This document shows positions 1 to 64,000 of a stretch of 64,000 nt of DNA, one piece after another. Numbering within the stretch: position 1 is the first letter of the stretch; each line of letters begins with the position of its first letter. The position numbers and the translations under genes are program-made. The notes beneath the pieces are model-generated. The model was not told the DNA's origin, did not search any database, and worked only from the letters and a program-made list of their open reading frames with translations. The DNA is taken from IMG/VR virus record IMGVR_UViG_3300020172_001601, positions 62,001 to 126,000 of that record. The stretch is one strand, 5' to 3'.

Positions 1-330
1 ACCCAGCTTTCAAAACCTGGGATGCGTGGGAAAAAGCCAGTGAAGAAAACCCACTTTTTGTTCTCAATCTGAAGTGGCCGGAGTTGGGATACACATTGGC
101 CGGATACCTGGGCGATGCTGCCAAGGAACAACCGCCAGCGCCGCCAGCAGGCTTCCAGGACTTGTCCTCGAAGTTCATCCGGGCAGCATCAAACATTCTG
201 TCTTTCAAGGAAATTCCCAAACCCCAGCCTGTGGTCCAAATGACTGATGGCGATGTTCAAAATAAGGTCAAGCAGGCTCTTGATGCCTGCCTTAGAAGGT
301 TACGGGAAGAACGGGAAGACGAAGATATTT
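1..330 (+). CDS. 3' part of a putative prokaryotic E2-like protein (begins before window)
   Basis: Open frame from position 3 reads PAFKTWDAWEKASEENPLFVLNLKW, resembling the C-terminal W..K...NP motif of the E2-like ORFs at 1527, 2639 and 45999. Confidence 0.5.
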
Positions 331-374
331 AATCTGCTTTACAGCCAGACCTATATGGGGTATAATCGGTCATT

Positions 375-1073
375 GTGATCGCACGATATACTCCTGGCAA
401 AGCAAAAGCCATGTTGCTCGAATTAGTGACAATTGAAACACCAGCCGCCTTCAAGGTGGTTAGCAGGGAGGCTATTGATCCGACGAAGTATATTTTCTTG
501 GTCGAAGCGATTGCGCACAAGTTTCGGAAAAGGTTCCGGGGTAAATTCGAGAAGATCGAGGATACCGAGCCATATTCCATTGCTTCAATGGAGTTGGTCA
601 AGGCCGCTGCCGGATACGATCCTGAAGTGAATGAAGACTTTAGCCGGTACGCATTTCGTGCGATGCGAAATGGAATTATCGAAGCCATTCGTCATCGTAA
701 TCGTCAAAAGCGAACTGCTGAATTTGCCAAGTTGACCACTCTTGAGTGGCAAGAATTGCCAGAGAAAGAACAAGTTCTGTCTGCCGATATTCCCTCGGAT
801 GTATATCAGACCTTGATGGCGAATCACCCGGACGATACCGAACAAGATCGTGCTGATAAGGCACTCTTGACGGAAATCTATATCCAGGGCAAAAAGATTC
901 CATTCATTGCGGAGAAGTATGGAATCAGCAGAATGACGGTATACAACCGTCTTCGTCGCATCATTGGAAAAATCCGTCAGCGTCACAGCGACCTGATTGA
1001 GTCACACGGGGGAATACTCGATGAATGTCCTGAAAGAGAGCCTTGTCGTCTTCACCGAAGGGGCGAGGGTTAA
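375..1073 (+). CDS. RNA polymerase sigma-70 family factor
   Basis: Region 2 (LVKAAAGYDPE..FSRYAFRAMRNGIIEAIR) and region 4 HTH (IAEKYGISRMTVYNRLRR). Confidence 0.85.
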   Translation: MIARYTPGKAKAMLLELVTIETPAAFKVVSREAIDPTKYIFLVEAIAHKFRKRFRGKFEKIEDTEPYSIASMELVKAAAGYDPEVNEDFSRYAFRAMRNGIIEAIRHRNRQKRTAEFAKLTTLEWQELPEKEQVLSADIPSDVYQTLMANHPDDTEQDRADKALLTEIYIQGKKIPFIAEKYGISRMTVYNRLRRIIGKIRQRHSDLIESHGGILDECPEREPCRLHRRGEG

Positions 1074-1527
1074 TTTCAAGGTATACGGCCATTTGGTTCC
1101 AGTGTTTGCAGGCTTGCTGGATGGTGAGCCTCAGATATTCGGAGTTGTGTGGGAAGATGCCGCTCAGAAAGAGGCGTTTGCCCGTCAGGTTCGTGATTGG
1201 ATCGCCGCAGATCGTCTCAAGGAATATATCATGGTGGTCGAAGCATGGACCGCCAATATTCCAGAGGGCGACCAGTATAAAGTCCGGGATTGGCTCAAAT
1301 CTCACGGAACCCTGCAAAATTGGCCCGACCGCAGCGAAGTGGTCATGGTCCTATATTGTTCGCCAACCGAAGAAATTGAGTATACAGCAGACATTATTCG
1401 TGGTAGAATCCCGGCACCAATGATCGGGGAATGGAAAATCAGCCAGCGTAAAGTGAAGTTCAACCACGAAGACTTCACTACTCGATTTCAAGGTTTGTTC
1501 CTTAAAAGCAAAGCGGGGCAAAACTAA
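1021..1527 (+). CDS. hypothetical protein
   Basis: ORF with RBS, coupled to next gene. Confidence 0.6.
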   Translation: MNVLKESLVVFTEGARVNFKVYGHLVPVFAGLLDGEPQIFGVVWEDAAQKEAFARQVRDWIAADRLKEYIMVVEAWTANIPEGDQYKVRDWLKSHGTLQNWPDRSEVVMVLYCSPTEEIEYTADIIRGRIPAPMIGEWKISQRKVKFNHEDFTTRFQGLFLKSKAGQN

Positions 1528-2639
1528 TGCCATCACAACAAGAAATCGTCGATGCAGTCGCTCGCCAGTTGAAGGGCAAAGACCTCAGCCAGCAAGCAGT
1601 CATGGTTCTTCAGAAGGCTACGGCACGGGTGCTTGAGCGAATCAAGCAGAACGTCGATGCCCAAATCAAAGAAGACTCTTCGCCCATCGTTGAGAAGTTC
1701 GTCAAGAATGCCGCCACGAAAATGTCGGCAATGACCCAGCAATGGGCCGATGGCGTCAAGAATGATCTTGTCGTATTCCCGGAAGGAACTCGATATATTT
1801 GGCGTGATGGTCAAATGACAACCATCATCGTTGAGCAGCAGCCGCAGGTTCGCCATATCAACGTCTATGGCAAGATTTACTTGCTGTCGCTGCCATACGT
1901 CCAGTTCATCATGACGTTCAAGAACCACCAGTTGACACAATCTCTTCGGGTGACTTGCACCAAGAAACCAATCACTGATCTCGATCAGGCGGCGAACTTT
2001 CTCCCATTGGGAAATATCGACGCAAGCCACCAAGTTTGCATGGGTAGTTTCCGGTGGCCGACGACCGGCACTATGACCGATATTGTGAACGCTGTTATTG
2101 GTGAATTCTGGCAAGGCCAGTTCAACTACGATAACGGTGGGAATATGTTGGAATTTTTCACCGAAAACTTCGGCGTTAAGACGCATTCACGAGAAGAAGT
2201 GCATCCTGGTTTTGTGGCTTGGGCGAAGAAGACCCAAGAGAACGCTTTGTATGCTACCGAGCGTACAACCAAGTTGAAGCCCGGTGCTACCTTCCGTCGA
2301 TTCTTGGCGACTGATAGCGGCGACAAGAATGGGTCGCAGTCCATTGTCAATAACCTCAAGCAAGAAATCATCACGGCGGTTGGAGCCATCGGTGGCGATA
2401 TTCAATCCCTGTTGACCGCAGTGGACTTGGCTACTGAAAACCGTGAGAAGGCTCATGTTGAAACTCTCCAAGGCGTTCTGAAGGAAATCATTGTTCAGGC
2501 ATATGCTGAACTGTGGGAATACTTGCAGAAGCAACTTCAGGATGAGCGTGCCAAGCTGCAAAAGGAAATGCAGGAAGCCGCCAACAAGCTGAAGAATGAT
2601 TTCGTGTATTACATGGACCAAAAGAAAAAGGTGTGGTAA
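1527..2639 (+). CDS. prokaryotic E2 (Prok-E2_D/PRTRC-B-like) conjugating-enzyme fold with coiled-coil extensions
   Basis: LPYVQF...LPLGNIDASHQVCMG...EFWQGQFN motif with putative catalytic Cys; operon with JAB, E1, Ubl. Confidence 0.7.
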   Translation: MPSQQEIVDAVARQLKGKDLSQQAVMVLQKATARVLERIKQNVDAQIKEDSSPIVEKFVKNAATKMSAMTQQWADGVKNDLVVFPEGTRYIWRDGQMTTIIVEQQPQVRHINVYGKIYLLSLPYVQFIMTFKNHQLTQSLRVTCTKKPITDLDQAANFLPLGNIDASHQVCMGSFRWPTTGTMTDIVNAVIGEFWQGQFNYDNGGNMLEFFTENFGVKTHSREEVHPGFVAWAKKTQENALYATERTTKLKPGATFRRFLATDSGDKNGSQSIVNNLKQEIITAVGAIGGDIQSLLTAVDLATENREKAHVETLQGVLKEIIVQAYAELWEYLQKQLQDERAKLQKEMQEAANKLKNDFVYYMDQKKKVW

Positions 2640-3679
2640 TGGCCAATATCCAGGATACGATCCGTCGTATTCAGGAGGAAGCGAAACGCACGGTCGAGGC
2701 TGCTCGTTTTAGCAAAAGCAAGCCGCCGATTCCCAAGGTCGCTGTTACTCCTGTCGCAAAGGTTCCCACGACTGATGAAGTCGTGGCGAGCCTTCGTGAG
2801 CAGCTTTCTACGGCTATCGCTCAAGCATTGTCCACCAAGGCTGCACGCCGTTATATTGGCGACGTGACGGAAGAATTACAGGATATTGCTGCCGAAGCTA
2901 TTGAGAGCGCTCGGAACACAACCGACTTTGGTGGTGCTGTTAAGACTGGTGATAAAGTCATCATCTATCCCAACAATTGCAAACTTCTTGTGCAGAACGA
3001 GAATGGTCGTGGGTCTTTCATTATTGAGGAAGCCCCTCAATATCGAACAGTATTGACTCATAGTGGGCGAAAGCCACAGACCTATCGTATTCCCATGCCA
3101 TACATGGTTTACCTGATTGGTTTCCAATACCAAGGTGGTGAATATTACCATGCTGGTTCCGGTATTGGTTTTGGGAAAGAGCCGATTGATTCGATTGACA
3201 CTCGGATGCTTATGCCAAAGTTGCCGCACACCCAGGGCAATATGCACATTTGTCAGCCGATGAATAAAACCAATCACAAGACCGTAAAAGAGTTGGGCGA
3301 ATATGTAGTTCAGACGTTTTGGAGTACCATCTTCCATTACTCGTTTGCACACTCACGTTGCCAATTCAAAGTCGATGGCAAGAGCATCAACAGTTTTGCT
3401 GATTGGGCTAAGATCAAAAATCCTCTTGATATTCTCAAGGGCGATTTTGAGCGGGGACAATCCGTTCAAGAAGTTTTGGGCCACTTTGGTCAAGTACAAG
3501 AGACTCGTGGAACCAATACTGCCAATCACAAGATTCAGTCAGCGGTAACTCGTGTTGTAAACGGTGTCAACAGAAGCCTTTCGGCTGAAGAATTGTCGGA
3601 TGTTATTCGCAGGACGGCAGAAGAAATCGTCAATGTTGCACTTCAAAATGCCATTGGCGATTCTGCTTTACAGCATTGA
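2639..3679 (+). CDS. second prokaryotic E2 family D-like protein
   Basis: MPYMVY...PKLPHTQGNMHICQP...TFWSTIFH parallels preceding ORF. Confidence 0.6.
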   Translation: MANIQDTIRRIQEEAKRTVEAARFSKSKPPIPKVAVTPVAKVPTTDEVVASLREQLSTAIAQALSTKAARRYIGDVTEELQDIAAEAIESARNTTDFGGAVKTGDKVIIYPNNCKLLVQNENGRGSFIIEEAPQYRTVLTHSGRKPQTYRIPMPYMVYLIGFQYQGGEYYHAGSGIGFGKEPIDSIDTRMLMPKLPHTQGNMHICQPMNKTNHKTVKELGEYVVQTFWSTIFHYSFAHSRCQFKVDGKSINSFADWAKIKNPLDILKGDFERGQSVQEVLGHFGQVQETRGTNTANHKIQSAVTRVVNGVNRSLSAEELSDVIRRTAEEIVNVALQNAIGDSALQH

Positions 3680-3754
3680 AAATCAGTGGTATAATCTTCC
3701 CACTCGATACGTTGTCGGTTTCAAGTTCAACAAGTTCTTTCACTGGAGTACCAA

Positions 3755-4678
3755 ATGGCAGACCAACCTCCTGTTCCCCTCGCACTGTTTCCGGTGTATT
3801 TGTTCGATCATGAATTCGAGCCGCCGAAGACGGGAACGTATTATCTCGTCACCAAGACGGGCATCTATCTGCACAAAGAAACCAAGGCGGGCAATGCACT
3901 CGTCAAGGTCGAAGGTATTCCTTGGTTGCAAGAGCCGACCATTGAATTCCGTCTCAAGCTGCCGAAGATTCCGGGGAGCATCATCGGTCAGGCCCTTACC
4001 TTCTTTCGGAAGGTGTTTCAACAGTACAAGTCCGAAGCGTATGTGACGCTTTTGTACAGTGCCAAGTTGAATCAATATCGTCTCTGGTGTCCGGCACAGA
4101 AGGTGTCCGCTGCCAGCGTCAACTACGACCGCACCGACCAGCCTTCGTTCGAGGATCGTCAGTCCAACGATTGGCAGATGTGTGGCACGATTCACTCGCA
4201 CTGTGACTTCAGCGCCTATCACTCCGGCACGGATATTGGCGACGAAGCCAGCTTCGACGGTATCCACATTACCCTGGGCCACGTCAATCGGGCGCAGTTC
4301 AGTATGGAAGCCAGTGTCGCCATCAACGACAAGCGTGAGAAGTTGGAACCAGAAAACTGCTGCTCCGGCGTTATCCGGGTTTCCAACAAGGAAGTTGTTT
4401 CTCGCCCATACATGACCTGGGGTGAAAGTTGCTTCTTCGATCTCGAATTGTCGGAAGAAGACGCACAACAGCTTGTTGCTGATACGGCCATCATCAACGC
4501 CGAGTGGATGCCCAAGGTCGAACACAATGGCTGGCAGGGCAACCAGATGGGCTTCTACGGTGGTGGAGGCAACTGGAAGGGCAAGGGGTCAAAAAAAAAC
4601 GGAAACGATGATCTCTTCGACCAAGGCCCCGATGAAGGTACTGCCGACTGGTGGCGAAATCAGAATTTCATCGACTAA
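3755..4678 (+). CDS. JAB/MPN (Prok-JAB) metalloprotease, deubiquitinase-like
   Basis: SEA upstream Glu and GTIHSHCDFSAYHSGTDIGDE (HSH..S..D) JAMM motif. Confidence 0.9.
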   Translation: MADQPPVPLALFPVYLFDHEFEPPKTGTYYLVTKTGIYLHKETKAGNALVKVEGIPWLQEPTIEFRLKLPKIPGSIIGQALTFFRKVFQQYKSEAYVTLLYSAKLNQYRLWCPAQKVSAASVNYDRTDQPSFEDRQSNDWQMCGTIHSHCDFSAYHSGTDIGDEASFDGIHITLGHVNRAQFSMEASVAINDKREKLEPENCCSGVIRVSNKEVVSRPYMTWGESCFFDLELSEEDAQQLVADTAIINAEWMPKVEHNGWQGNQMGFYGGGGNWKGKGSKKNGNDDLFDQGPDEGTADWWRNQNFID

Positions 4679-4767
4679 TTGAACCTGATCGTCTTGAACC
4701 TGATCGCCCTTTGGCTCTCTAGGTGTTTAGCAAAAACTCAATCTCCAATAACGAAGGGAATAGCCTC

Positions 4768-5538
4768 ATGGCAACAAAGAAGGCGGCGAAGGACGAATCA
4801 CCCGTCGCCAAGAAGCCGCTCAAGATTAAGGTGATTGGAACGGGCGGCATCGGCCTTTGCCTGCTTCCTTCGCTCTGTCGATACCTCAACTATAACGGCG
4901 AGAAATATCCCGCCGTGGAAGTGAGCCTGATCGACGGCGATACGTTCGAGGAACGCAATCGTGAGCGACAGGACTTTGTTGAGACGGGGCCGAAGGCGTC
5001 CATGACCGCTGCCGAATATCGGGGCAAATTCCCACGACTGATGTTTTGGGACCATCCGGTATACGTCGCCGATCACAACGTCATTCAGTTGATTCGGGAG
5101 AACGATATTGTTCTTCTCTGTGTGGATAATCACAAGACCCGCAAGCTGATTAGCGACCGGGCCGAAGAACTGAAGAATGTTACCGTCATCAGTGGCGGCA
5201 ACGATTGGACTGATGGAAACGTGTTGCTTCATATTCGACGGGATGAGAAGAACCTGACGCCACCTTTGGCGAGCAAGTTTCACCCGGAGATTTTGAATCC
5301 GACCGACGAGAACCCTGCCGACGTGGAACAGAAGGCAGAAGGTTGTGCAGAGTTGGCTGTTGCTGCACCGCAACTGCTGATTACGAACAACTACATTGCC
5401 GCCAACATGCTGGCGGGACTGTACAACGTGATTGACGAAGGGCGATACGAGAAGGTTCTCGCCGCTCCGCACAATTTCGCAGAGGTCTACTGTGATCTCT
5501 CCGTGATGAAGTCCATCCCACGAGAACGCAAGGTGTAA
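4768..5538 (+). CDS. ThiF/E1-like ubiquitin-activating enzyme
   Basis: VIGTGGIG, IDGDTFEERNRERQ, CVDN, GGND, putative catalytic GCAE, PQLLITN. Confidence 0.9.
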   Translation: MATKKAAKDESPVAKKPLKIKVIGTGGIGLCLLPSLCRYLNYNGEKYPAVEVSLIDGDTFEERNRERQDFVETGPKASMTAAEYRGKFPRLMFWDHPVYVADHNVIQLIRENDIVLLCVDNHKTRKLISDRAEELKNVTVISGGNDWTDGNVLLHIRRDEKNLTPPLASKFHPEILNPTDENPADVEQKAEGCAELAVAAPQLLITNNYIAANMLAGLYNVIDEGRYEKVLAAPHNFAEVYCDLSVMKSIPRERKV

Positions 5539-5603
5539 TCCTTCGTTCGGTTCCACAAAACATACAGAAGTTTCTTTCTCAACCGTGACAGGAGTAATTA
5601 GCA

Positions 5604-5936
5604 ATGGCTCAAGAGCAGAAAAAGCCGGGTGGTGGGTTTTCCAACAAGAAGGCGTCGAGCGAGACGCAGTTACCACAAGGTCAGACCAGCGCCCCAAGCG
5701 CTCAGGATGCCTTGGCAAAGCTGGACGCAGCCGTGAAGGTCATTCACGGTGCCAACGACGGGTCGTTCAATCTGGCTGGATCGAAGGTTTCGACCGTTCG
5801 AGCCTCGCTGGTGGACGCCTTCAATATTCCCGGTGACGCTCAAACCTTCGTCAACGGCGAACAGGTCGATGCCAACTACACGCTCCAGAGCAACGACACT
5901 CTGGAATTCGTGAAGCAGGCTGGAGTCAAGGGTTAA
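5604..5936 (+). CDS. prokaryotic ubiquitin-like (beta-grasp) protein
   Basis: VNGEQVDANYTLQSNDTLEFVKQAGVKG C-terminus ending in Gly; disordered N-terminal ~40 aa. Confidence 0.85.
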   Translation: MAQEQKKPGGGFSNKKASSETQLPQGQTSAPSAQDALAKLDAAVKVIHGANDGSFNLAGSKVSTVRASLVDAFNIPGDAQTFVNGEQVDANYTLQSNDTLEFVKQAGVKG

Positions 5937-6053
5937 GGACTCAGAATGAGCGCATAACTAAGGTGGTTATGCAGTGTTTCGATGGTTAACCACAGGCTCA
6001 CAAGCCTGTGGTTACAACCATAGGTATGAGCCTATGTAGAAAGGGTATCTCAG

Positions 6054-6557
6054 ATGAGATTTATTGTAAGTTGTTTTGCTTTGATGGCTGTCATTCCAAG
6101 TGTATGTTTTGCTCAAACGTCATGTGTGAATGGCATTTGCAATACATCAAGGGTTGTTTCTAAACATGATCTTGGTGGATTTAATTTGGCCCCTGGAGAA
6201 ACTTTGGTTTCTGTCAATGGAGTTCCAGTTTCTCAATTGCAAGGGCCTTTGGTTTCGGCGGCGCAAATTGTCAAAGGTTTTGTCGGTGCAGTTGATGCAA
6301 TTAGTAGCCGCATAGTCAATCGTGACTCTGCTGCTTACAACCACGCATTACGAGAAGCGCAAATTCTGGCAAACAACAGGTGGAAAGGCCACCCGTTAGG
6401 AGTAGCCCCTGGTTGCTCTTACTCAGGAACGGGGACAAGTTCTCATCCTGAAGCCCCGAATCACTGTTACGCCGGAAGTTCAGAAAGTCGATTGGTGGCT
6501 AGAGCATGTGTGCTTGGATCAGATGGAAAGTATTATTGGTCTGCTCACTATCGTTAA
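6054..6557 (+). CDS. secreted hypothetical protein
   Basis: N-terminal signal peptide, Cys-containing C-terminal domain. Confidence 0.6.
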   Translation: MRFIVSCFALMAVIPSVCFAQTSCVNGICNTSRVVSKHDLGGFNLAPGETLVSVNGVPVSQLQGPLVSAAQIVKGFVGAVDAISSRIVNRDSAAYNHALREAQILANNRWKGHPLGVAPGCSYSGTGTSSHPEAPNHCYAGSSESRLVARACVLGSDGKYYWSAHYR

Positions 6558-6594
6558 TTGGAAGTCACAGTGGAAGCCAATAAAATAAATGCAC

Positions 6595-6629
6595 AAGGCG
6601 GGCGTGCCATCAGTACGCCCGCCTTGTTT
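6595..6629 (+). terminator. intrinsic terminator-like hairpin
   Basis: AAGGCGGGCGTG/TACGCCCGCCTT stem followed by GTTT. Confidence 0.6.
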
Positions 6630-6694
6630 CGTTACAATTTCTTGTAGTTCATTGAAAGAGCATTGTATACAAATCTACTATTCCGTGGTAAGAT

Positions 6695-7387
6695 ATGTCC
6701 ATGAAAACCACAGCACGCTTGATTTGCATAGGTGACATACATGGTTGTGCCAATACTCTTCGAGTAATATTGAAGGATATTGACCCACAACCAGAAGACT
6801 CTTTCGTATTTCTCGGCGACTATATCAACCGTGGTCCTGACAGCAAGGGCGTGATCGACCAGATCATTGCTCTCGGCGAAAAGTGCCACGTCGATACGAT
6901 ATTGGGAAATCACGAAGAAATGCTCTTGGGTGCATACCAAGGTGGCAAATCCGATCATGCGTTTTGGTGCAAGTTCGGCGGGGACCAAACGCTGGCATCC
7001 TACGGAGTGAATAACGTCAAAGATATTCCCGGCCAGCATTTGTTGTTCATTGCTCATTGCAAAGAATATCTGGAAACAGATGACTTTATTTTCGTTCACG
7101 CTGGTTGCGATCCTGATCTTCCGCTGGACAAGAATGACGGTGCCGCTTTGCGATGGAATAAATTGGATACCAAGCAGACCAAGAAGCACATGACAGGCAA
7201 GACTGTTGTGTGTGGTCACACAGTTCAGCGACAGATATTTGACTTGGGCTATATCTGTTGTATTGATACAGGGTGTGGCGTTTGGCCCGGTGGCCGATTA
7301 ACTGCGATTGACCTTCGCTCCGGCAAGATTTGGCAAGCCGGTGGAAGAAGCAAGAAGGCCACAATCAAGCAGAGGGAAAACACATGA
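6695..7387 (+). CDS. Ser/Thr protein phosphatase (PPP metallophosphoesterase)
   Basis: GDIHG, GDYINRG, GNHEE, FVHAG, CGHT, IDTG motifs. Confidence 0.92.
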   Translation: MSMKTTARLICIGDIHGCANTLRVILKDIDPQPEDSFVFLGDYINRGPDSKGVIDQIIALGEKCHVDTILGNHEEMLLGAYQGGKSDHAFWCKFGGDQTLASYGVNNVKDIPGQHLLFIAHCKEYLETDDFIFVHAGCDPDLPLDKNDGAALRWNKLDTKQTKKHMTGKTVVCGHTVQRQIFDLGYICCIDTGCGVWPGGRLTAIDLRSGKIWQAGGRSKKATIKQRENT

Positions 7388-7821
7388 GCGGATTCAAGCC
7401 AGCAGGAGCCTTCGCATATAAAACCAAGGATGGTCAAGAAACCGTTGCAGCTACGGCGAGTATGGGTTTGGTGCATTGGTATATGAGATCGTTGCCTAAG
7501 TTGGGCGATGTTCCTGATCCTTTGCCGGTCCTCGAAGTGACACCGATGGCGAGGGAGTTTCCTGGGCCATATGAACCGAACTTTTTTACGGTCGTAATCG
7601 GCTGCATCGAGAGAACTTATGGAACAGCGCCGGAAATCGCTTCTGAGTTTTTGAGTCGAGAATGGTACAATAATCTACCAGAACGCCTTAACGACCATAA
7701 GATTGTTGTTCAGGCTCGTCGTGATGCCGACCCTAAAGTGGTCGCTTACGAGGAAGTTTGCCTGGGCATCCTCAAGTGGTTGGCAAAGTATGGAGACATT
7801 ATTGACCTGGAGGAACCTTGA
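7384..7821 (+). CDS. hypothetical protein
   Basis: ATGA overlap with phosphatase stop. Confidence 0.55.
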   Translation: MSGFKPAGAFAYKTKDGQETVAATASMGLVHWYMRSLPKLGDVPDPLPVLEVTPMAREFPGPYEPNFFTVVIGCIERTYGTAPEIASEFLSREWYNNLPERLNDHKIVVQARRDADPKVVAYEEVCLGILKWLAKYGDIIDLEEP

Positions 7822-8067
7822 GCGATTTGGTGATGTGGATATGTATCGGCACGATGCTGATCGTACTCACTGAGATTTTTGGTCCGCTTTATGTAAAGTA
7901 TTTCTGGCATGATCCAGAACGCCGCCTCAAAGAAATTGAGCGGCAAAATGCTTTGCTTGACAGAATCGAAAACTTCTGATATTCTCTGAGCAGTGAAATA
8001 AACCGGGGCAGCGATGCCCTGGTTCTTTTGAAAAACAAAAAGAAAGTCGCCAGAAACCCAAATCGAC

Positions 8068-8194
8068 TTTACAAGCCTTGAAGACCGTGGTAGAATGATT
8101 GCACAACGCTGATGAAACCGACGACGGAATCAAAAAAGAAAAGTTGTCGGAAACCTGAAGTGGACTTTACAAGGATGGAAAGCTGTGGTAGAAT
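8068..8194 (+). promoter_or_regulatory. tandem sigma70-type promoters upstream of ncRNA/tRNA array
   Basis: TTTACA-N17-TAGAAT at 8068-8096 and 8166-8194 within an imperfect ~98-bp duplication. Confidence 0.75.
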
Positions 8195-8324
8195 GATGAC
8201 ACAACGGAAATGATCCAGCAACCTTGCAGCGATGGTTGATGGGTAACAAGGGTGTGTGAGGGAGGCGCTGTGACCTCCGCACTTAATGTAAACCTGTAAA
8301 ATGGTTTCGCCCTTAAAACGATAT

Positions 8325-8415
8325 GGCGAGGTAGCTCAGTCTGTTAGAGCATTGTGAATAGGGGCCGAAAGGTCTACTAACGCAAGGGTCGGTGGTTAAA
8401 ATCCATCCCTCGCCA
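8325..8415 (+). ncRNA. tRNA-like RNA with extended GAAA-capped hairpin in place of anticodon loop
   Basis: Acceptor GGCGAGG/CCTCGCC, D arm, T arm (GGTTAAAATCC); no 7-nt anticodon loop. Confidence 0.7.
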
Positions 8416-8418
8416 CTT

Positions 8419-8487
8419 TGTAAGTCAAATGCCGTCAGGACTACATTTGCAAAACGTAACGTCTTGGCAACCATTTGTTGACTTACA
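8419..8487 (+). ncRNA. Y-RNA-like small RNA
   Basis: Terminal stem TGTAAGTC/GACTTACA, 5' GTCAAATGC, GGACTACATT, 3' ATTTGTTGAC. Confidence 0.6.
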
Positions 8488-8492
8488 TTTAT

Positions 8493-8617
8493 GGACTGTT
8501 AGCTCAGTGGCCTGTTTACAGGGAAGCCGGTTGTATTAGCCGAGAAATCGGATGATACAAACACTTCAGAGCGTCGTAGCAATACGAAGGTCGATGGTTC
8601 GATTCCATCACGGTCCA
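8493..8617 (+). ncRNA. tRNA-like RNA, GCAA tetraloop instead of anticodon, D-loop insertion
   Basis: GGACTGT/ACGGTCC acceptor; TCGTA-GCAA-TACGA; GATGG-TTCGATT-CCATC. Confidence 0.75.
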
Positions 8618-8621
8618 CTAT

Positions 8622-8799
8622 GGGGAAGTAGTAGAATCCAACTCAGAGCAGTTGGAGTGGAAAAGCAGTTTAGGCTCACGGAGCAATCCGCATGTTGATG
8701 GGGAAACCCATAAACATGAACCAAGAGGGGCGACCCTCGAACAACTGCCGAGAATACCGGGGTAACTCGGTGATGCTGGTTCGAGTCCAGCCTTCCCCA
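8622..8799 (+). ncRNA. tRNA-like RNA, GTAA tetraloop, ~110-nt multi-hairpin D-loop insertion
   Basis: GGGGAAG/CTTCCCC; CCGGG-GTAA-CTCGG; GCTGG-TTCGAGT-CCAGC. Confidence 0.75.
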
Positions 8800-8803
8800 C
8801 TAC

Positions 8804-8914
8804 GCAGCGGTAGCTCAAATAGAACCGTTTTACAGGTAGTGGCAACATTACTTGCATTTGGTAGAGCCTTCCGTAAGGAAGAGGTTGAAGGTGAGAGTCC
8901 TTCCCGCTGCACCA
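8804..8914 (+). ncRNA. tRNA-like RNA, GTAA tetraloop, D-loop insertion, encoded CCA
   Basis: GCAGCGG/CCGCTGC-ACCA; CTTCC-GTAA-GGAAG; T arm GAAGG-TGAGAGT-CCTTC. Confidence 0.75.
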
Positions 8915-8915
8915 T

Positions 8916-9047
8916 GCTGGGGTAGTAGAATTGGAATGTATGACTAGGAAGCGACATGAGGTTGTAATGACCTTTAATTCGCCCCCATGACCATACAGAG
9001 AACGCTACAGTAATGTGGAAATGCAGGTTCGAGTCCTGCCCCCGGCA
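8916..9047 (+). ncRNA. tRNA-like RNA, GTAA tetraloop, D-loop insertion
   Basis: GCTGGGG/CCCCGGC; CTACA-GTAA-TGTGG; GCAGG-TTCGAGT-CCTGC. Confidence 0.75.
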
Positions 9048-9077
9048 CTTAACATTCAACACACAGGAGATTGCACG

Positions 9078-9548
9078 ATGGCATCAATTTCGCTTGCGAA
9101 GGCCCTGAAGCTGAAGAACCGTCTGGCTGGTCGTCTGAACAAAGTTCAGAATGATATTGTGACGTACAACTCAGTCCTGACCGAACAAGCGGGCAAAGTT
9201 GATGTTCCCGCTCTGTGCAAACTGCGTGATGAGATCGCCGACAACCTCATCGCATTGAAGACGAAGATCATCGTCTCCAATGCTGAGATTCAGGGCGACC
9301 TGATTCGTCAGGGAGAATTGAAGTCCAAGTTGACGTGGCTTGCCACGCTCGACACCCGTGACGGCAAGGAACGTCATGGCTACCAAAACACCGAAGTAAC
9401 CTGGACGGCCACGCTCAAGAAGAAAGACGTGGACGACGAAACCAGGAAGCTGGAAACCGAGATCGACGCCATCCAGGATAAGCTGGACAGCTTCAACCAC
9501 ACGAAGAAAGTGGAAGTTGCTGATCGTTCGCTCGAACTCGCCAGCTAA
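9078..9548 (+). CDS. DIP1984-like coiled-coil protein
   Basis: ISLAKALKLKNRL...LETEIDAIQDKLDSFNHT pattern; strong RBS (CAGGAG). Confidence 0.6.
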   Translation: MASISLAKALKLKNRLAGRLNKVQNDIVTYNSVLTEQAGKVDVPALCKLRDEIADNLIALKTKIIVSNAEIQGDLIRQGELKSKLTWLATLDTRDGKERHGYQNTEVTWTATLKKKDVDDETRKLETEIDAIQDKLDSFNHTKKVEVADRSLELAS

Positions 9549-9555
9549 CGAGCCA

Positions 9556-9756
9556 CCACGATCCGGGAGAGTAAGAGGGTCTGTGAGGAAACTATCGGGG
9601 GCTTCGGCCACCGATGGTCGTTTCTCCGAAAGGAGAGACATTACATATTGTTCACGGTCAAGGTGACGCCTTATAGTTGAAACCTGATCGACTCAAAATG
9701 TAAGCCTCAAGCTACAAAACTTTTCCCCTCCTGGCTTTCCCTTTTCCGGGTCGTGG
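9556..9756 (+). ncRNA. structured ~200-nt RNA candidate
   Basis: Closing stem CCACGATCCGG/CCGGGTCGTGG with internal UUCG and GAAA hairpins. Confidence 0.55.
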
Positions 9757-9811
9757 CCTTTTCATGAACGGTAACTTCAGACGCTTAGTACGCAACCTTC
9801 GGAGGCAATCC

Positions 9812-10033
9812 ATGAAGACTTACATCTTCACTCTCACAGATGAAGCGCAGGCAGAACCAGCACGGTTCTTGCCGTTCATCGAGAGCGAACTTGCTGCCCA
9901 GGGTTGTAGGAATTTCCAATACCTCACAGAAGTTGGTTGCATCACAGCCGACTTCCCAGGTGAACGGACTTTCGGCCCGATCAACGGTATCGGATCAGCG
10001 GAAGAAAGCGTCGATTGCACGACGCAAGCGTAA
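9812..10033 (+). CDS. small hypothetical protein
   Basis: GGAGG RBS, 73 aa. Confidence 0.6.
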   Translation: MKTYIFTLTDEAQAEPARFLPFIESELAAQGCRNFQYLTEVGCITADFPGERTFGPINGIGSAEESVDCTTQA

Positions 10034-10035
10034 CA

Positions 10036-10202
10036 TGCCTTGGAAGGGGACCAGCATCCTCCCCAAAGTTGACTATATGTTGGTGATAGGTAGCATCTTC
10101 GGATGCCAACCCGCTTTAAGAACAAGCCAAACGTCTAGTGCCGAGTAGCTTGTTCTCCAACATGACTTCTACCTAAAAGGTGGAAGCGGCCCCTTCCAGG
10201 CA
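10036..10202 (+). ncRNA. long-hairpin RNA with central bubble (6S-like architecture?)
   Basis: TGCCTTGGAAGGGG/CCCCTTCCAGGCA closing stem, ATGTTGG/CCAACAT inner stem, hairpin in 3' bubble. Confidence 0.45.
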
Positions 10203-10208
10203 CCTTAT

Positions 10209-10338
10209 AACCCGATGGGCGTGGCGCAGCCCTAGTCAAAACGATATGCTCTACTGATTAGTAGTAGCTGGCGTATACTACGGGACACAATCAGTGGTGT
10301 ATCTACCTTAAACGGTGGGCAGCAGCCCCCATCGGGTT
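10209..10338 (+). ncRNA. structured RNA candidate
   Basis: Perfect 11-bp closing stem AACCCGATGGG/CCCATCGGGTT. Confidence 0.45.
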
Positions 10339-10343
10339 CCTTC

Positions 10344-10649
10344 ATGACACTTGCTGAATTGAAAGACAACTGGCAAAAGTACGGCGTGGATATTCAAGGT
10401 CAGATCAGGCCCTTGAAAGATTGCTTTGTGATTTGTTGGGGACCGATGCCCGATATTCCCGATGCCCTGTTGTTCGATACAGGCGGCGAACAAGGCGCAC
10501 CGGCATATGCGTTGAAGGTGGGAGAGAATGGGGAAGACCTGATTTCGGTCAACCCGGCCAATCCAGCCGAGACGACCGTGCTGGGGAAGTTGGTTCTTTT
10601 GGAAAATTCTGGAAATCGCAGTGAACCTTTTCCAGATTCGACTCTCTAG
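10344..10649 (+). CDS. hypothetical protein
   Basis: ORF 101 aa. Confidence 0.5.
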   Translation: MTLAELKDNWQKYGVDIQGQIRPLKDCFVICWGPMPDIPDALLFDTGGEQGAPAYALKVGENGEDLISVNPANPAETTVLGKLVLLENSGNRSEPFPDSTL

Positions 10650-10799
10650 TAATGTGCGGACGTGGAGGGCCGATATGTGTGGCTTTCTCTCGGCAGTCAC
10701 ATATGGTTAGCGAAGCCGGGAGTTTTTGAAAAAATAGATGACGAAAAAATTTCTTGGAAAAGTGAACCTTTTTTTGAAGTAAGTCGTCTATAATACTGT

Positions 10800-10870
10800 A
10801 GCGGGTTGGAGGAGTGGTTCCTTGCAAGGCTCATAACCTTGAGACACTGGTTCGAGTCCAGTACCCGCCA
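10800..10870 (+). tRNA. tRNA-Met(CAT), initiator-like 1:72 mismatch
   Basis: CAAGG-CTCATAA-CCTTG. Confidence 0.85.
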
Positions 10871-10893
10871 CTAGGTCGAAAGACCTTATATAT

Positions 10894-10967
10894 CGTAGGG
10901 TGGAGCAGTCTGGTAGCTCGCAAGGCTCATAACCTTGAGGCCGCAGGTTCAAATCCTGCCCCTGCCA
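10894..10967 (+). tRNA. tRNA-Met(CAT), initiator-like
   Basis: CAAGG-CTCATAA-CCTTG, C1 mismatch. Confidence 0.9.
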
Positions 10968-11045
10968 CTTTACAAGTCGAAAGACTTGTGGTAGAATCTT
11001 GAAGTTCGATAAACAAACACACGGCTCGTTGCCGTGTCAGGAGAC

Positions 11046-11183
11046 ATGACAATGTTCGTTCAAATTACCAATATCGGTCGCTGGCATAATGGGCAACAAG
11101 CCCAGCCACAGACAACGTGCGCCAAGCCCGCAGTGCGCACCGTCGTCGCCAATAAAGGTAATGAAGATACATTGCCTTCCTGA
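11046..11183 (+). CDS. putative 45-aa leader peptide
   Basis: CAGGAG RBS; MTMFVQITNIGRWH...EDTLPS*; lies between promoter (10969) and terminator. Confidence 0.55.
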   Translation: MTMFVQITNIGRWHNGQQAQPQTTCAKPAVRTVVANKGNEDTLPS

Positions 11184-11245
11184 CCGAACCATACAAGTTC
11201 GGCTCAGGATGCCTGAGCCGGACTGAAACAATATAAAGTTTCAGC

Positions 11246-11287
11246 AAACCCCGCCCAGGCAAGAAAAGCCTGGGCGGGGTTTTTTTG
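11246..11287 (+). terminator. strong intrinsic terminator/attenuator before tRNA array
   Basis: ACCCCGCCCAGGC/GCCTGGGCGGGGT followed by a T run. Confidence 0.85.
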
Positions 11288-11300
11288 TTGGATTTTTTAT

Positions 11301-11375
11301 TGCCGGGGGTTCTGTGCTGGTACGGAAACTTGACTCTGAATCAAGACGACGTAGGTTCGATTCCTACCCCGGCAG
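11301..11375 (+). tRNA. tRNA-Gln(CTG)
   Basis: CTTGA-CTCTGAA-TCAAG. Confidence 0.8.
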
Positions 11376-11439
11376 CTTCAAACTTGGGAGAATGATGATG
11401 ACAATGCACCGATATAAACGTGGAGCCATAACTGCATAT

Positions 11440-11512
11440 GGCTCCGACACCTTTAGTGGATGAGGCCCCGCCTTTTAAGCGGGTCAAGAGGGATCGTTAC
11501 CCTACGGAGCCA
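11440..11512 (+). tRNA. tRNA-Lys(TTT), atypical T loop
   Basis: CCCGC-CTTTTAA-GCGGG; T loop ATCGTTA. Confidence 0.7.
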
Positions 11513-11517
11513 CTTCT

Positions 11518-11602
11518 GCGCTCGACGCTGAATTGGTTGCAGCACCAGACTTTTAATCTGGTTTCCGCAAGGGACGTGTGGGTTCGAGTCCCACCGGGCG
11601 CA
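11518..11602 (+). tRNA. tRNA-Lys(TTT) with long variable arm
   Basis: CCAGA-CTTTTAA-TCTGG; V arm TTCC-GCAA-GGGA. Confidence 0.8.
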
Positions 11603-11627
11603 CTGTAACGAAATGAATGAACACTGA

Positions 11628-12053
11628 ATGAAACTGCAAGAATTGACGGGATTGAGTGACGCTGATCCGATTCATCGTTACTTAGGAATAGTGGATAGAT
11701 TCCTTGGGGAACATGACTGGTTTGAAACTTGTCATAAACTCCAGAAGGACGAAGTGATTGAGGCGATGTGGTTGTGCCTCGGTCATCCAGTTCAATATCC
11801 AATTGTTGAAGATTATTGTCTCGATAACTTCGAGGAATATCTTAAACAAAAAAGTGAACCTGAGATCGCCGATATTGTCTATAAGTTGAGGCGAAGGAAA
11901 GGGGAAGAAGGGATCGACAACCACGGGATTCGGGTAGTTATGATGTGGCTTATTGCCAATATCGACTATCTGAAAGAAAGATACTTGGAGGAAGGATACG
12001 GAAAACGCCATCGGAAAATAACAGCCGGTTGGTATCCAAGTATAGATGATTGA
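11628..12053 (+). CDS. hypothetical protein
   Basis: ORF 141 aa between tRNAs. Confidence 0.6.
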   Translation: MKLQELTGLSDADPIHRYLGIVDRFLGEHDWFETCHKLQKDEVIEAMWLCLGHPVQYPIVEDYCLDNFEEYLKQKSEPEIADIVYKLRRRKGEEGIDNHGIRVVMMWLIANIDYLKERYLEEGYGKRHRKITAGWYPSIDD

Positions 12054-12057
12054 ATAT

Positions 12058-12147
12058 TGTGAGATACGCTAGTTGGTAAGCGGCGAAGCTGTTAACTTCG
12101 TGCAATCCGTCTTGAACGGTACGCAGGTTCGACCCCTGCTCTCACAG
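12058..12147 (+). tRNA. tRNA-Asn(GTT) with long variable arm
   Basis: CGAAG-CTGTTAA-CTTCG; ~22-nt variable region. Confidence 0.75.
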
Positions 12148-12153
12148 CTTTCT

Positions 12154-12240
12154 ATTCCCGAACGGGAATAGAACGATCCCGAACGGGAATAATTTGATGT
12201 TTTTGGCAACAGAATAGTCAAATTATTCCCGAACGGGAAT
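12154..12240. repeat. three copies of palindrome A(T)TCCCGAACGGGAAT
   Basis: Copies at 12154, 12176, 12225. Confidence 0.85.
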
Positions 12241-12244
12241 GAAA

Positions 12245-12318
12245 CGGGGTGTGGGCTAAAGGCGAGCCGCCTGCTTTGGGAGCAGGACAACGAGTGAGTT
12301 CGATTCTCACCACCCCGA
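12245..12318 (+). tRNA. tRNA-Pro(TGG)
   Basis: CCTGC-TTTGGGA-GCAGG. Confidence 0.85.
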
Positions 12319-12325
12319 CTCGGTT

Positions 12326-12344
12326 GGTTCTTTGACAATTTGGT
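12326..12344 (+). promoter_or_regulatory. boxA-like antitermination element
   Basis: GGTTCTTTGACAATTTGGT; near-identical copy at 15556. Confidence 0.55.
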
Positions 12345-12354
12345 GGCAAAAAAT

Positions 12355-12425
12355 GGGGTCGTGGTGAAACGGGATCACGTCTGCTTTGCAAGCAGAAATT
12401 AAGGGTTCGATTCCCTTCGGCTCCA
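12355..12425 (+). tRNA. tRNA-Ala(TGC)
   Basis: TCTGC-TTTGCAA-GCAGA; G3:U70. Confidence 0.9.
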
Positions 12426-12437
12426 CTGGTTGATTGA

Positions 12438-12509
12438 CGGCGTATGTTGTAGTGGACTGCGAACTGCTCTGATAAGGCAGGAGTCCAGGTTCGATTCCTG
12501 GTACGCCGA
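12438..12509 (+). tRNA. tRNA-Ile(GAT)
   Basis: CTGCT-CTGATAA-GGCAG. Confidence 0.8.
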
Positions 12510-12515
12510 CTGAAT

Positions 12516-12583
12516 GGGGTAGCCTACGGGTAGGCTCTGTGCCTTGCAAGCACGGATATGGGGTTCAACTCCCCACTGCTCCA
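12516..12583 (+). tRNA. tRNA-Ala(TGC), reduced D arm
   Basis: CTGTGC-CTTGCAA-GCACGG; G3:U70. Confidence 0.7.
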
Positions 12584-12590
12584 CTGATAT

Positions 12591-12661
12591 AGGTGTGTGG
12601 TGTAGCGGTAGCACGCTGATCTCCAAAATCATCGGTGAGGGTTCGACTCCTTCCACACCTG
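12591..12661 (+). tRNA. tRNA-Trp(CCA)
   Basis: loop CTCCAAA, AGGTGTG/CACACCT. Confidence 0.85.
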
Positions 12662-12714
12662 CTGAGTTTATTGGTTCTCGACAACTCTTCGGAGTATAAA
12701 AACCAATACTGTAT

Positions 12715-12787
12715 TCCCTTGTAGCTCAATTGGTAGAGCGGCACGCTGTTAACGTGAAGGTTCTAGGTTCGAGTCCTAGCGAGGGAG
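12715..12787 (+). tRNA. tRNA-Asn(GTT)
   Basis: canonical cloverleaf, CTGTTAA loop. Confidence 0.92.
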
Positions 12788-12788
12788 C

Positions 12789-12862
12789 TTGGTTGAGAAA
12801 TGTAGGTTCGATTCCTACCCTGAGTAAGAGTAGCATAATATGGCCTAATGCGACTCAACCAA
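12789..12862 (+). ncRNA. circularly permuted tRNA-like RNA
   Basis: Terminal stem TTGGTTGAG/CTCAACCAA enclosing T arm BEFORE D arm. Confidence 0.65.
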
Positions 12863-12866
12863 ATAT

Positions 12867-12942
12867 TGCCGGGTATTCGGTGTTGGTATCCGTTCTCTGC
12901 CTTTGAAGCAGAAGGTCGGTGGTTCGATTCCACCCCCGGCAG
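12867..12942 (+). tRNA. tRNA-Gln(TTG)
   Basis: TCTGC-CTTTGAA-GCAGA. Confidence 0.8.
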
Positions 12943-12945
12943 CTA

Positions 12946-13192
12946 GAGAGTGTAGTGTGAATAGCCGCAGAGGTAAATTCACAAAAGTTGAAGGAAGTGC
13001 AAAGCTAAAACTGCAAGTAACAGTTGCAAAAGCTATAAAAACCGTGAGCGGCTGTAAGGGCCGACAGGCTTGGAGAAAATAACTTTGCATAGAGATCAAT
13101 GAGTAGTGTTTCGAGATAAGCGGTAGGCAGCACAGAGGCTATAGCATTTGCAACCGGAGCCTCCAGTTTAGGTTCGAGTCCTAACGCTCTCA
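12946..13192 (+). ncRNA. 247-nt tRNA-like RNA with very large D-loop insertion
   Basis: GAGAGTG/CGCTCTC acceptor; TTAGG-TTCGAGT-CCTAA; GAGGCT/AGCCTC stem with oversized loop. Confidence 0.65.
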
Positions 13193-13205
13193 CTTGTTAG
13201 TTTAC

Positions 13206-13278
13206 GGTTCCGTGGTGTAGTGGTACTGCATACCTCCCTGTCACGGAGAAGGTACGAGTTCGATCCTCGTCGGAACCG
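13206..13278 (+). tRNA. tRNA-Asp(GTC)
   Basis: CTGTCAC loop. Confidence 0.9.
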
Positions 13279-13280
13279 CT

Positions 13281-13352
13281 GTGATTGAAGCCAAACGGTG
13301 CGGCGTCTCTTTGTGAAAGAGATAATAGTGGGTTCGACTCCCATCAATCACC
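13281..13352 (+). tRNA. tRNA-His(GTG)
   Basis: TCTCT-TTGTGAA-AGAGA. Confidence 0.85.
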
Positions 13353-13364
13353 TGTTAGTTTTTT

Positions 13365-13437
13365 GGGCGTGGAGTTCGGTTGGTAGAACATCCCCCTGTC
13401 ACGGGGAAGGCTGCGGGTTCAACTCCCGTCACGCTCG
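13365..13437 (+). tRNA. tRNA-Asp(GTC)
   Basis: TCCCC-CTGTCAC-GGGGA. Confidence 0.85.
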
Positions 13438-13449
13438 CTAGTTAGTTTC

Positions 13450-13521
13450 GCCTTCGTGGTATAGTGGTATTACGCCTTCTTGGTAAGAAGGAAATCGTGA
13501 GTTCGATTCTCACCGAAGGCT
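13450..13521 (+). tRNA. tRNA-Thr(GGT)
   Basis: CCTTC-TTGGTAA-GAAGG. Confidence 0.9.
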
Positions 13522-13524
13522 CTT

Positions 13525-13597
13525 GATCTTGAAGCTCAAATGGATGAGCGACCACTTGTCTAGTGGAAGGTTGTAGGTTCGACTCCTATTGAGATCG
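13525..13597 (+). tRNA. tRNA-Asp(GTC)
   Basis: CCAC-TTGTCTA-GTGG. Confidence 0.8.
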
Positions 13598-13661
13598 CTA
13601 TGTTCATCAGGTCCGCTAACTTGGTGAACAGAAAGGTTGCGGCGAGTTTAGCGGCTCGTTT

Positions 13662-13738
13662 GAGGTTGTGTTCGTCTAGTGGTCTAGGATGCCGTCGTTG
13701 AAGACGGCGACATGGGTTCAAATCCCATACACAATCTC
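13662..13738 (+). ncRNA. Glu-like tRNA body with 6-nt anticodon loop
   Basis: CCGTC-GTTGAA-GACGG; extended acceptor GAGGTTGTGT/ACACAATCTC. Confidence 0.65.
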
Positions 13739-13753
13739 GCAACTGAATTTTAT

Positions 13754-13832
13754 GGCCGTGGAAACGAAAGCTCCGTGGTGGGGCATCAGACTGCAAATCT
13801 GACGTTAAGAGGTTCGACTCCTCCTGCGGCCT
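13754..13832 (+). tRNA. tRNA-Cys(GCA) with insertion before D arm
   Basis: TCAGA-CTGCAAA-TCTGA; U73. Confidence 0.75.
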
Positions 13833-13835
13833 CTC

Positions 13836-13906
13836 GATTCGGGTTAGTGTAACGGTAGCACGGAGCCGTCAAAGGCTCCAGAGTGGTTCGACTCCACACC
13901 CTTATC
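13836..13906 (+). ncRNA. tRNA-like RNA, short anticodon loop (TAGTGTAACGGTAGCACG family)
   Basis: GGAGCC-GTCAAA-GGCTCC; T arm present. Confidence 0.6.
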
Positions 13907-13913
13907 ACAATAT

Positions 13914-13983
13914 GTTCTGTCCTGCGGATTCAGGCATTGAGTCTACGAAACTCGACTGGAAGGTTCGACTCCTTCACGGAACA
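13914..13983 (+). tRNA. tRNA-Arg(ACG), compact non-canonical fold
   Basis: TTGAGT-CTACGAA-ACTCGA. Confidence 0.75.
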
Positions 13984-13991
13984 CTTGATAT

Positions 13992-14062
13992 GCCCGGTTG
14001 ATGAAATGGTATCGTGTCTGCATTACAAGCAGAATTCGGGGGTTCGATTCCCTCACCGGGTA
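13992..14062 (+). tRNA. tRNA-Val(TAC)
   Basis: TCTGC-ATTACAA-GCAGA. Confidence 0.85.
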
Positions 14063-14075
14063 CTGGATTGAATAT

Positions 14076-14147
14076 GGCCCATTCGTCTACTGGCTAGGAC
14101 CGCTGTTTTTCAGGCAGCAGAAGACGGATCGAAACCGTCATGGGTCA
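14076..14147 (+). tRNA. tRNA-Glu(TTC)
   Basis: GCTGT-TTTTCAG-GCAGC. Confidence 0.85.
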
Positions 14148-14149
14148 CT

Positions 14150-14229
14150 TAGTTGTTGGATAAATTAGTGTAACGGTAGCACGCCTCTCACCAAGGGGAA
14201 GATTGGTTCGATTCCAATACCAACAACTA
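14150..14229 (+). ncRNA. tRNA-like RNA with 5-nt anticodon loop
   Basis: CCTCT-CACCA-AGGGG; terminal stem TAGTTGTTGG/CCAACAACTA. Confidence 0.7.
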
Positions 14230-14301
14230 AATGAGACAAATTAGTGTAACGGTAGCACGCTCCCGTGGAGGGAGAAGATTGGTTCAACTCCAATACTCAT
14301 T
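14230..14301 (+). ncRNA. tRNA-like RNA with 5-nt anticodon loop (paralog)
   Basis: CTCCC-GTGGA-GGGAG; same D and T arms as previous. Confidence 0.7.
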
Positions 14302-14304
14302 TAC

Positions 14305-14377
14305 GCCGCTTTGAGCAGAGTGGGATTGCGCCTGTCTTGTAAACAGGAATGAGTGAGTTCGATTCTCACAGGCGGCT
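14305..14377 (+). tRNA. tRNA-Thr(TGT)
   Basis: CCTGT-CTTGTAA-ACAGG. Confidence 0.8.
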
Positions 14378-14406
14378 CTGAAACATTTAACCTTTGGAGA
14401 AATACT

Positions 14407-15154
14407 ATGGTGCGTCTTTGGCTCGAAACTGTGCGGATTTAGACCAACAGGTAGGTTACACCTGGGGCATTACTTCTCGGTGATTCAACCGGGACAAGCT
14501 GGGTGTACCGTACTGGTGGCAAACTATCATGCACCGGAGGTAAAGAATCTGGAAGTATCCGTGAACGCCTTACGGCAATACGGTGTCCAGACCATAGTGA
14601 TTCAGAAGGACGTGTTTGACGCTGAGTTGTTCTTCCGACTATTGACGCTCGCTAAAATGGGCGACTTGAGCCGGATGACACAATTCAAGTCAACAGAAGA
14701 GGACGATAGGACTGGCCAATTGTTGACCTACCCTGTTCTCATGGCGCATGATGTTGCGGGTTACTCCGAAGTCATTGTGGGCCTGGATCAGAAGCAGCAT
14801 TTGGAATATGCCAGAAAGCTGTTGAGAAAATACAACAGTGTATATGGCACGACATATCCAATCCCGATAGCGAATATCGTGGTGGGACGTGTCAAAGATT
14901 TGCGTGACCCGACGAAGAAAATGTCGAAGTCATCACCACAAGGATGTTTATTCCTTGATGATAAGGTTGATGATATTCAACAAAAGATTCGGAAAGCGAC
15001 CGCAGATGAAGAGGGCCTGAATAACTTGAAGTTTTTGTATGGGGAGTTTGTAAGAGAAACGCCTCCAACAAGTAATCAAGAACTAAAAGAAAAGCTGGCC
15101 GATGGTTTGGTGAAATGCTTTGCAAGCTGTAGTGGCACAGCATCCGGCTCTTAA
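14407..15154 (+). CDS. trpS: tryptophanyl-tRNA synthetase (compact), requiring +1 frameshift at 14416-14421
   Basis: GFRPTGRLHLGHY, YPVLMAHD, VGLDQKQHLE, KMSKS; the SD-associated ATG (14407) is out of frame with the catalytic ORF. Confidence 0.85.
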
Positions 15155-15189
15155 CCGGAAGGTTCAGGGTTCAAGTCCCTGGCGAAGCA
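15117..15189 (+). tRNA. tRNA-Lys(CTT), overlaps trpS 3' end
   Basis: TCCGG-CTCTTAA-CCGGA. Confidence 0.8.
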
Positions 15190-15194
15190 CTCTT

Positions 15195-15276
15195 GCAGGT
15201 ATGGCAGAACGGTTATGCACCTGACTCTTAATCAGGGATCGCAAGATCAACGTAGGTTCGACTCCTACTGCCTGCA
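15195..15276 (+). tRNA. tRNA-Lys(CTT) with long variable arm
   Basis: CCTGA-CTCTTAA-TCAGG; V arm GATC-GCAA-GATC. Confidence 0.85.
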
Positions 15277-15284
15277 CTATTTAC

Positions 15285-15356
15285 GGCGTGTTCGACTTCT
15301 GGTGAGGTCATCTGCCTTTCAAGCAGATTAGATGGGATCGAAACCCATACACGTCA
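15285..15356 (+). tRNA. tRNA-Glu(TTC)
   Basis: TCTGC-CTTTCAA-GCAGA. Confidence 0.85.
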
Positions 15357-15593
15357 CTTGTTGGTGGAAGAGTTCATATACAGTTGCCCAATACTATTTG
15401 CCTTCTAAGCAAATATAGGGCTACCAGGGCCATATGAAGGTCAACTGAAAAAACTGGAATATCGGCCACCCGAAACCAACAAAACAAAAACGGTTAGAGG
15501 GTTTGTACTCGACGCCGTGGATTGCCAATCTTGGGTGGGCGGCATTCCGAAGGCTGGTCTTTGACAATTTGGTAGTTAAATTAAGGCCAAGAA

Positions 15594-15728
15594 GTGCCTG
15601 TGGTGTAAGCTGGTCGGCAGCGTCGTGGAAACACGAAACACTACATTGCACGTTAATCACATTTTCCGGCAAGACCGGCTCTGTGATTAGCGTATAATGC
15701 CAATAGAGGTCGATTCCTCTCAGGCACA
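15594..15728 (+). ncRNA. expanded tRNA-like RNA
   Basis: GTGCCTG/CAGGCAC acceptor, T-like arm AGAGG-TCGATT-CCTCT, long stem GTTAATCAC/GTGATTAGC. Confidence 0.55.
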
Positions 15729-15757
15729 CTTCCCGGTCCAGAAATGGATCGGATTTT

Positions 15758-15901
15758 GGACTTGTCGTTCGTCTAAAATACGCTTCGGCGTATCTCAGGA
15801 CGCCTGCACCGCCAATGCCGTTCGGCGGTTGATGATGTGATTGGTTGGGTTGGAATACTTCTCAAGCCAGGAAGCGCAAGCTGAACTTGCACGACAAGTC
15901 T
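15758..15901 (+). ncRNA. expanded tRNA-like RNA
   Basis: GACTTGTCGT/ACGACAAGTC terminal stem, D-like stem with UUCG hairpin insert, GCAAG-CTGAA-CTTGC arm. Confidence 0.5.
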
Positions 15902-15907
15902 CTTTAT

Positions 15908-15981
15908 GGTGATCGTAGTGTAGCGGCTCTGCACGTCTCCCTGTGAAGGAGAAAGTGGCGGTTCGACCCCGCTCGATCACC
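15908..15981 (+). tRNA. tRNA-His(GTG) with encoded G-1
   Basis: TCTCC-CTGTGAA-GGAGA. Confidence 0.9.
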
Positions 15982-16087
15982 CTTGATATTTTTCAAATTG
16001 GGTCACTCTTTTAAGTCGGCATTGATCGACTACGAGATTTGGATATACTCATCTCGTCCCAAACTTCATTCAGGAAAGAGAGAAATT

Positions 16088-16894
16088 ATGGACCCAAAAT
16101 ATACCGTTGGCCAAAAGGTGCTTTTCGCCAATCAAGAAGCCATCATTCGTAAGCTCGAAGAGAGCGACGGAAAATTCAAGTATTACTGCGAAGTGGGCGG
16201 CGTCCCACTGACCATGTGGATTCCTGAAGATTCCCTTGATGTTGGAAATCCATCCGGCCCGCCATCAGTGTTCTTCAATCGAAGAATGCCACACTTGTTG
16301 ATTGTGGATAACTTCTACAAAGACCCGGATGATGTGCGAGCCTTCGCCCTGGAGCAAGAGTTCAAGCCGAACTTGAGAAACTACAAGGGCGAAAGAACTG
16401 ATGAGCGATTCCTGTGGCCATTCCTCAAAGAAGAATTTGAGCGACTATTGGGCCGTCCGATTGTTGACTGGCTGAATCAGCCTTGCAACGGATGTTTCCA
16501 GATTACTGGTTTCAATGATCCGTTGGTGTGGCACTCCGACTTGCAGAGTTACGCCGCTGCTGTATATTTGACGCCAGATGCCCCGGTAAGTGCTGGGACT
16601 AGCTTCTGGAAAGATACAAATCACGGAAGCCGTCGTCCACCAAATCACCCGCTTGAGTTCGACCGATTTGCTTCAGATGAAGCACGAGCTTTGGCGGCGA
16701 ATGAGATTTACAGCGAATACAATATCCTTCACCCGGATAATTGGGAACTGGTCGATAAAGTTGGAGCCGTATATAACCGGCTTGCAATTTGGGATGCTCA
16801 AATGATCCACTCGGCAAGTTCCTACGAAGGCATGGTAAGTGGCGAGGCTGATAAGGCCCGACTTGTCCAATTGTTCTTCTTTACCGTAAGGTAA
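16088..16894 (+). CDS. 2OG-Fe(II) oxygenase-like (DUF6445-like) protein
   Basis: IVDNFY.DPD, HSD, YAAAVYLTP, GTSF, YNRL, H, RLVQLFF. Confidence 0.75.
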   Translation: MDPKYTVGQKVLFANQEAIIRKLEESDGKFKYYCEVGGVPLTMWIPEDSLDVGNPSGPPSVFFNRRMPHLLIVDNFYKDPDDVRAFALEQEFKPNLRNYKGERTDERFLWPFLKEEFERLLGRPIVDWLNQPCNGCFQITGFNDPLVWHSDLQSYAAAVYLTPDAPVSAGTSFWKDTNHGSRRPPNHPLEFDRFASDEARALAANEIYSEYNILHPDNWELVDKVGAVYNRLAIWDAQMIHSASSYEGMVSGEADKARLVQLFFFTVR

Positions 16895-16899
16895 ACAAA

Positions 16900-17181
16900 A
16901 TGGCTTTCCGGTTGAGCAAAAAAGTCTCTCTCGAAGAGGGCGACAGGATACGAGTTTCAGGTGGTCCATACTTCCTCGCTCAATCTGGAAAAAAGATCAG
17001 CATGGGTGAGCATGGGATTGGAACATTTGCTGGGGCAGAAGAAAATGGCGAAGCGATATACGTCAAGTTTGATCGCATGTCTGCTCCAAGATTTGTCTAT
17101 ATCGGGCCTGAGCGTTTGTCGGCATCAACTGGCACAACGCTCAGGCCCCATAAGATTGTCAAGCTGCGAAAGAAGGTGTGA
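16900..17181 (+). CDS. hypothetical protein
   Basis: ORF 93 aa. Confidence 0.55.
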   Translation: MAFRLSKKVSLEEGDRIRVSGGPYFLAQSGKKISMGEHGIGTFAGAEENGEAIYVKFDRMSAPRFVYIGPERLSASTGTTLRPHKIVKLRKKV

Positions 17182-17513
17182 CCATGTGGTATATTCTTGA
17201 TGAAAATAATGATCCAGTTCCAGCCGACACATTGGTTGCAGCCCAATTCCTGGAAGATGGCAAGCGACGAACTGTTGCTTACGACGACATGCCTGATGGC
17301 AGTTTGTTGTCCACGGTCTTCTTGTGTTTAGATCACGGCATGGGCCGGTCAGACGGTCCTGTGTTGTTTGAGTCGATGTGGTTTGGTGGTCCGCACGATG
17401 GCCATCAGCGTCGGTACAAAACTTGGGACGAAGCCAAAGAAGGTCATGCCGATATGCTGGAGGCATATATGGAATATCAAAGATATAATGCGGAACAATT
17501 GGCGAAGATGTAG
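17178..17513 (+). CDS. phage hypothetical protein
   Basis: STVFLCLDH...LFESMWFGG...RRYKTWDEAKEGH. Confidence 0.65.
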   Translation: MTMWYILDENNDPVPADTLVAAQFLEDGKRRTVAYDDMPDGSLLSTVFLCLDHGMGRSDGPVLFESMWFGGPHDGHQRRYKTWDEAKEGHADMLEAYMEYQRYNAEQLAKM

Positions 17514-17517
17514 TTAT

Positions 17518-17589
17518 GCGACTATGGTGTAGGGGTTGTCACGCTTGCTTGCCATGCAAGAGGACAGGGTTCGAGTCCCTGTAGTCGCT
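17518..17589 (+). tRNA. tRNA-Gly(GCC)
   Basis: CTTGC-TTGCCAT-GCAAG. Confidence 0.85.
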
Positions 17590-17600
17590 CTGGTTTTTAT

Positions 17601-17672
17601 GCGGGTGTAGCTCAGTGGTAGAGCGTCACGTTGCCAACGTGGATGTCGTGGGTTCAAGTCCCATCACCCGCT
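17601..17672 (+). tRNA. tRNA-Gly(GCC)
   Basis: canonical cloverleaf. Confidence 0.93.
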
Positions 17673-17676
17673 CTTT

Positions 17677-17747
17677 GCAGATATGATGTAGTGGTAGCCT
17701 TCGACTTTCCCAAAGTCGCTGTGTGAGTTCGATTCTCACTATCTGCT
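17677..17747 (+). tRNA. tRNA-Gly(CCC)
   Basis: CGACT-TTCCCAA-AGTCG. Confidence 0.75.
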
Positions 17748-17758
17748 CTGTTCGATAT

Positions 17759-17898
17759 GCGTCTTTAGTGTAACTGTTAGAGCCGACCGACCTGAAAGGC
17801 CACCGGGCAACCGAGTTCTTCAGGCACGACAAGCGATAACGGCTGAAGCACGTCGCCTCTGGAGGGCAAGAGACTAGGTGCGAATCCTAGAGGACGCT
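17759..17898 (+). ncRNA. tRNA-like RNA with ~65-nt D-loop insertion and abnormal anticodon arm
   Basis: GCGTCTT/AGGACGC; TAGTGTAAC...AGCACG; CTAGG-TGCGAAT-CCTAG. Confidence 0.65.
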
Positions 17899-17914
17899 CT
17901 TATAATGAAAGTAT

Positions 17915-17986
17915 GGCCCATTCGTCTAGCGGCTAGGACGTAACCCTCTCAAGGTTAAAACAGGAGTTCGATTCTCCTATGGGTCA
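17915..17986 (+). tRNA. tRNA-Glu(CTC)
   Basis: TAACC-CTCTCAA-GGTTA. Confidence 0.9.
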
Positions 17987-17998
17987 CTGTTAATGATT

Positions 17999-18123
17999 GC
18001 CGGGTTAGCTCAATGGTAGAGCGCCAAAAACTACTCTCAGCAATATTTGGGCTTCGGCCATGCTCGTTGGGAATACATTCCACTCGGAGGAGGAGGTCGT
18101 TGGTCCGATTCCAACACCCGGCA
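17999..18123 (+). ncRNA. tRNA/Y-RNA chimera
   Basis: tRNA acceptor, D and T arms with anticodon arm replaced by GCAATATTTGGGC-TTCG-GCCATGC...GGGAATACATT. Confidence 0.7.
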
Positions 18124-18125
18124 CT

Positions 18126-19022
18126 ATGATTTGCGTTTACTTAGTAAATGAAGAACCGGCTTATATTGGGATGTTGTCCCTCAGCCTTAAAATGCTGCGA
18201 CAGCATAACCCTAATGTGCCAGTTATTGTTTACTATGTCCAAGATGGCAAAAGGGATTCACGAAAAATCCCGCTCACTGAAATAACGAGAGCCTTGAATA
18301 AGTTGCCAAACGACTATGCGTCGTTCAGTAATCTCTGCGAAGAACTCAATGTCGAGATTAGAGTTCGCAAGCCAAAACAAGAAGAAGCATATTACTCTCT
18401 GCATCGTTTGCTGTTGCAGGAGATCGAAGAAGAGACAGTGCTTCTGTTAGATGGCGACACCTTTATCTTCGGCAATATTGAGGAATTTCCCAAGATATAT
18501 GCTGGATACGATTTTGTCGCCACACCGAATTCTTGGGGCATGGTTCATCCGGTTCCTGGTTTAGACCCCAGCTTCAAGTCGTTCAACTCCGGCGTGGTGT
18601 TATGTCAGAACGGCATATTCAAGCGTTGGATGAATACAATAGGCGATTACTGTCAGAGATTATATGACGGTCGCCATCCACAGTCAGAATGGTTGTGGAG
18701 TGTAAGTTTAGAGTGTGCTGGCCGAGAAGAGTTGGCGGCGAGTTTGTTTGTTTTAGACAACGGTTTGAAGTACAGATACTTCGAGGATCAGCATGTGCAA
18801 ATGGGGAGTTACGATGGCAACACCCGCATATTGCACACGCTAAGTCCTAGTTGGCATTCGTTGTATAACGAATGCTTCAAACCACAACGGCGAATGCTTT
18901 TTAAGCCACGCTTAAAAAATGATGCAGATGCCAGTCGTGAAGCAGATGATGATCTTGATTATCCACCAGAGGCCGATGGCAATACCGCCAACGCCCAGGC
19001 CGAACAACCAAGTTTTGAATGA
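18126..19022 (+). CDS. GT-A fold glycosyltransferase (GT8-like)
   Basis: LLLDGDT DxD motif, FNSGVV, ILH. Confidence 0.75.
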   Translation: MICVYLVNEEPAYIGMLSLSLKMLRQHNPNVPVIVYYVQDGKRDSRKIPLTEITRALNKLPNDYASFSNLCEELNVEIRVRKPKQEEAYYSLHRLLLQEIEEETVLLLDGDTFIFGNIEEFPKIYAGYDFVATPNSWGMVHPVPGLDPSFKSFNSGVVLCQNGIFKRWMNTIGDYCQRLYDGRHPQSEWLWSVSLECAGREELAASLFVLDNGLKYRYFEDQHVQMGSYDGNTRILHTLSPSWHSLYNECFKPQRRMLFKPRLKNDADASREADDDLDYPPEADGNTANAQAEQPSFE

Positions 19023-19055
19023 TTTAAGTTTAGAAATGAACTTGTCCTTGTCCAT
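18912..19055 (-). CDS. 47-aa membrane protein (not in ORF track)
   Basis: GGAGG RBS; MDKDKFISKLKSFKTWLFGLGVGGIAIGLWWIIKIIICFTTGICIIF*. Confidence 0.6.
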   Translation of the reverse strand: MDKDKFISKLKSFKTWLFGLGVGGIAIGLWWIIKIIICFTTGICIIF

Positions 19056-19106
19056 GTGTACCTCCTTGATACGATAAGGTATATATGCAACAATGATGAT
19101 GATTTT

Positions 19107-19182
19107 CAGGGTGTAGCTCAGTTTGGTAGAGCGCCTGGTTCGGGACCAGGAGGTTTCGGAGGTTCAAGTCCTCTCACCCTGA
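19107..19182 (+). tRNA. tRNA-Pro(CGG)
   Basis: CCTGG-TTCGGGA-CCAGG. Confidence 0.9.
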
Positions 19183-19184
19183 CT

Positions 19185-19290
19185 TGTAGAGACAAATGCT
19201 AGTTGGGTTTACATTGGATGCTAAGGCTCGGACCTAAAAGCTACCGCAAGGTGGCTGCAAAACAACTCAGCGCAATTTGTTGTCTCTATA
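19185..19290 (+). ncRNA. Y-RNA-like small RNA
   Basis: TGTAGAGACAAATGC...GGGTTTACATT...GCAATTTGTTGTCTCTATA. Confidence 0.65.
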
Positions 19291-19291
19291 T

Positions 19292-19366
19292 CAGGGTGTA
19301 GCTCAGTTTGGCTAGAGCGCCCGGTCTGGAACCGGGAGGCCGTAGGTTCAAGTCCTACTACCCTGA
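19292..19366 (+). tRNA. tRNA-Pro(TGG), C at position 33
   Basis: CCCGG-TCTGGAA-CCGGG. Confidence 0.8.
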
Positions 19367-19369
19367 CTT

Positions 19370-19500
19370 TTGTGACAAATGCTCGTTTGGGATTACATTT
19401 GGTTCGACTCCAAGGGGCGGCTCTTTCAAAAACATGCCGCCCAACCAGCACAGGGCAACCTGGGGCTGGGGTCCGATCTCAGCACAATTTGTTGTCACAA
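19370..19500 (+). ncRNA. Y-RNA-like RNA with T-loop
   Basis: TTGTGACAAATGC...GGGATTACATT-TGGTTCGACTCCA...GCACAATTTGTTGTCACAA. Confidence 0.65.
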
Positions 19501-19524
19501 AATACACTTAAAAGAAAGATTGCT

Positions 19525-19896
19525 ATGCCAGAAAAATACAATTCGGTACTTTGGAAGGACTTTCCAACACTCGTTAAAAACGAACTGGAAAGAGCTAGGA
19601 ATAAACACCCCGGCACTCAACATAACCTGCATGAAGGTTATGCGGTCATCCTTGAAGAAGTGGACGAATTTTGGGACATAGTAAAGAGCCAAAGGCCCGA
19701 TCCGGTTCACGCCATTGAGGAATTGGTTCAAATCGCCGCTATGTGCCAAAGGACAGCGGAAGACTTGCTGTTGCGGAAAGAAAAGCGATGCAGTCGTTGC
19801 AATGTCCTATTGTCAGAAAACATTGCTAAGTATTGTGGCGATAGTGAAGAGAAAGAATCTCACAGATGGATGTCTGTTCCAGACGAGAAGACTTAA
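19525..19896 (+). CDS. MazG-like all-alpha NTP pyrophosphatase
   Basis: HEGYAVILEEVDEFWD...EELVQIAAM. Confidence 0.7.
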   Translation: MPEKYNSVLWKDFPTLVKNELERARNKHPGTQHNLHEGYAVILEEVDEFWDIVKSQRPDPVHAIEELVQIAAMCQRTAEDLLLRKEKRCSRCNVLLSENIAKYCGDSEEKESHRWMSVPDEKT

Positions 19897-19898
19897 TT

Positions 19899-19973
19899 CA
19901 GGCTGTAGCTCAGTTTGGCTAGAGCGCTTGCATGGGGTGCAAGAGGTCGGAGGTTCAAGTCCTCTCAGCCTGA
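19899..19973 (+). tRNA. tRNA-Pro(GGG)
   Basis: CTTGC-ATGGGGT-GCAAG. Confidence 0.9.
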
Positions 19974-19998
19974 CTGAATTTCGTATTTTTTTTCTTAT

Positions 19999-20176
19999 TA
20001 CGAATGCGACCATCGAGGCAACAAGAAAGGTGATGTAAGTGCAATGCTTACACTTAGCAAAAATTCTATATTAGCTGAAATGCAAAAATGCGATGTAAGA
20101 TGTGTTCGTTGTCATCGTCTTAAAACAGCGAAAGAATTTGGCTATTACAAAATGATACTTGCTTCCTTGGTATAAC
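19999..20176 (+). pseudogene. 5'-truncated HNH endonuclease remnant
   Basis: ECDHRGNKKGDVSAM...AEMQKCDVRCVRCHRLKT without upstream start. Confidence 0.6.
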
Positions 20177-20231
20177 GGTATTACGCCGCCCTCGTAAAGC
20201 GGAAATGAGTGTTCAATTCACTCAGGAAGCT
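20161..20231 (+). tRNA. tRNA-Thr(CGT)
   Basis: loop CTCGTAA; GCTTCCT/AGGAAGC. Confidence 0.8.
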
Positions 20232-20240
20232 CTGATATAT

Positions 20241-20313
20241 GACAGCGAAGCCAAACGGCTCGGCGACAGTTTCATAAGCTGTTCATTAGTGGGTTCGACT
20301 CCCACCGCTGTCA
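20241..20313 (+). tRNA. tRNA CAT (Met or Ile2)
   Basis: ACAGT-TTCATAA-GCTGT. Confidence 0.8.
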
Positions 20314-20316
20314 CTT

Positions 20317-20415
20317 GGTTCAAATGCAGGCAGGATTACATTTATCGGGCGATGAGCCGAAAGGGTCGCTGGTTCGATTCCAGCCCCAGCAGCTTAGATA
20401 GATTATGTTGAAACC
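20317..20415 (+). ncRNA. Y-RNA-like RNA with T arm
   Basis: GGTTCAAATGC..GGATTACATT...GCTGG-TTCGATT-CCAGC...TGTTGAAACC. Confidence 0.55.
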
Positions 20416-20986
20416 CACACGTTTAATTTGGCAAGACTTGGTTAGTCGGATTGTTCAATTGGGACATGATCGAGATCAAGTTGTGCATGGCTCAATGCCT
20501 GAAAGTACACTGGCTCTTTTGTCAAATGTATTGACAGGGAATGGTTTGCAAATTGGTGGATTTGTTGGCGTGTCTCATTGTTATTTGGCGTGGGCCTTGC
20601 GAGACAAAGGCTCGATATGCACTGTGGACCCCAATTTGAAACATCGTGGTATTGAAAATCCTTTCTTGGTTGCGACCAGGATGGTTTCTGAGTTTGGATT
20701 ATTGAAAAACTCAATGCTGATATGTGGATATGGCCTAAAACAAATGCGGTTGTTTGCGATCTTGGGAGTGAAATTTGATTTCATCATTTTGGATGGCAAT
20801 CATGATTTTCAGATGGTGAATGATGAGATCGAGTGCGCCACACCGATATTGAAAGACGGTGGATATTTGGTCTTGGATGACATCGACCATTGGGACGGTC
20901 CAAAAAAGGTTTACAACAGCGGTCCAGCAGGGTATAATCGGATCGAACTGGATTCGAGGGCTGGACTTTTGCAGAAAATGGGGTAA
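20405..20986 (+). CDS. class I SAM-dependent methyltransferase (Methyltransf_24-like)
   Basis: FDFIILDGNHD...LKDGGYLVLDD. Confidence 0.8.
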   Translation: MLKPTRLIWQDLVSRIVQLGHDRDQVVHGSMPESTLALLSNVLTGNGLQIGGFVGVSHCYLAWALRDKGSICTVDPNLKHRGIENPFLVATRMVSEFGLLKNSMLICGYGLKQMRLFAILGVKFDFIILDGNHDFQMVNDEIECATPILKDGGYLVLDDIDHWDGPKKVYNSGPAGYNRIELDSRAGLLQKMG

Positions 20987-21062
20987 TTCGTCAGAGCATC
21001 CTTTGAGAAGTGAAAAGAGAGTCTGCTGTACTTTTGCAGCACTTTTTTCAAAGGAGATTCAG

Positions 21063-21419
21063 ATGAAGATTTACCAAGTTGGTCCAGACGTTCCTTACGA
21101 TTTGCCTGGGGAGGACAACCAGCAGTTCGAGTGGGTAGTGTTCTGGTATGAGGACGGTGGATACGATGGTTCGGGTGAAGCAGTTGGACTGTGCAAGGAT
21201 GACGGGCTGCTTTACATCAAGGACTTGGGACACTGTTTTTGCTACGGTCCAATGGACGGCGGGTTGGAATCCGGCGACAAGATGACCGTAGAGGATTTTT
21301 TGAAGCACAATGAAAGTGTACTTGCTTATGAACCCAAGGATGAAATCAAAAGCAAGGTAGCAGAACTACTTCAATGGAAGGCTCCGGTCTTCTTTGAAAA
21401 GTTTCACTTCCTTGGCTGA
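21063..21419 (+). CDS. hypothetical protein
   Basis: AGGAG RBS; GYDGSG...LGHCFCYGP. Confidence 0.65.
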   Translation: MKIYQVGPDVPYDLPGEDNQQFEWVVFWYEDGGYDGSGEAVGLCKDDGLLYIKDLGHCFCYGPMDGGLESGDKMTVEDFLKHNESVLAYEPKDEIKSKVAELLQWKAPVFFEKFHFLG

Positions 21420-21481
21420 AATGTGATCGTGAATCCTAAATATTGTGGACTGCTTCGGTGGTCCATATTGTTTAGGAAAAT

Positions 21482-21556
21482 CGGGGTGTAGCTCAGTTTG
21501 GCTAGAGCGCCTGCTTTGGGAGCAGGAAGTCGCAGGTTCGAGTCCTGTCACCCCGA
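21482..21556 (+). tRNA. tRNA-Pro(TGG)
   Basis: canonical cloverleaf. Confidence 0.93.
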
Positions 21557-21659
21557 CTTTCGCCTAAGACAACCAGTGCTGGTCTTGGATGACGTAAAAT
21601 GCTGAAATTCTGCGGGGACTGATAAGGAAAACTAAAGAAGCTGGTCGAGGCGATCTATC

Positions 21660-21929
21660 ATGAAATTCAAACGTCGCAAAACTGACAAGGGATTCCTGTA
21701 CATATTCTGGTGTCCAGGTTGTCGAGCAAACCACACATTTGATGTGCGGGATGGCGAATGGGAATTCGATGGTGATTGGGAAAATCCAACTTTCTCTCCA
21801 TCACTGAATCTCATTCCTCAAGGCGGTCGATGCCACTTGTTTGTCAAGAACGGCATCATTGAGTTCTTAGGTGATTGCAAACATCATTTGTGTGGGCAAC
21901 ATATTCCAATGGTGGAATTGCCTGAATAA
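21660..21929 (+). CDS. DUF6527-like Cys/His metal-binding protein
   Basis: FWCPGC..H..WEFDGD..PTFSPS..CHLFVKNG..DCKH. Confidence 0.65.
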   Translation: MKFKRRKTDKGFLYIFWCPGCRANHTFDVRDGEWEFDGDWENPTFSPSLNLIPQGGRCHLFVKNGIIEFLGDCKHHLCGQHIPMVELPE

Positions 21930-21930
21930 T

Positions 21931-22003
<73 letters not shown>

Positions 22004-22227
22004 CTACCTCTGGTTGTTTTACGACCGGAAGGCTGAATCAACAGTGTATCGGTCGTATTACGACTGATGGGGTTTCGGATCAGACCGGCTTTGGATTAAG
22101 CTAACCCGCAGGGCGTAGCCTCGTGCAACATCTGTCCCGGCAAAACCGTTCTTCGGGTGCCTAGCGAGGGCTGTAGTGAGTGTCAGTCACCCACCCTGGG
22201 GAATCAACGAGTTGTTCCGAATTTTAT

Positions 22228-22298
22228 GGTCGATTGGTGAAACGGTATCACGCTACTATGACACGGTAGACTCAGAGGTTCGACTCCTCTATCGACCA
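22228..22298 (+). tRNA. tRNA-Val(GAC)
   Basis: CTACT-ATGACAC-GGTAG. Confidence 0.85.
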
Positions 22299-22303
22299 CT
22301 ATC

Positions 22304-22642
22304 TTGAATACGACATGGCTACTCACAATTCCAGCATTCATCGTCTTCTGTGCCGGTGCTTATTGCACATATACTAAAGGCATCCGGGAGTCGTGGGTAT
22401 ATTTGCCTGCGTATATTGGCCTGTCTCTCATTTCTTCGTTTATTTGGGTTGTCGTCGCTCGCCGACTTGACACGACAAATAACCTTCTCTTGTTCTCTTT
22501 GGTTTGGGATGTATTGATGGTCTTGGCGTATTACGCCGGGCCTCTCATCTTCAAAGGCGAGAACCTAAGTTGGCAGGCATATGCTGCTGCCGCCCTCACT
22601 GTGACCGGCATATGTTGGTTCAAAATCGCCACGGGCGATTAG
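22304..22642 (+). CDS. small 4-TM membrane protein (DMT/SMR-like)
   Basis: four hydrophobic segments, 112 aa. Confidence 0.6.
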   Translation: MNTTWLLTIPAFIVFCAGAYCTYTKGIRESWVYLPAYIGLSLISSFIWVVVARRLDTTNNLLLFSLVWDVLMVLAYYAGPLIFKGENLSWQAYAAAALTVTGICWFKIATGD

Positions 22643-22953
22643 TTTGTAATTGTCACCATCAAAGGATTCTGGTATGAATACCGCTGACAAATGCGAAGCC
22701 ATCATTCGACGTATCGTTGAACTGGCGAATGCAGGGAAGCCTGTTACATTTGAAGAAGATTGGGGAGGCAATTCGTTGACCATTAACGTGGGATCAGGAC
22801 ATACCCATGTCGGTTACGATGATGCTCCATTTGATCTTCTTGTTGATAATCTTTACAACACGCTTCATGGTGGTCCAGGTTTGTCTTGGGCCGGTCCTGG
22901 CCCTGACGATGAAGTTGATCCAAGCCCCGGCCAATTAGTCTCGTAGGTGATAA

Positions 22954-23286
22954 ATGCTTCCTAGTGATATTGGTATTCAAAGAATGATCCGCAGGGAAGC
23001 GGCAAATGGAATGGCGGTAGCTGAGTTGGAATATCTCGGTCTATCTTTGCGAGTCATCAATACACTTGAAGAAAAGGTTGGCATTGTCTATATCAAGCAA
23101 TTGATCGAAAAATCAAAAGAAGACCTGCTCGATATTCGCCAACTCGGATCAGGCGCAGTCAAACAAATCATTGCAGCCTTGGAACGCTTTCCAGAGCTTG
23201 AAAGCGAGCGACAACGCTGGCACCAAGGCTCAGAAAGAACTGAGTATTACAAGACCCGAATCAATATCAGAGCCATTCTTGCGTGA
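22954..23286 (+). CDS. stand-alone RNA polymerase alpha-CTD domain protein
   Basis: LGLSLRVINTLE..GIVYIKQL..KEDLLDIRQLGSGAVKQI. Confidence 0.8.
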   Translation: MLPSDIGIQRMIRREAANGMAVAELEYLGLSLRVINTLEEKVGIVYIKQLIEKSKEDLLDIRQLGSGAVKQIIAALERFPELESERQRWHQGSERTEYYKTRINIRAILA

Positions 23287-23296
23287 AGGGTAAATC

Positions 23297-24124
23297 ATGG
23301 CAGTCAATCTTGGTCCCCTCGGTCCTTCTGGTCCTCCAGGTTTACTTGGTCCTGTTGGAGTTGATCCAACATGGTATCAACCTTGTCGTGGGGCCGAAGA
23401 TGGCGGCTATACAATTCGCATCTGCCCGCCATTGAAGGGCAGAAAGTTTTGCTTGCGAACTCGCAATCATCGAGTTGGCAGCAAGACGTTTCAATGTCAC
23501 AAAGAGGTCGTTGACAATAAATGGCAAGGCGAATGTGCCATTTGCGATCAATATAGCAAGTTGTGGAAAGAGTATTTGGGCGATGGCTTTGAAATGCTGT
23601 CTTCTACTCCTATGTCCAAGCCAAGATTCTTCCCAGGAAGTCTCGAAGACTTTAAGCGTGAACTCACCGCAATTAAACCCAACGAACGATATTACTTCAA
23701 CATTATTGTTCGTGACGAAGAAGAACGTGGCGTTGTTAAATGGTCCTGCGGCAAGACCATATACACCAAAATCCTTGAAGGCATTGTGGGAAACGAAAGC
23801 AACCCAAATGTGCCTCGGCTTGGTGATATAACCGATCCCAAAAAGGGATATGATCTGCATATCCGAAAGATTGCAAAGAATGGCGGTGGCTCTCACGGGT
23901 GGCCAGATTATTCTGCTTCTCAGTTCTTGCCATCTACGCCGCTGGGTAAACCTAAACAAATCAAATTGTGGTTATCGCAATTGCATGATTTGTCTGCGTT
24001 GCGTATATTGTCTTCTAAGGAGAGCATGGAATCTGCTCTCGAAGACGTGTTTGGGCATCTCGGTGCTGTGAACCCAAAACAAAAATATCGCTCTCTGACC
24101 GACCCATTTGAACCAGCGTGGTAA
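23297..24124 (+). CDS. T4 gp32-like single-stranded DNA-binding protein
   Basis: IRICPP, H/C/CAIC Zn site, RYYFNI, GKTIY, DPKKGYDL, PDYSAS. Confidence 0.75.
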   Translation: MAVNLGPLGPSGPPGLLGPVGVDPTWYQPCRGAEDGGYTIRICPPLKGRKFCLRTRNHRVGSKTFQCHKEVVDNKWQGECAICDQYSKLWKEYLGDGFEMLSSTPMSKPRFFPGSLEDFKRELTAIKPNERYYFNIIVRDEEERGVVKWSCGKTIYTKILEGIVGNESNPNVPRLGDITDPKKGYDLHIRKIAKNGGGSHGWPDYSASQFLPSTPLGKPKQIKLWLSQLHDLSALRILSSKESMESALEDVFGHLGAVNPKQKYRSLTDPFEPAW

Positions 24125-24134
24125 TAGATAACAT

Positions 24135-24548
24135 ATGCTCCCTAGCAAGCTAAAACTCTTTTTTGATGGGTCATGCGAGCCAAAAAACCCCGGTGGAATA
24201 GCTGGGTATGGATGGCGTCTAGTTGACATGGATGGCAACGAGGTCGGGACAGACCGTGGTGAGGTCTGCCGGGGTCCGGGAGCAACAAACAATATTGCAG
24301 AATGGGCAGGTGTAACGAATGGATTGCGTTACCTAAAAGAAAAAGAATGGCAAGGCACGCTGGAAATACTCGGCGACTCTCAGCTTGTCATTCGACAATT
24401 GCTTGGTGAATATAAGGTTCGCAAAGATACCTTAATCCCTTATCATCAAGAGTGCATGGGCCTACTGAAAGACCTTCAGTGGAAGGCAACGTGGATTCCA
24501 CGAGAACAAAATGAGGAATGTGACCGGCTTTCTAAGCACGGAGATTGA
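24135..24548 (+). CDS. rnhA: ribonuclease HI family protein
   Basis: FDGSCE..NPG, TNNIAEW, GDSQLVIRQ, WIPREQNEECD. Confidence 0.9.
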   Translation: MLPSKLKLFFDGSCEPKNPGGIAGYGWRLVDMDGNEVGTDRGEVCRGPGATNNIAEWAGVTNGLRYLKEKEWQGTLEILGDSQLVIRQLLGEYKVRKDTLIPYHQECMGLLKDLQWKATWIPREQNEECDRLSKHGD

Positions 24549-24606
24549 TCGAGGTATATCCTTCCCATATAATTGAACATTCCAGCTTCAAATATGGGAG
24601 ATCAAT

Positions 24607-25854
24607 ATGCAGGTCAATTATCGTGTTTCAGCATCGGGCTATCCTGTTTACCATGTTCAAATGAAAGATGCCTCAGTATGTGAGGCGCATATCGTGTCTA
24701 ACTGTGGGTCTGCCCACGAAGACGCTGATTCTTGGGGCGTGGCACACTTCCTGGAGCATATGTGCTTCCAAGGAACTCCCACTAAGAACAAACATCAAGT
24801 AAGCCGTGAACAGTCCTTGATTGGTTCGTACAACGCATACACAAACCAATTCAATACTGTCTATCACTTCGACGCACTTAACGAAGACTTTGAGAAAGGT
24901 TTTGTTCTTCTTAAAGAAGCCGTCTTCGATTCTTGTTATCCTGAAAAGGAATTCGAGAAGGAAAAGAGTGTTATTGTCGAAGAGTGGAGGATGTATGACA
25001 ATTATCCTTCCGAACACTTTTCTGACTATGTGATCGAGAAGTGCTTTGGGGCCGAAGAAGGCCACCCAATCATCGGCACAGAAGAGTCTATTCGGGGCAT
25101 GAATCCCGAAAAGCTGCACAGATTCAGAAACAAGTGGTACGGCAAAAACAATATCTTTGTTGTTATTGTTGGTAACTTGGATTTTGAAAAGGTGATGGAA
25201 GTCGTTGACAAAACACTCCCGCCAGCACCAGAAGTAGAAACCAGCCCTGTATGTTTGAACGGCGTCTTTGCAGATCAACCGAAGTACACTTTCGAGACTG
25301 ATCGCTTTGAACAAGCTGCATTCGGCATGGTTCGCAAGTGGTCATCGCCAAAAGAGGTTTACAAGAACCGCTATATTGCGAGCTTCTTTTCCTCTGCTTT
25401 GTCTAAGTATATGTACGAGTATATTCGAGACGACCTGGGCTTGTGCTATGGTGTCTGGAGCAGTCGCTTCCGTCACTTCGATAATTCCAATTTGATGATC
25501 TCGATGCTCACCAATAATGGATACTTGGAGAAGGCCGAAACTGAACTGGCGAATTTGTTTTCCAAAATTAAATCAGAGGGCTTCCCGAACGAAGTCTTTG
25601 AGATTGCCAAGAAGAGTTTGACTTATAACCAAGTCAAAACGCTTGATAACGTGGGCGGCATCGCTGGCTCAGTGGTTTTTGGTGTGCTTGGCTCGTCTGA
25701 CAAAGACTGGTTCTTGACTGAAGGACAAAAGGGCATGGACCCTGTTTGGCTCAAGTCTGTGGCCGCACAACTGACCCAGGAAGACCTGAAGGAATTTGCT
25801 AACACTTGGCTCGGCGACTTCACGAAGTTCGCTATGGTTTCAACCAAGAAGTAA
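24607..25854 (+). CDS. M16 family zinc peptidase
   Basis: GVAHFLEHMCFQGT HxxEH; NAYT; EKSVIVEE; IRDDLGLCY. Confidence 0.9.
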   Translation: MQVNYRVSASGYPVYHVQMKDASVCEAHIVSNCGSAHEDADSWGVAHFLEHMCFQGTPTKNKHQVSREQSLIGSYNAYTNQFNTVYHFDALNEDFEKGFVLLKEAVFDSCYPEKEFEKEKSVIVEEWRMYDNYPSEHFSDYVIEKCFGAEEGHPIIGTEESIRGMNPEKLHRFRNKWYGKNNIFVVIVGNLDFEKVMEVVDKTLPPAPEVETSPVCLNGVFADQPKYTFETDRFEQAAFGMVRKWSSPKEVYKNRYIASFFSSALSKYMYEYIRDDLGLCYGVWSSRFRHFDNSNLMISMLTNNGYLEKAETELANLFSKIKSEGFPNEVFEIAKKSLTYNQVKTLDNVGGIAGSVVFGVLGSSDKDWFLTEGQKGMDPVWLKSVAAQLTQEDLKEFANTWLGDFTKFAMVSTKK

Positions 25855-25910
25855 GTGCTTTACAGGTCAGTTGATTTGTGGTACTATCAGACGTAAGGAA
25901 CGGAGATACC

Positions 25911-26414
25911 ATGAAGTACGTCGAAGCATTCTCAATGGAACACCCGGCTCAATATCGAGGCGGGCCTCTAGGCAATATCGTCCCAGGCGAAAACAGTTTA
26001 TTCCTGGGCGGTGGCATCACGGGCTGTTTTGATTGGCAGGCCGAAATGTGTCGCCTATTGAAAGATGTGGACGACCTCGTGGTACTCAATCCTCGGCGCA
26101 AGAACTGGCCGATGAACGACCCTAGCGCCACTGACAAGCAAATCAAGTGGGAATACGAACATCTTCAGACAGCGAACATGATTATGTTCTGGTTCGCCCC
26201 TGAGACGCTGTGTCCCATCACTCTGTTTGAATATGGCAAGTGGTTGGTTCGCAACAAACCACTGTTCGTCGGTTGTGATCCGCAATATAAGCGGCTTCTC
26301 GACGTGCAGGTTCAGACTGCTCTGGAGCGACCCTTCCAGAAAGTTCATACGAGTCTTGAAGAAGTGGCAGATAGCATTCTGCTACATATCGACAGATACA
26401 CGGCGACTGAGTGA
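25911..26414 (+). CDS. nucleoside 2-deoxyribosyltransferase-like protein
   Basis: LFLGGGIT..DWQ, LNPRR, QIKWE, PITLFEYG. Confidence 0.85.
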   Translation: MKYVEAFSMEHPAQYRGGPLGNIVPGENSLFLGGGITGCFDWQAEMCRLLKDVDDLVVLNPRRKNWPMNDPSATDKQIKWEYEHLQTANMIMFWFAPETLCPITLFEYGKWLVRNKPLFVGCDPQYKRLLDVQVQTALERPFQKVHTSLEEVADSILLHIDRYTATE

Positions 26415-26624
26415 CCATGCTAGTTACGACTATTGAAGAGTTGTGGCGTGAAGTCATGAAGGACGAAGTGCCGGGTTCAAAAGCCTACTACAAGGCTGAA
26501 TACTATATGGGGCAAGCTGTTGCTTTGTATGGAGCCGAAACGCTCATTAAGGCTCATAATGAGCGAGAATTGGAAGCAAAGGTTTTTGATGATCCTTTTA
26601 ATTTCTTGGTAAATAGATAAATAT

Positions 26625-26693
26625 GTCTCGGCCTGCGGATCAGGCGTTGGGCCTCCGAAGCCCGAATGAAAGGTTCGACTCCTTTCCGGGATA
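26625..26693 (+). tRNA. tRNA-Arg(CCG), compact non-canonical fold
   Basis: TTGGGC-CTCCGAA-GCCCGA. Confidence 0.75.
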
Positions 26694-26696
26694 CTT

Positions 26697-26765
26697 GCCC
26701 CTGGTGATGGACACAGCAGATCGTTCTAAGGTCAGCGTTGAGGGTTCGATTCCTTCCGGGGGCGC
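26697..26765 (+). tRNA. tRNA-Arg(TCT), reduced D arm
   Basis: GATC-GTTCTAA-GGTC; T arm intact. Confidence 0.55.
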
Positions 26766-26766
26766 T

Positions 26767-26836
26767 TGGGTCAAATGCCATGATGGGAGTACATTCTGTT
26801 AAAATGACCCCTCTCATCGAATAATTTGTTGACCCA
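26767..26836 (+). ncRNA. Y-RNA-like small RNA
   Basis: TGGGTCAAATGC...GGGAGTACATT...AATTTGTTGACCCA. Confidence 0.65.
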
Positions 26837-26894
26837 TTTTTTAGAAATTGTGCCTACCATTGGCACTTACTCAAGCTAAGGGTACGGGCGTGTA

Positions 26895-27323
26895 ATGGCA
26901 GTCAAGAAGAGGTTTGTCGAGTGTGAATGCGGCGAGGTATTCATAGAAGGCAAAAATAATCAACTTGAAGGCAATACAGCATTAGGTCCGTGGCGTCTCA
27001 AAGACAATCGCAAGCGTCAAGGCAAGACTACACAGCAGGGCGATATTTTAGCGGCTATATTTGAACGCAGTGTATTCTGCATCAAATGTAAAAATGAACT
27101 AATGCGAGAAAAACGTCAGTACGAACTGACGCCGCCAGTCACACAGTCTGATGAACCAGTTACATCGTATTCGACTCGTGAGTTTGTGTATCGACAGGCT
27201 CCAAAGCCAACTGCGAGTGACTTGAGCGCTGTGAACATCAGTGTTTCGTCAGAAGGATACAATGCTGGTGAGTTGATCGCCGTAGATCAAGTCATAGCTG
27301 GATATGGTAAACATGGCTCGTAA
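26895..27323 (+). CDS. hypothetical Zn-ribbon protein
   Basis: CECG...CIKC. Confidence 0.55.
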   Translation: MAVKKRFVECECGEVFIEGKNNQLEGNTALGPWRLKDNRKRQGKTTQQGDILAAIFERSVFCIKCKNELMREKRQYELTPPVTQSDEPVTSYSTREFVYRQAPKPTASDLSAVNISVSSEGYNAGELIAVDQVIAGYGKHGS

Positions 27324-27385
27324 GTGTACCGGAAACACGCTGGTCTTCGGAACCAGAAAAGCAGGTTCGATTCCTGCACGGGCTA
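27315..27385 (+). tRNA. tRNA-Arg(TCG)
   Basis: CTGGT-CTTCGGA-ACCAG. Confidence 0.8.
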
Positions 27386-27388
27386 CTC

Positions 27389-27727
27389 ATGAAATATGAA
27401 AAGATGGAAAACTTGCGACCCTGGGAAAAGAATCCTAAACAATATCTGTTATGCAGAAAGCATAGCATGGTGTTCTTAGAGGGTTGGGAGTGTCCAGATT
27501 GTGAGCGGTCCCAGGCTCGAAACATATTCGATCCTTGGGAGCCGAGCGTTGAACAAGATCAACAAGAAGAAAACCACGACCCGCTCATTCTGAGTATGGT
27601 CGCAGCGGCAGCAGAAGAAAAGATTCCTATGCCGGGCGTTTACAAACTTGAAGTATGTCCTCTACACAACTTACAATATGTGGCGGGGCTAAATGAATGC
27701 CCGGAATGTAAATGTTGGGCCTCATGA
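27389..27727 (+). CDS. hypothetical protein with two CxxH..CPxC motifs
   Basis: CRKH..CPDC; CPLH..CPEC. Confidence 0.6.
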   Translation: MKYEKMENLRPWEKNPKQYLLCRKHSMVFLEGWECPDCERSQARNIFDPWEPSVEQDQQEENHDPLILSMVAAAAEEKIPMPGVYKLEVCPLHNLQYVAGLNECPECKCWAS

Positions 27728-27798
27728 TTCGGTAACTCAATTGGCAGAGTAGCAGACTCTTAATCTGTTTGTTGTGGGTTCGACTCCCACCCGGATCA
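27726..27798 (+). tRNA. tRNA-Lys(CTT)
   Basis: GCAGA-CTCTTAA-TCTGT. Confidence 0.9.
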
Positions 27799-27800
27799 CT

Positions 27801-28025
27801 ATGGAAAACTTCAAAGGCATATTGGCTGGAGTTGGAATAAACGACCTACAGATGTTAGGCCGAGCCGTCAGGCCCTTGAACAACAAGGACGTTACTTGGA
27901 ATGGCTCTCAATATTCCATCAATGCCTTTTTCGATCAATTTGGATACGAAACGCCGATTCATTTGACGATAAAGAAAAAGAAAAAGTATCGCTCGATTGA
28001 CGAACCGTTCGAGCCGAGTTGGTAA
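27801..28025 (+). CDS. small protein with shared C-terminal motif
   Basis: ends KKKKKYRSIDEPFEPSW. Confidence 0.6.
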   Translation: MENFKGILAGVGINDLQMLGRAVRPLNNKDVTWNGSQYSINAFFDQFGYETPIHLTIKKKKKYRSIDEPFEPSW

Positions 28026-28028
28026 TAT

Positions 28029-28101
28029 AGTCGCATAGCTCAGTTGGCAGAGCATCACCCTGATAAGGTGGGGGTCGGTGGTTCAAGTCCACCTGCGACT
28101 A
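28029..28101 (+). tRNA. tRNA-Ile(GAT)
   Basis: TCACC-CTGATAA-GGTGG. Confidence 0.92.
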
Positions 28102-28161
28102 CTTGATTTACAATGCCACCCATTCGTGGTACAATAAAGCATTCGTAGCTTTAACCATTGA

Positions 28162-28704
28162 GTGAGTTCGATGAATACTCAGTATTTCTTCATCCATGTA
28201 ATCCTGCTTGGGATTTTGACAGTTGTTGCATTCGTTGCCGCAGTGATTCTAGCAATCATTTGGTATAACGAAAAAGAAGAAAATCCAAGTTGGATGATTG
28301 GCTCAAGAACAAAATGGGGCATAGCGTCTGTGCTTTGTTTTCTTTTGTTCGGCGGCGGTCTTGGTTGGTGGATTGCTTCTGGCAACGAGCCGTGGCGTCA
28401 TGAATATACGTCCCTGCACGATATTAAGGACGTGACGTTCCCTGATGGAACGAAAGTGCAGATGTTTACTTGTGACAATACCCATCACAATGTAACGTCC
28501 ATGTTCGGCAAAGTGATTGACGAGAAGGAATGGCAGATTCGCCGAGTTCGGTGGAGTCCGTTATACCTGGGAGTGAGTTGGTCTTGTTGTACAAGGTGTC
28601 AACAAGGCGATCACTATTTTCTTGAACATAAAAAGGGCGAACAACCCTCTATTGAATTGCAGGATAATCTTCCAGCAGAAAAGCTGCCTCCACCGGCTAA
28701 ATAA
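28162..28704 (+). CDS. membrane protein (2 TM)
   Basis: two hydrophobic helices. Confidence 0.6.
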   Translation: MSSMNTQYFFIHVILLGILTVVAFVAAVILAIIWYNEKEENPSWMIGSRTKWGIASVLCFLLFGGGLGWWIASGNEPWRHEYTSLHDIKDVTFPDGTKVQMFTCDNTHHNVTSMFGKVIDEKEWQIRRVRWSPLYLGVSWSCCTRCQQGDHYFLEHKKGEQPSIELQDNLPAEKLPPPAK

Positions 28705-28812
28705 GTTGAACCCGGTCTGCTAGTGGTGGGCGTTTTTGCTGTTTCCTGCTCCGGTATCAGTTTGAATGTCTCCCGAAGATTAACAGCGTCAGGAGCATTA
28801 CGGGTTTAAGAA

Positions 28813-28885
28813 GCGGAATGCGCATAATGGCTGTTGCCCCTGATTTCCAATCAGGTCTGAATGGGTTCGATTCCCATATTCCGCA
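28813..28885 (+). tRNA. tRNA-Gly(TCC)
   Basis: CCTGA-TTTCCAA-TCAGG. Confidence 0.8.
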
Positions 28886-28889
28886 CTAT

Positions 28890-28961
28890 GCGGGTGTAAC
28901 TCAATGGTAGAGTACCTGCCTTCCAAGCAGGTTGTTGTGGGTTCGAGTCCCATCGCCCGCT
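28890..28961 (+). tRNA. tRNA-Gly(TCC)
   Basis: CCTGC-CTTCCAA-GCAGG. Confidence 0.93.
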
Positions 28962-29044
28962 CTAATCACCCTCCATGCCTCTTTTTGTGATTGCAAGTAG
29001 CAACGCTACCGATTACAATTACGCACACTTTGGAGGGTTTTTTC

Positions 29045-29428
29045 ATGAAACAAGAAACTGAAGATAAGATAGTTGCAGAGTTCCCGGAATACTTTCCTGA
29101 TTTCCGTGGCGATCCGACCAAGACTTGCCTTGCGTGGGGCCTAGCTGTTGGCGAAGGCTGGAGTAACTTGTTCCACCAGTTGTGTCGTGATATAAAAGCA
29201 ACCAACCCACCCGAAGGTTTCAAGTTCGAGCAGGTCAAGGAAAAGTTCGGCGGTTTGCGAGTGTACGCTTCTGGCGGCACGAGCGAGATCGGCAAATTGA
29301 TTGATGCCGCCGAAAACGATTCCTATACGATATGCGAAAATTGTGGAACTAAAGACGGCGTGAAGTCCGAGGGTGCTTGGATTACTACCTTGTGTGGCAA
29401 TTGTCGTGGAACGATCAAAGCTGTATGA
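29045..29428 (+). CDS. phage conserved hypothetical protein
   Basis: GEGW..QVKEKFGGLRVY..CENCG..TLCGNC. Confidence 0.75.
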   Translation: MKQETEDKIVAEFPEYFPDFRGDPTKTCLAWGLAVGEGWSNLFHQLCRDIKATNPPEGFKFEQVKEKFGGLRVYASGGTSEIGKLIDAAENDSYTICENCGTKDGVKSEGAWITTLCGNCRGTIKAV

Positions 29429-29434
29429 GTAAAT

Positions 29435-29507
29435 GCCGGTGTAACTCAGTTGGTAGAGTAGCAGTTTTGTAAACTGCCTGTCGTGGGTTCGACTCCCTCC
29501 ACCGGCT
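29435..29507 (+). tRNA. tRNA-Thr(TGT)
   Basis: GCAGT-TTTGTAA-ACTGC. Confidence 0.92.
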
Positions 29508-29556
29508 CTTTTTGACAAGTCTGATTTGTGACCTATGCTTCAAGCAGGAGGCCACA

Positions 29557-29721
29557 ATGAAAGTGATATGTGCTTGGTGCAAAAAAGATATGGGGCAAAA
29601 GGAACCGTTAGAAGATGATTTGATCTCTCACGGTATTTGCCCCATTTGTGCTTCTGCTATTGAGGCAGAAATACATACTCTTCAGGATATTTGCCCTGTG
29701 GGTTATTGCGATCCACAATAG
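29557..29721 (+). CDS. small Zn-finger protein
   Basis: CAWC...SHGICPIC; GGAGG RBS. Confidence 0.65.
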   Translation: MKVICAWCKKDMGQKEPLEDDLISHGICPICASAIEAEIHTLQDICPVGYCDPQ

Positions 29722-30571
29722 GCAGAAATGGTACACCCGACTTTCCAAATATCGTGAAGTCGCCGCTCTTAGCGTGTACTCGACTGCCATAGGAGCCGTT
29801 GATGTTATTCATAAATGCCCTCAGTTCTGTGGCAGCAATCTTTCCATCCCCGTTCGGGTCGATGGCACTACTCTTCTCAGCCATAGCGTTGAATATCTTT
29901 GCCATGATATTTCCTTGAACATATGCAGCGCTTGTCTCGCTTGCCGATGAAGTAGCAAATATGGTTATGAGTTCTTGCTGGCGAGGCGACAAACTTCCAA
30001 TATCAGGAAGCCCGGCACTCGCATAGCAACTCAGTTGCCACCAGAATATCTTCTGATTGTTCTTCTCAGCAATATCGGCGATGACCTTGAGGACATCTGA
30101 TCTGCGTCCCATGTTGTCTAAGCTGCCACCAGGGAAACCGTGTCCAATAGTGAATAGAATCAATGTGTCGCCCGGTGTTGCATCGGTCTTGATATACTGG
30201 TTCAGATATTGTGACAATGTTTCAATGGAGTACATTCTATCGACGGTTTCTGGATCATTATTTTGGAAGCCCATATACCGACCATCTACGAAGTGGTTGC
30301 CGACCACCTTGATGTTCAGGCCCTTTTCAGAAGCCTTCTGAGCGGCTTTAATGGCTAGATTGGCATCGCCGTCAGCCATGTGTTCTCTGGAGTGCTTGAT
30401 GCACAACAAGCGAATCTTGGGGGTTGGTGCTTCGGCACCGTAGTACCGAGTTTGCACCGTGGGCTGTTGAATAGAATTGACATTGCTACAGCCGACAATG
30501 CCGAATATAAACACAAGCGGAAGTATCCACCCGAATAGGCGTCGATCCATCGTATACCTCATTTTGAACAA
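29657..30571 (-). CDS. lipoprotein with putative caspase/legumain-like fold
   Basis: lipobox IVGC; LILFTIGHG and QLSCYAS His/Cys dyad pattern. Confidence 0.55.
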   Translation of the reverse strand: MFKMRYTMDRRLFGWILPLVFIFGIVGCSNVNSIQQPTVQTRYYGAEAPTPKIRLLCIKHSREHMADGDANLAIKAAQKASEKGLNIKVVGNHFVDGRYMGFQNNDPETVDRMYSIETLSQYLNQYIKTDATPGDTLILFTIGHGFPGGSLDNMGRRSDVLKVIADIAEKNNQKIFWWQLSCYASAGLPDIGSLSPRQQELITIFATSSASETSAAYVQGNIMAKIFNAMAEKSSAIDPNGDGKIAATELRAFMNNINGSYGSRVHAKSGDFTIFGKSGVPFLPIVDRNNPQGKYPEEYVFLPQ

Positions 30572-30611
30572 TCCTTGTTGCTACATCTAGTTATGAAAGT
30601 GGGGACGATAA

Positions 30612-31004
30612 ATGGTAATCGTCGGTAGAATATCCTTAGTCGATCATCCTACGGCTGCTCACCTACAAGTTGGCACAATTCAGGGCAAAACCGTTGTTGT
30701 GGGTCGCCACTATGACGAAGGCACCTTTGGATTTTTCATTCCAAATGGGGCGATTGTGCCGGACAAGCTGGCTGATGAGATGTGGGTGAAGGGCAAATTG
30801 TCCGGCAAAAACAAGGATCGGGTCAAAGCCAGGGAGATGCACGGCGTTTTTTCCGAAGGGCTGTTTTACGGCAGTCGGTACTTTGTGGTACAATCTGGAG
30901 AAAAGGTCTACATCGACACGCCAAGCTGGAACCCTGCCTGGGTTGAGGGTCAAGATGTAGCGAATGAAGTGGGCGTTCTTGAAAGTGGCCCACTATCAAC
31001 TTAA
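30612..31004 (+). CDS. stand-alone tRNA-binding OB domain (similar to N-terminus of DRB0094 RNA ligases/PheT)
   Basis: HPTAAHLQV..VVVG..FFIP..DRVKAREMHGVFSEGL. Confidence 0.6.
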   Translation: MVIVGRISLVDHPTAAHLQVGTIQGKTVVVGRHYDEGTFGFFIPNGAIVPDKLADEMWVKGKLSGKNKDRVKAREMHGVFSEGLFYGSRYFVVQSGEKVYIDTPSWNPAWVEGQDVANEVGVLESGPLST

Positions 31005-31047
31005 AATACTGAGTCAGTAGTCCATACATAAGGAGTAGTGCTTCAAT

Positions 31048-31386
31048 ATGAGTGAAACAATAACGCTCCCGGAGCCAAAAGAGAAAGTAGATAACAAGAC
31101 TGATAATAAGACTAAGCGTCAACCGCCATATAACGTCATTCTGATGAATGACGACGATCATACGGTCGAATATGTCGTGACGTTGTGCCAAAAAATATTT
31201 GGCTTTCCAATAGAGAAGGGTCTATTGAAAGCCAAAGAGGTTCACGAACAGGGTCGGTCTATTTTGTGGACTGGCGCTCTCGAATTGGCCGAGTTGAAGC
31301 AAGAACAAATTCACGCTGTTGGCAAAGACCCGCAGATTAAACGCTGCAAGGGTAGTATGACTGCGGTACTGGAACCGGCAGCGTAA
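31048..31386 (+). CDS. clpS: ATP-dependent Clp protease adaptor ClpS
   Basis: PPYNVILMNDDDHTVEYV..EVHEQGRS. Confidence 0.92.
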   Translation: MSETITLPEPKEKVDNKTDNKTKRQPPYNVILMNDDDHTVEYVVTLCQKIFGFPIEKGLLKAKEVHEQGRSILWTGALELAELKQEQIHAVGKDPQIKRCKGSMTAVLEPAA

Positions 31387-31396
31387 CAGGAGAACA

Positions 31397-31858
31397 ATGA
31401 GAGGAATATTGGTTTCGCTGGCCGTTGTATTCGGTTTTATAATCGTGGTCGCTCTCGTGTATCAAAAACCAAGCGAGCCACAACAGATTGCTGTTATATC
31501 AACAGAATCACCCATCCCCGCTCCCACACAAGTTGAGCCTCAAGTAAAAATAGATAATCCTCCGGCTGTTAAAATGCCGGAGCCAATGGTAATCACGTCA
31601 TATAAAGACGTGAATCGCATTCCAGATGCGGGTCTTCGCACCTTTGTTCGCCGCAAGGCAGATTTTCGTCACGATAATGTTCTCTTCTTTGAGTGGAAGG
31701 GCATTTCTGGTGACAAGATGACTGGTGAGGTTAAAGACAAAAAATACACGATCACTTTGCATCCTGCACATACCGTCATGTTTGGACAAGAAGTTGTGCA
31801 TCGCCAGATATTTGTGATTCCAGCTTCGTACCCTTATGTTTGCGAAGTCGCCAAGTGA
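31397..31858 (+). CDS. membrane-anchored hypothetical protein
   Basis: N-terminal TM, Pro-rich linker. Confidence 0.55.
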   Translation: MRGILVSLAVVFGFIIVVALVYQKPSEPQQIAVISTESPIPAPTQVEPQVKIDNPPAVKMPEPMVITSYKDVNRIPDAGLRTFVRRKADFRHDNVLFFEWKGISGDKMTGEVKDKKYTITLHPAHTVMFGQEVVHRQIFVIPASYPYVCEVAK

Positions 31859-32116
31859 GTGAATGTCTATACTGTAGATCATGAACCTTTGGCTTAAACT
31901 CGCCGTCGCAAGAAGGATTGCAGCGGAACTACAAATCAAGTATTGTGGCGTTCCTTACGGCGACGACTCCGAGCCTATCGAAGACGAGATGATCGAACAT
32001 CTCTGGAACCATCCAGAATACGATGAGGATATGTGGCTCAACGTCCATTGGGACGACTTCGATTGTGTTTGCTGGGTCCAGATTGGGGTCGGTCTTGAAC
32101 TCGTTCCGAGATAAAC

Positions 32117-32386
32117 ATGGCAAGAATCAGTAAAATCATTTGGATCGAAGATGATGATGGGACGATTTCTTTGGACACAATTCCTGGCATGACTCGTCAG
32201 GATATATTCCAAGCATCCCTTATCATGACCGATAAAGGCCGCATTCTGAAAAATCGTACTGGTCCGGCCAATCAAATGATTCCGTCATTCGAGCTTGTGA
32301 AGCAAGCGGTCAAGCCGCCCAAGAAAAAAACCAAGACCAAATATCGTTCGATATACGATTCGATGGATGTGAAAGCTGAATTATGA
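32117..32386 (+). CDS. hypothetical protein with C-terminal motif variant
   Basis: KKKTKTKYRSIYDSMD. Confidence 0.55.
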   Translation: MARISKIIWIEDDDGTISLDTIPGMTRQDIFQASLIMTDKGRILKNRTGPANQMIPSFELVKQAVKPPKKKTKTKYRSIYDSMDVKAEL

Positions 32387-32624
32387 GTGATTCAATTTGG
32401 CTGGAAGCATCGGTCAAGTTTCTCAAGACTTCATGGGAAGAAGTCCAAGACGGTGATGTGGTATATTACCAAATCATTCGGCGTCATCACGATAACAATG
32501 CCCACGGGCCATTTATCGTTGTCGATAAAACCCGTGGCAGATTGCGGAATGGAAATGGGGTTGAATTGAATTTCAATTCTGATAATCTGCAACTATTGAA
32601 GTTCGACCTTGTGTCGATATTGAT

Positions 32625-32698
32625 GGGCGATTAGCTCAGTTGGCTAGAGCGCCACGCTTACACCGTGGATGTCGCAGGTTCGAGTCCTGCATCGCCCA
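32625..32698 (+). tRNA. tRNA-Val(TAC)
   Basis: CCACG-CTTACAC-CGTGG. Confidence 0.93.
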
Positions 32699-32742
32699 CT
32701 CGAATTTACAAGTCATCAATTTCGTGGTATAGTTCCATCACT

Positions 32743-33210
32743 ATGGCACAGAAACTTTTTATTCCGAATCTCGGAACGCTGATGATTTTGGCTGAAGATT
32801 GGACCTTCAAGCTCTATTTTGAGGGTCGCAACTCCACCTTGTTAGAGGCGTTCGGCGGCGAAAAGAAGGCATGGTGGTCCCAACATCGTGGGTTGGACCC
32901 CAAATACTTCGTGAACGGTGAAATCCCGTCCTGTGTCGAGTACGAGAAGGCCATGTCGGAAGAAGAGTTGGGTGAAGCCTACCAATCCTTCCGGGCCACG
33001 AATGCCAGGGACAACCCGTTTATCCGGGTCACGTTTCCCAAAGGCACTCAACTCAAGGTTGACCGAATCTATATTCGCCGAGGCGGTGAATCATTCAGTT
33101 CTGTGACGTTTCGTACCACCAAGATTTCTCCTGATAAGCGCTTCGCAAGCAAGCGATTTTGGGTTAAACTTCGTGAAGCTAATGAAATTGTTGCTGACGT
33201 TATTGGGTAG
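32743..33210 (+). CDS. phage hypothetical protein
   Basis: ORF following promoter at 32705; LKVDRIYIR..FWVKL. Confidence 0.65.
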   Translation: MAQKLFIPNLGTLMILAEDWTFKLYFEGRNSTLLEAFGGEKKAWWSQHRGLDPKYFVNGEIPSCVEYEKAMSEEELGEAYQSFRATNARDNPFIRVTFPKGTQLKVDRIYIRRGGESFSSVTFRTTKISPDKRFASKRFWVKLREANEIVADVIG

Positions 33211-33254
33211 TTCGCCCAAGCTATAAGCAACATACTCAAATTTGGAGACAGTTT

Positions 33255-35201
33255 GTGGAACAGCTAGTGTTTTATGCGGTCGCAGCAGGCGTTGTCCTAC
33301 TCAGTGGTTTGTTTTTGTTTTGGCTCGGCTTCCGATATATCCCCAACCCAAAAGTGGGCATCGTCGAAAAGCTATGGTCCCGCAAGGGATCATTGAGTGA
33401 AGGCAACATCGTTGCCCTCAACGGCGAGGCCGGTTTCGAGGCTGATATTCTTCGAGGCGGTTTTCATTTTGGATATTGGCGGTGGCAGTATTCCGTGCAT
33501 AAACGGCCTCTGATTACCATCAAGCAGGGCAAGATGGGTTACGTCTTTGCTCGCACTGGCGAAGCACTAGGCCCTAGCCAAACGCTTGCCAAGGTCGTGG
33601 ATTGCAATCACTTCCAAAACGTGCAAGCGTTCCTAGAACATGGCCAGAAAGGTCGTCAACGAGCCATTCTTCGTGAAGGCGTATACGCCATCAACTTGGC
33701 TGTATTCAGCGTCATTACCGAAGACGGTATTTTCGCTATTGACGCCGACCGTGATCTGGCCGAATGGCAGCAACACTTGGCAGAAATCAACGGCTTCGAT
33801 CCAGTTGTGATTGGCAGTAATGCCGAGAACAAAACTGACAATATCGGCGTCGTAACTACGCATGATGGGCCTTCCTGCCAACAGGGAGAAATCATTGCTC
33901 CTCCTGTCGGCAATGAAGTTGGTGATGAAAACTATCACAACAACTTCCAGGACGTTGAAGCCTTCTTGAAAGCTGGTGGTCGTCGTGGAAAGCAATACGC
34001 CAGCTTGATCGACGGCACATACTTCATCAATCGTTGGTTTGCCACGATTGAGCTTATCCAGAAGGAAACCATCGAGATCGGCGAAGTCGGTGTCGTGGTG
34101 AGTTACTTCGGTAAGCAGGGCGACGATACATCCGGCAAGCAGTTCCGACACGGCGAACGAGTCCATCAGGGCGAGCGTGGTGTGTGGGACAATACGCTGG
34201 GGCCGGGCAAGTATCCGTTCAATACTTATGCTGGCAAGATCATCCGTGTGCCTACGACAAACTTCGTATTGCACTGGATCACCGGCAAGTCCGAAGGTCA
34301 CAAGTATGATGAGAGCCTGAAGTCCATCGACTTGATTACGAAGGATGCCTACGAGCCGATTCTACCGCTTTCCGTGGTGGTGCATATCGACTACCAGAAG
34401 GCTCCGAACGTCATTCAGCGATTTGGCGACGTGAAGAAGTTGATTACGCAGACCATCGACCCGATGTTGTCGGCGTACTTCCGAGACGTGGCGCACAAGA
34501 AGACTATGTTGGAACTTGTCCATAGCCGTGATGAAATCCAGCAGCAGGCTCGGAATGAACTCAAGGCGAAGTTTGAACAGTTCGACATTCAGTGTGTGGA
34601 CGTGCTGATCGGTAAGCCCGAAAGCAAGTCGGACGATGGCAAGATTGAGAATTTGCTCGAACAGCTTCGTCTCCGTCAGTTGTCGTTGGAGCAGATCGAA
34701 ACCTACGGCAAGCAAGAGGCGGCAGCGGCTAAACGTCAGACGTTGAATGAAGCCAACGCTAAGTCTGAAATGCAGGCAGAATTGACTCAATCCTCAATTC
34801 AGATCAGCATTCAGACGAACGAGGCTGAAGCACAACTGGCACGAGCCAGGAAAGACGCCGAGCGTAAGGTCGTTACGGCCAAAGCCGACAGCGAAAGTAT
34901 TTCGCTTGAAGGCAAGGGTCAATCCGACAAGATCAGCTTGGTTGGTACGTCCGAAGCTGACGTGCTTCGCAAGAAGGTCGAATCGTTCGGCGATGGAAAG
35001 TTGTACGCTTTGTCCTTGGTGGCTGATGCACTGTCTCATAGCGAGCAACCGCTTGTGCCTGAGACGGTTCTTGGTGGCTCAGGTGACAATGGCGGCATGA
35101 TGGCAACTTTGATCGGTTTGATTACCGCCGAGAAACTTGGCGTTAAGATCGGGCCGATTCAGAAACCGGAAGTGCAACCTGCCGAGGCCGAAAAGGTCTA
35201 A
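33255..35201 (+). CDS. SPFH/band-7 (flotillin-like) protein
   Basis: N-terminal TM, repeated domain, SPFH core, coiled-coil C-terminus. Confidence 0.85.
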   Translation: MEQLVFYAVAAGVVLLSGLFLFWLGFRYIPNPKVGIVEKLWSRKGSLSEGNIVALNGEAGFEADILRGGFHFGYWRWQYSVHKRPLITIKQGKMGYVFARTGEALGPSQTLAKVVDCNHFQNVQAFLEHGQKGRQRAILREGVYAINLAVFSVITEDGIFAIDADRDLAEWQQHLAEINGFDPVVIGSNAENKTDNIGVVTTHDGPSCQQGEIIAPPVGNEVGDENYHNNFQDVEAFLKAGGRRGKQYASLIDGTYFINRWFATIELIQKETIEIGEVGVVVSYFGKQGDDTSGKQFRHGERVHQGERGVWDNTLGPGKYPFNTYAGKIIRVPTTNFVLHWITGKSEGHKYDESLKSIDLITKDAYEPILPLSVVVHIDYQKAPNVIQRFGDVKKLITQTIDPMLSAYFRDVAHKKTMLELVHSRDEIQQQARNELKAKFEQFDIQCVDVLIGKPESKSDDGKIENLLEQLRLRQLSLEQIETYGKQEAAAAKRQTLNEANAKSEMQAELTQSSIQISIQTNEAEAQLARARKDAERKVVTAKADSESISLEGKGQSDKISLVGTSEADVLRKKVESFGDGKLYALSLVADALSHSEQPLVPETVLGGSGDNGGMMATLIGLITAEKLGVKIGPIQKPEVQPAEAEKV

Positions 35202-35225
35202 GCAACTCTGACAATTGTTGAATTC

Positions 35226-35261
35226 AACCGATCCCGTGGTCAAACTGCGGGATCGGTTTTT
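35226..35261 (+). terminator. intrinsic terminator
   Basis: AACCGATCCCGTGG/CTGCGGGATCGGTT followed by T run. Confidence 0.75.
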
Positions 35262-35558
35262 CGCTGTAAAAAAGACGAAAATTCGTGGTACAATGGAGGA
35301 CATATGAAAGAGCCATTGAGAGGACCGAACCTGGAAGGTTTTTCAGTTGGTGCGTGGTGTCCGACACCAGATGGCACGGGGAAACCTACAGCGGTCGCCA
35401 TCACTTTGCAGGTGAAGGGATTGGGAGATTTGGTTATGCGACTAAAATCTCCAGAACGTGTCGATGAAATGGTGCGATTGCTCCTACAATATAAGCAGGA
35501 GGTTTGGCCGAAACCGACAACGGATGGTCAGCATAGGCACGCAAGCCTCAACTGATAT

Positions 35559-35629
35559 TGCCCGATGGTGTAATGGTAGCACAATTGACTTTGACTCAAT
35601 TAGACCAAGTTCGAGTCTTGGTTGGGCAA
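35559..35629 (+). tRNA. tRNA-Gln(TTG)
   Basis: ATTGA-CTTTGAC-TCAAT. Confidence 0.9.
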
Positions 35630-35818
35630 CTATGGCAAGATCACTACATAAAGATCAAAGCATCACTCAAAAGAATGATGCCAGCAGCATTGGGAACAAG
35701 CGTCGGAAGGCTCGTAAGGCCAAGACGAATTCCAATAAACGTGACCGTCAATTTCTAAACAAAGACCTAAAGGAACAGATCATGAGCTTGTGCTAACTTA
35801 AACGAAGCCCGGTCCTCG

Positions 35819-36289
35819 ATGGACAAGGCGTTTGAATTTTTCCGTGACCAAATGCGAGGCATCAGGCATGGAGAAATCTCCACTGGCCTCATCGACACAA
35901 TCCGGGTGGAAGCATACGAGCAGCGATTGCCGCTCAAGCAACTGGCCTGGACCTCACCAGATAAAAACAACCGAATCCTAGTGTCACCGTATGACACGGC
36001 TTTATTGGGAGCAATTGATCGTGCCATTAAAGCAGAAGGGTTCAACTCCTATGTTTTCTCCAAAACCCAGGTGGTAGTCAATTGTCCGGTTCGTAGTGGT
36101 GAAGATACAGAACGGGTGATCCAACAGATCAATAAGCTGGCCGAAGAAGCCAGAGTTGTGATTAGGAATATCCGAAAGAAGATTCGCCAAAAAGCCGAAG
36201 AGGATATAGACAAACCACTTCAAAAGTTGACGGATGAAAAGATCAAAGAAATCAATGATCTCGTTGACTACAAGGTGAAGTGCTTATGA
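35819..36289 (+). CDS. frr: ribosome recycling factor
   Basis: MDKAFE..IRHG..LIDTIRVEAY..PLKQLA..PYD..AEEARVVIRNIR. Confidence 0.88.
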   Translation: MDKAFEFFRDQMRGIRHGEISTGLIDTIRVEAYEQRLPLKQLAWTSPDKNNRILVSPYDTALLGAIDRAIKAEGFNSYVFSKTQVVVNCPVRSGEDTERVIQQINKLAEEARVVIRNIRKKIRQKAEEDIDKPLQKLTDEKIKEINDLVDYKVKCL

Positions 36290-36773
36290 CGCATCCGAAT
36301 ATGATCCCGGTCAGTTGTGCCAACTTAGACGAAATGCGTATGCTGGCACAGCAGATGCGTGCCTTGTGTCTCGTGGACCCTGATAAAGTCGAAGGATATA
36401 CGGCCTCGACTACTAAGGAAGAATGCGACAAGCGTTCTTTGGATGTTCAGGCAGACATAATCGCAAGTGGTCATTTGCGATTCATTCACTACCCACCAGA
36501 TGGTCGTATTGTGAATGTTGTATGCACGCTATTGGAACCTGAGAGTGGCGAAAAGGAATGGAACCTTTCCATGAGCCATGCCACTCTTGCCGGGCCGAGG
36601 CGAGTTGAAGACGATCTTGCCAAGATGATTTGTGAAGCGTTCTTGGATGACTTTTACCAAGAAGTTGATCCCAAGGCGTATTGGAAAAACGTGAGGCATT
36701 TCATCAAGGCTGCGTGAAAAACACGATGGTTGGTTTTGGTTTGCGTCAATTATATTATGATTGACTGCTAAAC

Positions 36774-37350
36774 CAGGGATAGGAACCGATGATGGACTCT
36801 TTAGTGTAAGCAACACGCCCAGAGATGGCTTCAAAGGGAAATGCTTGGTAAATCCAATAGGCCACCAGTTCGCTGGGTTCTATGGGCTAGTCCGAGAGAG
36901 AGCGAGTCAAAGGGTGGTATTCCCTGTACGCAAATTGACAACGCCTACGGGATTAACGACCGGGGCCGATAGTCTAGCAGTCCTTCGGCAGTGGGTTTGA
37001 CCCCCACAGGGACCAGCCATCGTGCTTTTAAGAAACGTGCCTACCATTGGCACATATGGAAAGGATCAATGGATATTTACAAACCTATTCGTGACGGGCC
37101 AAACAGCATTTTAATGCTCGTTTGGAGCTACGTTGAGAATCTAATGCCAACAATCTCAATGAGATTAGTTTGGATGCTCCCTGGCCACCGGAAAACCGAG
37201 ATCAGGGTCAATGATTTGAGTGGTTCTTGGCACTGGCAGGCTGTCATGAGTGGGGATTCTGTCATAGAATAGCCGAACTAAGGTTCGCTCAAAGGGAGTG
37301 GACTCGAATAAGGCGAATAAAGGCAGAGCGGGACCACAGATTATCTGCTA
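36774..37350 (+). ncRNA. large (~550-nt) structured ncRNA candidate
   Basis: No convincing ORF, many hairpins, T-loop-like GTGGG-TTTGACC-CCCAC, abuts tRNA-Arg. Confidence 0.4.
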
Positions 37351-37355
37351 ACTAT

Positions 37356-37425
37356 GCCCCGTCCGTTGGATAGCGGCGTCGAGTTTCCTAAACTTGATAA
37401 ATTGGTTCGATTCCAATACGGGGTA
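37356..37425 (+). tRNA. tRNA-Arg(CCT), compact non-canonical fold
   Basis: TCGAGT-TTCCTAA-ACTTGA. Confidence 0.75.
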
Positions 37426-38429
37426 CTTTGGTTTGTCGGAAAGGATTGCCATGAAATATTGCACTTACGTTAGATTCCAAGGCATCCTGGGTTGGTTGCA
37501 TGGATGGTTCTTAGTCGGTATTTCCGACGAACAACGAACATCTGGATATGTGACCGAGTTTGCCCACTTTGGAATCAAAGTGTTGCTGCTCGAAATGCAA
37601 CCTCCACTAACGCCAAGATTTCATTTCGTTCCCAAGGGAGCGAAGATCATGGGATCAGGGACCATATCGGTATACAGAATATGAAAACAATTTTCGATTA
37701 CCTCGATCAACATGGCGTCATTGACGATGAGTCGGTGGCTTATGCGAAACCCGGTGACTATCCGTTCTCTCTGGAAGAGTTCAGGGCATTCACGGATAAG
37801 ATATGGGACGATGCAGGCGGCTGGGATTCATCCGACAAGTACGTTGTCGAAGGTGCATGTTTCGAGACGTATTACATTCCATTCGATATGGAAGGCAAAA
37901 AGTATTGTCTTCACATCATGTATGGACAAGGCTCTGCTTGGACCGTCTTTACGGAGGCCGAGCATATCGAAGCCGCCAAGCGACTTGCTGAATTGGACCT
38001 GAAACTGGAGTTGGAAGACGATGAATAAGTGGCTTATATTTGCTCTCTTTTGTTTGTTGTTATTGGGATGCAAACACAAACCAACCAAGGTGACGAATCC
38101 AACTCCTGGCGGCATTATTGTTGTAGACGAAGAAGGCAACGAATCAGAGTTCCTTCCTTTGACTGAAGATGAGTTTAAGAAACTCCAAGACGATTTGCGA
38201 AAGCAAAAACCATGAATCAATATGTGATCTACAAAAAGCCCAAGGACTACCCAACCAAGTTCGTGGTGCGGCTATGGATCATTGGTCCTGGAACGGCACA
38301 AGCAGGACCATTGATCTGTACCGCAGATACAATTGAGGAAGCACGAGCGAGTATGCCAGATGGCGTCGATCAGCTTCCTACGTTTGATTCCGACGATCCG
38401 GTGATCGCCGAAGTTTGGATGTAAGCTAT

Positions 38430-38506
38430 GTCCCCATAGCTCAACTGGATAGAGCAACAGCCTTCTAAGCTGTAGGTTGCAGGTTCGAGTCCTGCTGGGG
38501 ATACCA
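38430..38506 (+). tRNA. tRNA-Arg(TCT), encoded CCA
   Basis: canonical; ACAGC-CTTCTAA-GCTGT. Confidence 0.95.
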
Positions 38507-39018
38507 TAAAGAAAGAAAATAAATATGTCTTGGGAAGGAAAGCCAAAATGGAACGGAGAGTATGCCAGCTTCGGAAAAATAATGGGCAAACTTTTTCCTG
38601 TGATGGGTGTAGAGCCATTCGTGATTGCCATTGAAGGCAGCGACGATATGTTCTTTATGCTTTTCTCCGATGAGGAAAAGCTGCGAGAAACCAGCACGAA
38701 ATTCCTCAAGAAATTGGGCGCACCAGAGAACCTTTTGAGTGTGGGTCGTGTCACAAGTGAAGAGTTTGTCGATGCCATGATTTCAATGGGGATTCGACTC
38801 ATGTGCGATCCGGTGGTGATTGACGACCACCATACAAAATGGTTGGAGATCGTTCGCCAGGGCGACGTTTACAAATATGTCGATGCCCAATCCAATTGAT
38901 GCTGGTTTGCAAATTTCCAAATCATATTTGGAAAGTATTGAGTCTGGGCGAAGGATTCAAAGCAAAACAATAGATAATTACCTGCGGCTGTTTTTCGTAA
39001 GAGAGATAGCTTTTGCAC

Positions 39019-39121
39019 GGTCGGGTAACTCAGCGGCAGAGTCATCAGTGAATCCGGGTGGTTTTATAGTTGCCATTGCGGAAAGCTGATGAGGTCGCAG
39101 GTTCGAGTCCTGCCCCGGCCA
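39019..39121 (+). ncRNA. tRNA-like RNA with extended hairpin in anticodon arm
   Basis: GGTCGGG/CCCGGCC; CATCAGT..GCTGATG enclosing ~33-nt insert. Confidence 0.7.
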
Positions 39122-39140
39122 CTTGTTATAATGGAGTGAT

Positions 39141-39232
39141 GGGGGTGAACCCAAATGGTTGCGGGAACCGCCTTATAAGCGGCTTACAGTCAGATAAACT
39201 GAGTATACAAGGTTCGATTCCTTGCACCCCTA
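39141..39232 (+). tRNA. tRNA with TAT anticodon (Ile) and long variable arm
   Basis: CCGC-CTTATAA-GCGG; ~24-nt variable region. Confidence 0.75.
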
Positions 39233-39528
39233 CTCAAAGTTGCAATGGGCAAGAACAACAAATACCATAAATTCCCTCCCCGCAAGCAGGTTCCTGTCGG
39301 CGGGGTTTGTCTTTTGTGTCAATGCAATAGACAAGTGCGAATGGCAGCACGACCCTTCGTTAAGGGCAAGTCGATTTCTCATGCCCTTGGTTTTCCGGCT
39401 GCGATGCCTTTGCTTTCTCCCGGAATGATATTCAAAGGCGTCAATAACTTGACAGGTGAAGAAGAATCATTCAAAGTACAATGTGTATTGATTTTGAATC
39501 CAGAACGTAGTTCAGTAGAAAGAATAAA

Positions 39529-40437
39529 ATGAACATCACACGCATTGCTCCGTCGCCGACCGGCGATATGCACATTGGCACTGCCAGAACCGCATATTTC
39601 AACTGGCTCGCAGCACGGGCCAGCGGTGGTAAGTTCATTCTTCGGGTGGACGACACCGATCAGAAGCGAAACGATCCAGCCTATACAGAAGTCATTCTGT
39701 CCACAATGAAGTGGCTAGGTTTGGACTACGATGAGATCGTCTTCCAGAGTTCCAGATTCGACGTATACAAGGCCGCAGCGGGCTTGTTGATCCATGAAGG
39801 CTGGGCCGTTCCAAAAGATGGAGCCACGGTTTTTAACTTGAAGAAGGACCATGTTTTTCCTTCTCATTGGAAGGACGAAATCAAGGGCGACATCAAGATC
39901 AGCGATGATGACATATCCCATATGGATGGGATGGTTCTCATTAAGTCTGATGGGAGTCCATCTTATAACTTTTGTTCGATTGTTGATGATTTGCACATGG
40001 GGGTCAACCTAATCATCCGTGGAGTGGATCATATAACAAACACAGCAAAGCAGGTGATGCTTTGGGATGTCCTCAATAGCGGACAGACGATACCAAGGTT
40101 TGCCCACCTGGGTCTTATTTGCATTGATGGAAAGCCTATGTCCAAAAGAGACGGGGCATCGAGCATGTTGAATTACATGAACGCCGGATATGATTCCGAC
40201 GCCATGTTGAATTTTCTTGCACGCCTTGGTTGGGGGCCAACAAAGGACGACAAGTCCACAACCCTATTGCCGAGAGACAAGATGCTTGAAATGTTTCTAA
40301 CTTCGGGTAAGATGAGGAGTCAGCCAGCTAGTTTCGATTCTGGCAAATTGGAGTCGTTCGACCGCAAGTACAAGGCCCGTAAGGGGACTTGGCGAACGGG
40401 CGACAAGTTGATTTCTGACACTAACAAAGAGGCATAG
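39529..40437 (+). CDS. glutamyl-tRNA synthetase family protein lacking anticodon-binding domain
   Basis: RIAPSPTGDMHIG, LRVDDTD, IIRGVDH, KPMSKRDG; only 302 aa. Confidence 0.85.
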   Translation: MNITRIAPSPTGDMHIGTARTAYFNWLAARASGGKFILRVDDTDQKRNDPAYTEVILSTMKWLGLDYDEIVFQSSRFDVYKAAAGLLIHEGWAVPKDGATVFNLKKDHVFPSHWKDEIKGDIKISDDDISHMDGMVLIKSDGSPSYNFCSIVDDLHMGVNLIIRGVDHITNTAKQVMLWDVLNSGQTIPRFAHLGLICIDGKPMSKRDGASSMLNYMNAGYDSDAMLNFLARLGWGPTKDDKSTTLLPRDKMLEMFLTSGKMRSQPASFDSGKLESFDRKYKARKGTWRTGDKLISDTNKEA

Positions 40438-41086
40438 GCATGAACGAGGGAACTAAACCTGACATTGAACTGGCAAAGGATAAGGCGTGCGAGCAATTCG
40501 TTCGTCGTTGTCGGTATGCCATTTGTATCGAGAAGATCGACAACGCCGGTCTACATGCTGGTGCGCCGATGTACTTCTACTGCAAGGACTGTGGCATTCC
40601 TACAGAAGTTTTGCCCGAAGACTATCTGTTTACGCCATTGCGTCAGTGTAGCCAATGCCAAGGTCTTCACCAACAAGGCTGGCTGGACCATGCCAAGTCT
40701 ATGGCGAAGGATGACGACCTGTAGTATCGAATGAATATCTCAGGGATATGTTATACCCCGGACATACTTTCGGTGCTTGACCGATAGTTAGTCCGGGGTA
40801 TAATTATTTACTATGGATAATGAACAAGTCGTAGAGACAGAAAAGAAACCTCTGACACTCAGAGATGTATGCTTGGGAGTGTTGGGCGTATTCGTGATTC
40901 TGGCGATATTTGCCTTGCCTATTATGTTTCTGATGAATTTCCTGTTACCAGTTTTCGGTGTAGAGCGGCAGATTGACTACCAGCACTCGTTGGCGTTTGC
41001 GGTTCTTCTGTTTTGCATGGGGCGTTGCTTCAGCCCAGCCAAGTGATTTTACAACTGAAGCAAATCAGGGTATAATCCGGGCTGTC

Positions 41087-41455
41087 ATGAAAAAAACCGA
41101 TGCCTACAAATTCTTGAATTCGTTGGTGGAAAAGTATCCGAGCGATGCGGCTCCGATGCTGATTGACATCATTGTGGACTATTTGCTGTTCCCAAAAGGT
41201 GACGGCACCAGTCCCCAACTTACTGGCATTGACCAAAAAGTTGCTGAAATGATGGTTGATTCGAGTCGCAAGATTGAGGCTGTGAAATACGTTCGGGAGC
41301 AACTGCAATGTGGTCTTAAAGAAGCCAAGGACTATGTTGAGCAACGAGTGTGGCCTGCTGGCGTCGGTCCTCAAAGTGAAAAGGCTTTAGAACTACAATC
41401 CCGATATGTACAATCGGTTTTGGACAAAATTCGTGTTGATTATAACGTAGGGTGA
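41087..41455 (+). CDS. ribosomal protein L7/L12 C-terminal-like domain protein
   Basis: KIEAVKYVRE..CGLKEAKDYVE. Confidence 0.7.
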   Translation: MKKTDAYKFLNSLVEKYPSDAAPMLIDIIVDYLLFPKGDGTSPQLTGIDQKVAEMMVDSSRKIEAVKYVREQLQCGLKEAKDYVEQRVWPAGVGPQSEKALELQSRYVQSVLDKIRVDYNVG

Positions 41456-41461
41456 TATTGC

Positions 41462-42034
41462 ATGGCTGGATCGTTAGAAAGATTCGACTTCCAAGGTCGA
41501 AGTCTTGTGCGTGATGTATTCATTGAAACTGGCACTTACCTGGGCCAGACTTCGGAGAATGCGGCTCGTGCGGGGTTCAAGCATGTCCATACCATCGAAG
41601 TCTCCGACAGGATATTTGCACTGGCTCAAGAGCGATTTGCAGGCCGAACAGACGTGACGCCACATCACGGCTCCAGCCCTAATGTGCTGCCAAGCCTTTG
41701 CGATCCTAAATTGTCAACTGTGTTTTATCTGGACGGCCATTACCAAGGTGGGCCGCTTGATGAAAATGATCCGTTGGTTGGGGAATGTCCTCTGATATTG
41801 GAGTTGGATATTATTCGAGCGGTGGCTTGGGAAAAGTTGCCAGTCATCATAATTGATGACTCGAAGATATTCACTATTGCGGCTGAAAGTCGTGATGACT
41901 ATTTGAAAAACTGTCATCTTGATCCGGTCTTTTGGCCAAGTTATCAACAGGTGATTGATGCGTTGGGACCGGCCTATACGGTCTACGAAGAAGATGATAG
42001 GCTGTACTGCATACCTGGGGATGACAATGAGTGA
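41462..42034 (+). CDS. SAM-dependent methyltransferase-like protein
   Basis: FIETGTYLG, HTIE, FYLDGH, IIIDD. Confidence 0.7.
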   Translation: MAGSLERFDFQGRSLVRDVFIETGTYLGQTSENAARAGFKHVHTIEVSDRIFALAQERFAGRTDVTPHHGSSPNVLPSLCDPKLSTVFYLDGHYQGGPLDENDPLVGECPLILELDIIRAVAWEKLPVIIIDDSKIFTIAAESRDDYLKNCHLDPVFWPSYQQVIDALGPAYTVYEEDDRLYCIPGDDNE

Positions 42035-42370
42035 CATGCCAAGGGCGTCTTGGATTCATCGTGTTGATGCCCGCCGATTTCATTCGGCGGCAAGAATGAT
42101 GGAAGACGATTTGGAAGGTGCCTACTTGACCTGTAGGGAAAAGTACGGTGCAGAAGTGGCTGGAGTAGTGTTGGTCACAATACTCCGACAAAAATTGAAC
42201 AACAATCAAGACCAATGGCCTCCACCGGAAGACCTTATTCGCAAGGTGAACAACTTTCTCGTGGAACACGGCTTAATGATTGATTGAATTTGTTGACTGG
42301 ATGTGGGGTGCGAACCTCACCATGACATAGTGTGTCTGGTCAAATAACTCGAAAGGCAATGGTGATTACG

Positions 42371-44077
42371 ATGGCTAACAAGAATCTATTCAAGTCTGAG
42401 CGTGGCTCAATTGTTCCAGCAACGGACGTTCTCAACGAAGCTGGTGGTGTTGCATACAAGATGAGTGCAAAGCAGGCCCTTGCGCAGTACGTCTGCACTG
42501 GCTGCTTGAACGGCACCTACTACACGTCTGCCAAGACGCAACTGGACACTGTTCGTCAGTTGCTTACTGAAGTCGAGCCTGAGTTCCTTGGTCAGTTGGC
42601 TGTGTACTCGCACGAAAAGTCCTTCATGAAGGACTTGCCTGCTCTGTTGGTCGCATTCCTCGCATCCGACAAGGGTGCTGGTGGTGGTCCAACTACGGCT
42701 ACGCAGGAGCGAAAGCTGAAGACGCTCCGTAAGGTTTTCCATCGTGTCATCGACAGCGGCAACATGCTGCGCAACTTTGTGCAGATGATCCGTTCGGCAG
42801 CATTCGGTCGCAAGTCATTCGGTGAAGTGCCTCGCAAGCTGATTCGTGACTGGTTCGAGAATAAGTCTCCGGCTGGTATTTTCTTCCAGAGCATTGGCAA
42901 TAGCCCATCCCTGGCAGATATTATCAAGCTGACCAAGCCGAAGCCGAACACGCCTGAAAAGGCGGCTGTATTGGCGTATCTGCTTGGTGCAGAAACCGTT
43001 GACGGCGAAGATGGCAAGTTGCTTGTTCGCAAGTATCTTGACCGTGCCGACAAGCAGGTGAAGGTTGCGTACTCGCAGCCTTACGACAACCTGCCGGAAA
43101 TCATTCGTGAATACGAAGCGTGGAAGAAGGACAAGAGCCTCCCGGTTCCTGCCATCAACTTCCGCTTCCTGGACAACGAGAAGCTGTCAACTGCTCAGTG
43201 GGCAGATATTGCTTCCAAGGCAAACTGGCTTACGACCCTGAAGAACCTCAACGCATATGCCGACCACGGCGTATTCGGCGTTGAAGGCATGACTGACATG
43301 ATCGCCGCACGTCTCAGCAATGCTGATGAAGTGCGTAAGGTTCGGGTATTCCCATACCAGATCATGATGGCCTACCTCGCAACCGATACGGAAGCGAAAG
43401 TACCGCCCAAGGTCCGTAACGCCATTCAGGATGCTATGGAAGTGGCATGTGAAAACGTACCAGCGTTGGGAAAGGTTAAGTTCTTCCCGGACGTGTCTGG
43501 TTCGATGAGGAGCGCTGCTATTACGGGCGACCGTGGTTCGGCGACTTCTAAGGTTCGGTGTGTTGACGTGGCTGCTCTGTTCGCAGTGGCAATGCTTCGT
43601 CGCAACCCGGAAGCGGAAGTAATTCCGTTCGAGCAGACGGTTCGTGAACTTACACTGAACCCTCGTGACAGCATCATGACCAACGCTACTCGCCTCGCAG
43701 CGATTGGCGGTGGTGGAACCAACTGTTCGGCCCCACTTGCTTTGCTCAACGCAAAGAAGGATTGGTCGGCAGACGTGTTGGTGTATATTTCGGACTATGA
43801 GTCCTGGGTGGATAGCACTGGCTACCACGCTGGTAATGGCAACGGTACAGCACTGCTCAATGAGTGGGTGAAGTACAAGAGCCATAACAAGAATGCCAAG
43901 CTGATTTGCATCGACTTGACCCCTCGTGCAAACCATCAGGTCAAGGAACGTGATGATATTCTCCAGGTCGGTGGATTCTCGGACAACGTATTCAACGTGA
44001 TCGCAAGGTTCGTTGAAGGCGGCTGGTCGAAGGATTTTTGGGTCAAGGAGATTGAAAGCGTTCAACTGGATACTTAA
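42371..44077 (+). CDS. rsr: Ro60/TROVE domain RNA-binding protein with vWA domain
   Basis: NEAGGVAY, TGCLNGTYY, LKNL, VFPYQ, MIDAS DVSGSM, GGGTNCSAPL, ISDYESW. Confidence 0.9.
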   Translation: MANKNLFKSERGSIVPATDVLNEAGGVAYKMSAKQALAQYVCTGCLNGTYYTSAKTQLDTVRQLLTEVEPEFLGQLAVYSHEKSFMKDLPALLVAFLASDKGAGGGPTTATQERKLKTLRKVFHRVIDSGNMLRNFVQMIRSAAFGRKSFGEVPRKLIRDWFENKSPAGIFFQSIGNSPSLADIIKLTKPKPNTPEKAAVLAYLLGAETVDGEDGKLLVRKYLDRADKQVKVAYSQPYDNLPEIIREYEAWKKDKSLPVPAINFRFLDNEKLSTAQWADIASKANWLTTLKNLNAYADHGVFGVEGMTDMIAARLSNADEVRKVRVFPYQIMMAYLATDTEAKVPPKVRNAIQDAMEVACENVPALGKVKFFPDVSGSMRSAAITGDRGSATSKVRCVDVAALFAVAMLRRNPEAEVIPFEQTVRELTLNPRDSIMTNATRLAAIGGGGTNCSAPLALLNAKKDWSADVLVYISDYESWVDSTGYHAGNGNGTALLNEWVKYKSHNKNAKLICIDLTPRANHQVKERDDILQVGGFSDNVFNVIARFVEGGWSKDFWVKEIESVQLDT

Positions 44078-44132
44078 AATATATCCAGCTAGGTTTGGCT
44101 GGGGACCGGGTTGCCGGTCCTCGGCCTGCTTT

Positions 44133-44255
44133 TTGGCGGTAGCTCAATGGTAGAGCAAAAGTAAAAACAAATCTAAGCGATATTTGGGCTTCGGCCATGC
44201 AGTTTGGATTACATTATCCAACTTTAGGTTGTGTGTTCGATTCACACCCCGCCAG
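44133..44255 (+). ncRNA. tRNA/Y-RNA chimera directly downstream of Ro60
   Basis: D arm TAGCTCAATGGTAGAGC, T arm GTGTG-TTCGATT-CACAC, insert GCGATATTTGGGC-TTCG-GCCATGC..GGATTACATT as in 17999. Confidence 0.75.
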
Positions 44256-44631
44256 CTTCCAGCAGACTTTTATTTTCAGGTGATATATGGCTAAAGGCAA
44301 TAACTCTCAGAAGAATGACAAGAAAGACAAAAAGCAACCCAAGAACGCTAAGAAGGCAGCAGCAAATCAGCCCGCTGTTATTGGCAAGTCTAAGGGTAAG
44401 TAATGCCGAAAAGGACAAAACATCCTGACGGCTCTTTGTGTCTTGAAGGAATTCGCAGCATTCGTCGCAACAAGCAAGTCTGTTGCGACGAATTTTACTT
44501 CCGCACTGCAACTTGTGTTTACGACATTAGGTATCAGTGGTATAATCGCCACAAGACTTGGGGCATTCCTGTTTGCGATGGCGGGAGTAGCTTCATTGCC
44601 ATAACCTTCTGTCCACACTGCGGAGCGAAAT

Positions 44632-45486
44632 GTGATCCCCGTCAAAGAAGACAAACTCCGACCAGTCCTGGCCACAATGACAGGGACCAGAGCCGAAGGC
44701 TTGCTTAGGTTCCACGACGATCACATCAGCGAAATCTTATCTGCCAAAGGCTCATCGGGCGGCAATCATCAAGCCTGGAGCGGCGGTCTTCACGACCATC
44801 TTGTGCATTGCTTTGTATTAGCACAAGACCTCTATAAGCTCTTTCATGAGCGTATCGGCCCTGGTCCTCATGCCGGGCAACTCATCAATGGCGTGTACGA
44901 TCCACGTCCAATCCCGTTTTCTCTTGAAAGCGCAATCATTGTGCTTTATTTTCATGACATAGAGAAAATCTTCAAATACGGAAACAAGCCAGAGCGTTAT
45001 CCTCAGCGGCTCATTGAAGCTAAGGACGCATGGTATCTTGGTATTTTGCCAACCAAATACGGTATTGTATTTGACGATCAAGAATATAACGCATTGAAGT
45101 ACGCCCACGGCGAAGGCGATGACCATCGTAAAGATCAAAGAGTTGCCAGTCCCTTGGCGGGCTTCATTCATGCCATAGATTATCTATCGGCACGAGTTCT
45201 GTGGCAGATCAAAGATTTTGATTATGGTCTGGTCCCCAGGGAGCCAGTCTTGCCAGAAGCCGTTCAGAGCCTTCATTCCACTTGCTGTAAGGCAGTGGGC
45301 AAGCGTGTTAGGTACACCGGCACCAATGGCGATGAATACGACAAAATCAGGCATGGCCTCTTTGTCGAGGGCGAAGGGTTGTGTACAGAGCAACATGACA
45401 GTCATGGACTGTGCATTATTGTTCAGCACGATGATCGCACTACCATTTGTGTTGATCCCATTACCGTCGAAATTCTCGGTGACTAA
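44632..45486 (+). CDS. HD-domain phosphohydrolase
   Basis: HQAWSGGLHDH, YFHDIEK, YAHGE, IHAIDYLS. Confidence 0.75.
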   Translation: MIPVKEDKLRPVLATMTGTRAEGLLRFHDDHISEILSAKGSSGGNHQAWSGGLHDHLVHCFVLAQDLYKLFHERIGPGPHAGQLINGVYDPRPIPFSLESAIIVLYFHDIEKIFKYGNKPERYPQRLIEAKDAWYLGILPTKYGIVFDDQEYNALKYAHGEGDDHRKDQRVASPLAGFIHAIDYLSARVLWQIKDFDYGLVPREPVLPEAVQSLHSTCCKAVGKRVRYTGTNGDEYDKIRHGLFVEGEGLCTEQHDSHGLCIIVQHDDRTTICVDPITVEILGD

Positions 45487-45998
45487 TGTTTAAGATCAAG
45501 CATGATTCTTTTGTCTATATTGACGACGCAAAGCGTATTGGCGAATGTCGCTATGACGTTATTGCAACTATTGATTCACGATGGATTGTGGTGTTCACGG
45601 AATTGTTGAAGAATCCAGGGCCGAGCGTCACAAACGCTATTGAGTCTATTGTTCCACAATTTTGCCGATGCACTAGCCTCAAGCCAGAGGAAGTGATGTT
45701 TATTGAGCGATACCAAACACATCCAGATGATCTTGATGTGATAAACTATCAGCCCGATGGCACAACGAGTTGGAGTAGGCTTCCAGAAGATCAAGCTCGT
45801 CCAATCTTGGAGTTGCTATGATTCCGTTGCCGGTAATAAAAGTGGACTATCCTTTGTCTGTGGTTCCGGCGTGGTGCCGGATGCCTATTGAATATCACCA
45901 AGATGGCATTGGTGGTTGTTGGGGAATCTATCACGGGGAAGTGGCAAAATATGGCGAAGCGCATTGCCAAACTTGCGAGTATAAAGCCGCAAGTACAA

Positions 45999-46613
45999 AT
46001 GATCGAAAGTAATTTCTCTCCCATGTACAACGAAGGCGTTACTGTTATTTCACAGCCGCCCACTCGTCGTATTGTTCAAATCAATATGGAGTATCGTGGT
46101 GATGATGAAGACGAAGAGGGATACAACGGAAACTTCTTCCTGAGTTTTCCCTTGATGTATTTTCGTATTCAATACAAAAGATACTTTGAGAAAAACAAAG
46201 AACAATTTGTTGCATCGTCGCTTCACGTCATTTTTGCTGTTGCCGACAACAAAAGCAAAGCATTCATTCCACCACTTCCAAATGTTGACGACTCGATGCG
46301 AGTTTGCATCGAGTTGCCAAAGAAGCGATTTTCAAATATTGACGACCTCTACAAAGAGGTTATTGCTTGCTTTTGGTCAACAGACTTCAATGATGGAATG
46401 TACGACGCTTACGAACAATATGATTGGGAATCCTTGTTGGGCGATCACCGTAAATGGCAAAAGAAAACAAAGAAGCAGCCCACCTGGATTCCAAATGGTC
46501 GCAGCTTGAAGCCAATTGAAAATTTCGACAAGAAGTTTTTCTATGGAGCGTCCTTCAAAAAGAACATCCAGCCAGAAGACTGTTCCGATGACTACGACGA
46601 CGATGGTTACTGA
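45999..46613 (+). CDS. orphan prokaryotic E2 family D-like protein
   Basis: LSFPLMYF..PPLPNVDDSMRVC..FWSTDFN..WQKKT. Confidence 0.6.
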   Translation: MIESNFSPMYNEGVTVISQPPTRRIVQINMEYRGDDEDEEGYNGNFFLSFPLMYFRIQYKRYFEKNKEQFVASSLHVIFAVADNKSKAFIPPLPNVDDSMRVCIELPKKRFSNIDDLYKEVIACFWSTDFNDGMYDAYEQYDWESLLGDHRKWQKKTKKQPTWIPNGRSLKPIENFDKKFFYGASFKKNIQPEDCSDDYDDDGY

Positions 46614-46671
46614 TTTACAACCAGACAAGATTGCGGTATAATCCCTCCTACTCTTTACTTGCGAGGGATCA

Positions 46672-49233
46672 ATGGGTTCGTTCAAAGATACGCTGCAACT
46701 CCCGAAAACCGATATGCCCATCGCTGCCAACTTACCGGCCAGCGAACCCGCCGTTTACGCATCCTGGGGCAACGTCTATTCCCGCTTGAAGCGAGACGGG
46801 AAGAACCCTTTCATTCTTCATGATGGCCCGCCGTATGCTAACGGCGATATTCATATCGGCCATGCTCTCAATAAAATCCTCAAAGACTTCGTTGTGAAGT
46901 TCCAATACTTCAACGGGCGAGCCGTCGAGTTTGTCCCCGGCTGGGACTGTCACGGACTTCCGATTGAATCGAAGGTTTATTCCATCATCCGAGTTGGCGG
47001 CGGCAATCCCAGCAAAGAGCCGTTGGAATTAGTCCAACGCATGTGTCGGAAATATGCCGGTGAGCAAATTGCTAAACAAAAAGAGCAATTTCAAACCCTG
47101 GGCGTAATCGCCGATTGGGAAAACCACTACGAGACGATGAGTCCGTGGTTTGAAAACATGATCTCTCAGCGACTTGCTGAATTGCGGGATCATGGATATT
47201 TGGTTCGCCGCAAGAAGCCTGTCTATTGGTCTTGGTCTTATGGCACTGCACTGGCTGAGGCAGAAGTCGAATATCGTGACCGAGTAGATAATTCGGTGTA
47301 TGTCGTATTCAAAACTGATAAGTTCCCTTGGGGGCTTTTGGTTTGGACCACAACGCCGTGGACACTTCCGGCCAACGTCGCCGTGGCATTGAACCCCAAG
47401 ATGAAATATCTTGCTGTTCGTGTGCGAGATTACAATCTCCCCGTGCTAGTAGCTGCCGATCTTGTCAAGACCTTGACAGATAAAGGAATCATTGAGCATG
47501 TCTTTGACCTTTATAGTGCGCAAGGCGACGAGTTCAATGGTTGGCAATTTCAACATCCTGTTTATCCCGACCAAACCGTGCCGTGCGTAATGGCCGACTT
47601 TGTGTCCGCTGATAGCGGCACTGGTTGTGTACATATCGCCCCTGGTCATGGAGAAGAAGACTATCGAGTAGGGTTGGCGAATAATCTTCCGGTCGTCATG
47701 CCTGTTGACGGAACGGGCAGATACACCGAGGGCAAATACGAAGGTCAATGGATTTTTGATGAAACTGACGGTTCGTATAAAGAATACAACTCGAATCCCA
47801 ATATCCTTGCTGATTTAAGGGAGCGTGGTCTATTGGTTCATACTGAGAAGATCACTCACAGCTATCCCTATTGCAGCCGATCTGGAACGCCGGTCATCTT
47901 CCGTGCTACTGAACAGTGGTTCTTGGACTTGGACAAGATTCGCAATCTGATCTTGGGGCCGATGACTGCTATTGAGAATGTGCAGTTCTATCCAGAGCAT
48001 TCCAAGAACCGTATGGTTCCGATGCTGGAGAACCGCCCTGACTGGTGCATCAGTCGCCAGCGAGTATGGGGCGTGCCGATCTTTGAAGGACCGGACATTC
48101 TTGACGTATGGTTTGATTCAGGATTGACGTGGAACATCCTGGGAGATCGTCAGGCTGACGTTTATCTGGAAGGCAACGATCAGCACCGTGGATGGTTCCA
48201 GAGCAGCCTATGGCTGTCTGTGGCCCTTCAGGGCGTTGCGCCATACAAGAAGGTCATCACGCATGGCTTTGTTGTCGATCAAGACGGCAAAAAGATGGCT
48301 AAGTCCAAGGGCAATGTCGTGTCGCCATTGGAAGTGACTCAAAAGCAGGGAGCAGAAGTGCTTCGCTATTGGGTTGCGAGCATTGACTATACGAAGGATG
48401 CGCAGTGCAGCCCGGAGATCATGAAGCGTGCTGCCGAGGGCCACAAGAAACTTCGTAATACTTTCAGATTCCTAGTGGCAAATATGCCCAAGGAATCTCC
48501 GTATAAGAACGACCAGAATATGGTTTTCCTGCCGGTCAATCGTTGGATTTACGAAAAGACTCAGAAGGTCTTTTCTGAAGTCCATCAGTTGTTTGCCGAC
48601 AACCTGTTCCATGCTGGTCTGCAAAAGTTGACGGAGTATATCAATACTGATTTGAGCGGTATTTACATGAACGCCGTCAAAGACTGCTTGTATTGTGATG
48701 CTGTCGATAGTGTGTCCCGAAAGAATGTTGTTCACGTCATGAGTAAAATCCTCAAGGCGATGATGACGCTTGTGGCTCCGTTGTTTACCTACACGGCGCA
48801 GGAAGTGTTCAATTATTGTCCTGAATGGGTGAAGGGTGACGCCAAGGATATTTTCGATCTTCAATACGAAGCATTGCCAGACTTGCCGCCACACTTGGCT
48901 CGGATGGACGAAGCGTATTGGAAAGAGGCGTTGTCCGCATTCCATACTGAGTTCGACAAGATCAAGACCGCAGGCAAGGCTCGTGATACTTTGGAAGTCG
49001 TTATTGAATCGACTTCTGGTGATACGTTCTTTGTCGGGGCTGAAGATTGGTTTGTCGTAAGTCATTGGGCATCACATCCTTCAACCTGTGAGGCCCTGGG
49101 GGAATTCTCGGTGGGCGACAAGGTTTATCGGATTGTCAAGAGTCAGAAGAATAAGTGCGAACGATGCTGGAAACGCAATGCAGAACAGGAGTTATGTCCT
49201 CGCTGTCTCGGTGTGGTGAATCCGCAGGTTTGA
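46672..49233 (+). CDS. ileS: isoleucyl-tRNA synthetase
   Basis: HDGPPYANGDIHIGH, WTTTPWTLP, DWCISRQR, KMAKS, C-terminal CERC Zn finger. Confidence 0.97.
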   Translation: MGSFKDTLQLPKTDMPIAANLPASEPAVYASWGNVYSRLKRDGKNPFILHDGPPYANGDIHIGHALNKILKDFVVKFQYFNGRAVEFVPGWDCHGLPIESKVYSIIRVGGGNPSKEPLELVQRMCRKYAGEQIAKQKEQFQTLGVIADWENHYETMSPWFENMISQRLAELRDHGYLVRRKKPVYWSWSYGTALAEAEVEYRDRVDNSVYVVFKTDKFPWGLLVWTTTPWTLPANVAVALNPKMKYLAVRVRDYNLPVLVAADLVKTLTDKGIIEHVFDLYSAQGDEFNGWQFQHPVYPDQTVPCVMADFVSADSGTGCVHIAPGHGEEDYRVGLANNLPVVMPVDGTGRYTEGKYEGQWIFDETDGSYKEYNSNPNILADLRERGLLVHTEKITHSYPYCSRSGTPVIFRATEQWFLDLDKIRNLILGPMTAIENVQFYPEHSKNRMVPMLENRPDWCISRQRVWGVPIFEGPDILDVWFDSGLTWNILGDRQADVYLEGNDQHRGWFQSSLWLSVALQGVAPYKKVITHGFVVDQDGKKMAKSKGNVVSPLEVTQKQGAEVLRYWVASIDYTKDAQCSPEIMKRAAEGHKKLRNTFRFLVANMPKESPYKNDQNMVFLPVNRWIYEKTQKVFSEVHQLFADNLFHAGLQKLTEYINTDLSGIYMNAVKDCLYCDAVDSVSRKNVVHVMSKILKAMMTLVAPLFTYTAQEVFNYCPEWVKGDAKDIFDLQYEALPDLPPHLARMDEAYWKEALSAFHTEFDKIKTAGKARDTLEVVIESTSGDTFFVGAEDWFVVSHWASHPSTCEALGEFSVGDKVYRIVKSQKNKCERCWKRNAEQELCPRCLGVVNPQV

Positions 49234-49285
49234 TTTACAACCATCAAAAATCGTGGTAGAATCCCTGTAGGAAGGGAATAGAAAA

Positions 49286-49813
49286 ATGCAAAAGCACAAT
49301 GATCCAGAAGGTTGCAGGTGCGCTCGGTGTGAGGCTATTGCCGGGGGCATGACACCTGATGAAGCTGCCGCTGCTCAAACTGAGTGGGAGAACAAGGCGT
49401 TGGCCGAACGTGGATTTTATGTTCACTACGTCGGTGCCGATTCTTCTTCTCCGACAAACTTTAATGCCCATACTCATGGTATGCAGGCATTTGACAATCA
49501 TCTGGATTTTCAGCTTATTGTCCCTCTGCCGCCAGAATCCGCTCACAATATCATTTGCACACTTGCCGAACGAGTAAAGGCTGGTGAGCGGTTTGTGTCT
49601 GGTCAGAGGTTGGACAAGATTATTCGAGGATTTGAAATCAAGCTGGTCGAGGCTCCTGAAGACGACCGCAAGGTTCTTCGGATTGTATTGCCAGACCCGG
49701 ATGGTAAATTGGAGCCTGAAGAAATCAACGAACAATACGCCGTCCAATACAAGGACGTTGAAGGGGTGAAGCTCCCGAAGCGTCCTTGGATGGCCTACAA
49801 GCCAAGGCGATAA
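49286..49813 (+). CDS. DUF4262-like hypothetical protein
   Basis: NAHTHGM..H.DFQL..VLRIVLPD.DG. Confidence 0.5.
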   Translation: MQKHNDPEGCRCARCEAIAGGMTPDEAAAAQTEWENKALAERGFYVHYVGADSSSPTNFNAHTHGMQAFDNHLDFQLIVPLPPESAHNIICTLAERVKAGERFVSGQRLDKIIRGFEIKLVEAPEDDRKVLRIVLPDPDGKLEPEEINEQYAVQYKDVEGVKLPKRPWMAYKPRR

Positions 49814-50117
49814 AGTTATGACAGAAGACCCTCGTAATGTTGGCTGGTTGTGTCCCGACCACTCACCCAAGCCTGACCCGCAGTATTTCGACAAGCCCTT
49901 TGAATGGTTTGTCGGAAAGAATTGCAAATTGGGTTTTCCAACGGGTCGCACTGAGGCTCCGTTCACTGAGTTCATGTGGGTTTATGTCACTGGTCAAGAG
50001 AAAGACTTCCTGGTTGGCAGGTTGAATAACGATCCTTTATTCGTCGAAGAATATAAGGATGGTGATGGAGTTGCCTTCGAGCGTCATGAAATCTGTGCCG
50101 TTGAATAGGAAGTTTTT

Positions 50118-50708
50118 ATGACCGTAATACTTGACTTTTACCGTGATGAGGCGGCTTGGGATAAAACCAAGACTCCGAACCCTAGCGGCTACACACATTT
50201 TGACATTGTGAGGAATTGGTCAGACGACCAATGGGAAGGCGTACACGATTTCATTCAGTGGGTCTTTCCACTCAAGGAAGAATCAGCATTCAATCCAGAT
50301 GCTCCATTGTTGACTGACGAAGACATAGCGATTTTTCGGGCCGATGACGAATTGAAGCAAGCCTTGTTTCTTTCGTTTCATCGGTTCCTTCGTTTTTTGG
50401 GTCTTCGTTGTCGATACGATCAACCAACCAACAAATGGATCACAACTCCTGTCGCAGCCAATGAACACGGTATTGGCGACGAGTTTTTGACCAAAGCGGA
50501 AATTGAAGAAAAACAAAAGGTGTGGGCATATCCGAACCATAATTGGTTGAGGATCACACGCTGCCTGCACAGCTTGCGTCTCCTGGGATTGGAGTATGCT
50601 GCTGATTCCTTTTTTGATTCACTGTGTAAGTTGTATGACGAGAACCGAGGCATTACGCCAGATACATTCAAGTATTGGCAAGACGCCGCACAAGGAGGAT
50701 TAGAATGA
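50118..50708 (+). CDS. opioid growth factor receptor (OGFr) N-terminal-like protein
   Basis: HDFIQWVFPL, NHNWLRITRCLHSL. Confidence 0.85.
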   Translation: MTVILDFYRDEAAWDKTKTPNPSGYTHFDIVRNWSDDQWEGVHDFIQWVFPLKEESAFNPDAPLLTDEDIAIFRADDELKQALFLSFHRFLRFLGLRCRYDQPTNKWITTPVAANEHGIGDEFLTKAEIEEKQKVWAYPNHNWLRITRCLHSLRLLGLEYAADSFFDSLCKLYDENRGITPDTFKYWQDAAQGGLE

Positions 50709-51790
50709 ACCTATTGCGTGATGTTGTGACCGAGTACGATGAGATACCGATCCAAGAGATCGGCAACGAGTTGAAGCCGGGCATGACTAAAGTGTTTTTC
50801 CCCGCTGAGACAAGGCGGTATGTTCACGTTAGCCGCTCGGCTATTATCCACAATACAAAGAATGGTCGCAATCATCCGACCATTCTGGTTGTGGACGAAA
50901 AAGGCAATAAACTCGCCTTTCATGCTGTGGTCCTGCGAGGGCCAGCAGCCTTGAAGTTTTCGCTGAATGAACCGGGTGTTGATGCCAATGCTTTCCTTGT
51001 TACCAAGGCTGGCATTGAAGCATACACCGACCCTTTTGGGGATGCTCCTGTCAAAGAAGTTCCCTTGTCTGGCGAATTGCCTACTGACAAGGAACCTTTC
51101 TCAATAGGGCGACTTCTTGTAAGGTCTGCCCGGCGAACTAAGCTGGGTGTCTGGAGATTCTTCTCCAGAATTCCTGTTGCATCCTGTTTGTTGCCAGACC
51201 CACCGAGGGACTAAACGTGCGAAGGCTAAATGACAGTCTGAAGTTCAATGAGGGTGAAGAACCTGAAAACGACATGCCGCATATTCACTACGCCACTGAC
51301 GGCAAGGGCCGTTGGTGGAAGACTGAGTACAAGCGGCAATGTCCTGAAGGCGTCTTCTTGCGTGGTCGTTGTCAAGGCGTCGAAGGTCATTTAGGGGTTC
51401 ACTGGAGCTATGATGCTCACGGTAGCTTCTGTTATGACGACAACGACAATGATCCAAGTGAAGGTGGCTGTTCTGGCAGTATCCCGCCAGACCATAAGAG
51501 CTATCGAACGCCATTAGAAATGTCGAGCCATTATTACATGAGTCATAGCACTCATGTTGAAGTGGTTGATCCCGCTGAGATTGCTCGGTTGGAAGCCGAC
51601 GACGTTACTGAAGGTGAATCAGTAAGTCGTCCGGTCGATATGTCGAAACTTTCTCCTGAATATGCTGCCGAGTTACGGCAGCGTTCGGAAGAATACAAAG
51701 AAAACAAACCCAAGCGTCAGAATCCTTGGTGGGCATTCTGGCGTGCTGAAAAACCAAAGATCAACTAACCTTTCTCAGAGAAAGAACACG

Positions 51791-53167
51791 ATGTTTGACT
51801 TCCTCAAGAATACGTTCTTGAACCGTGGCCGATACAAGACGCACTCCGAGGCAGTCGTTGTATCGTGTTTTTACAATCCTCAGAACAGCCCATACCGACT
51901 TCTGGCCTTCCAGAAGTGGTATCACAGCATCAAGCACTTGAACTATCGCATCATCGAGTGCTTGATCGGTGATGCTAAGTCTCAACTCCCGGATGATCCC
52001 AATATCATCCAGGTGCAAACCGACTCTGTTCTATGGCACAAAGAGTCGCTGTTGAACAAGGTCATTGCAGAGCTTCCCGAAAAGTTCAAGTATGTTTTTT
52101 GGGTGGACGCCGACGTATTGTTCACCAACGATAACTGGCTGGTCGATTCCGTGAAGGAACTCGAACGTGGTGCCAATATCGTTCAGCCCTTTGAGTATTG
52201 TGTTCACTTGGAACGCAATCAACTCAAGCCTGGGTTTGATGTGGAAATGGCCAAGAAGACTGCTGGCATGACCAACAAGGAATTGGACAAGAAGAAGCGT
52301 CTCTGGCGTAGCTTCTGTGCCAACATTGTTGATATGCCTCAGCGTGGCAACGACAAAGACTATGACCGCCACGGTCACGTTGGGTTCGCCTGGGGCGCAC
52401 GACGAGAAGTGCTGGAAGCGTGTCCTTTGTTCGACCGTGCCTTAATTGGCGGGGCCGACCATATTATTGCTCACGCAGCAGCCGGTCAAGTTCCTCATAC
52501 CTGCATCACCAACGGCTTTGCCGACAATATTGATGAAGTATTGGAATGGTCCAAGAACTTCTATCGTGTTGTTCAGGGCCAAATCGGATATGCTCCTGGT
52601 GATCTGTATCATATTTGGCACGGCGATATTGCCGCTCGCCAATATCTGAAGCGGATTCAGGATTTCACCGATCAGACGACGAAGATCAAAACTCGTGACA
52701 AGAACGGTCTGCATGTGTCTGGTGGTCGGGATGGTTATGTCCGTCGATACTACCAAGATCGAGAAGTGGCCTATGTAGACGGCTATGACTACGAGGGCTT
52801 CGACGCAGGCTTCTACGAAGACATGGGGTATATGATTGCCGACATTGTTTATATGTTCGGCCAGCCCCAATATTATGACGAAGCAGCGGCTCCAGACTAT
52901 CAGCCCAACGACTTCTTGCCTTTCGATCAGGGTGGTGTTCCTGATTTTCAACAGAACGATCAGGTGCCTTTCGATCAGGGCGGCGCAGGCATCCCGGATG
53001 ATGGGCGTCATATCATCACTGATGAAATGCTTCAGGAAGCAACGATTTCTGGCGATGACGCTGAGTTGGAGACTGCCATCCATCACGCCAGTCAGCCGGA
53101 CGATCAGCCAGACTTCACGCCAGCCGATGCTCTCGATCCTGCTGATGATGGTGGTAATTTCTCATGA
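51791..53167 (+). CDS. glycosyltransferase-like protein with acidic tail
   Basis: LWHKESLLN, WVDADVLF, GFAWG, HIWHG. Confidence 0.65.
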   Translation: MFDFLKNTFLNRGRYKTHSEAVVVSCFYNPQNSPYRLLAFQKWYHSIKHLNYRIIECLIGDAKSQLPDDPNIIQVQTDSVLWHKESLLNKVIAELPEKFKYVFWVDADVLFTNDNWLVDSVKELERGANIVQPFEYCVHLERNQLKPGFDVEMAKKTAGMTNKELDKKKRLWRSFCANIVDMPQRGNDKDYDRHGHVGFAWGARREVLEACPLFDRALIGGADHIIAHAAAGQVPHTCITNGFADNIDEVLEWSKNFYRVVQGQIGYAPGDLYHIWHGDIAARQYLKRIQDFTDQTTKIKTRDKNGLHVSGGRDGYVRRYYQDREVAYVDGYDYEGFDAGFYEDMGYMIADIVYMFGQPQYYDEAAAPDYQPNDFLPFDQGGVPDFQQNDQVPFDQGGAGIPDDGRHIITDEMLQEATISGDDAELETAIHHASQPDDQPDFTPADALDPADDGGNFS

Positions 53168-54139
53168 GATTCCGCAAAGGTCGAGGCAAGGTCAAAGACA
53201 AAGTATCTCTTACTGAAGGCGAAATCGTGCAAGCCTGTCACGATTTCCTTGAGAAGAAGGGATACCGTCTTTCCAATGTCAGTTATTTGAAAATTCCCAT
53301 CAGGGATAACGTGGATTCTTTAGGCCGCAAGAAACGACGAGGGATCGAATTCCAAGTCGATATTGAGGGTCACGAAGAACCAGAAAGATAGGCCATGACT
53401 TCAATTTATGAAAAACATAAACTTGAAGAGAAAGAGCTAGAGTCTCGTCACCAAAAAGAGCGAGAACAACTTAGGCTCTCTCTGAAAGCAAAACAAGCCT
53501 TATGTCCGCATCCATCATGGACACGATATGAGGAACTATTTTATGCTTTGGGCGAAACGTGTCCCGGTGAAATGTGTGACGAATGTGGGCAACAAAGACA
53601 CATTGGCTAAAAGCACCAACTGGTCGTGGATTACAAGCCACGACCAGTTGGCGACCAACAAACCAGCAGGAGTTACTGGCAGATCACAGGTTTGATGTAG
53701 CTTTGAGTATTGAACATGCTGACAACTGCGTTGTCACGAGTTTCAGCGACCCAATACGGAAGCGACGTGTTGGGCTTCCAAAGGGCAAACTTTGTTTCAT
53801 GGTCTTCGACCGATGGAACTTCAGTTCGCCCTTTGTTCGCATTGCGGAACTGGTAGTTGTGCATAAGTTCGTCAATGTACTTAGCACAAATACTGGTTGG
53901 GCTTAGACGATGACCGATGGCATCATGCTCGATAGGCACATTCAACTTGAGGTCGATCCTCTTGAAGTGTTTACAGTCTGCCACATCAGAATACTTGTTC
54001 TCGGTGAAGCGTGTTGTTCGTACAATGTCGCTATGAACAACGACTCCAGGTTGAATGGTGTCGATCCATTCTTTCACAGAGGTTACGTTGCCCTGAAGAT
54101 TCAGGGTGAGATTGATAATCATTCTATCCATATTACTTC

Positions 54140-54919
54140 CTAATTTTTGATGTTAAAGGACTTTGAAACCGTGGTTAAACCATCTGCTGAATCAATTGCG
54201 ATTCGTACTTTGCCAAGCACGGCATCTTGGCTAAGTGTCAGATTCACTCGTTCCAGAGGATCAAAACTCTGTACGAATTCCTGCACCATCTGAATCAGAA
54301 AGGAAGGGGTTATGCCCGGCAGCAATAACTCCTGTTGGTGCATTTGTTTTTTACGAATCTCCAACACCTGAGAGCGTGTATATCTTCGGTGGCCTTTTGT
54401 GGTATACTGTGGTTCAATCTTGCCCTGTTCTTCCCAATTTCTGAGAGTTTGTGACGAGATGCCAAGCAACCTAGCCGCCGAGTCAATACTCATGAGTTCT
54501 TCTGGTTCATCGCTCACCGGCAGGTTATTTGCGATTTTGATCCAGTTGTGGCATTCTTTGCCTTCACTCGTAGCGTCCTTACCCTTGAACTCCTTGATGG
54601 CACGTCTCAGGTTAATTGGAGTATTCGCTTCCTTACTAACCCGCCCGATGAAATCGAGCAGTTCGGGTTCGGACTTATACCATTCCCCTTTGATGCGAAG
54701 ACCGCTGAAGCGTTGGTGTAGCTTCATTTCTTCTGATATATCACCGGGAACAGCGCCCAATACTCTAAAGTTTGTGTCGTTGATTTTCACCGAATTGAAG
54801 CCGATCTGTATTGCTCCGGCCTCGATCTTAGTTGAGTTTTCACCACACCCGCAACAGAACTCGCTTAGGGCCTGGATGAAATAAATTGTCTTCTTCATTG
54901 GTGAATTTCCTTCTTTCAT
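54140..54919 (-). CDS. T5orf172/GIY-YIG-like domain fused to MerR-type HTH
   Basis: LHQRFSGLRIKGEWY; AARLLGISSQTLRNWE..GHRRY. Confidence 0.7.
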   Translation of the reverse strand: MKEGNSPMKKTIYFIQALSEFCCGCGENSTKIEAGAIQIGFNSVKINDTNFRVLGAVPGDISEEMKLHQRFSGLRIKGEWYKSEPELLDFIGRVSKEANTPINLRRAIKEFKGKDATSEGKECHNWIKIANNLPVSDEPEELMSIDSAARLLGISSQTLRNWEEQGKIEPQYTTKGHRRYTRSQVLEIRKKQMHQQELLLPGITPSFLIQMVQEFVQSFDPLERVNLTLSQDAVLGKVRIAIDSADGLTTVSKSFNIKN

Positions 54920-54989
54920 TTGAGGTATCTATACATCACTTGAGAAAAATTCTCAATATTGTGTAGATTTTATCTAAAAGGATTAGAGT

Positions 54990-55430
54990 ATGAACGTAAT
55001 CAATTTCTACAGCACCAAGGGCGAATATGGGTGCTTCTCCAATTTCTCCCGACATTCGGTGAAATTGGACGGCGAAGAATGGCCGACCACGGAGCATTAT
55101 TTCCAGGCGAAGAAGTTCGAGGGAACTCATCACGAGACAGAGCTTCGCAAGGCGTCGTCTGCAATGGAAGTGGCCAAGATGGGACGTGATCGCAAGCGTC
55201 CATTGCGGGCCGATTGGGAGCAAGTTAAGGACGACGTAATGCGAACGGCTGTGCGTGCCAAGTTTACTCAGCATAAGTCGCTTCAGGAAACCTTATTGTC
55301 CACTGGTGATGCCATATTGGTTGAGCATACGGTGAACGATTCGTATTGGGGCGATGGTGGTGATGGAACTGGCAAGAATATGCTGGGGAAGATTTTGGTG
55401 GAGATCAGGGAGGAATTGAAAAAGAAATAG
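54990..55430 (+). CDS. NADAR family protein
   Basis: FSNF, WPTTEHYFQAKKF, AKFTQH, DSYWG, GKNMLG. Confidence 0.92.
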   Translation: MNVINFYSTKGEYGCFSNFSRHSVKLDGEEWPTTEHYFQAKKFEGTHHETELRKASSAMEVAKMGRDRKRPLRADWEQVKDDVMRTAVRAKFTQHKSLQETLLSTGDAILVEHTVNDSYWGDGGDGTGKNMLGKILVEIREELKKK

Positions 55431-56703
55431 CTCGTATATCTTCATCCCTAATCAGAGAGGTTTGCGTGAAGAATTATCATGACCAATATATGAGGACCGA
55501 AGAACTTGATTGGCAATGGAGTTTTGACTCCAAGTCCAAGACTCATACACTGAAGTTGACATATTTGCCCACCAATCAGTCTGTGAGTGGATCAATCGCT
55601 GAAGCGAGAGGGCGAAACCCTCTGTATCAGCGCAAGCGGGAACTACACGATTCGTTAAACGAACAATTGGAAAAACTGGTTTTTGGAGAATGAAATGAGC
55701 GAACCAAATGGGGTTTTCAAGGTCCAGGTTATTCCGTATCCTAACAACGGCGGTCCTGCTCCAGATGGTCCTGCTCCGAGAGTAGAATCAGGGGCCATTC
55801 AGTTTGGCAATGATTGGCCGGGGATGTTTCTTCGTGGCGACAATGCTTTTGCAATCGCCATGACGATTGATGAGATTGGCGCATTTTTGAATGCGATCCC
55901 GGACAAGCTGAAGGTTGAATGTGGTGGTGTTGGTTTGGCGATGGCATTCATGCGACTGAAGAGTTTGCGTGATACCATCATGACTGATGTTGTAAAAATG
56001 GAACCGAAAAATGAAGACGGTAATTGAACAACTGGCCGATTTCATTAAGTCCTCCGAGGACAGCCACACGAACAACCTGTGGTTGCAGGACGATATAATG
56101 AAGGTGTACGTCCGCAAAGGTCGGCACATGGTATATCCAGGCAAGCTCTCTACGACTCTGGATATTGCCGCCGTCGAAGTGGATGAAGACAAGCAAAGTC
56201 AGGGACATTGGACGGCTTTTCTCGATAAGGCCCACGAAATGAATCCGTGGGAGGCAACCTATGTCGAGAATACGTTGAACCCTATTCTTGCTACATCCCT
56301 CATTCGACATGGGTGGATGCCGGTTCCGGGTGCGTATCCAGAATCCTTCTTCATGCCGAAAGATTCGGCAAAGTATTTCGAGCAACAGTTTTTACAACAA
56401 AAGTTTTCTAAGAGAAATGTCTACTGAAACACCAGTTTGCATGGGTTGCTTTGTGAGCAACCCAAATTCTTGGCATCCGTATATGTCGCCGCCAATCTTT
56501 GGTGCAACCGAGCGACCCGGTTTGACCGCCGACGAGAAATTATGTCTCAAGCATTTAGCTGATGCTTGGAGTGTGTTCGTCGATATGGCCGCAAAGCATC
56601 CAGACGACAACAGCGAATTCCATACAGCAATACATGACGCACAAAAAATGATTGCTCTGCGGGTTGCCCGTCGAGTGGACACAGACGTATGGAAGCAGCC
56701 AGA

Positions 56704-57198
56704 ATGATGAAAGTAATATCCGGTGGACAAAACGGTGCGGACCAAGCCGGTATTCGAGCGGCGAAGGCGTGCGGTTTTGAAACTGGAGGATGGTTGCCTC
56801 AAGGCTGTAAAACGCTTGATGGGCCACGACCAGACCTATTGACAGAATACGGCATGAAAGAGCATAGTAGTTCTCTCTACCCGCCCAGGACTGAGGCGAA
56901 CGTCAAGGACAGTTGTGGCACCATAAGGTTTGCCAGGACATTCTCTTCAGCCGGGGAAAAGTGTACTCTCCGTGCGATCAAGTGGTTCAATCGTCCGTAT
57001 TTGAACGTGGATATAAATAAGCCGATAGATAAACAAGAAGTATTGTCTTGGCTTAAAGAGCATGATATAAAGACTCTCAACATTGCTGGGAACTCTGAGG
57101 AAACCGCTCCCGGTATTGGTGATTTTGTCTTTAAGTATCTCATGGGTGTCTTTTCCGACTTAAAAAACGGGCTTGACAACATGACCCATACGGAGTAA
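56704..57198 (+). CDS. SLOG/putative molybdenum-carrier family protein
   Basis: ISGGQNGADQAG, RTEANVKDS, LNIAGN. Confidence 0.85.
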   Translation: MMKVISGGQNGADQAGIRAAKACGFETGGWLPQGCKTLDGPRPDLLTEYGMKEHSSSLYPPRTEANVKDSCGTIRFARTFSSAGEKCTLRAIKWFNRPYLNVDINKPIDKQEVLSWLKEHDIKTLNIAGNSEETAPGIGDFVFKYLMGVFSDLKNGLDNMTHTE

Positions 57199-57203
57199 AA
57201 CTG

Positions 57204-57521
57204 ATGTTGGACAAATTGAGAAGTCTGTTTACGACCCCTATCCAAAAGGAAGAACCGATGGCTGTGACTGCAACGACTGCAACGACCCCGACCCAAACTC
57301 AGTCTCAAAAGACTTGCCCCGTTCAAGGAGCAGTTGAGCAATTGAGCGCTACATCCGAAACTTGTGAAAACACCGGATGCTGCGAGAACACTCTTTGCCA
57401 GGAGTCCGTCCGAGAGCGGGCTTATCTGCTGTGGGAGAAGGCTGGCTACCCAATCGGCGATGGCGTGGATTTCTGGATCACCGCCGAGCAAGAACTGTTG
57501 GCCGATGCCACTGCCGAGTAA
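57204..57521 (+). CDS. DUF2934 domain protein
   Basis: VRERAYLLWEKAG.P.G..DFWITAEQEL. Confidence 0.8.
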   Translation: MLDKLRSLFTTPIQKEEPMAVTATTATTPTQTQSQKTCPVQGAVEQLSATSETCENTGCCENTLCQESVRERAYLLWEKAGYPIGDGVDFWITAEQELLADATAE

Positions 57522-57882
57522 ACCGGCCTGCCTTGATTCTTGGGGCGGGGTTTGGCGAGAGCTAAACCCTGCCTTTTTTTTTGATTTTACAGAATGGTAG
57601 GCTCCGTGGTATAATCCACTGAAAATCTATGAAAGGCGTTCATGGAAAATATAGCCTATTTTTTCGCTGATATTGAGGTTCACAATGCTCGAATCATGGC
57701 AATGGCTGTTTTTCTTCAATTTCCCGTGTCTTTTTTTGAATTTACTCGGCATGTACTTGTCGGTGTTTTCAATAAACGACGAGAAATTGGCCAAAAGATG
57801 CTACTGGATAAATTCGGCGTGCATGTGCATGTCCATTGCGAACATACTGTCAAATTCTTTTTCCGTGGTCGCTACATAGGGC

Positions 57883-58230
57883 ATGGGCAAGAATGATACT
57901 TTGGTTGAAGGACTTCACTACTACATTGACGCAAAGGGCAAGTGGGTATTTACCTCTTACTTTTTGCTCAATCGTGGGTATTGCTGTCACAACGGTTGTC
58001 TTAACTGTCCATATGGTGCTAACATGAAAATCGAACCGGGTCAATATATCTGGAGATCGAAAGATACAGACCTTCCAGTAACAGTTGTTGAGTCCATTGG
58101 CAAAGGCTCGGACGGGCGGTCCTATGTAAAAATCGCCGGTAGCACTACAGCCGTTCCAGCCGATGAACTCATAAAGGTTCCGAATGTGGCACAAGAATCA
58201 CGAAGACCCCAACCGAAGAGACTCTTTTGA
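57883..58230 (+). CDS. DUF5522-like protein
   Basis: VFTSYFLLNRGYCCHNGCLNCPY. Confidence 0.7.
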   Translation: MGKNDTLVEGLHYYIDAKGKWVFTSYFLLNRGYCCHNGCLNCPYGANMKIEPGQYIWRSKDTDLPVTVVESIGKGSDGRSYVKIAGSTTAVPADELIKVPNVAQESRRPQPKRLF

Positions 58231-59146
58231 CGACTTGGTGATTGGGGGTTTACTTATTGTTACCCTTATCCTGTTGGGCGTTATGTCTTTTTATATGATG
58301 ATCTCGTTCATGACAATGACTCGTATTCATCCCATGTAGGCTATATACGGTATGAAAAGGATATGCACATTCAACGAATTCATGGTCTTGAAGGAAGATG
58401 ATCGACGAACTGGTGGAAAGACTGGTTTGTATCCTCTTGGATATGGCGGCATTGGTCTATATCCAGATGCGGACATGATGACTCAATCTGCTGATGCTGT
58501 ATTTTATCTGTCTATTGACAATAGATTGTTCAGCAATGGAGATGCAGCGCCTTTTAGCATTGCCCATTTGCCCGGACATAAACAATATGACAATCCAAAT
58601 TCGGGCGAGAGTGAGCCATTTGACATTCGCCATCTCCCTGGTGATGCTGTTCCTCCGAAAGATAGCCCGTTGGCGGGTAAGTCCATACCGTTCAAGAGTT
58701 TTGTCAAGTTGGTAGAAAAACCAAAAGAAATTTCCCCGCCAGATTCCCCGAACCTTCCCAGGTAGTTAGGGTCTTGTCATGAAGCGTAATCCGATTGCCA
58801 ACTACTGTAAGCAACAAGTAGAGGGCTGGGACAAGCTGCCAGAGTTCATGAATTTCGCCCCTCCTGGCGAAGAGAACTTTTGTTGCAGTTTTCTTCGTCG
58901 TGCTGACGGTATTCAAATGTTGGCGTCGGTGAAAGACCTGAATGCCCTTAATACCATCCATGTCTCTTTGGCTCCTATTCGAGATTGCCGCAAAGACTGG
59001 ACAGATGACGAACACAGCGGACACATATTCGATGTGGCCTTTGAAGTGGTTGAATCCTTTTTCCCCGGTCGAAGGTTTGCACGGCAACCTGATGATCCCC
59101 GCAGACCACAAGTGAAGCATTACTTCGCCATCCTGGAGGCCAATGA

Positions 59147-60796
59147 ATGAACGAATTCCATATTTCGGAAAAAGACAACAACACCACGTTCGTCACAACG
59201 GCGATTGATTATCCGAACGCTCTGCCACATATCGGCACAGCATTCGAGAAGATCGGCGCTGACGTATACGCCCGGTTCCGTCGTTTCCAGGGTCGTGATG
59301 TATATTTCACGATGGGCAACGACGAGAACACTGTGAAGGTTCTCAAAGCAGCAAAAGCCGTAGACAAGCATCCTCAGCCATATGTCGATGAAATGGCCGA
59401 TGCGTTTAAGGCTGTGTGGAAAGAACTCAACATTTCCTTTGACGACTTCATTCAGACCAGTGAAGATCGACACCTGTTGGGTGTTCAGAGATTCCTGCGT
59501 GCTGTGAATTCCGCTGGTTATATTGAGAAGCGACCATACAAGGCTTTGTATTGTGAGGGCTGTGAAGAGTTCAAGAGTCCAAATAGCTTGGACTATGCAA
59601 AGCGATGCCCGAACCATACTGGCACACCTTTGGTGGAACGGGAGGAAGAGAATTACTTCTTTCTTCTGTCTGCATTCAAGCAGCGTGTGGCTGATTTGAT
59701 TTATCCCACTCCATTCCTCACTGCCTTCCTGAGTATTGAGCCTGAGTCTCGCTACAACGAAGTCACTAAGTTCATCGACACGGAACTGACGGATATTTCC
59801 ATCAGTCGCCGTAATGAAGGCTGGGGCATTCCAATTCCGTGGGACGACACCCAAGCCACCTATGTCTGGTTCGACGCTTTGTTGAACTATTTGACTGTGA
59901 TTGGTTTTGGGAACGATTGGGAGAAATTCCAAAAGTATTGGCCTGCTGAAGTTCACTTCATTGGCAAGGACATTACTCGGTTCCACTGTGCATTGTTCCC
60001 GGCAATGTGCATGGCCTATAACGAAGGATGTGATAAGCTGGGTGAGCCTCAATACAAGTTGAAGGCTTTTCCTCAGCGTGTATTTGCACACGGCTTCGTC
60101 AATCAAAAGAAGGGAAGTCAGGTTGTCAAGATTTCCAAGAGCGGAGATTCAATCCGACCTGGAGAACTGATTGAGCAGTTCGGGTCGGATGCGTACAGAT
60201 ACTATTTCTTGTCGAAGTTCAACTACGATACGGACGGTGAATATAGCCTGGACCACTTTAGAGAAGTGTATAACGCCGACCTCGCCAACTCCTTGGGCAA
60301 CCTTGTGAGTCGCACCGTAGGAATGTCGTTGCAGTATTTCGACGGGAAGATTCCACCGATGGTCGCAGAAGGCCAGCCTTGGCTTGATGAGAAGACGGCG
60401 TTGGAATACGAGCAATTTATTGTTGATTGTTGTTCGTATCGGCACGCTATTGAATGGACGTGGAAGATCATCTTCAACGCCAACAAGTTGATCGAGAATT
60501 CAAAGCCGTGGGAATTGGTTAAGTTGCCCGGCAACACCTGTGGTCAGGTGTTGGGCCAACTTGTGGGCAGTCTGAGAATCATCAGTCTGTTGATCCGACC
60601 GTTCACGCCAGCGGTGGCCGAGAAGATTTACACGACGTTTCAGTGGGCTGAAGGATGGAATGAAGTTGATTGGGAGTTCGTTAAGAAGTTGGCGACGAAC
60701 AACTTCCTGGGACTCGAAAACGGTATTGCCATCAACAGGAATGTTTTAGATAATGCTGGAAAGTTTCCGGTGCTTTTTCCGAGAGTCAAATCATGA
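59147..60796 (+). CDS. metG: methionyl-tRNA synthetase
   Basis: TTAIDYPNALPHIG, ISISR..WGIP, YVWFDAL, IGKDI, KISKS, LANSLGNL. Confidence 0.96.
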   Translation: MNEFHISEKDNNTTFVTTAIDYPNALPHIGTAFEKIGADVYARFRRFQGRDVYFTMGNDENTVKVLKAAKAVDKHPQPYVDEMADAFKAVWKELNISFDDFIQTSEDRHLLGVQRFLRAVNSAGYIEKRPYKALYCEGCEEFKSPNSLDYAKRCPNHTGTPLVEREEENYFFLLSAFKQRVADLIYPTPFLTAFLSIEPESRYNEVTKFIDTELTDISISRRNEGWGIPIPWDDTQATYVWFDALLNYLTVIGFGNDWEKFQKYWPAEVHFIGKDITRFHCALFPAMCMAYNEGCDKLGEPQYKLKAFPQRVFAHGFVNQKKGSQVVKISKSGDSIRPGELIEQFGSDAYRYYFLSKFNYDTDGEYSLDHFREVYNADLANSLGNLVSRTVGMSLQYFDGKIPPMVAEGQPWLDEKTALEYEQFIVDCCSYRHAIEWTWKIIFNANKLIENSKPWELVKLPGNTCGQVLGQLVGSLRIISLLIRPFTPAVAEKIYTTFQWAEGWNEVDWEFVKKLATNNFLGLENGIAINRNVLDNAGKFPVLFPRVKS

Positions 60797-60995
60797 GTAG
60801 GTTGTCGTTGGTTCTCGGATTAGTCATTGGGTTTTGGGCGGGCCATTGGTTCGCCCGAACTTCATGGCATCAAAGATGGTACGCTCAGTGGTATGAGGGG
60901 TTTCTCAACGGCGCTGTTGTTGCAGCAATACTGGTAGGCATCTACTTTATTGTCATAAGAAGCCGTAATCAATCTTAGTGGTATAATTAAACACT

Positions 60996-61760
60996 ATGAG
61001 AATCGCATCCGAATTCCACGACTACTACGATGTAGGCATGGCTGAGGGCCAGGATCAATCCTTGGTCTATCAGCGATACCCTATCGTAGAGGAACGGGAG
61101 CATTACCCGTTCGGTTCAATGTATTCAGGCTACAGCCTGAATGCTCGATCTCTTTACGTCCGCTCATATACCATTGGGTTCTGTGGCAAAATGTACAAGG
61201 TATTGGAACTCAATACCTTGGAGAACGGTTCACGCAACGACAAGGAAGGTCGATCTACTCGTAAGTGGGCATACAACCTGCGGGATGTTGACACTTACAT
61301 CCGTCACCATTATCCTAAGCAATACGCTGACTATTTAGAAAAGAATTGGCGGCGTGGCAATGGCTGGTCTGGCGAACAGCGTCAGCACGCCTTTGATTCA
61401 TTCTTCAATGGTCGTAATCAGTGGGATCGCAAGCCTACCGAAGAGGAATTGAACAAGAATGAAGAGTGGCGTCGAAGCTGGTTCGAGAAGCATCGCAGTC
61501 CTATATTCGTAGCTGAGTATTCTACTGTCGCCAACAAATACGGCGGTAGGATCACATATAACGCCCAACTGAAGCCATTTGAGTTTTATCGGGTGTTCGA
61601 TCCTTATCAGGCTTATCAGGAAGTCGCCATGTGGCTTTCTAATCAAGCTGTTCCGATCAAGCCGATTCCAGAGCTTGATGATGTGACAATGGCTGAGAGC
61701 AAAGGTTTCAATAAGTTTAGTTTTAGAAAAGACCCCAGCAGCAAAAAGCGAAAGCACTAG
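60996..61760 (+). CDS. phage hypothetical protein
   Basis: FHDYYD..IGFCGK..DPYQAYQEV. Confidence 0.65.
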   Translation: MRIASEFHDYYDVGMAEGQDQSLVYQRYPIVEEREHYPFGSMYSGYSLNARSLYVRSYTIGFCGKMYKVLELNTLENGSRNDKEGRSTRKWAYNLRDVDTYIRHHYPKQYADYLEKNWRRGNGWSGEQRQHAFDSFFNGRNQWDRKPTEEELNKNEEWRRSWFEKHRSPIFVAEYSTVANKYGGRITYNAQLKPFEFYRVFDPYQAYQEVAMWLSNQAVPIKPIPELDDVTMAESKGFNKFSFRKDPSSKKRKH

Positions 61761-61836
61761 GGGTTGAACGGTGAGTCCAATCGGTAAGGCGCAAGTCGCT
61801 CCGATGTAACTGAGGGTTCGATTCCCTCCAACTCCA
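61760..61836 (+). ncRNA. Ala-type tRNA-like domain without D stem or anticodon (mini tmRNA-like)
   Basis: GGGGTTG/CAACTCC-A (G3:U70), GAGGG-TTCGATT-CCCTC, ATCGG/CCGAT stem capped by GCAA hairpin. Confidence 0.65.
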
Positions 61837-62122
61837 CTATGAATGAAAAACCAGCAGATGGCGTCCGAGGCTTTTTTCTTTACAGTCCGTTTTCGCATCG
61901 GCACTTCTTCCGTGTTTACGGAGAAGTCGATCCGACGACGGGCCATAAGACGTTCACTGATTACAAGGTGTGCGCCGAAGATATAGAAGTCACTATTGAA
62001 GCAAATGGGTTGTCCCTGTATGAAGGGGATGAAGATAAAAACCGTCTCGATTGGTCCAGTCGTGTCTTAGGAAGAGATGGCAAAGACCACCTGGATGTGC
62101 GAACACCAAAAAAGGAACAGTA

Positions 62123-62611
62123 ATGGGACTTGCATTGCGTGTAGATGGAAATACTTATGCTGAGTGGGCATATTCTGGATATGGTCAATTCAGGAAGAAG
62201 ATTGCCGCTCAGGTCGGAATTGATCTCCATCAAATGGAAGGATTTCACAATGTTGATAAGTCAATATTGTCCATTCAGGGTTGGGAAGCCTACCGAGAAG
62301 CAATTGAAACCGATCTGTCCCAGGAGAAGATTAGCTGGGACACAGTGAATGATCCCATCAAGATTTTGCTGAATCATTCTGATTGTGAGGGAGAAATCCC
62401 GGCTGAGGATTGCAAAGTCTTGGCTGACCGGCTTGAGCAAATCATTAAGGAATGGCCTGAGCGGGTTAAATTGAAGACCGATCCTTTCTGGCAGGATCGA
62501 GGCTATCCAGCAGAATTAGACCTGGATGCTTACGACACAACACAGGCAAAGGGTCTTATTGCGGGTTTGCGAGAAGCTGCTAAAATTGGCAAGCCCGTAG
62601 AATTTTCCTGA
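62123..62611 (+). CDS. phage hypothetical protein
   Basis: WAYSGY..LLNHSDCEGEI. Confidence 0.65.
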   Translation: MGLALRVDGNTYAEWAYSGYGQFRKKIAAQVGIDLHQMEGFHNVDKSILSIQGWEAYREAIETDLSQEKISWDTVNDPIKILLNHSDCEGEIPAEDCKVLADRLEQIIKEWPERVKLKTDPFWQDRGYPAELDLDAYDTTQAKGLIAGLREAAKIGKPVEFS

Positions 62612-62961
62612 TACGATCACTCCTTTATTATGTCTGAAAGATATAATGAACCAAGGAGTAAATCATGGACAAAGACTACGCAAAAGCTGTTTCCAACTTC
62701 GAGCAAGCGGGAGCGCACCTGGGAAACTTCGCCACATTATTGTTCACATATCATAAATCGCTATGTGAATCCGGCTTCCAGAGAGACGAAGCATTGGAAT
62801 TGGTGAGAGAACTCCAGACGACCTTATTTGCACAGGCTTTTAATTTCGGCCCACAACCGAGTCAAGATGATGACGACTAAAGTAATCATTGTTAAGCCAG
62901 AAAGATTTGCAGGAACGGTCGCTGTTTATAGGCGACCGTTTTTCGTTACCGGAGCAATACA

Positions 62962-63219
62962 ATGAGTGACTGTGAAGTAGCCCAATTCAAAAGAATAAGC
63001 ATTCCTTTGATGAGGAGGATATATCCTCAGCTTATTGCCAACCAGATATGCAGTGTTCAGCCATTGGCTGGCCCAACTGGTTTAGTGCATTATTTGCGAT
63101 ATAAATATTCTGAGAACAAGGGTGGCATCATCAACACTGATGGCTGGACCATCAAACCCAAGAAGAAAAAGATTTGGCGTGACATCAACGATCCGTGGGA
63201 GCCTTCTAGCAATGGCTAA
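62962..63219 (+). CDS. mini-protein homologous to a segment of T4-like major capsid protein gp23
   Basis: IPLMRRIYPQLIANQICSVQPLAGPTGLVHYLRYKY. Confidence 0.75.
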   Translation: MSDCEVAQFKRISIPLMRRIYPQLIANQICSVQPLAGPTGLVHYLRYKYSENKGGIINTDGWTIKPKKKKIWRDINDPWEPSSNG

Positions 63220-63466
63220 GAATATATGGTATCGTATACGCAAGACGCTTGGGATGTTGTCCTATGAGGAACGTCGCCTTGAATCGACTGAGTGGGCAAG
63301 GAACTCGATCAGGGCGCAAATGATACATCCTGATGTTGTTTTGGACGCATCCAAGATTACAAAGGGGGCCGAGAATATTCCCGGTCCTCAACCCGTTCCC
63401 AAAAAAGAGAAAGTGCGGCCCAGGTCAATTCTCGAAGATTGGGAAGTAACCCAAGATTCGGGCTGA
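63212..63466 (+). CDS. hypothetical protein with C-terminal motif variant
   Basis: KKEKVRPRSILEDWE. Confidence 0.55.
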   Translation: MAKNIWYRIRKTLGMLSYEERRLESTEWARNSIRAQMIHPDVVLDASKITKGAENIPGPQPVPKKEKVRPRSILEDWEVTQDSG

Positions 63467-63510
63467 ACCTTTTGGCAGTGGCGCTCTCTAGGAGTGCAAG
63501 GAGAAATATC

Positions 63511-63915
63511 ATGGCAGTAAAGCAAGTTATCGTTTGGCGACACGATTTGGGTTGTCGAGTCGGGAAGAAGATGTCGCAAGCGGGTCATGCTGCTTTGGCC
63601 GACTTGTCGAACACGATTCGTGACAATGTTGATGCCGAAGGTAATGTATCGTTCAAGCTGTCGCCTGCACAGTTTGAGTGGTATTTGACGAACTTCCGCA
63701 AGATCGTTCTCCGTGTTGACAGTGAGGCCGACCTGTTGCTTCTGTACCATCGGGCGCAGGAAGTGGGGTTGCCGACTGAACTCATCATCGACAGCGGTTT
63801 GACGGAATGGGATCAGCCCACAAAGACTTGCATCGCTATCGGGCCAGCAGAAGATGCCGAGATTGACGAGATCACTGGCGAACGTGGCCCTTTGGGAAGA
63901 TTGAAGTTGATGTGA
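63511..63915 (+). CDS. peptidyl-tRNA hydrolase, Pth2 type
   Basis: KQVIVWRHDL..GKKMSQAGHA, RKIVL, IIDSGLTE, TCIAIGP. Confidence 0.9.
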   Translation: MAVKQVIVWRHDLGCRVGKKMSQAGHAALADLSNTIRDNVDAEGNVSFKLSPAQFEWYLTNFRKIVLRVDSEADLLLLYHRAQEVGLPTELIIDSGLTEWDQPTKTCIAIGPAEDAEIDEITGERGPLGRLKLM

Positions 63916-64000
63916 CCTTTACTGAATGGTGATTTTTGTGGTATATAATACAATACCATGATTGCAACCATCATAATTGCCGCAGCGACCTTTTTCGTCC

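What the first reader, a model, noticed from the sequence alone, without database searches (positions are those of the whole stretch)
1527..5936. Complete phage-encoded ubiquitin-like conjugation operon (E2-E2-JAB-E1-Ubl)
Seen: two tandem E2-family-D-like ORFs with putative catalytic Cys (HQVCMG, MHICQP), a JAMM protease, a ThiF/E1 and a beta-grasp protein ending AGVKG. Known: such gene sets occur in bacterial PRTRC-type mobile operons, and related E1/E2/JAB/Ubl systems (Bil, CBASS Cap2/Cap3) act in anti-phage defence. Inference: here a probable jumbo phage carries it with promoters of the same type used across the window, next to its sigma factor and a Ser/Thr phosphatase. This suggests phage-directed ubiquitin-like tagging of host or phage proteins, or counter-defence against host Ubl systems.
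Basis: partly seen in the sequence, partly recalled or inferred. Interest (0 to 1): 0.85.

Follow-up and report, generated by a model that had tools for sequence, protein, structure and literature searches.

The report
Ubiquitin-like tagging cassette in huge phages
A 340-kb phage-like genome carries its own set of genes for activating a small ubiquitin-like protein, attaching it to targets and removing it; relatives of this set were known only by prediction on bacterial plasmids, and its conservation across many huge phages suggests that viruses of bacteria tag proteins this way too.

Summary
Window 1527-5936 holds five co-oriented genes:
- two paralogous E2-like proteins, each with an invariant Cys
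- a JAMM/JAB peptidase with an intact motif
- a minimal ThiF-type E1 with all adenylation residues and an invariant Cys
- a 110-aa protein ending in an invariant GVKG

The window is part of a 340-kb IMG/VR viral contig with about 50 tRNA genes. The cassette keeps its gene order on related contigs of 70-673 kb and gave no match in 185,579 reference bacterial and archaeal genomes. All genes are under purifying selection.

It is a distant relative of the uncharacterised PRTRC cassette ("6d" class). It lacks the ParB, E and F partners and scores far below the family cut-offs.

New points:
- The two-E2 arrangement is conserved, and this genome has a third paralog just upstream.
- A sigma factor and a 168-aa protein of unknown fold are co-transcribed and translationally coupled with the E2 genes.
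- Two positionally conserved sigma-70-type promoters split the locus into two units.
- Some orthologous Ubls carry tails after the terminal Gly, which implies processing.

Caveats: the UBC fold was not confirmed by structure search, and conjugation and its targets are inferred. A similar, unrecognised cassette sits in cultured Bacillus jumbo phages.

The parts
1..332 (+). C-terminal end of a third E2-like paralog (A0, 366 aa; full gene = L001:2465-3562, starting about 770 nt before the window)
   Evidence: BLASTP against A gives 1e-17 and against B 6e-15. It keeps LPN...VC, that is the Asn and the catalytic Cys. It is present in L009, L010 and L011 but absent in L004 and L006.
338..366 (+). 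Promoter P1 (TTTACA-N17-TATAAT) in front of the sigma gene
   Evidence: It matches 11 of 12 consensus positions. The motif is over-represented, 9 found against 0 expected. The position is conserved in L009, L011, L013 and L022.
375..1073 (+). Sigma-70/ECF-type sigma factor, first gene of unit 1
   Evidence: TIGR02937 E=3e-15, Sigma70_r2 E=3.9e-6. It is syntenic in L004, L006, L018 and L021, and in L022 as the 181-aa sigma-like gene just before the E2 genes, identified there by eye only.
1021..1527 (+). U: conserved 168-aa protein of unknown function (the ORF could start at 997). Its stop overlaps the start of A (TAATG).
   Evidence: Alignments A4 and A7. The family has 302 representative clusters. 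The AlphaFold2 model has pLDDT 93.4 and no significant PDB match. The TAATG overlap is seen. Remote relatives occur in phages without the cassette, and some show a weak PF26900 lambda Ea47 hit.
1527..2639 (+). E2-like A (Prok-E2_D family); invariant Asn163 and Cys171 (PN-x7-C)
   Evidence: The model core 85-265 has pLDDT 84-96 with the order beta-meander, Cys loop, three helices. Foldseek gives significant matches only to uncharacterised phage proteins in BFVD.
2639..3679 (+). E2-like B, a fast-evolving paralog of A. Cys205 and a second Cys114 are invariant. His197 sits at the position aligned with A's Asn163. The start overlaps the stop of A (TAATG).
   Evidence: dN/dS is 0.18-0.26, the highest in the locus.
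3667..3695 (+). Promoter P2 (TTTACA-N17-TATAAT) in front of the JAB gene
   Evidence: The position is conserved 67-88 nt before JAB in L009, L011, L013, L006, L004 and L022.
3755..4678 (+). JAB/JAMM metallopeptidase with an N-terminal alpha+beta domain and a Gly-rich tail
   Evidence: Prok-JAB E=2.9e-5, PRTRC_A E=1.5e-7. H147-S-H149, S157 and D160 are invariant and E94 is nearly invariant. The family has 245 homolog clusters.
4768..5538 (+). Minimal E1-like adenylating enzyme (ThiF/MoeB type, 256 aa; the ORF opens at 4723)
   Evidence: ThiF E=1.9e-12, PRTRC_ThiF E=1.5e-14. PDB profile hits to Uba4, MoeB, SUMO E1, NEDD8 E1 and Cap2. GxGGxG, D56, N64, R67, Q68, K76, D120, R125 and C193 are invariant.
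5604..5936 (+). Ubiquitin-like protein: a variable, low-complexity N-terminal tail of about 40 aa, then a region of about 70 aa inferred to be a beta-grasp, with an invariant C-terminal GVKG
   Evidence: Orthologs carry tails after the Gly: IK in L011 and LPFWQSLS in L023. The C-terminal motif is shared with PRTRC protein C. There are weak ThiS and TGS hits and ThiS, MoaD and RnfH leads in the Atlas. dN/dS is 0.03-0.04 against the two closest loci.
5981..6021 (+). Strong RNA hairpin after the Ubl gene, with no U-tract
   Evidence: Fold of 5937-6030: -37.3 kcal/mol, z = -5.4.
6593..6636 (+). Intrinsic-terminator-like hairpin followed by UUUCGUU; the likely end of unit 2
   Evidence: -31 kcal/mol, z = -6.2.

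Best explanation
This is a self-contained ubiquitin-like protein-conjugation module of a huge phage. It is a far-diverged relative of the PRTRC ('6d') cassette of bacterial mobile elements.

Shown by sequence:
- A minimal ThiF-type E1 has every ATP/Mg-binding residue and an invariant Cys193.
- Two conserved paralogous E2-like proteins, three in this genome, each keep an invariant Cys. In the A type, an Asn sits eight residues before that Cys.
- The JAMM peptidase has an intact metal site.
- The small protein has an invariant C-terminus, GVKG. In some orthologs this is followed by a short tail.
- The genes sit in two units. P1 drives sigma, U, E2-A and E2-B; U, A and B are coupled by TAATG overlaps. 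P2 drives JAB, E1 and Ubl.
- Both promoters are of the host sigma-70 type, the same type that precedes the phage's tRNA and aminoacyl-tRNA synthetase genes.

Inferred mechanism:
1. JAB trims the precursor to expose Gly110.
2. E1 adenylates Gly110 and takes the Ubl on Cys193.
3. The Ubl passes to the Cys of the E2-like proteins.
4. The E2-like proteins attach it to lysines of target proteins. A and B may work as a pair, or as alternative specificity factors, since B evolves fastest.
5. JAB also reverses the modification.

The promoter type suggests expression by host RNA polymerase early in infection. That would point to targets among host proteins or early phage proteins, that is host takeover or counter-defence, rather than virion assembly.
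For: - Gene identities and catalytic residues.
- A and B are paralogs.
- A and the Ubl share motifs with PRTRC B and PRTRC C. The Cys-containing motif xxICIGS in PRTRC B matches xxVCMG in A. The C-terminal FVRAAGAKG-A in PRTRC C matches FVKQAGVKG in the Ubl.
- Tails after the terminal Gly in L011 and L023 imply processing to a free Gly.
- The order E2-E2-JAB-E1-Ubl is kept on contigs of 70-673 kb, down to about 28% identity for the E2 genes.
- Every gene is under purifying selection, dN/dS 0.03-0.26.
- The promoters are positionally conserved and the gene starts and stops overlap.
- Viral context: IMG/VR contig, 44-49 tRNA genes, phage-family matches in the window, and no relative found in the GTDB species genomes.
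Against: - The UBC fold was not confirmed. Foldseek of the A model against the PDB gave no significant hit (best E=0.24). Two true E2 enzymes appear only at ranks 12 and 25 with TM 0.31. A profile search of PDB sequences found nothing.
- Prok-E2_D has never been characterised biochemically, as far as the searched literature shows.
- The E1 is of the small ThiF/MoeB type, which also serves sulfur transfer.
- The Ubl ends in a single Gly and its beta-grasp fold was not modelled here.
- No E3-like or target-recognition protein is identified.
- No target, conjugate or expression data exist.
- Viral identity rests on IMG/VR classification and gene content. No capsid or terminase gene lies in the 64 kb examined.
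Confidence: 0.6

Rival explanations
1. Sulfur-carrier system. E1 adenylates the small protein and it becomes a C-terminal thiocarboxylate, as with ThiS, MoaD or TtuB. It would then donate sulfur, for example to thiolate the phage's many tRNAs, and the Cys-bearing 'E2-like' proteins would act as sulfur relays.
For: The E1 is closest in the PDB to Uba4 and MoeB. The Ubl has weak ThiS and TGS similarity and ThiS/MoaD leads. The cassette lies next to about 50 tRNA genes and three aminoacyl-tRNA synthetase genes. From general knowledge, the Thermus TtuB/TtuC system also has a JAMM partner.
Against: The E1 has no rhodanese domain. No PP-loop thiolase or cysteine desulfurase was found among the 30 window ORFs scanned with Pfam. 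The best family matches are to the PRTRC proteins, not to ThiF or MoeB equivalogs. The Asn-x7-Cys motif and the Prok-E2_D hits point to E2-type chemistry. The tRNA region is not adjacent to the cassette in all relatives.
Confidence: 0.1
2. The cassette is mainly a counter-defence device against host ubiquitin-like immunity (Bil, Bub or type II CBASS). The JAB would strip host-attached Ubl or cGAS conjugates from phage or host proteins, and the phage Ubl, E1 and E2 proteins would act as decoys or competitors.
For: Bacterial Ubl systems attack phage tail proteins and prime CBASS (PMC11601603, PMC10097602). JAB is the most widely conserved component, with 245 clusters against 54 for A. The promoters are of the early, host sigma-70 type.
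Against: E1, Ubl and both E2-like proteins keep all catalytic residues under strong purifying selection. That argues for active conjugation rather than decoys. There is no sequence similarity to any model in the PADLOC defence library. The hosts and their defence repertoire are unknown.
Confidence: 0.15
3. A and B are not E2 enzymes. They would be another kind of Cys-dependent protein with a fold of their own, such as a peptidase, a transferase or a structural adaptor, and the 'Prok-E2_D' label would be misleading. The module would then do something other than a classical E1-to-E2 relay.
For: No significant PDB structural match despite a confident core model. No PDB sequence match. The only significant structural neighbours are uncharacterised phage proteins. 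B has a His at the position aligned with A's Asn, and a second invariant Cys.
Against: 21 of 28 orthologs hit Prok-E2_D. The order of secondary-structure elements fits the UBC layout: a beta-meander, then a loop with Asn-x7-Cys, then three helices. True E2 enzymes (CDC34A, Ube2S) are among the top 25 weak hits. The genes are strictly linked to E1, JAB and Ubl in every relative, as in PRTRC.
Confidence: 0.15
4. The contig is not a phage. It would be a cellular chromosome fragment, megaplasmid or other extrachromosomal element carrying an ordinary PRTRC-type mobile cassette.
For: No virion hallmark gene lies in the 64-kb window. One related contig is filed in NCBI under a Neisseriaceae MAG. PRTRC cassettes are typical of plasmids and ICEs.
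Against: The contig is listed in IMG/VR. Its features are those described for huge phages: 44-49 tRNA genes, aminoacyl-tRNA synthetases, Ro60, almost one-strand coding, and PHROG matches that include a coat-associated family and an SSB. No relative of A was found in 185,579 species genomes. The ParB, E and F genes of PRTRC are missing.
Confidence: 0.05

Closest known systems
PRTRC system (ParB-related, ThiF-related cassette; NCBIfam TIGR03734-03741; operon class '6d' of Iyer, Burroughs and Aravind 2006, PMC1779556)
   Same: The core order is the same: E2-like (protein B), then JAB with an N-terminal extra domain (protein A), then ThiF. The best named matches for the E1, the JAB and A are the PRTRC models. 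A and PRTRC B share a catalytic motif: Asn, then a His, then Cys-x-Gly, followed by an aromatic-rich helix. The Ubl and PRTRC C share the C-terminal motif F-V-[KR]-x-A-G-x-K-G. Both systems are carried by mobile genomes, and both are biochemically uncharacterised.
   Different: Scores are 6-10 times below the family cut-offs. There is no ParB, protein E or protein F. The Ubl gene lies after the E1 rather than before the E2. The E2 is duplicated (two or three paralogs of 346-370 aa with long helical extensions, against one of about 240 aa). The Ubl has a 40-aa N-terminal tail. The cassette is linked to a sigma factor and the U protein, and the carrier is a huge phage rather than a plasmid or ICE.
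Unrecognised cassette of cultured Bacillus jumbo phages (vB_BauM_KLEB27-3 gp194-gp199; also vB_BceM_WH1 and Edson)
   Same: It is phage-encoded. It has a ThiF E1 (26-29% identity across the three phages), a JAB annotated 'PRTRC_A domain', a 255-aa protein with a weak Prok-E2_D hit that keeps the Asn and Cys, and a ubiquitin-like gene nearby.
   Different: Its Ubl is a four-repeat Prok_Ub polyprotein placed upstream. It has a single E2-like gene plus a 559-aa unknown protein. It has no sigma factor or U gene. The host is Gram-positive. tblastn with A finds nothing in GenBank phages.
Bil (type I/II BilABCD) and Bub bacterial ubiquitination-like defence operons
   Same: The parts list is the same: Ubl, E2, JAB peptidase and E1. 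Those systems have demonstrated conjugation chemistry (PMC10557695, PMC11601596, PMC11601603).
   Different: Those are host-encoded anti-phage systems. Their E1 is a larger multidomain enzyme with a mobile Cys domain (Bil), or they use oxyester chemistry and a serine protease (Bub). None of the phage proteins matches any model in the PADLOC defence library. I did not check whether that release contains Bil models.
Type II CBASS Cap2/Cap3
   Same: An E1/E2-type adenylation and transfer step plus a JAB deconjugase. Cap2 appears among the PDB hits of the E1 profile.
   Different: In CBASS, Cap2 is an E2-E1 fusion that conjugates the cGAS-like enzyme itself. There is no separate Ubl, and it is a host defence system (PMC10097602).
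ThiS/ThiF, MoaD/MoeB, Urm1/Uba4 and TtuB/TtuC sulfur-carrier pairs
   Same: A small homodimer-type E1 with the same adenylation residues. The best PDB matches are Uba4 and MoeB. The small partner is inferred to be a beta-grasp protein and ends in Gly.
   Different: Here there are E2-like proteins and a dedicated JAB. There is no rhodanese domain, thiolase or cofactor-biosynthesis gene nearby. No CxxC pair was seen in the E1 by eye.

Membership tests
E1-like superfamily (ThiF/MoeB/Uba) | Rossmann-type adenylation domain with GxGxxG, the Asp, Asn-x2-Arg-Gln, Lys and Asp-Asn motifs | tested here: met
   Pfam ThiF E=1.9e-12, above its cut-off. All motif residues are invariant in 11 aligned sequences. 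There are 63 PDB E1 matches.
E1-like superfamily (ThiF/MoeB/Uba) | Catalytic Cys that takes the Ubl as a thioester | tested here: inconclusive
   Cys193 is invariant, also in the PRTRC ThiF proteins. Its equivalence to the crossover-loop Cys of ThiF, MoeB or ATG7 was not mapped.
JAMM/JAB metallopeptidases | The E ... HxH-x7-S-x2-D metal and catalytic motif | tested here: met
   H147, H149, S157 and D160 are invariant and E94 is nearly invariant. Prok-JAB scores 24.3 bits against a cut-off of 25.
Prok-E2_D (PF14460) / UBC-like fold | Profile match to PF14460 | tested here: met
   A itself is sub-threshold (18 bits against 25), but 21 of 28 orthologs match, best 8e-9. B reaches the family only through A.
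Prok-E2_D (PF14460) / UBC-like fold | Conserved catalytic Cys in the loop after the beta-sheet, preceded by an Asn as in HPN...C | tested here: met
   Cys171 is invariant in A, A0, B, Bacillus phage gp196 and PRTRC B. Asn163 is invariant in A types. Most B types have His at the aligned position.
Prok-E2_D (PF14460) / UBC-like fold | Three-dimensional UBC fold | tested here: inconclusive
   The model core is confident and the order of elements is compatible. Foldseek against the PDB gives no significant hit, and true E2 enzymes reach only TM 0.31.
Ubiquitin-like beta-grasp modifiers | C-terminal Gly exposed directly or after processing | tested here: met
   GVKG is invariant at the C-terminus. 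It is followed by 2- and 8-residue tails in L011 and L023.
Ubiquitin-like beta-grasp modifiers | Beta-grasp fold | tested here: inconclusive
   There are only weak ThiS and TGS hits over the last strand, Atlas leads to ThiS, MoaD, RnfH and ubiquitin clusters, and no PDB sequence hit.
PRTRC system | Members score above the NCBIfam equivalog cut-offs for proteins A, B, C and ThiF | tested here: not met
   Scores against cut-offs: ThiF 53.9 vs 144.75, A 31.2 vs 101.8, B 13.7 vs 131.45. Protein C has no hit.
PRTRC system | Companion ParB-family protein and proteins E and F (and D) in the cassette | tested here: not met
   None was found among the ten neighbouring genes scanned. U against PRTRC E by hhalign gives probability 0.05%. 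The canonical order is seen in Cupriavidus.
Bil / CBASS / other catalogued defence Ubl systems | Match to the system's protein models | tested here: not met
   No PADLOC hit for any cassette protein at E<=0.01. I did not check which Ubl systems the 2023 library covers; Bub was described after that release.
Huge (jumbo) phage | Virion and packaging hallmark genes on the same contig | not testable with these tools
   Only the 64-kb window and about 6 kb of flank are readable. Support is indirect: IMG/VR listing, tRNA array, PHROG hits, no GTDB relatives.

The most novel reading that the evidence does not exclude
A whole clade of huge phages runs its own ubiquitin-like conjugation pathway. It would have an obligate pair of E2-type enzymes, expanded to three in this genome. 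It would be switched on from early host-type promoters together with a phage sigma factor, and would covalently tag host or phage proteins during takeover. That would make it the first viral counterpart, among viruses of bacteria, to the host Ubl defence systems, and the first clue to what the PRTRC class does.
Probability: 0.45. Interest if true: 0.85.

Novelty: new variant of a known kind. Interest (0 to 1): 0.7.

Why it matters
Ubiquitin-like conjugation in bacteria has so far been shown only as a host weapon against phages (CBASS Cap2, Bil, Bub). The PRTRC ('6d') class has been predicted since 2006, and I found no functional study of it in the searched library.

Here a compact version with all catalytic residues intact is fixed in a widespread lineage of huge phages and is under strong purifying selection. 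That opens three lines of work:
- It gives a tractable five-protein set, about 1,400 residues in total, for testing the chemistry of the Prok-E2_D family.
- It suggests that phages use protein tagging offensively or for self-regulation.
- It raises the question of why two E2 paralogs are always kept.

A related cassette in cultured Bacillus jumbo phages means genetics is possible now.

Tried and rejected
- DNA-level search of GenBank phages with window 1-12000 found nothing. tblastn with A also found nothing.
- PHROGs and PADLOC gave no hits for the cassette proteins, apart from one weak E1 hit.
- PDB sequence-profile searches with the A, Ubl and U alignments gave nothing meaningful. Chance hits were a NEAT-domain protein for the Ubl tail and ParB for U at E=0.14.
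- Foldseek against the PDB gave no significant match for the A model or the U model. The influenza PB2, portal and Mediator top hits have TM below 0.25 and were rejected as noise.
- hhalign of U against PRTRC protein E showed no relation, so U is not a disguised PRTRC E.
- The idea that U is an obligate system component was weakened. Remote U relatives sit in phage regions without any E1 or E2 gene, and L023 lacks it.
- The idea that the sigma factor is an obligate component was weakened. L023 lacks it.
- The IleRS-like gene was tried as a taxonomic marker. The hits are mostly contaminant-like records and are uninformative.
- Literature searches for a described phage-encoded E1/E2/JAB/Ubl system found none. 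The 2021 jumbo-phage survey by the Aravind group does not mention one.

Full report
**1. What is in the sequence**

- A, 1527-2639 (370 aa)
- B, 2633/2639-3679 (346-348 aa)
- a JAB protein, 3755-4678 (307 aa)
- an E1, 4723/4768-5538 (256 aa from the first ATG)
- a 110-aa protein, 5604-5936, ending AGVKG

Pfam and NCBIfam give the following:
- ThiF E=1.9e-12, above the cut-off
- PRTRC_ThiF 1.5e-14
- Prok-JAB 2.9e-5
- PRTRC_A 1.5e-7
- Prok-E2_D 0.0025 and PRTRC_B 0.029 for A
- nothing for B
- only weak TGS and ThiS hits for the small protein

The long ORFs on the opposite strand lie entirely within the + strand genes and were treated as non-coding shadows; this was not tested.

**2. The two E2-like genes are real and are paralogs**

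A has 54 homolog clusters and B has 25. Of 28 aligned A orthologs, 21 hit Prok-E2_D, the best at 8e-9.

A and B align by BLASTP (8e-6) and by profile-profile comparison (probability 99.9%, E=2.8e-32, 270 columns).

In the A family, Asn163 and Cys171 are invariant in the motif P-N-x4-H-x-V-C-M-G. This resembles the HPN...C active site of UBC enzymes, which I state from established knowledge. The motif is followed by an invariant aromatic helix, F-W-Q-S-x-F.

In the B family, the equivalent Cys205 is invariant. At the position aligned with A's Asn, most members have His197. A second Cys (C114) is invariant.

The Cys is also conserved in PRTRC protein B and in a Bacillus phage protein.

A third paralog, A0 (366 aa), ends at window position about 329. 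Its catalytic part lies just upstream, at L001:2465-3562.

**3. Structure test of the E2 claim**

An AlphaFold2 model of A has a confident core (residues 85-265, pLDDT 84-96). The element order is a beta-meander, then the Cys loop, then three helices. Long low-confidence helices flank the core. This order fits the UBC layout.

However, Foldseek against the PDB gave no significant match. The best E-value was 0.24. CDC34A and Ube2S appear at ranks 12 and 25 with TM 0.31.

Against predicted viral structures there are four significant matches, all to uncharacterised phage proteins.

I therefore rate the fold test inconclusive. The E2 label rests on the Prok-E2_D profile, the motif and the gene context.

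**4. E1, JAB and Ubl**

E1: the nucleotide-binding and catalytic residues are invariant across phage and PRTRC sequences. These are GxGGxG, D56, N64, R67, Q68, K76, D120 and R125, together with Cys193. A profile of the family hits Uba4, MoeB, SUMO E1, NEDD8 E1, ATG7 and Cap2 in the PDB.

JAB: the JAMM motif is intact. H147-S-H149, S157 and D160 are invariant and E94 is nearly invariant. The protein has an N-terminal extra domain, as described for class 6d (PMC1779556).

Ubl: it has a variable, low-complexity N-terminal tail of about 40 residues, a conserved core and an invariant terminal GVKG. Two orthologs carry extra residues after the Gly: IK in L011 and an 8-residue tail in L023. This is the pattern of a precursor that is trimmed to expose the Gly. 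PRTRC protein C of Cupriavidus ends in the same motif followed by one residue. Atlas neighbours include ThiS, MoaD, RnfH and ubiquitin clusters. These are leads only.

**5. Operon anatomy**

The stop of U overlaps the start of A, and the stop of A overlaps the start of B. Both overlaps read TAATG.

Two near-consensus sigma-70-type promoters (TTTACA-N17-TATAAT) lie at 338-366, before the sigma gene, and at 3667-3695, before JAB. The motif occurs nine times in the window, all on the + strand, against none in 100 shuffles. Several other copies lie upstream of tRNA genes and the IleRS-like gene.

The promoter before JAB is positionally conserved in six orthologous loci although its spacer sequence diverges. 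The one before sigma is conserved in four.

The locus therefore reads as two units:
- P1: sigma, U, A, B
- P2: JAB, E1, Ubl

After the Ubl gene there is a strong hairpin. A terminator-like hairpin with a U-tract follows at about 6593-6636, after a strain-specific small secreted-protein gene.

Because the promoters match the host sigma-70 consensus, I infer early expression by host RNA polymerase. This is inference only.

**6. Conservation and carrier**

The window is identical to IMGVR_UViG_3300020172_001601 (340,341 bp), approximately positions 62,001-126,000.

It carries 49 tRNA genes by ARAGORN and 44 by Rfam. It also carries IleRS-, MetRS- and GluRS/GlnRS-like genes, Ro60/TROVE, an SPFH protein and an M16 peptidase. 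Coding is almost entirely on one strand, and there are several PHROG matches.

The block NAD-ligase ... [sigma] [U] E2-E2-JAB-ThiF-Ubl recurs on contigs of 70, 246, 346, 463, 603 and 673 kb. Both E2 genes are always present and both keep the Cys. One remote variant, L014, has a single 552-aa E2-like gene.

No relative of A was found in one genome from each of 185,579 bacterial and archaeal species. That search is pattern-based, so absence is not absolute.

dN/dS against three relatives is 0.03-0.26 for every gene. Against the two closest loci it is lowest for the Ubl. It is highest for B.

**7. The extra gene U and the sigma factor**

U (168 aa) belongs to a family with 302 representative clusters.

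Close members keep the sigma-U-E2 context. Remote members lie in phage regions without the cassette, and some show a weak lambda Ea47 domain hit.

Its model is very confident (pLDDT 93.4) but has no significant PDB neighbour.

Sigma and U are therefore frequent, co-transcribed companions rather than obligate parts. L022 lacks U, and L023 lacks both.

**8. Comparison with known systems**

The nearest named family is PRTRC, class 6d of Iyer et al. 2006. Its canonical order in Cupriavidus is ParB, E, C (Ubl), F, B (E2), A (JAB), ThiF.

The phage cassette shares the B-A-ThiF core and the sequence motifs. It differs in these ways:
- Its scores are far below the equivalog cut-offs.
- It lacks ParB, E and F.
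- The Ubl gene comes last.
- The E2 gene is duplicated.

It should be called PRTRC-like, not a PRTRC member.

It matches no model in the PADLOC defence library. It is therefore not a close relative of the Cap2/Cap3 or other defence models in that library. I did not check whether the release includes Bil models.

Cultured Bacillus jumbo phages (KLEB27-3, WH1, Edson) carry an analogous cassette that has not been annotated as such. It consists of a four-repeat Prok_Ub protein, a Prok-E2_D-like protein, a PRTRC_A-like JAB and a ThiF.

I found no paper describing a phage-encoded E1/E2/JAB/Ubl pathway. The 2021 comparative survey of 224 jumbo phages does not mention one.

**9. Most likely mechanism and its rivals**

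Most likely (confidence 0.6) is an active Ubl conjugation and deconjugation module. The steps would be:
1. JAB matures the Ubl.
2. E1 adenylates Gly110 and probably forms a thioester on Cys193.
3. The Ubl passes to Cys171 or Cys205 of the E2-like pair.
4. The Ubl is attached to target lysines.
5. JAB reverses the modification.

The conserved pair, with the fast-evolving B, suggests a heterodimer or a specificity subunit.

The rivals are:
- a sulfur-carrier role (0.1)
- a mainly counter-defence deconjugase or decoy role (0.15)
- A and B not being E2 enzymes at all (0.15)
- a non-viral carrier (0.05)

These are not all mutually exclusive with the main reading.

**10. Verdict**

It is incomplete on locus boundaries and unproven on chemistry.

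This is a new variant of a known but uncharacterised kind, with good experimental tractability. Interest: 0.7.

Noticed in passing
window 8325-8415, 8916-9047, 20241-20313: Rfam finds three tRNA-like genes that ARAGORN missed. One is 132 nt long and may contain an intron. ARAGORN in turn reports two tRNAs with two-base 'anticodons' at 13664-13738 and 13836-13908, and several over-long tRNAs at 11518-11603, 12058-12148, 15195-15277 and 39141-39233.
   Followed up: no
window 6054-6557: A 167-aa protein with a signal-peptide-like N-terminus is inserted between the Ubl gene and the phosphatase. It is present only in this genome, not in any related locus. It is followed by a strong terminator.
   Followed up: partly
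window 6695-7821; L009 11455-12645: In the window, the metallophosphatase gene and the following 163-aa gene overlap by about 58 nt. In L009 and L010 they appear as one 397-aa ORF. This could be a fusion, or a frameshift difference between close relatives.
   Followed up: no
window 1021-1527 (protein U): Every U ortholog ends in the conserved tail R-F-x-x-L-F-x-K-x-K-A-G-x-N. Lys50, Glu74, Glu106 and Trp138 are invariant. The fold is confidently predicted but has no PDB neighbour. The conserved acidic residues suggest an enzyme or a binding site.
   Followed up: partly
window 42332-44077 and L022 14711-14987: A Ro60/TROVE-vWA protein is encoded in the tRNA-rich region here and also near the cassette in a 246-kb relative. 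This suggests a conserved RNA-quality-control gene in this phage lineage.
   Followed up: no
L001 280-2394; also L004, L006, L021, L022, L023: A gene called as an NAD-dependent DNA ligase (LigA type, about 690-720 aa) lies a few genes upstream of the cassette in the five related loci. In L001 a 704-aa ORF occupies that position but was not scanned. This may be plain synteny or a functional link.
   Followed up: no
L023 (GCA_003962895.1, RXKI01000004.1, 70 kb): A related cassette contig is filed in NCBI under a 'Neisseriaceae bacterium' MAG. It is probably a phage contig binned with its host. That would hint at a betaproteobacterial host for part of the clade.
   Followed up: no
window 4001-6000: G+C is 0.53 over the JAB-E1-Ubl part, against 0.46-0.50 elsewhere in the window.
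   Followed up: no
PDB entries 9egb, 9egc, 9egd: Recently deposited 'THIF-type NAD/FAD binding fold domain-containing protein' structures of about 265 aa rank among the best matches to the E1 profile, at 4e-10. I could not tell what system they come from.
   Followed up: no

What the first reader, a model, noticed from the sequence alone, without database searches (positions are those of the whole stretch)
8325..9047. Cluster of anticodon-less tRNA mimics: GNRA tetraloop replaces the anticodon, with large D-loop insertions
Seen: four consecutive RNAs (8493, 8622, 8804, 8916) keep a 7-bp acceptor stem and T arm, but the anticodon stem is capped by GCAA or GTAA and the D loop holds 35-110 nt of unrelated hairpins. 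A fifth (8325) has an extended GAAA-capped arm. Acceptor sequences all differ yet pair, which argues for selection rather than decay. They lie first behind tandem strong promoters. Inference: they cannot decode and cannot be cut at an anticodon. They may be decoys or inhibitors of host tRNA-targeting nucleases/toxins or uncharged-tRNA sensors, or tRNA-scaffolded carriers for functional RNA inserts.
Basis: partly seen in the sequence, partly recalled or inferred. Interest (0 to 1): 0.85.

Follow-up and report, generated by a model that had tools for sequence, protein, structure and literature searches.

The report
Anticodon-less tRNA-shaped RNAs in huge phage
A 340-kb phage carries, behind strong promoters, five conserved tRNA-shaped RNAs that have no anticodon loop, next to a Y-RNA-like hairpin and in a genome that encodes a Ro60 protein, so tRNA bodies seem to be reused here as carriers for other RNA modules.

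Summary
Window 8325-9047 contains five tandem tRNA-like genes (E1-E5). Each has a 7-bp acceptor stem, U8-A9, a T arm and A73, and four carry the same N73-CU trailer as the window's ~50 real tRNAs (E4 has ACCA). None has a 7-nt anticodon loop.

Orthologous arrays occur in at least 10 related metagenomic phage contigs. All helices covary, including the closed anticodon-position helix and the insert helices. The cap is not specifically GNRA, because orthologs use CUUG, UCAC or larger loops. The inserts are conserved modules rather than unrelated hairpins.

New context:
- The 77-nt spacer between E1 and E2 is a conserved Y-RNA-like hairpin.
- The phage encodes a Ro60/Rsr ortholog.
- A YrlA-like RNA lies at 19368-19500.
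- Two further tRNA-like RNAs, one directly after the Ro60 gene, carry a circularly permuted copy of that hairpin in place of the anticodon arm.

The best reading is that E1-E5 are non-decoding, tRNA-derived stable RNAs matured by tRNA-processing enzymes, whose tRNA core carries functional inserts. A role as decoys for anticodon nucleases is unsupported. The closest precedents are T4 RNA C (function still unknown) and bacterial YrlA. I rate it a new variant of a known kind.

The parts
8068..8194 (+). Tandem sigma-70-like promoters (TTTACAAG-N11-GTGGTAGAAT) at 8068-8096 and 8166-8194.
   Evidence: One search gives 10 of 12 consensus matches with a TG extension for each. The same motif recurs at 10969. 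It is conserved upstream of the arrays in relatives.
8204..8324 (+). Conserved leader RNA between the promoter and E1. Function unknown.
   Evidence: 88% identical over 113 nt in L132, whose neighbouring protein is only 58% identical. The alignment shows compensatory changes in the first hairpin.
8325..8415 (+). E1: tRNA-like RNA with a normal D arm, a variant T loop (UUAAAAU), and an anticodon stem extended into a GAAA-capped arm.
   Evidence: Rfam tRNA 49.5 bits. Fold. Six orthologs give 28 pairs, 9 with compensatory change.
8416..8492 (+). H: Y-RNA-like (YrlB-like) hairpin with invariant CAAAUGC, GGAYUACAU and UAUUUGUUG.
   Evidence: Best Rfam family is YrlB, but weakly (19.6 bits, E 0.73; 15 bits in L132). 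Seven homologs give 19 pairs, 11 compensatory, 96.9% paired against 25-50% when partners are slid.
8493..8617 (+). E2: tRNA-like RNA. Its D stem encloses a two-hairpin insert placed after G18G19. The anticodon-position helix is capped by GCAA.
   Evidence: 40 pairs, 19 with changes on both sides, 93.7% paired against 37-43% when slid. All 5 anticodon-helix pairs covary.
8622..8799 (+). E3: tRNA-like RNA with a ~125-nt multi-hairpin D-region domain and a GUAA-capped helix before the T arm.
   Evidence: three orthologs, 49 pairs, 12 compensatory. E3 is absent from L052 and L056.
8804..8911 (+). E4: tRNA-like RNA. Its D stem encloses one CC...GG hairpin. It has a GUAA-capped anticodon helix and a variant T loop (UGNGAGU).
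   Evidence: 30 pairs, 10 compensatory, 95.6% paired against 39-54% when slid.
8916..9047 (+). E5: tRNA-like RNA with a ~70-nt D-region domain and a GUAA-capped helix.
   Evidence: Rfam tRNA 31.9 bits. Five orthologs give 23 pairs, 7 compensatory.
9078..9548 (+). Downstream gene for a 156-aa helical protein, weakly DUF6847-like. It served as the synteny anchor. Its role is unknown.
   Evidence: 219 homologs. The AlphaFold model has pLDDT 94.6. The only structural match is the uncharacterised 3kdq.
17999..18123 (+). X4: tRNA-like RNA with normal acceptor, D and T arms. Its anticodon arm is replaced by a permuted H module (UAUUUGG-GCUUCGGC-CAUGC plus a GGAAUACAU hairpin).
19368..19500 (+). Y2: YrlA-like Y RNA. 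It has an 11-bp terminal stem, a CAAAUGC / AAUUUGUUG internal loop, a T arm, a closed 7-bp acceptor-like hairpin and a D-like hairpin.
   Evidence: Motif hit (0 expected by chance). Fold. Full-length but weak Rfam YrlA match at 19372-19501 (16.6 bits, E 2.6).
42332..44077 (+). Ro60/Rsr ortholog (TROVE plus vWA_Ro60 domains).
   Evidence: Pfam. About 50% identical to bacterial proteins named 60 kDa SS-A/Ro or TROVE domain-containing. Phage orthologs lie on contigs whose lengths (and, for two, record names) match those that hold L053, L189 and L194.
44134..44255 (+). R1: tRNA-like RNA starting 57 nt after the Ro60 stop codon, on the same strand. Its anticodon arm is replaced by the permuted H module.
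   Evidence: (conserved after the Ro60 gene in L198, with a perfect 7-bp acceptor there).

Best explanation
E1-E5 are tRNA-derived stable RNAs that do not decode.

Shown:
- They keep the acceptor and T-arm half of a tRNA.
- In E1, E2 and E4 they also keep the D stem. E2 keeps a canonical G18G19 / T-loop elbow as well.
- The anticodon loop is closed off by a short capped helix.
- Extra helices sit in the D region (E2-E5) or on the anticodon arm (E1).
- All of these helices are maintained by compensatory change across related phages.

Inferred:
- They are transcribed from the tandem promoters as one precursor with the leader RNA and the Y-like hairpin H.
- They are cut out by RNase P and the tRNA 3'-end machinery. 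Four carry the same N73-CU trailer as the phage's real tRNAs, and all are separated by tRNA-style spacers.
- They accumulate as L-shaped RNAs. The tRNA core supplies processing, stability and a handle for tRNA-binding proteins.
- The conserved inserts are the working parts, and they bind partners that are still unknown.
- The array belongs to a larger phage programme built on Ro60 and Y-like RNAs. In that programme the same tRNA core demonstrably carries a Y-RNA module (X4 and R1).
For: tRNA-like core and chance control.

Orthologous arrays sit upstream of the same gene in L052-L056, L187-L189, L193, L194, L196, L132 and L059.

Covariation, with slid-partner controls: E2, E4, E1 (79), E3 (80), E5 (78).

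The cap sequence is free: GCAA, GUAA, GAAA, CUUG, UCAC, a 3-nt loop or a 10-nt loop.

The inserts are conserved:
- E2 hairpin 1 (CCUGUUUACAGG) is identical in 5 of 6 orthologs.
- E2 hairpin 2 covaries at 11 of 15 pairs.
- E3 and E5 share the modules YUAGGCUCAC-CGG-GNRA-CCG and GAACCAA-GAGGG-GNRA-CCCUC-GAA.

Precedent for a tRNA core used as carrier in the same genome: X4 and R1 carry the permuted H module, and R1 lies directly 3' of the Ro60 gene and is conserved in L198.

H lies exactly between E1's 3' end and E2's 5' end.

Relatives interleave other structured RNAs, including an SRP-RNA-like element, between the same tRNA-like units.
Against: - There is no expression, processing or binding data. 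The phage is uncultivated.
- No partner has been identified for any E1-E5 insert.
- E1-E5 lack the CAAAUGC / GGAYUACAU / UAUUUG module, so the link to Ro60 rests on neighbourhood and analogy only.
- The most invariant parts are the elbow and T arm, which fits a pure mimic or decoy model equally well.
- E4's insert is only a single hairpin.
- E3 is dispensable in the closest relative, L052.
Confidence: 0.5

Rival explanations
1. tRNA mimic or decoy. In this reading the conserved acceptor, T-arm and elbow half is itself the active part. It would titrate or recruit proteins that recognise tRNA independently of the anticodon. Candidates are RNase P, the CCA-adding enzyme, EF-Tu, peptidyl-tRNA hydrolase, Ro60-associated exonucleases, and host toxins that modify or cut the acceptor end.
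For: The T arm, U8-A9, A73 and (in E2) G18G19 are the most conserved positions. The RNAs are placed first behind strong promoters. The phage carries many translation-related genes, including RRF, PTH2, an L7/L12-like protein and several aaRS.
Against: It does not explain why long inserts are kept by compensatory change, or why five different versions are maintained. Anticodon nucleases such as PrrC, RloC, VapC and PARIS need the anticodon loop that is missing here (own knowledge). No candidate target was identified.
Confidence: 0.22
2. Anticodon-independent amino-acid carriers. After CCA addition the RNAs would be charged by a synthetase that ignores the anticodon. Candidates are the phage LeuRS-like enzyme, or the synthetase paralogs that lack an anticodon-binding domain. 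The charged RNAs would donate the amino acid outside normal decoding.
For: A73 is present in all five elements and in almost all orthologs. The window encodes a 224-aa TrpRS/TyrRS-type core (14480-15154), a 302-aa GluRS/GlnRS catalytic core (39529-40437) and a LeuRS-like enzyme (46672-49233). The TrpRS/TyrRS-type core recurs near the array in L194-L196.
Against: No G3:U70, no G-1 and no long variable arm. CCA is not encoded, except for ACCA in some E4 copies. The co-occurrence is only genomic. The known GluRS-core paralog, GluQ-RS, targets an anticodon base (own knowledge).
Confidence: 0.1
3. Processing punctuation or decaying tRNA genes. The elements would serve only as RNase P and 3'-end cleavage signals that release neighbouring RNAs (the leader, H, and the SRP-like RNA in relatives). 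Alternatively they are tRNA pseudogenes.
For: H is flanked exactly by E1 and E2. In relatives other structured RNAs lie between the tRNA-like units. Array content varies by whole units.
Against: E2, E3, E4 and E5 abut each other with 4-nt spacers and no cargo between them. Inserts and capped helices covary, and invariant insert motifs persist down to 51-67% identity of the neighbouring protein.
Confidence: 0.1
4. Intron-containing tRNAs that regain an anticodon loop after splicing.
For: ARAGORN in intron mode calls E1 as tRNA-Ser(ACU) with a 17-nt intron and E3 as tRNA-Val(AAC) with an 86-nt intron. The sequence ACUAA is conserved in five E1 orthologs.
Against: Rfam reported only tRNA at gathering threshold across the window and no intron family in the lax scan of 7900-9200. 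The inserts are far too short for group I introns. The E1 junctions do not form a bulge-helix-bulge. Two E1 orthologs would have A33. A class I body with A73 is not a tRNA-Ser. E2, E4 and E5 have only 4-nt caps, so no excision could create an anticodon loop.
Confidence: 0.03

Closest known systems
Bacteriophage T4 RNA C (species 1 RNA, rnaC) and RNA D
   Same: Stable RNA genes at the end of a phage tRNA cluster. RNA C (139 nt) folds with an acceptor-like terminal stem, a canonical T arm (CCGGG-UUCGAAU-CCCGG), a closed hairpin in the anticodon position with no anticodon loop, and a large D-region hairpin. Its function is still unknown (PMC3014915, PMC9697503, PMC12685909).
   Different: There is no detectable sequence similarity: blastn of 8000-9100 against 50,697 phage records found nothing. 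The T4 acceptor stem has two U-U mismatches. T4 has a single RNA C rather than an array of five. T4 has no Ro60 or Y RNA context.
Bacterial and mycobacteriophage Y RNAs with a tRNA-like domain (YrlA, Rfam RF02553; YrlB, RF02565)
   Same: These are non-decoding RNAs that mimic the tRNA T arm, D arm and acceptor stem. They are linked to Ro60/Rsr, and M. smegmatis YrlA is cut by RNase P and receives CCA (PMC4201824). This phage has Ro60, a YrlB-like hairpin inside the array and a YrlA-like RNA at 19368-19500.
   Different: In YrlA the RNA ends lie in the Ro60-binding stem and the acceptor stem is closed by a loop. E1-E5 have the normal tRNA topology, with an open acceptor and a closed anticodon helix. 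They lack the Ro60-type motif and lie 33 kb from the Ro60 gene.
mascRNA / MEN-beta tRNA-like RNAs and engineered tRNA scaffolds (own knowledge; PMC11693755 for mascRNA)
   Same: A tRNA-shaped body without a functional anticodon loop. It is released by RNase P and RNase Z and receives CCA. In engineered scaffolds the body is used to stabilise foreign RNA inserts.
   Different: These are eukaryotic or artificial. In engineered scaffolds the insert replaces the anticodon loop, whereas here it is mostly in the D region. They are analogues, not relatives.
tmRNA tRNA-like domain
   Same: An acceptor stem and T arm are retained, and the anticodon arm is replaced by other structure.
   Different: ARAGORN finds no tmRNA in the window. 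There is no tag reading frame, no pseudoknot series and no G3:U70.

Membership tests
Decoding tRNA (Rfam RF00005) | 7-bp acceptor stem, U8, T arm with a 7-nt loop, discriminator base. | tested here: met
   Rfam scores: E1 49.5 bits and E5 31.9 bits. Orthologs: L187 E2 40.4, L193 E2b 49.0, L059c 41.8.
Decoding tRNA (Rfam RF00005) | 5-bp anticodon stem closed by a 7-nt loop with U33 and a purine at position 37. | tested here: not met
   E2-E5 have 4-nt caps and E1 has a 24-nt extended arm. ARAGORN in default mode calls none of them.
Decoding tRNA (Rfam RF00005) | Compact D arm (4-bp stem, 7-11-nt loop) with G18G19. | tested here: inconclusive
   E1 has a normal arm but no GG. In E2 and E4 the D stem encloses a 38-55-nt insert. 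E2 keeps GG. E3 and E5 have no convincing D stem.
Y RNA (YrlA / YrlB) | Ro60-binding stem with a conserved 5'-strand motif (GNCGAAN0-1G type). | tested here: not met
   The phage version of the motif (AAAUGC-N4-8-GGAYUACAU) occurs at 8427, 19377 and 20322, and in none of E1-E5. Rfam lists no YrlA or YrlB hit on E1-E5 at E<=10. The neighbouring hairpin H does carry the motif.
Y RNA (YrlA / YrlB) | Encoded within a few kb of rsr on the same strand. | tested here: not met
   The Ro60 gene is at 42332-44077, 33 kb downstream of the array. R1, not E1-E5, occupies the position next to rsr.
Y RNA (YrlA / YrlB) | Physical binding to Ro60. | not testable with these tools
   Needs co-immunoprecipitation.
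T4 RNA C-like stable RNAs of phage tRNA operons (no formal family) | Located in a tRNA gene cluster, with an acceptor-like stem plus T arm, no anticodon loop and an enlarged D region. | tested here: met
   Architecture compared. Homology is not shown, since there is no sequence match.
tmRNA | tRNA-like domain plus a tag-peptide reading frame. | tested here: not met
   ARAGORN reports no tmRNA. Only 10-bit fragments match tmRNA models.
tRNA interrupted by a group I or bulge-helix-bulge intron | A recognisable intron core or BHB at the junctions, with an anticodon loop restored on excision. | tested here: not met
   Only tRNA was reported at gathering threshold across the window, and the lax scan of 7900-9200 lists no intron family. 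E2, E4 and E5 cannot regain a loop. The ARAGORN intron-mode calls for E1 and E3 give non-canonical tRNAs.

The most novel reading that the evidence does not exclude
The phage runs a second, anticodon-independent tRNA world. In this reading a set of tRNA-bodied RNAs (E1-E5, X1, X3, X4, X8, R1) would work with Ro60 and Y RNAs, and possibly with synthetase paralogs that lack anticodon-binding domains. They would act as specificity or adaptor subunits, for example to direct RNA decay or repair enzymes to host tRNAs or rRNAs, or to carry amino acids for non-ribosomal transfer. Each insert would define a different partner.
Probability: 0.12. Interest if true: 0.9.

Novelty: new variant of a known kind. 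Interest (0 to 1): 0.7.

Why it matters
Phage tRNA clusters have been known since the 1970s to hold tRNA-like stable RNAs, such as T4 RNA C and D, whose function is still unknown. This clade offers what T4 never did:
- many diverged orthologs with clear covariation;
- five paralogous designs side by side;
- a genomic link to Ro60 and Y RNAs, in which the same tRNA body visibly carries a recognisable module.

That makes the question of what anticodon-less tRNA bodies are for experimentally approachable, through Ro60 pull-downs, RNase P and CCA assays, and charging assays. It also extends phage-encoded Y RNAs beyond mycobacteriophages. Finally, it shows that tRNA finders and annotation pipelines silently skip a whole class of phage RNAs.

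Tried and rejected
- **GenBank phage search.** blastn (region) and megablast (first 25 kb) against GenBank phages found no relative. Only generic tRNA matches appeared.
- **Single-protein locus searches in IMG/VR.** These returned only the source contig.
- **Promoter-motif scan of IMG/VR.** It gave 49 stretches (45 outside the source contig) that share at most one weakly similar protein with the window (5 loci), so it is a generic sigma-70-like consensus and not a clade marker.
- **Type-A signature pattern scan.** I wrote the first gap too narrow (maximum 50, while E2 needs 55). It found nothing in IMG/VR and one false positive in genomes, an ordinary tRNA-Arg. This negative result says little.
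- **MAFFT alignment of E2-type and E4-type elements together.** It misaligned the D 3' strand and the capped helix. I analysed the ortholog groups separately instead.
- **Downstream protein.** The model is confident, but its only structural match is an uncharacterised protein, so it gives no functional hint.
- **Rfam around the Ro60 gene.** Nothing was found at E<=5. R1 was found by motif instead.
- **YrlA hit in L132.** Rejected as an artefact of two adjacent tRNA-like units.
- **Literature searches.** Searches for anticodon-less or insert-bearing phage tRNA-like RNAs found no description.
Full report
**What the window is**

The window is part of IMGVR_UViG_3300020172_001601, a 340-kb phage contig. 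It has no close relative among 50,697 GenBank phage records. From about 10.8 to 39 kb it carries about 50 tRNA genes. It also encodes many translation-related proteins:
- RRF, PTH2 and an L7/L12-like protein;
- MetRS and a LeuRS-like enzyme;
- a GluRS/GlnRS catalytic core without an anticodon-binding domain;
- a 224-aa TrpRS/TyrRS-type core.

**Observation**

| Element | Coordinates | Length (nt) |
|---|---|---|
| E1 | 8325-8415 | 91 |
| E2 | 8493-8617 | 125 |
| E3 | 8622-8799 | 178 |
| E4 | 8804-8911 | 108 |
| E5 | 8916-9047 | 132 |

Each has a perfect 7-bp acceptor stem, U8-A9, a 5-bp T stem with a 7-nt loop, and A73. Four have the N73-CU trailer seen on nearly all real tRNAs of the window; E4 has ACCA. 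E2 to E5 are separated by 4 nt.

Minimum-free-energy folds put a 5-bp helix capped by GCAA or GUAA where the anticodon arm should be in E2-E5. In E1 they put a GAAA-capped extension on the anticodon stem. Rfam's tRNA model scores E1 at 49.5 bits and E5 at 31.9 bits. ARAGORN calls none of them.

The strict architecture never appears in 300 dinucleotide shuffles of the region, nor in 17.7 kb of coding control on either strand. Two extended -10 promoters lie at 8068-8096 and 8166-8194.

**Relatives and selection**

The protein encoded just downstream (9078-9548) has 219 homologs in metagenomes. Fetching their contigs gave syntenic arrays in L052/L056, L053, L054, L055, L187/L188, L189, L193, L194, L196, L132 and L059. 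These span 97% down to 51% identity of that protein. Arrays differ by whole units. For example, E3 is absent from L052, and extra RNAs are inserted in L052, L053 and L187.

Ortholog alignments give these consensus structures:

| Element | Predicted pairs | Pairs with compensatory change |
|---|---|---|
| E1 | 28 | 9 |
| E2 | 40 | 18-19 |
| E3 | 49 | 12 |
| E4 | 30 | 10 |
| E5 | 23 | 7 |

With every 3' partner slid by 1-3 columns, paired cells fall from 94-96% to 37-54%. Compensatory pairs fall from 19 to 2-5 for E2 and from 10 to 0-2 for E4. RNAalifold places the D stem around the insert in E2 and E4.

**They do not decode**

No ortholog has a 7-nt anticodon loop. In the E2 family the helix covaries at all five pairs. 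The caps are GCAA, GUAA, GAAA, CUUG, UCAC, a 3-nt loop, or a 10-nt loop with an internal GNRA. So the end is simply closed. GNRA is common but not required.

ARAGORN in intron mode proposes E1 as tRNA-Ser(ACU) with a 17-nt intron and E3 as tRNA-Val(AAC) with an 86-nt intron. I reject this for four reasons:
- Only tRNA is reported at gathering threshold across the window, and the lax scan of 7900-9200 lists no intron family.
- The junctions are not bulge-helix-bulge.
- Two E1 orthologs would have A33.
- E2, E4 and E5 cannot regain a loop at all.

**The inserts are not unrelated**

- In E2 the first insert hairpin (CCUGUUUACAGG, directly after G18G19) is identical in five of six orthologs. The second covaries at 11 of 15 pairs.
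- E4 has one hairpin in the same place with the same CC...GG closing pairs.
- The three elements of the distant locus L059 repeat this plan, with UUCG, GUAA or UUGC caps on long anticodon arms.
- E3 and E5 share a GUAGUAGAAU start and two modules: YUAGGCUCAC-CGG-GNRA-CCG and GAACCAA-GAGGG-GNRA-CCCUC-GAA.

**A wider family and the Ro60 link**

My scan found more long tRNA-like genes inside the tRNA region:

| Element | Coordinates | Length (nt) |
|---|---|---|
| X1 | 12946-13192 | 247 |
| X3 | 17759-17898 | 140 |
| X4 | 17999-18123 | 125 |
| X8 | 39019-39121 | 103 |

The 77 nt between E1 and E2 (H, 8416-8492) is a hairpin conserved in seven loci. It has invariant CAAAUGC, GGAYUACAU and UAUUUGUUG, and 11 of its 19 pairs show compensatory change. 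Its best Rfam family is YrlB, a Y RNA, but weakly (E 0.73; E 4.4 for the L132 copy).

The window encodes a Ro60/Rsr ortholog at 42332-44077. It is about 50% identical to bacterial TROVE/Ro proteins. Phage orthologs of it lie on contigs whose lengths, and for two of them record names, match those that hold L053, L189 and L194.

The motif AAAUGC-N4-8-GGAYUACAU occurs three times in the window against 0 expected. The copy at 19377 lies in a 133-nt RNA (19368-19500) that folds like YrlA. It has a terminal stem with the motif in an internal loop, a T arm, a closed 7-bp acceptor-like hairpin and a D-like hairpin. Rfam gives a full-length but weak YrlA match at 19372-19501.

X4, and an element starting 57 nt after the Ro60 stop (R1, 44134-44255), are ordinary-topology tRNA bodies. 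Their anticodon arm is replaced by a circular permutation of H (UAUUUGG - GCUUCGGC cap - CAUGC - GGAWUACAU strand). R1 is conserved after the Ro60 gene in L198.

So this phage demonstrably mounts a Y-RNA-type module on tRNA cores. That the module binds Ro60 is an inference from the YrlA/YrlB resemblance and gene adjacency.

**Other cargo in relatives**

Between the same tRNA-like units, relatives carry:
- an SRP-RNA-like element (L187:4321-4409, 31.4 bits, below the gathering score of 40, E 1.7e-4; also in L054, L132 and L059);
- two unknown structured RNAs.

W, L052 and L132 share a ~115-nt leader RNA.

**Mechanism**

The core facts are shown: conserved, structured, tRNA-bodied and non-decoding. 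I infer the following, at about 0.5 confidence:
- The array is a stable-RNA operon matured by RNase P and the tRNA 3'-end and CCA machinery.
- The tRNA body provides processing, stability and a protein handle.
- The inserts are the specific functional parts.

The main rival, at about 0.2, is that the tRNA half itself is the active mimic or decoy. Charging by anticodon-independent synthetases, pure punctuation, and introns are less likely. A role against anticodon nucleases has no support, because the recognised loop is absent.

**Known relatives**

T4 RNA C shows the same architecture. Its function is still unknown according to PMC3014915, PMC9697503 and PMC12685909. No sequence similarity was detected.

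Bacterial and mycobacteriophage YrlA RNAs mimic tRNA and bind Ro60 (PMC4201824), but they have the permuted topology. mascRNA and engineered tRNA scaffolds are functional analogues (own knowledge).

Literature searches found no description of anticodon-less, insert-bearing tRNA bodies in phage arrays.

**Verdict**

This is a real and conserved feature. It is a new variant of a known kind. Its interest is raised by the Ro60 and Y-RNA context.

Noticed in passing
window 8416-8492: The spacer between E1 and E2 is a conserved Y-RNA-like hairpin with invariant CAAAUGC, GGAYUACAU and UAUUUGUUG. It is Rfam's best but weak match to YrlB. L132 has two copies.
   Followed up: yes
window 42332-44077 and 44134-44255: A Ro60/Rsr ortholog, followed 57 nt later by a tRNA-like RNA (R1) whose anticodon arm is a permuted copy of the Y-like module. 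R1 is conserved in L198 but absent after the Ro60 gene in L199 and L200.
   Followed up: yes
window 19368-19500 and about 20314-20440: Two YrlA-like RNAs, each directly after a tRNA gene. The second is tentative, and its 3' strand would overlap the annotated start of the ORF at 20405.
   Followed up: partly
window 12946-13192; also L052:9672-9918, L194:9649-9921, L195:9507-9762: A 247-273-nt RNA with a 7-bp acceptor stem and a canonical T arm (UUAGG-UUCGAGU-CCUAA), conserved across distant relatives. Its interior is uncharacterised.
   Followed up: no
window 17759-17898 and 39019-39121: Two more long tRNA-like genes. X3 is 140 nt. X8 is 103 nt and has an extended anticodon arm like E1.
   Followed up: no
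window 11440-11603 and 15117-15277: Each tRNA-Lys isoacceptor (UUU and CUU) comes as a pair: a normal copy followed 4 nt later by a copy with a long GCAA-capped variable arm. L187 and L194 also hold long (82-84 nt) tRNA-Lys copies. tRNA-Lys is the target of several anticodon nucleases (own knowledge), so a shape variant could be an escape form.
   Followed up: no
window 12058-12148 and 39141-39233: tRNA-Asn(GUU) and tRNA-Ile(UAU) have long variable arms, which is unusual for these identities.
   Followed up: no
window 13664-13738, 13836-13908, 13914-13983, 26625-26693, 26697-26764, 61760-61836: tRNA-like genes with 6-nt anticodon loops, or with compact odd D regions. ARAGORN mislabels or misses them.
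   Followed up: no
L187:4321-4409 (also L054:~5330-5370, L132:5905-5967, L059:~1495-1530): An SRP-RNA-like element with the GGUCAGGCCGGAAGG domain IV motif inside the relatives' arrays. It scores below Rfam's gathering score (31.4 against 40 bits). None was found in the window.
   Followed up: partly
L052:5338-5520, L053:4717-4930, L187:4430-4637; L054:5573-5687, L187:4753-4868: Two further conserved, strongly folding RNAs of unknown family, interleaved with the tRNA-like units in relatives.
   Followed up: no
window 8204-8324: A leader RNA that is 88% identical in L132 although the flanking protein is only 58% identical. It has compensatory changes in its first hairpin.
   Followed up: partly
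window 14480-15154 and 39529-40437: Class I synthetase paralogs reduced to the catalytic core: a TrpRS/TyrRS type of 224 aa and a GluRS/GlnRS type of 302 aa. In L199 the GluRS-type gene is called as two pieces.
   Followed up: no
window 1527-5538: Upstream genes resemble a prokaryotic ubiquitin-like conjugation set: weak Prok-E2 and JAB matches and a ThiF/E1 match above Pfam's cut-off. They are syntenic in relatives.
   Followed up: no
L053:5596-6000: After E5 this relative has tandem heptamer runs (CATTCAA and CACACT types) flanking a partial duplicate of the 3' half of E5.
   Followed up: no
L096:4641-4943, L103:5292-5433: Marine phage contigs hold 142-152-nt tRNA-like genes with encoded CCA, a T arm and long interiors, upstream of a distant homolog of the same protein.
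   Followed up: no
window, all tRNA genes: Almost every tRNA and tRNA-like gene ends N73-C-U instead of CCA. This implies a shared 3'-processing signal and dependence on a CCA-adding enzyme.
   Followed up: partly

Follow-up and report, generated by a model that had tools for sequence, protein, structure and literature searches.

The window analysed here, a stretch of 64,000 nucleotides, corresponds to bases 62001-126000 of a 340,341-base virus record that is estimated to be 69% complete. It carries 49 tRNA genes, all on the + strand, together with several aminoacyl-tRNA synthetase genes and a Ro60/TROVE homolog, and the genome has two CsrA homologs outside the window; the record was therefore regarded as that of a giant phage with a large translation toolkit. 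At 10969-11300 on the + strand, within the tRNA array, lie a promoter, a short ORF, overlapping hairpins and an intrinsic terminator. A sequence-only reading had described this region as a leader peptide of 45 codons plus an attenuator gating the tRNA array. All four elements were found at the positions given there and exceed chance, so that the observation is confirmed, with corrections to the start of the ORF and to the place of the element in the array.

Anatomy of the element

The promoter at 10969-10997 (+) is of the sigma-70 type, with the −35 hexamer TTTACA, a 17-bp spacer and an extended −10 element (TGG-TAGAAT), and its spacer holds a palindrome (10972-10978 / 10983-10989) around GAAA. 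The pattern TTTACA-N14-TGGTAGAAT occurs 36 times forward and 2 times in reverse in the 340 kb genome at up to 1 mismatch, while a reversed-pattern control gave 0. At up to 2 mismatches there are 14 matches in the window against 0.11 expected. A weight matrix separated about 50 + strand sites cleanly from the background, and the sites in the window are at 8068, 8166, 10969, 20910, 25859, 28107, 32705 and 41048. These indicate that the promoter belongs to a phage-wide class, nearly all members of which are on the + strand.

A predicted 5′ UTR hairpin (P0; 11019-11037, 6-7 bp with a 5-nt loop), with compensatory changes at three pairs, lies just upstream of the Shine-Dalgarno box AGGAGA (11039-11044). 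The first ATG (11046), which gives the 45 codons of the sequence-only reading, is not conserved and was rejected as the start, whereas ATG 11052, 7 nt after the box, is conserved in all homologs and gives 43 codons ending with UGA at 11181-11183 (leader ORF, 11052-11183). The peptide uses 19 of the 20 amino acids, but as this number is reached by 8% of random 43-mers, a leader that samples all amino acids on purpose is only weakly supported. Inside the ORF are a small hairpin C (11091-11103) of unknown role, with one compensatory pair and with two tandem CAA (Gln) codons in its loop, and a hairpin E (11155-11178, 9 bp with a 6-nt loop), a possible pause or docking element.

Downstream of hairpin E, five segments share one complementary motif (CCUGA / UCAGG): segment 1 (11178-11189), which contains the last sense codon and the UGA stop, segment 2 (11197-11209), segment 3 (11212-11223), segment 4 (11246-11260) and segment 5 (11268-11282). 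Segments 4 and 5 are the arms of the terminator (11246-11286), which has a 15-bp stem followed by 7 U and, at −32.2 kcal/mol, is the strongest of 72 + strand candidates in the genome. A further hairpin 3 (11224-11243, 6-7 bp) lies between segments 3 and 4 and is enclosed by the antiterminator; it is 100% paired and almost invariant in sequence. The fold of 11000-11300 has z = −9.85 against shuffles. In Rfam 15, only tRNA reached a gathering score in the window, no other family passed the gathering or E-value thresholds, and in 10960-11310 the best non-tRNA hits scored 25-34 bits against cut-offs of 49-59, all on the terminator hairpins.

tRNA-Gln(CUG) at 11301-11376 starts 14 nt after the U-tract and is followed by about 30 more tRNA genes and several ORFs up to the next promoter at 20910. 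It is not the first tRNA of the array as had been supposed, since two tRNA-Met genes (10800-10968) abut the promoter on its upstream side and tRNA-like genes lie at 8325-9047. A gate at this position covers only the block downstream of 11300, not the whole array. The T-rich stretch TTTTTTAT before tRNA-Gln was considered as a promoter and rejected, because AT, or at least T, directly before the mature 5′ end is common to most tRNAs of the array.

Conservation of the module and of the leader ORF

A word search with the peptide followed by a profile search found 18 homologous peptides of 41-48 aa, plus one 78-aa gene call whose last 41 residues align. Their contigs and an exact-pattern scan of metagenomes gave 14 distinct DNA versions of the module in related phages (loci numbered with the prefix L below) from freshwater, lake and sediment metagenomes. 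Exact scans with an invariant 20-mer hit 7 metagenome contigs but returned nothing in viral contigs and nothing in bacterial and archaeal genomes, which gives no host or prophage clue, so the host is unknown. By blastn, the region matched a phage collection only through the tRNA-Met genes, and a search with the neighbouring 141-aa ORF gave only one near-identical contig, which starts after the leader. No second copy or antisense target was found in the phage genome by blastn-short or by a covariance model. Three leader peptides matched no Pfam or PHROG family; a large representative protein search, structure prediction and complex prediction were not used, as they would not bear on a 43-aa leader.

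Each version of the module lies inside a phage tRNA array, and directly after tRNA-Met wherever the upstream flank was fetched, except in L027 and L028. Gene order is conserved in relatives. The first gene downstream is tRNA-Gln in 11 loci, tRNA-Lys in L029 and L030, tRNA-Ala in L027 and an ORF in L028. The promoter sits 81-83 nt upstream of the conserved ATG in the window and in 6 of 9 homologs scanned. It is displaced by a CAACA repeat insertion in L009 and is degenerate or absent in L011, L015, L027, L030 and L032; in L030, where it is absent, the element can only act on transcripts arriving from upstream.

A purine-rich box at the same spacing is present in all homologs. Only + frame 1 is open in all 10 close homologs, and an antisense or other-frame ORF was rejected because every other frame carries stops in at least one homolog. 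All 5 indel events within the ORF are multiples of three, while the non-coding part has indels of 1, 2 and 4 nt. Codons 1-32 showed 176 synonymous against 422 non-synonymous pairwise codon differences, with third positions only mildly more variable than first and second positions, suggesting nearly neutral evolution. In contrast, the last 11 codons (11151-11183) are almost invariant even at synonymous sites; hairpin E has only three substitutions in the 10 close homologs, in L016 and L021, and its apical 16 nt (11160-11175) are identical in all 14 distinct sequences. The single open frame, the 3n-only indels and the nearly neutral codons 1-32 are the pattern of an ORF kept for being translated rather than for its product, although a C-terminal GNEDTL motif is invariant at the protein level too, so that a function for the peptide cannot be excluded. 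The invariance of hairpin E, loop included, exceeds what the peptide plus the stem require, and is not explained by the attenuator model; it hints at a pause signal or a further partner that the model does not contain.

Predicted alternative folds and the region behind the terminator

The five segments allow two exclusive conformations, 1:2 plus 3:4 (the antiterminator fold) and 2:3 plus 4:5 (the terminator fold). Both hairpins of the sequence-only reading are real and kept by covariation, but they are part of this larger chain, which that reading did not include; they alone would not gate the terminator, for which the 3:4 helix with the 5′ arm of the terminator is needed. On an alignment of 15 matches fitted only to the terminated structure, that structure had 97.5% of cells paired and 16 compensatory pairs, and the antiterminated structure, which was not used to build the alignment, had 91% paired and 8 compensatory pairs. 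None of 500 shuffles reached either value, and sliding the partners dropped pairing to 18-50% for the antiterminated fold and to 18-54% overall.

By helix, segment 1 pairs with segment 2 in 12 bp with one bulge (−11 to −17 kcal/mol in 15 sequences; 92% paired, 3 compensatory pairs), hairpin 2 (2:3) is 98% paired with 4 compensatory pairs, the antiterminator helix of segment 3 with 11250-11259 is 78% paired with 4 of 10 pairs compensatory, and 11 of the 15 terminator pairs show compensatory changes. In L027 and L029 the shared motif has changed in segments 3, 4 and 5 together, which is hard to explain unless segment 3 must pair with segment 4. A comparison of matched and mismatched segment 3 / segment 4 energies across homologs was not discriminating.

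The nascent RNA was folded for each sequence separately, because column-based energy accounting failed for sequences with shifted helices. The minimum-energy fold up to the terminator loop was hairpin E, 1:2 and 3:4 in 15 of 15 sequences. Forbidding pairing in a ribosome-sized footprint on the stop codon switched 12 of 15 to 2:3 with the terminator arm free, while the equilibrium fold was not flipped in L027, L028 and L030. The full-length fold keeps 1:2 beside the terminator in L027 and L028, and is 2:3 plus the terminator in the other 13 sequences. For the whole leader of the window from the predicted start, a footprint with the A site on codons 2-31 or 34-39 left the antiterminated fold, and codons 40-44 gave the terminator-permissive fold (hairpin 2). 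The first base of segment 2 lies 13-17 nt after the U of UGA in every sequence, which, going by textbook footprint sizes, is about where the leading edge of a ribosome with UGA in its A site ends.

The antiterminator is weak in this phage. Its 3:4 helix is the weakest of the family, with A.C and C.C mismatches, and its duplex energy of −11.2 kcal/mol is matched or beaten by 7 of 41 other terminator arms of the genome. Hairpin 2 is more stable than hairpin 1 by about 4 kcal/mol, so the attenuator model depends on kinetic trapping. A direct-path estimate, which is rough, puts the barrier for refolding from 1:2 to 2:3 at about 11.5 kcal/mol, slow compared with transcription of the remaining 60-100 bases, so that 1:2 should persist once formed. 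The estimated barrier for displacement of 3:4 by the terminator is only about 6 kcal/mol, against 8-11 in several relatives, and read-through may therefore be small in this phage.

A separate promoter downstream of the terminator had been named in advance as an observation that would count against the attenuator. None of the phage class lies between 10969 and 20910, generic sigma-70-like sites in 11283-21000 number 11 against 11.1 expected, and L019 and L021 have no promoter of this class for 4.6-6 kb downstream, although phage-specific promoters of an unknown class cannot be excluded. About 30 tRNA genes (11301-20232) and a few ORFs, over about 9.6 kb, therefore appear to depend on passage through this terminator.

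In four metatranscriptome runs (X15 to X18) from four studies, RNA contigs differing from the window by 0-2 letters cover the leader at 11019-11184 (X18), 11037-11180 (X16), 11037-11182 (X17) and 11039-11214 (X15). None covers 9900-10800 or 11215-11300. The ORF at 11628-12053 behind the terminator is not covered in three of the four, whereas in X15 it is covered at a depth similar to the leader. Contigs cannot establish RNA ends, strand or level, tRNAs are not expected in such libraries, and the stop of three contigs within two bases of the stop codon is left unexplained. The pattern fits an abundant short leader RNA with little read-through.

A proposed ribosome-dependent attenuator and its alternatives

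Taken together, these observations are best explained, with moderate confidence, by a ribosome-dependent transcription attenuator inside the tRNA array. In this model, transcripts start at 10969 or arrive from the upstream promoters at 8068 and 8166. If no ribosome covers segment 1 when segment 2 emerges, 1:2 forms, segment 3 is free to pair with segment 4, the terminator cannot form, and RNA polymerase runs on into tRNA-Gln and the roughly 30 tRNA genes behind it. If a ribosome keeps pace and reaches the last five codons or the UGA stop, it covers segment 1 but not segment 2, 2:3 and 4:5 form, and transcription stops at about 11286. The output would be inversely related to how well the leader is translated, since a stall at almost any of the first 39 codons, or failed initiation, would give read-through, making the element a general sensor of translational capacity rather than of one amino acid.

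The interpretation in the sequence-only reading, ribosome-stalling attenuation that turns on spare tRNAs when translation is impaired, is thus supported by comparative and thermodynamic evidence, including its polarity. What the analysis itself establishes is the anatomy, its conservation, the covariation and the predicted folds, whereas translation of the ORF by ribosomes, variation in read-through and its response to translation stress are inferred, as no experiment or end-mapped RNA data exist and read-through was not measured. The accompanying remark that this would be a second translation-stress sensor besides a trpS frameshift was not examined. By our comparison, 37 of the 43 leader codons can be read by tRNAs that ARAGORN finds in the window, so the circuit could close as a negative feedback on the phage's own tRNA supply, which is again an inference.

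Among the alternatives, an RNA switch set by a trans-acting factor rather than, or in addition to, the ribosome is unlikely but remains possible alongside the ribosome model. One of the two phage CsrA homologs, RNA polymerase itself or a tRNA might dock on hairpin E, or the terminated leader might work in trans as a small RNA with the invariant block as its seed. The identity of the apical 16 nt, although several synonymous changes compatible with pairing are possible, the accumulation of leader RNA in four metatranscriptomes, and UCAGGA motifs at the Shine-Dalgarno box and at the top of hairpin 2 are in line with this. However, no Rfam family, including T-box and known leaders, matches, no antisense target or second copy exists in the phage genome, and a factor-only switch does not explain the frame conservation and the stop-codon geometry.

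About as unlikely is an ordinary transcription unit for a small phage protein, with a constitutive terminator and the tRNAs expressed from promoters of another class or by basal leak. The invariant GNEDTL motif, the very strong terminator and the RNA contigs that cover the ORF but not the region behind it in 3 of 4 runs would suit such a gene. Against it are the near-neutral codons 1-32, the synonymous-site invariance of the conserved part, which points to RNA-level rather than protein-level constraint, the lack of a matching protein family, the lack of a promoter in L030 and the absence of a recognisable downstream promoter. A plain gene also does not need a five-segment chain with the stop codon inside segment 1, nor a covarying 3:4 helix.

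A classical glutamine-specific attenuator is not supported and was rejected as the main model. There are 5 Gln in 43 residues (about 4% of random 43-mers of the phage proteome reach this), the tandem CAA CAA is conserved in the close homologs, and tRNA-Gln most often follows. However, the leader has no run of regulatory codons, only two tandem Gln codons about 85 nt before segment 1; these are lost in the homologous peptides P0008-P0011, P0014, P0017 and P0018, the first gene downstream varies, the predicted switch responds to a stall at almost any codon, and the tandem codons are CAA while the adjacent tRNA in the window reads CAG. A constitutive processive antitermination element such as the put RNAs of phage HK022 is very unlikely, since, although invariant hairpins lie directly behind an early-type promoter and before a strong terminator, it does not explain the conserved ORF, the 3n indels, the embedded stop codon or the mutually exclusive helices, and no curated RNA family is similar.

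The leader-peptide attenuators of amino-acid operons (E. coli trpL, hisL, leuL, thrL type) likewise have a short translated ORF with its own Shine-Dalgarno box, overlapping alternative hairpins, an intrinsic terminator directly before the regulated genes and a decision set by the position of the ribosome. In the viral element there are five segments instead of four, so that an absent or stalled ribosome would give read-through and only a ribosome on the last codons or the stop would give termination, and the regulated genes are tRNAs. The logic is not that of codon-run attenuators but that of the translation-inhibitor-sensing leader attenuators of resistance genes, such as bmrCD of B. subtilis (PMC4191407) and mef/mel (PMC4335068), in which a ribosome stalled in a small upstream ORF favours an antiterminator and switches on genes that relieve the translation problem; in bmrCD-like leaders any failure to finish the small ORF opens the terminator. 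Those respond to particular drugs and control pumps or ribosome-protection genes, whereas the cargo here is a tRNA array and no arrest motif or drug link is known. The E. coli toiL-topAI uORF (PMC12121999), in a cellular toxin-antitoxin transcript, reportedly senses several classes of ribosome-targeting antibiotics as a broad sensor of translation stress; its mechanism was not compared in detail. T-box riboswitches also couple tRNA status to an antiterminator/terminator choice, but sense uncharged tRNA directly, without translation, and no T-box features are present here.

Phage tRNA arrays are usually discussed as codon-usage adaptation or as replacements for host tRNAs degraded during infection, and how their expression is controlled is largely unknown. 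The only long tRNA array whose regulation has been worked out, the supernumerary trn operon of Anabaena sp. PCC 7120, is silent by default and induced when translation is impaired (PMC8421152), through direct repeats at the promoter bound by the repressor TrcR (PMC8421152, PMC10272220), and the text of PMC8421152 mentions no attenuation, leader or terminator. The promoter spacer described here holds a palindrome rather than direct repeats; TrcR was not searched for. A more far-reaching reading, which is tentative, is that the phage carries its own homeostat for translational capacity, in which a leader ORF that samples 19 of the 20 amino acids meters ribosome progress, opening transcription of more than 30 phage tRNA genes when decoding falters, for example after host tRNA cleavage or shut-off, and closing again once the phage tRNAs restore decoding. 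In this view the same array would hold a second translation-coupled device, a mini-ORF at 11393-11463 that runs into tRNA-Lys through a hairpin sequestering the tRNA's 5′ acceptor strand, and hairpin E would dock a further, unknown factor.

In the literature searched, we found no leader-peptide attenuator in front of tRNA genes or in a phage. The element would thus be the first case we could find of this classical mechanism controlling tRNA genes, and would provide a compact element of about 280 nt, driven by a sigma-70-type promoter, that can be tested in standard reporter systems. It also makes the question of when and why phage tRNAs are needed directly testable, and it would show that a virus monitors translation directly and adjusts its own tRNA supply.

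Translation-related genes and unusual tRNA genes

The phage encodes a Ro60/TROVE-vWA protein (42332-44077 in the window), a short TrpRS-like ORF (14480-15154), a large class I synthetase (46672-49233), a MetRS (59147-60796), and two CsrA homologs (C1:137669-137824 and 144841-145002, in genome coordinates). Within the region 8300-9050 of the window, Rfam detected tRNA-like genes of 91 bases (8325-8415) and 132 bases (8916-9047) that were missed by ARAGORN, and the region between them also translates on the opposite strand into tRNA-arm-like motifs. These may be long-arm or insert-bearing tRNAs (Leu, Ser or Tyr are otherwise missing from the array). ARAGORN also reported tRNAs with two-base anticodons at 13664-13738 and 13836-13908 in the window, and a tRNA with the anticodon UUA, a stop-codon reader, at 661-752 in L012, a relative. 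These could be odd or suppressor tRNAs.

None of the 49 tRNA genes in the window encodes its CCA end. Most of them (about 35 of 49) are preceded by AT at positions -2/-1, nearly all of the rest are preceded by T at -1, and most are followed by T, which suggests shared processing signals.

Sequence features around the leader

Both tRNA-Met genes are followed directly by a GAAA-tetraloop hairpin (10873-10886 and 10972-10989). The second hairpin is a perfect 7-4-7 palindrome that fills the spacer of the leader promoter, and it is compensated in the related locus L016 and partly kept in L021. It could be an operator or a tRNA 3′ processing element. In one relative (L009, positions 2884-2990, and L010), a CAACA microsatellite of about 60 bases is inserted between the promoter and the leader hairpin P0, thereby moving the promoter from about -82 to -146. 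The conserved GUUGGA after the terminator U-tract (11287-11292) is complementary to ACCAAUA in codons 6-8 of the leader (11069-11076), and a long-range helix between the two was proposed by RNAalifold, though no compensatory change supports it. RNA contigs from three independent metatranscriptomes end within two bases of the stop codon of the leader (11180-11184). Although contigs cannot prove an RNA end, a processing or decay boundary at the base of hairpin E is possible.

A second conserved mini-ORF preceding tRNA-Lys(UUU)

A second conserved mini-ORF was found between tRNA-Gln and tRNA-Lys(UUU), at 11393-11463 in the window and in the related loci L009, L011, L012, L016, L018, L019, L021, L030, and L032. 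The mini-ORF has a Shine-Dalgarno box, several ATG codons, and a conserved Arg-Tyr-Lys (CGA TAT AAA), and it runs into the 5′ end of the tRNA-Lys gene. The bases just upstream of the tRNA pair with the 5′ acceptor strand of the tRNA itself (-15.6 kcal/mol in the window), and this pairing is kept in 8 of 11 loci even though the acceptor sequences differ. The arrangement may represent translation-dependent control of tRNA folding or processing.
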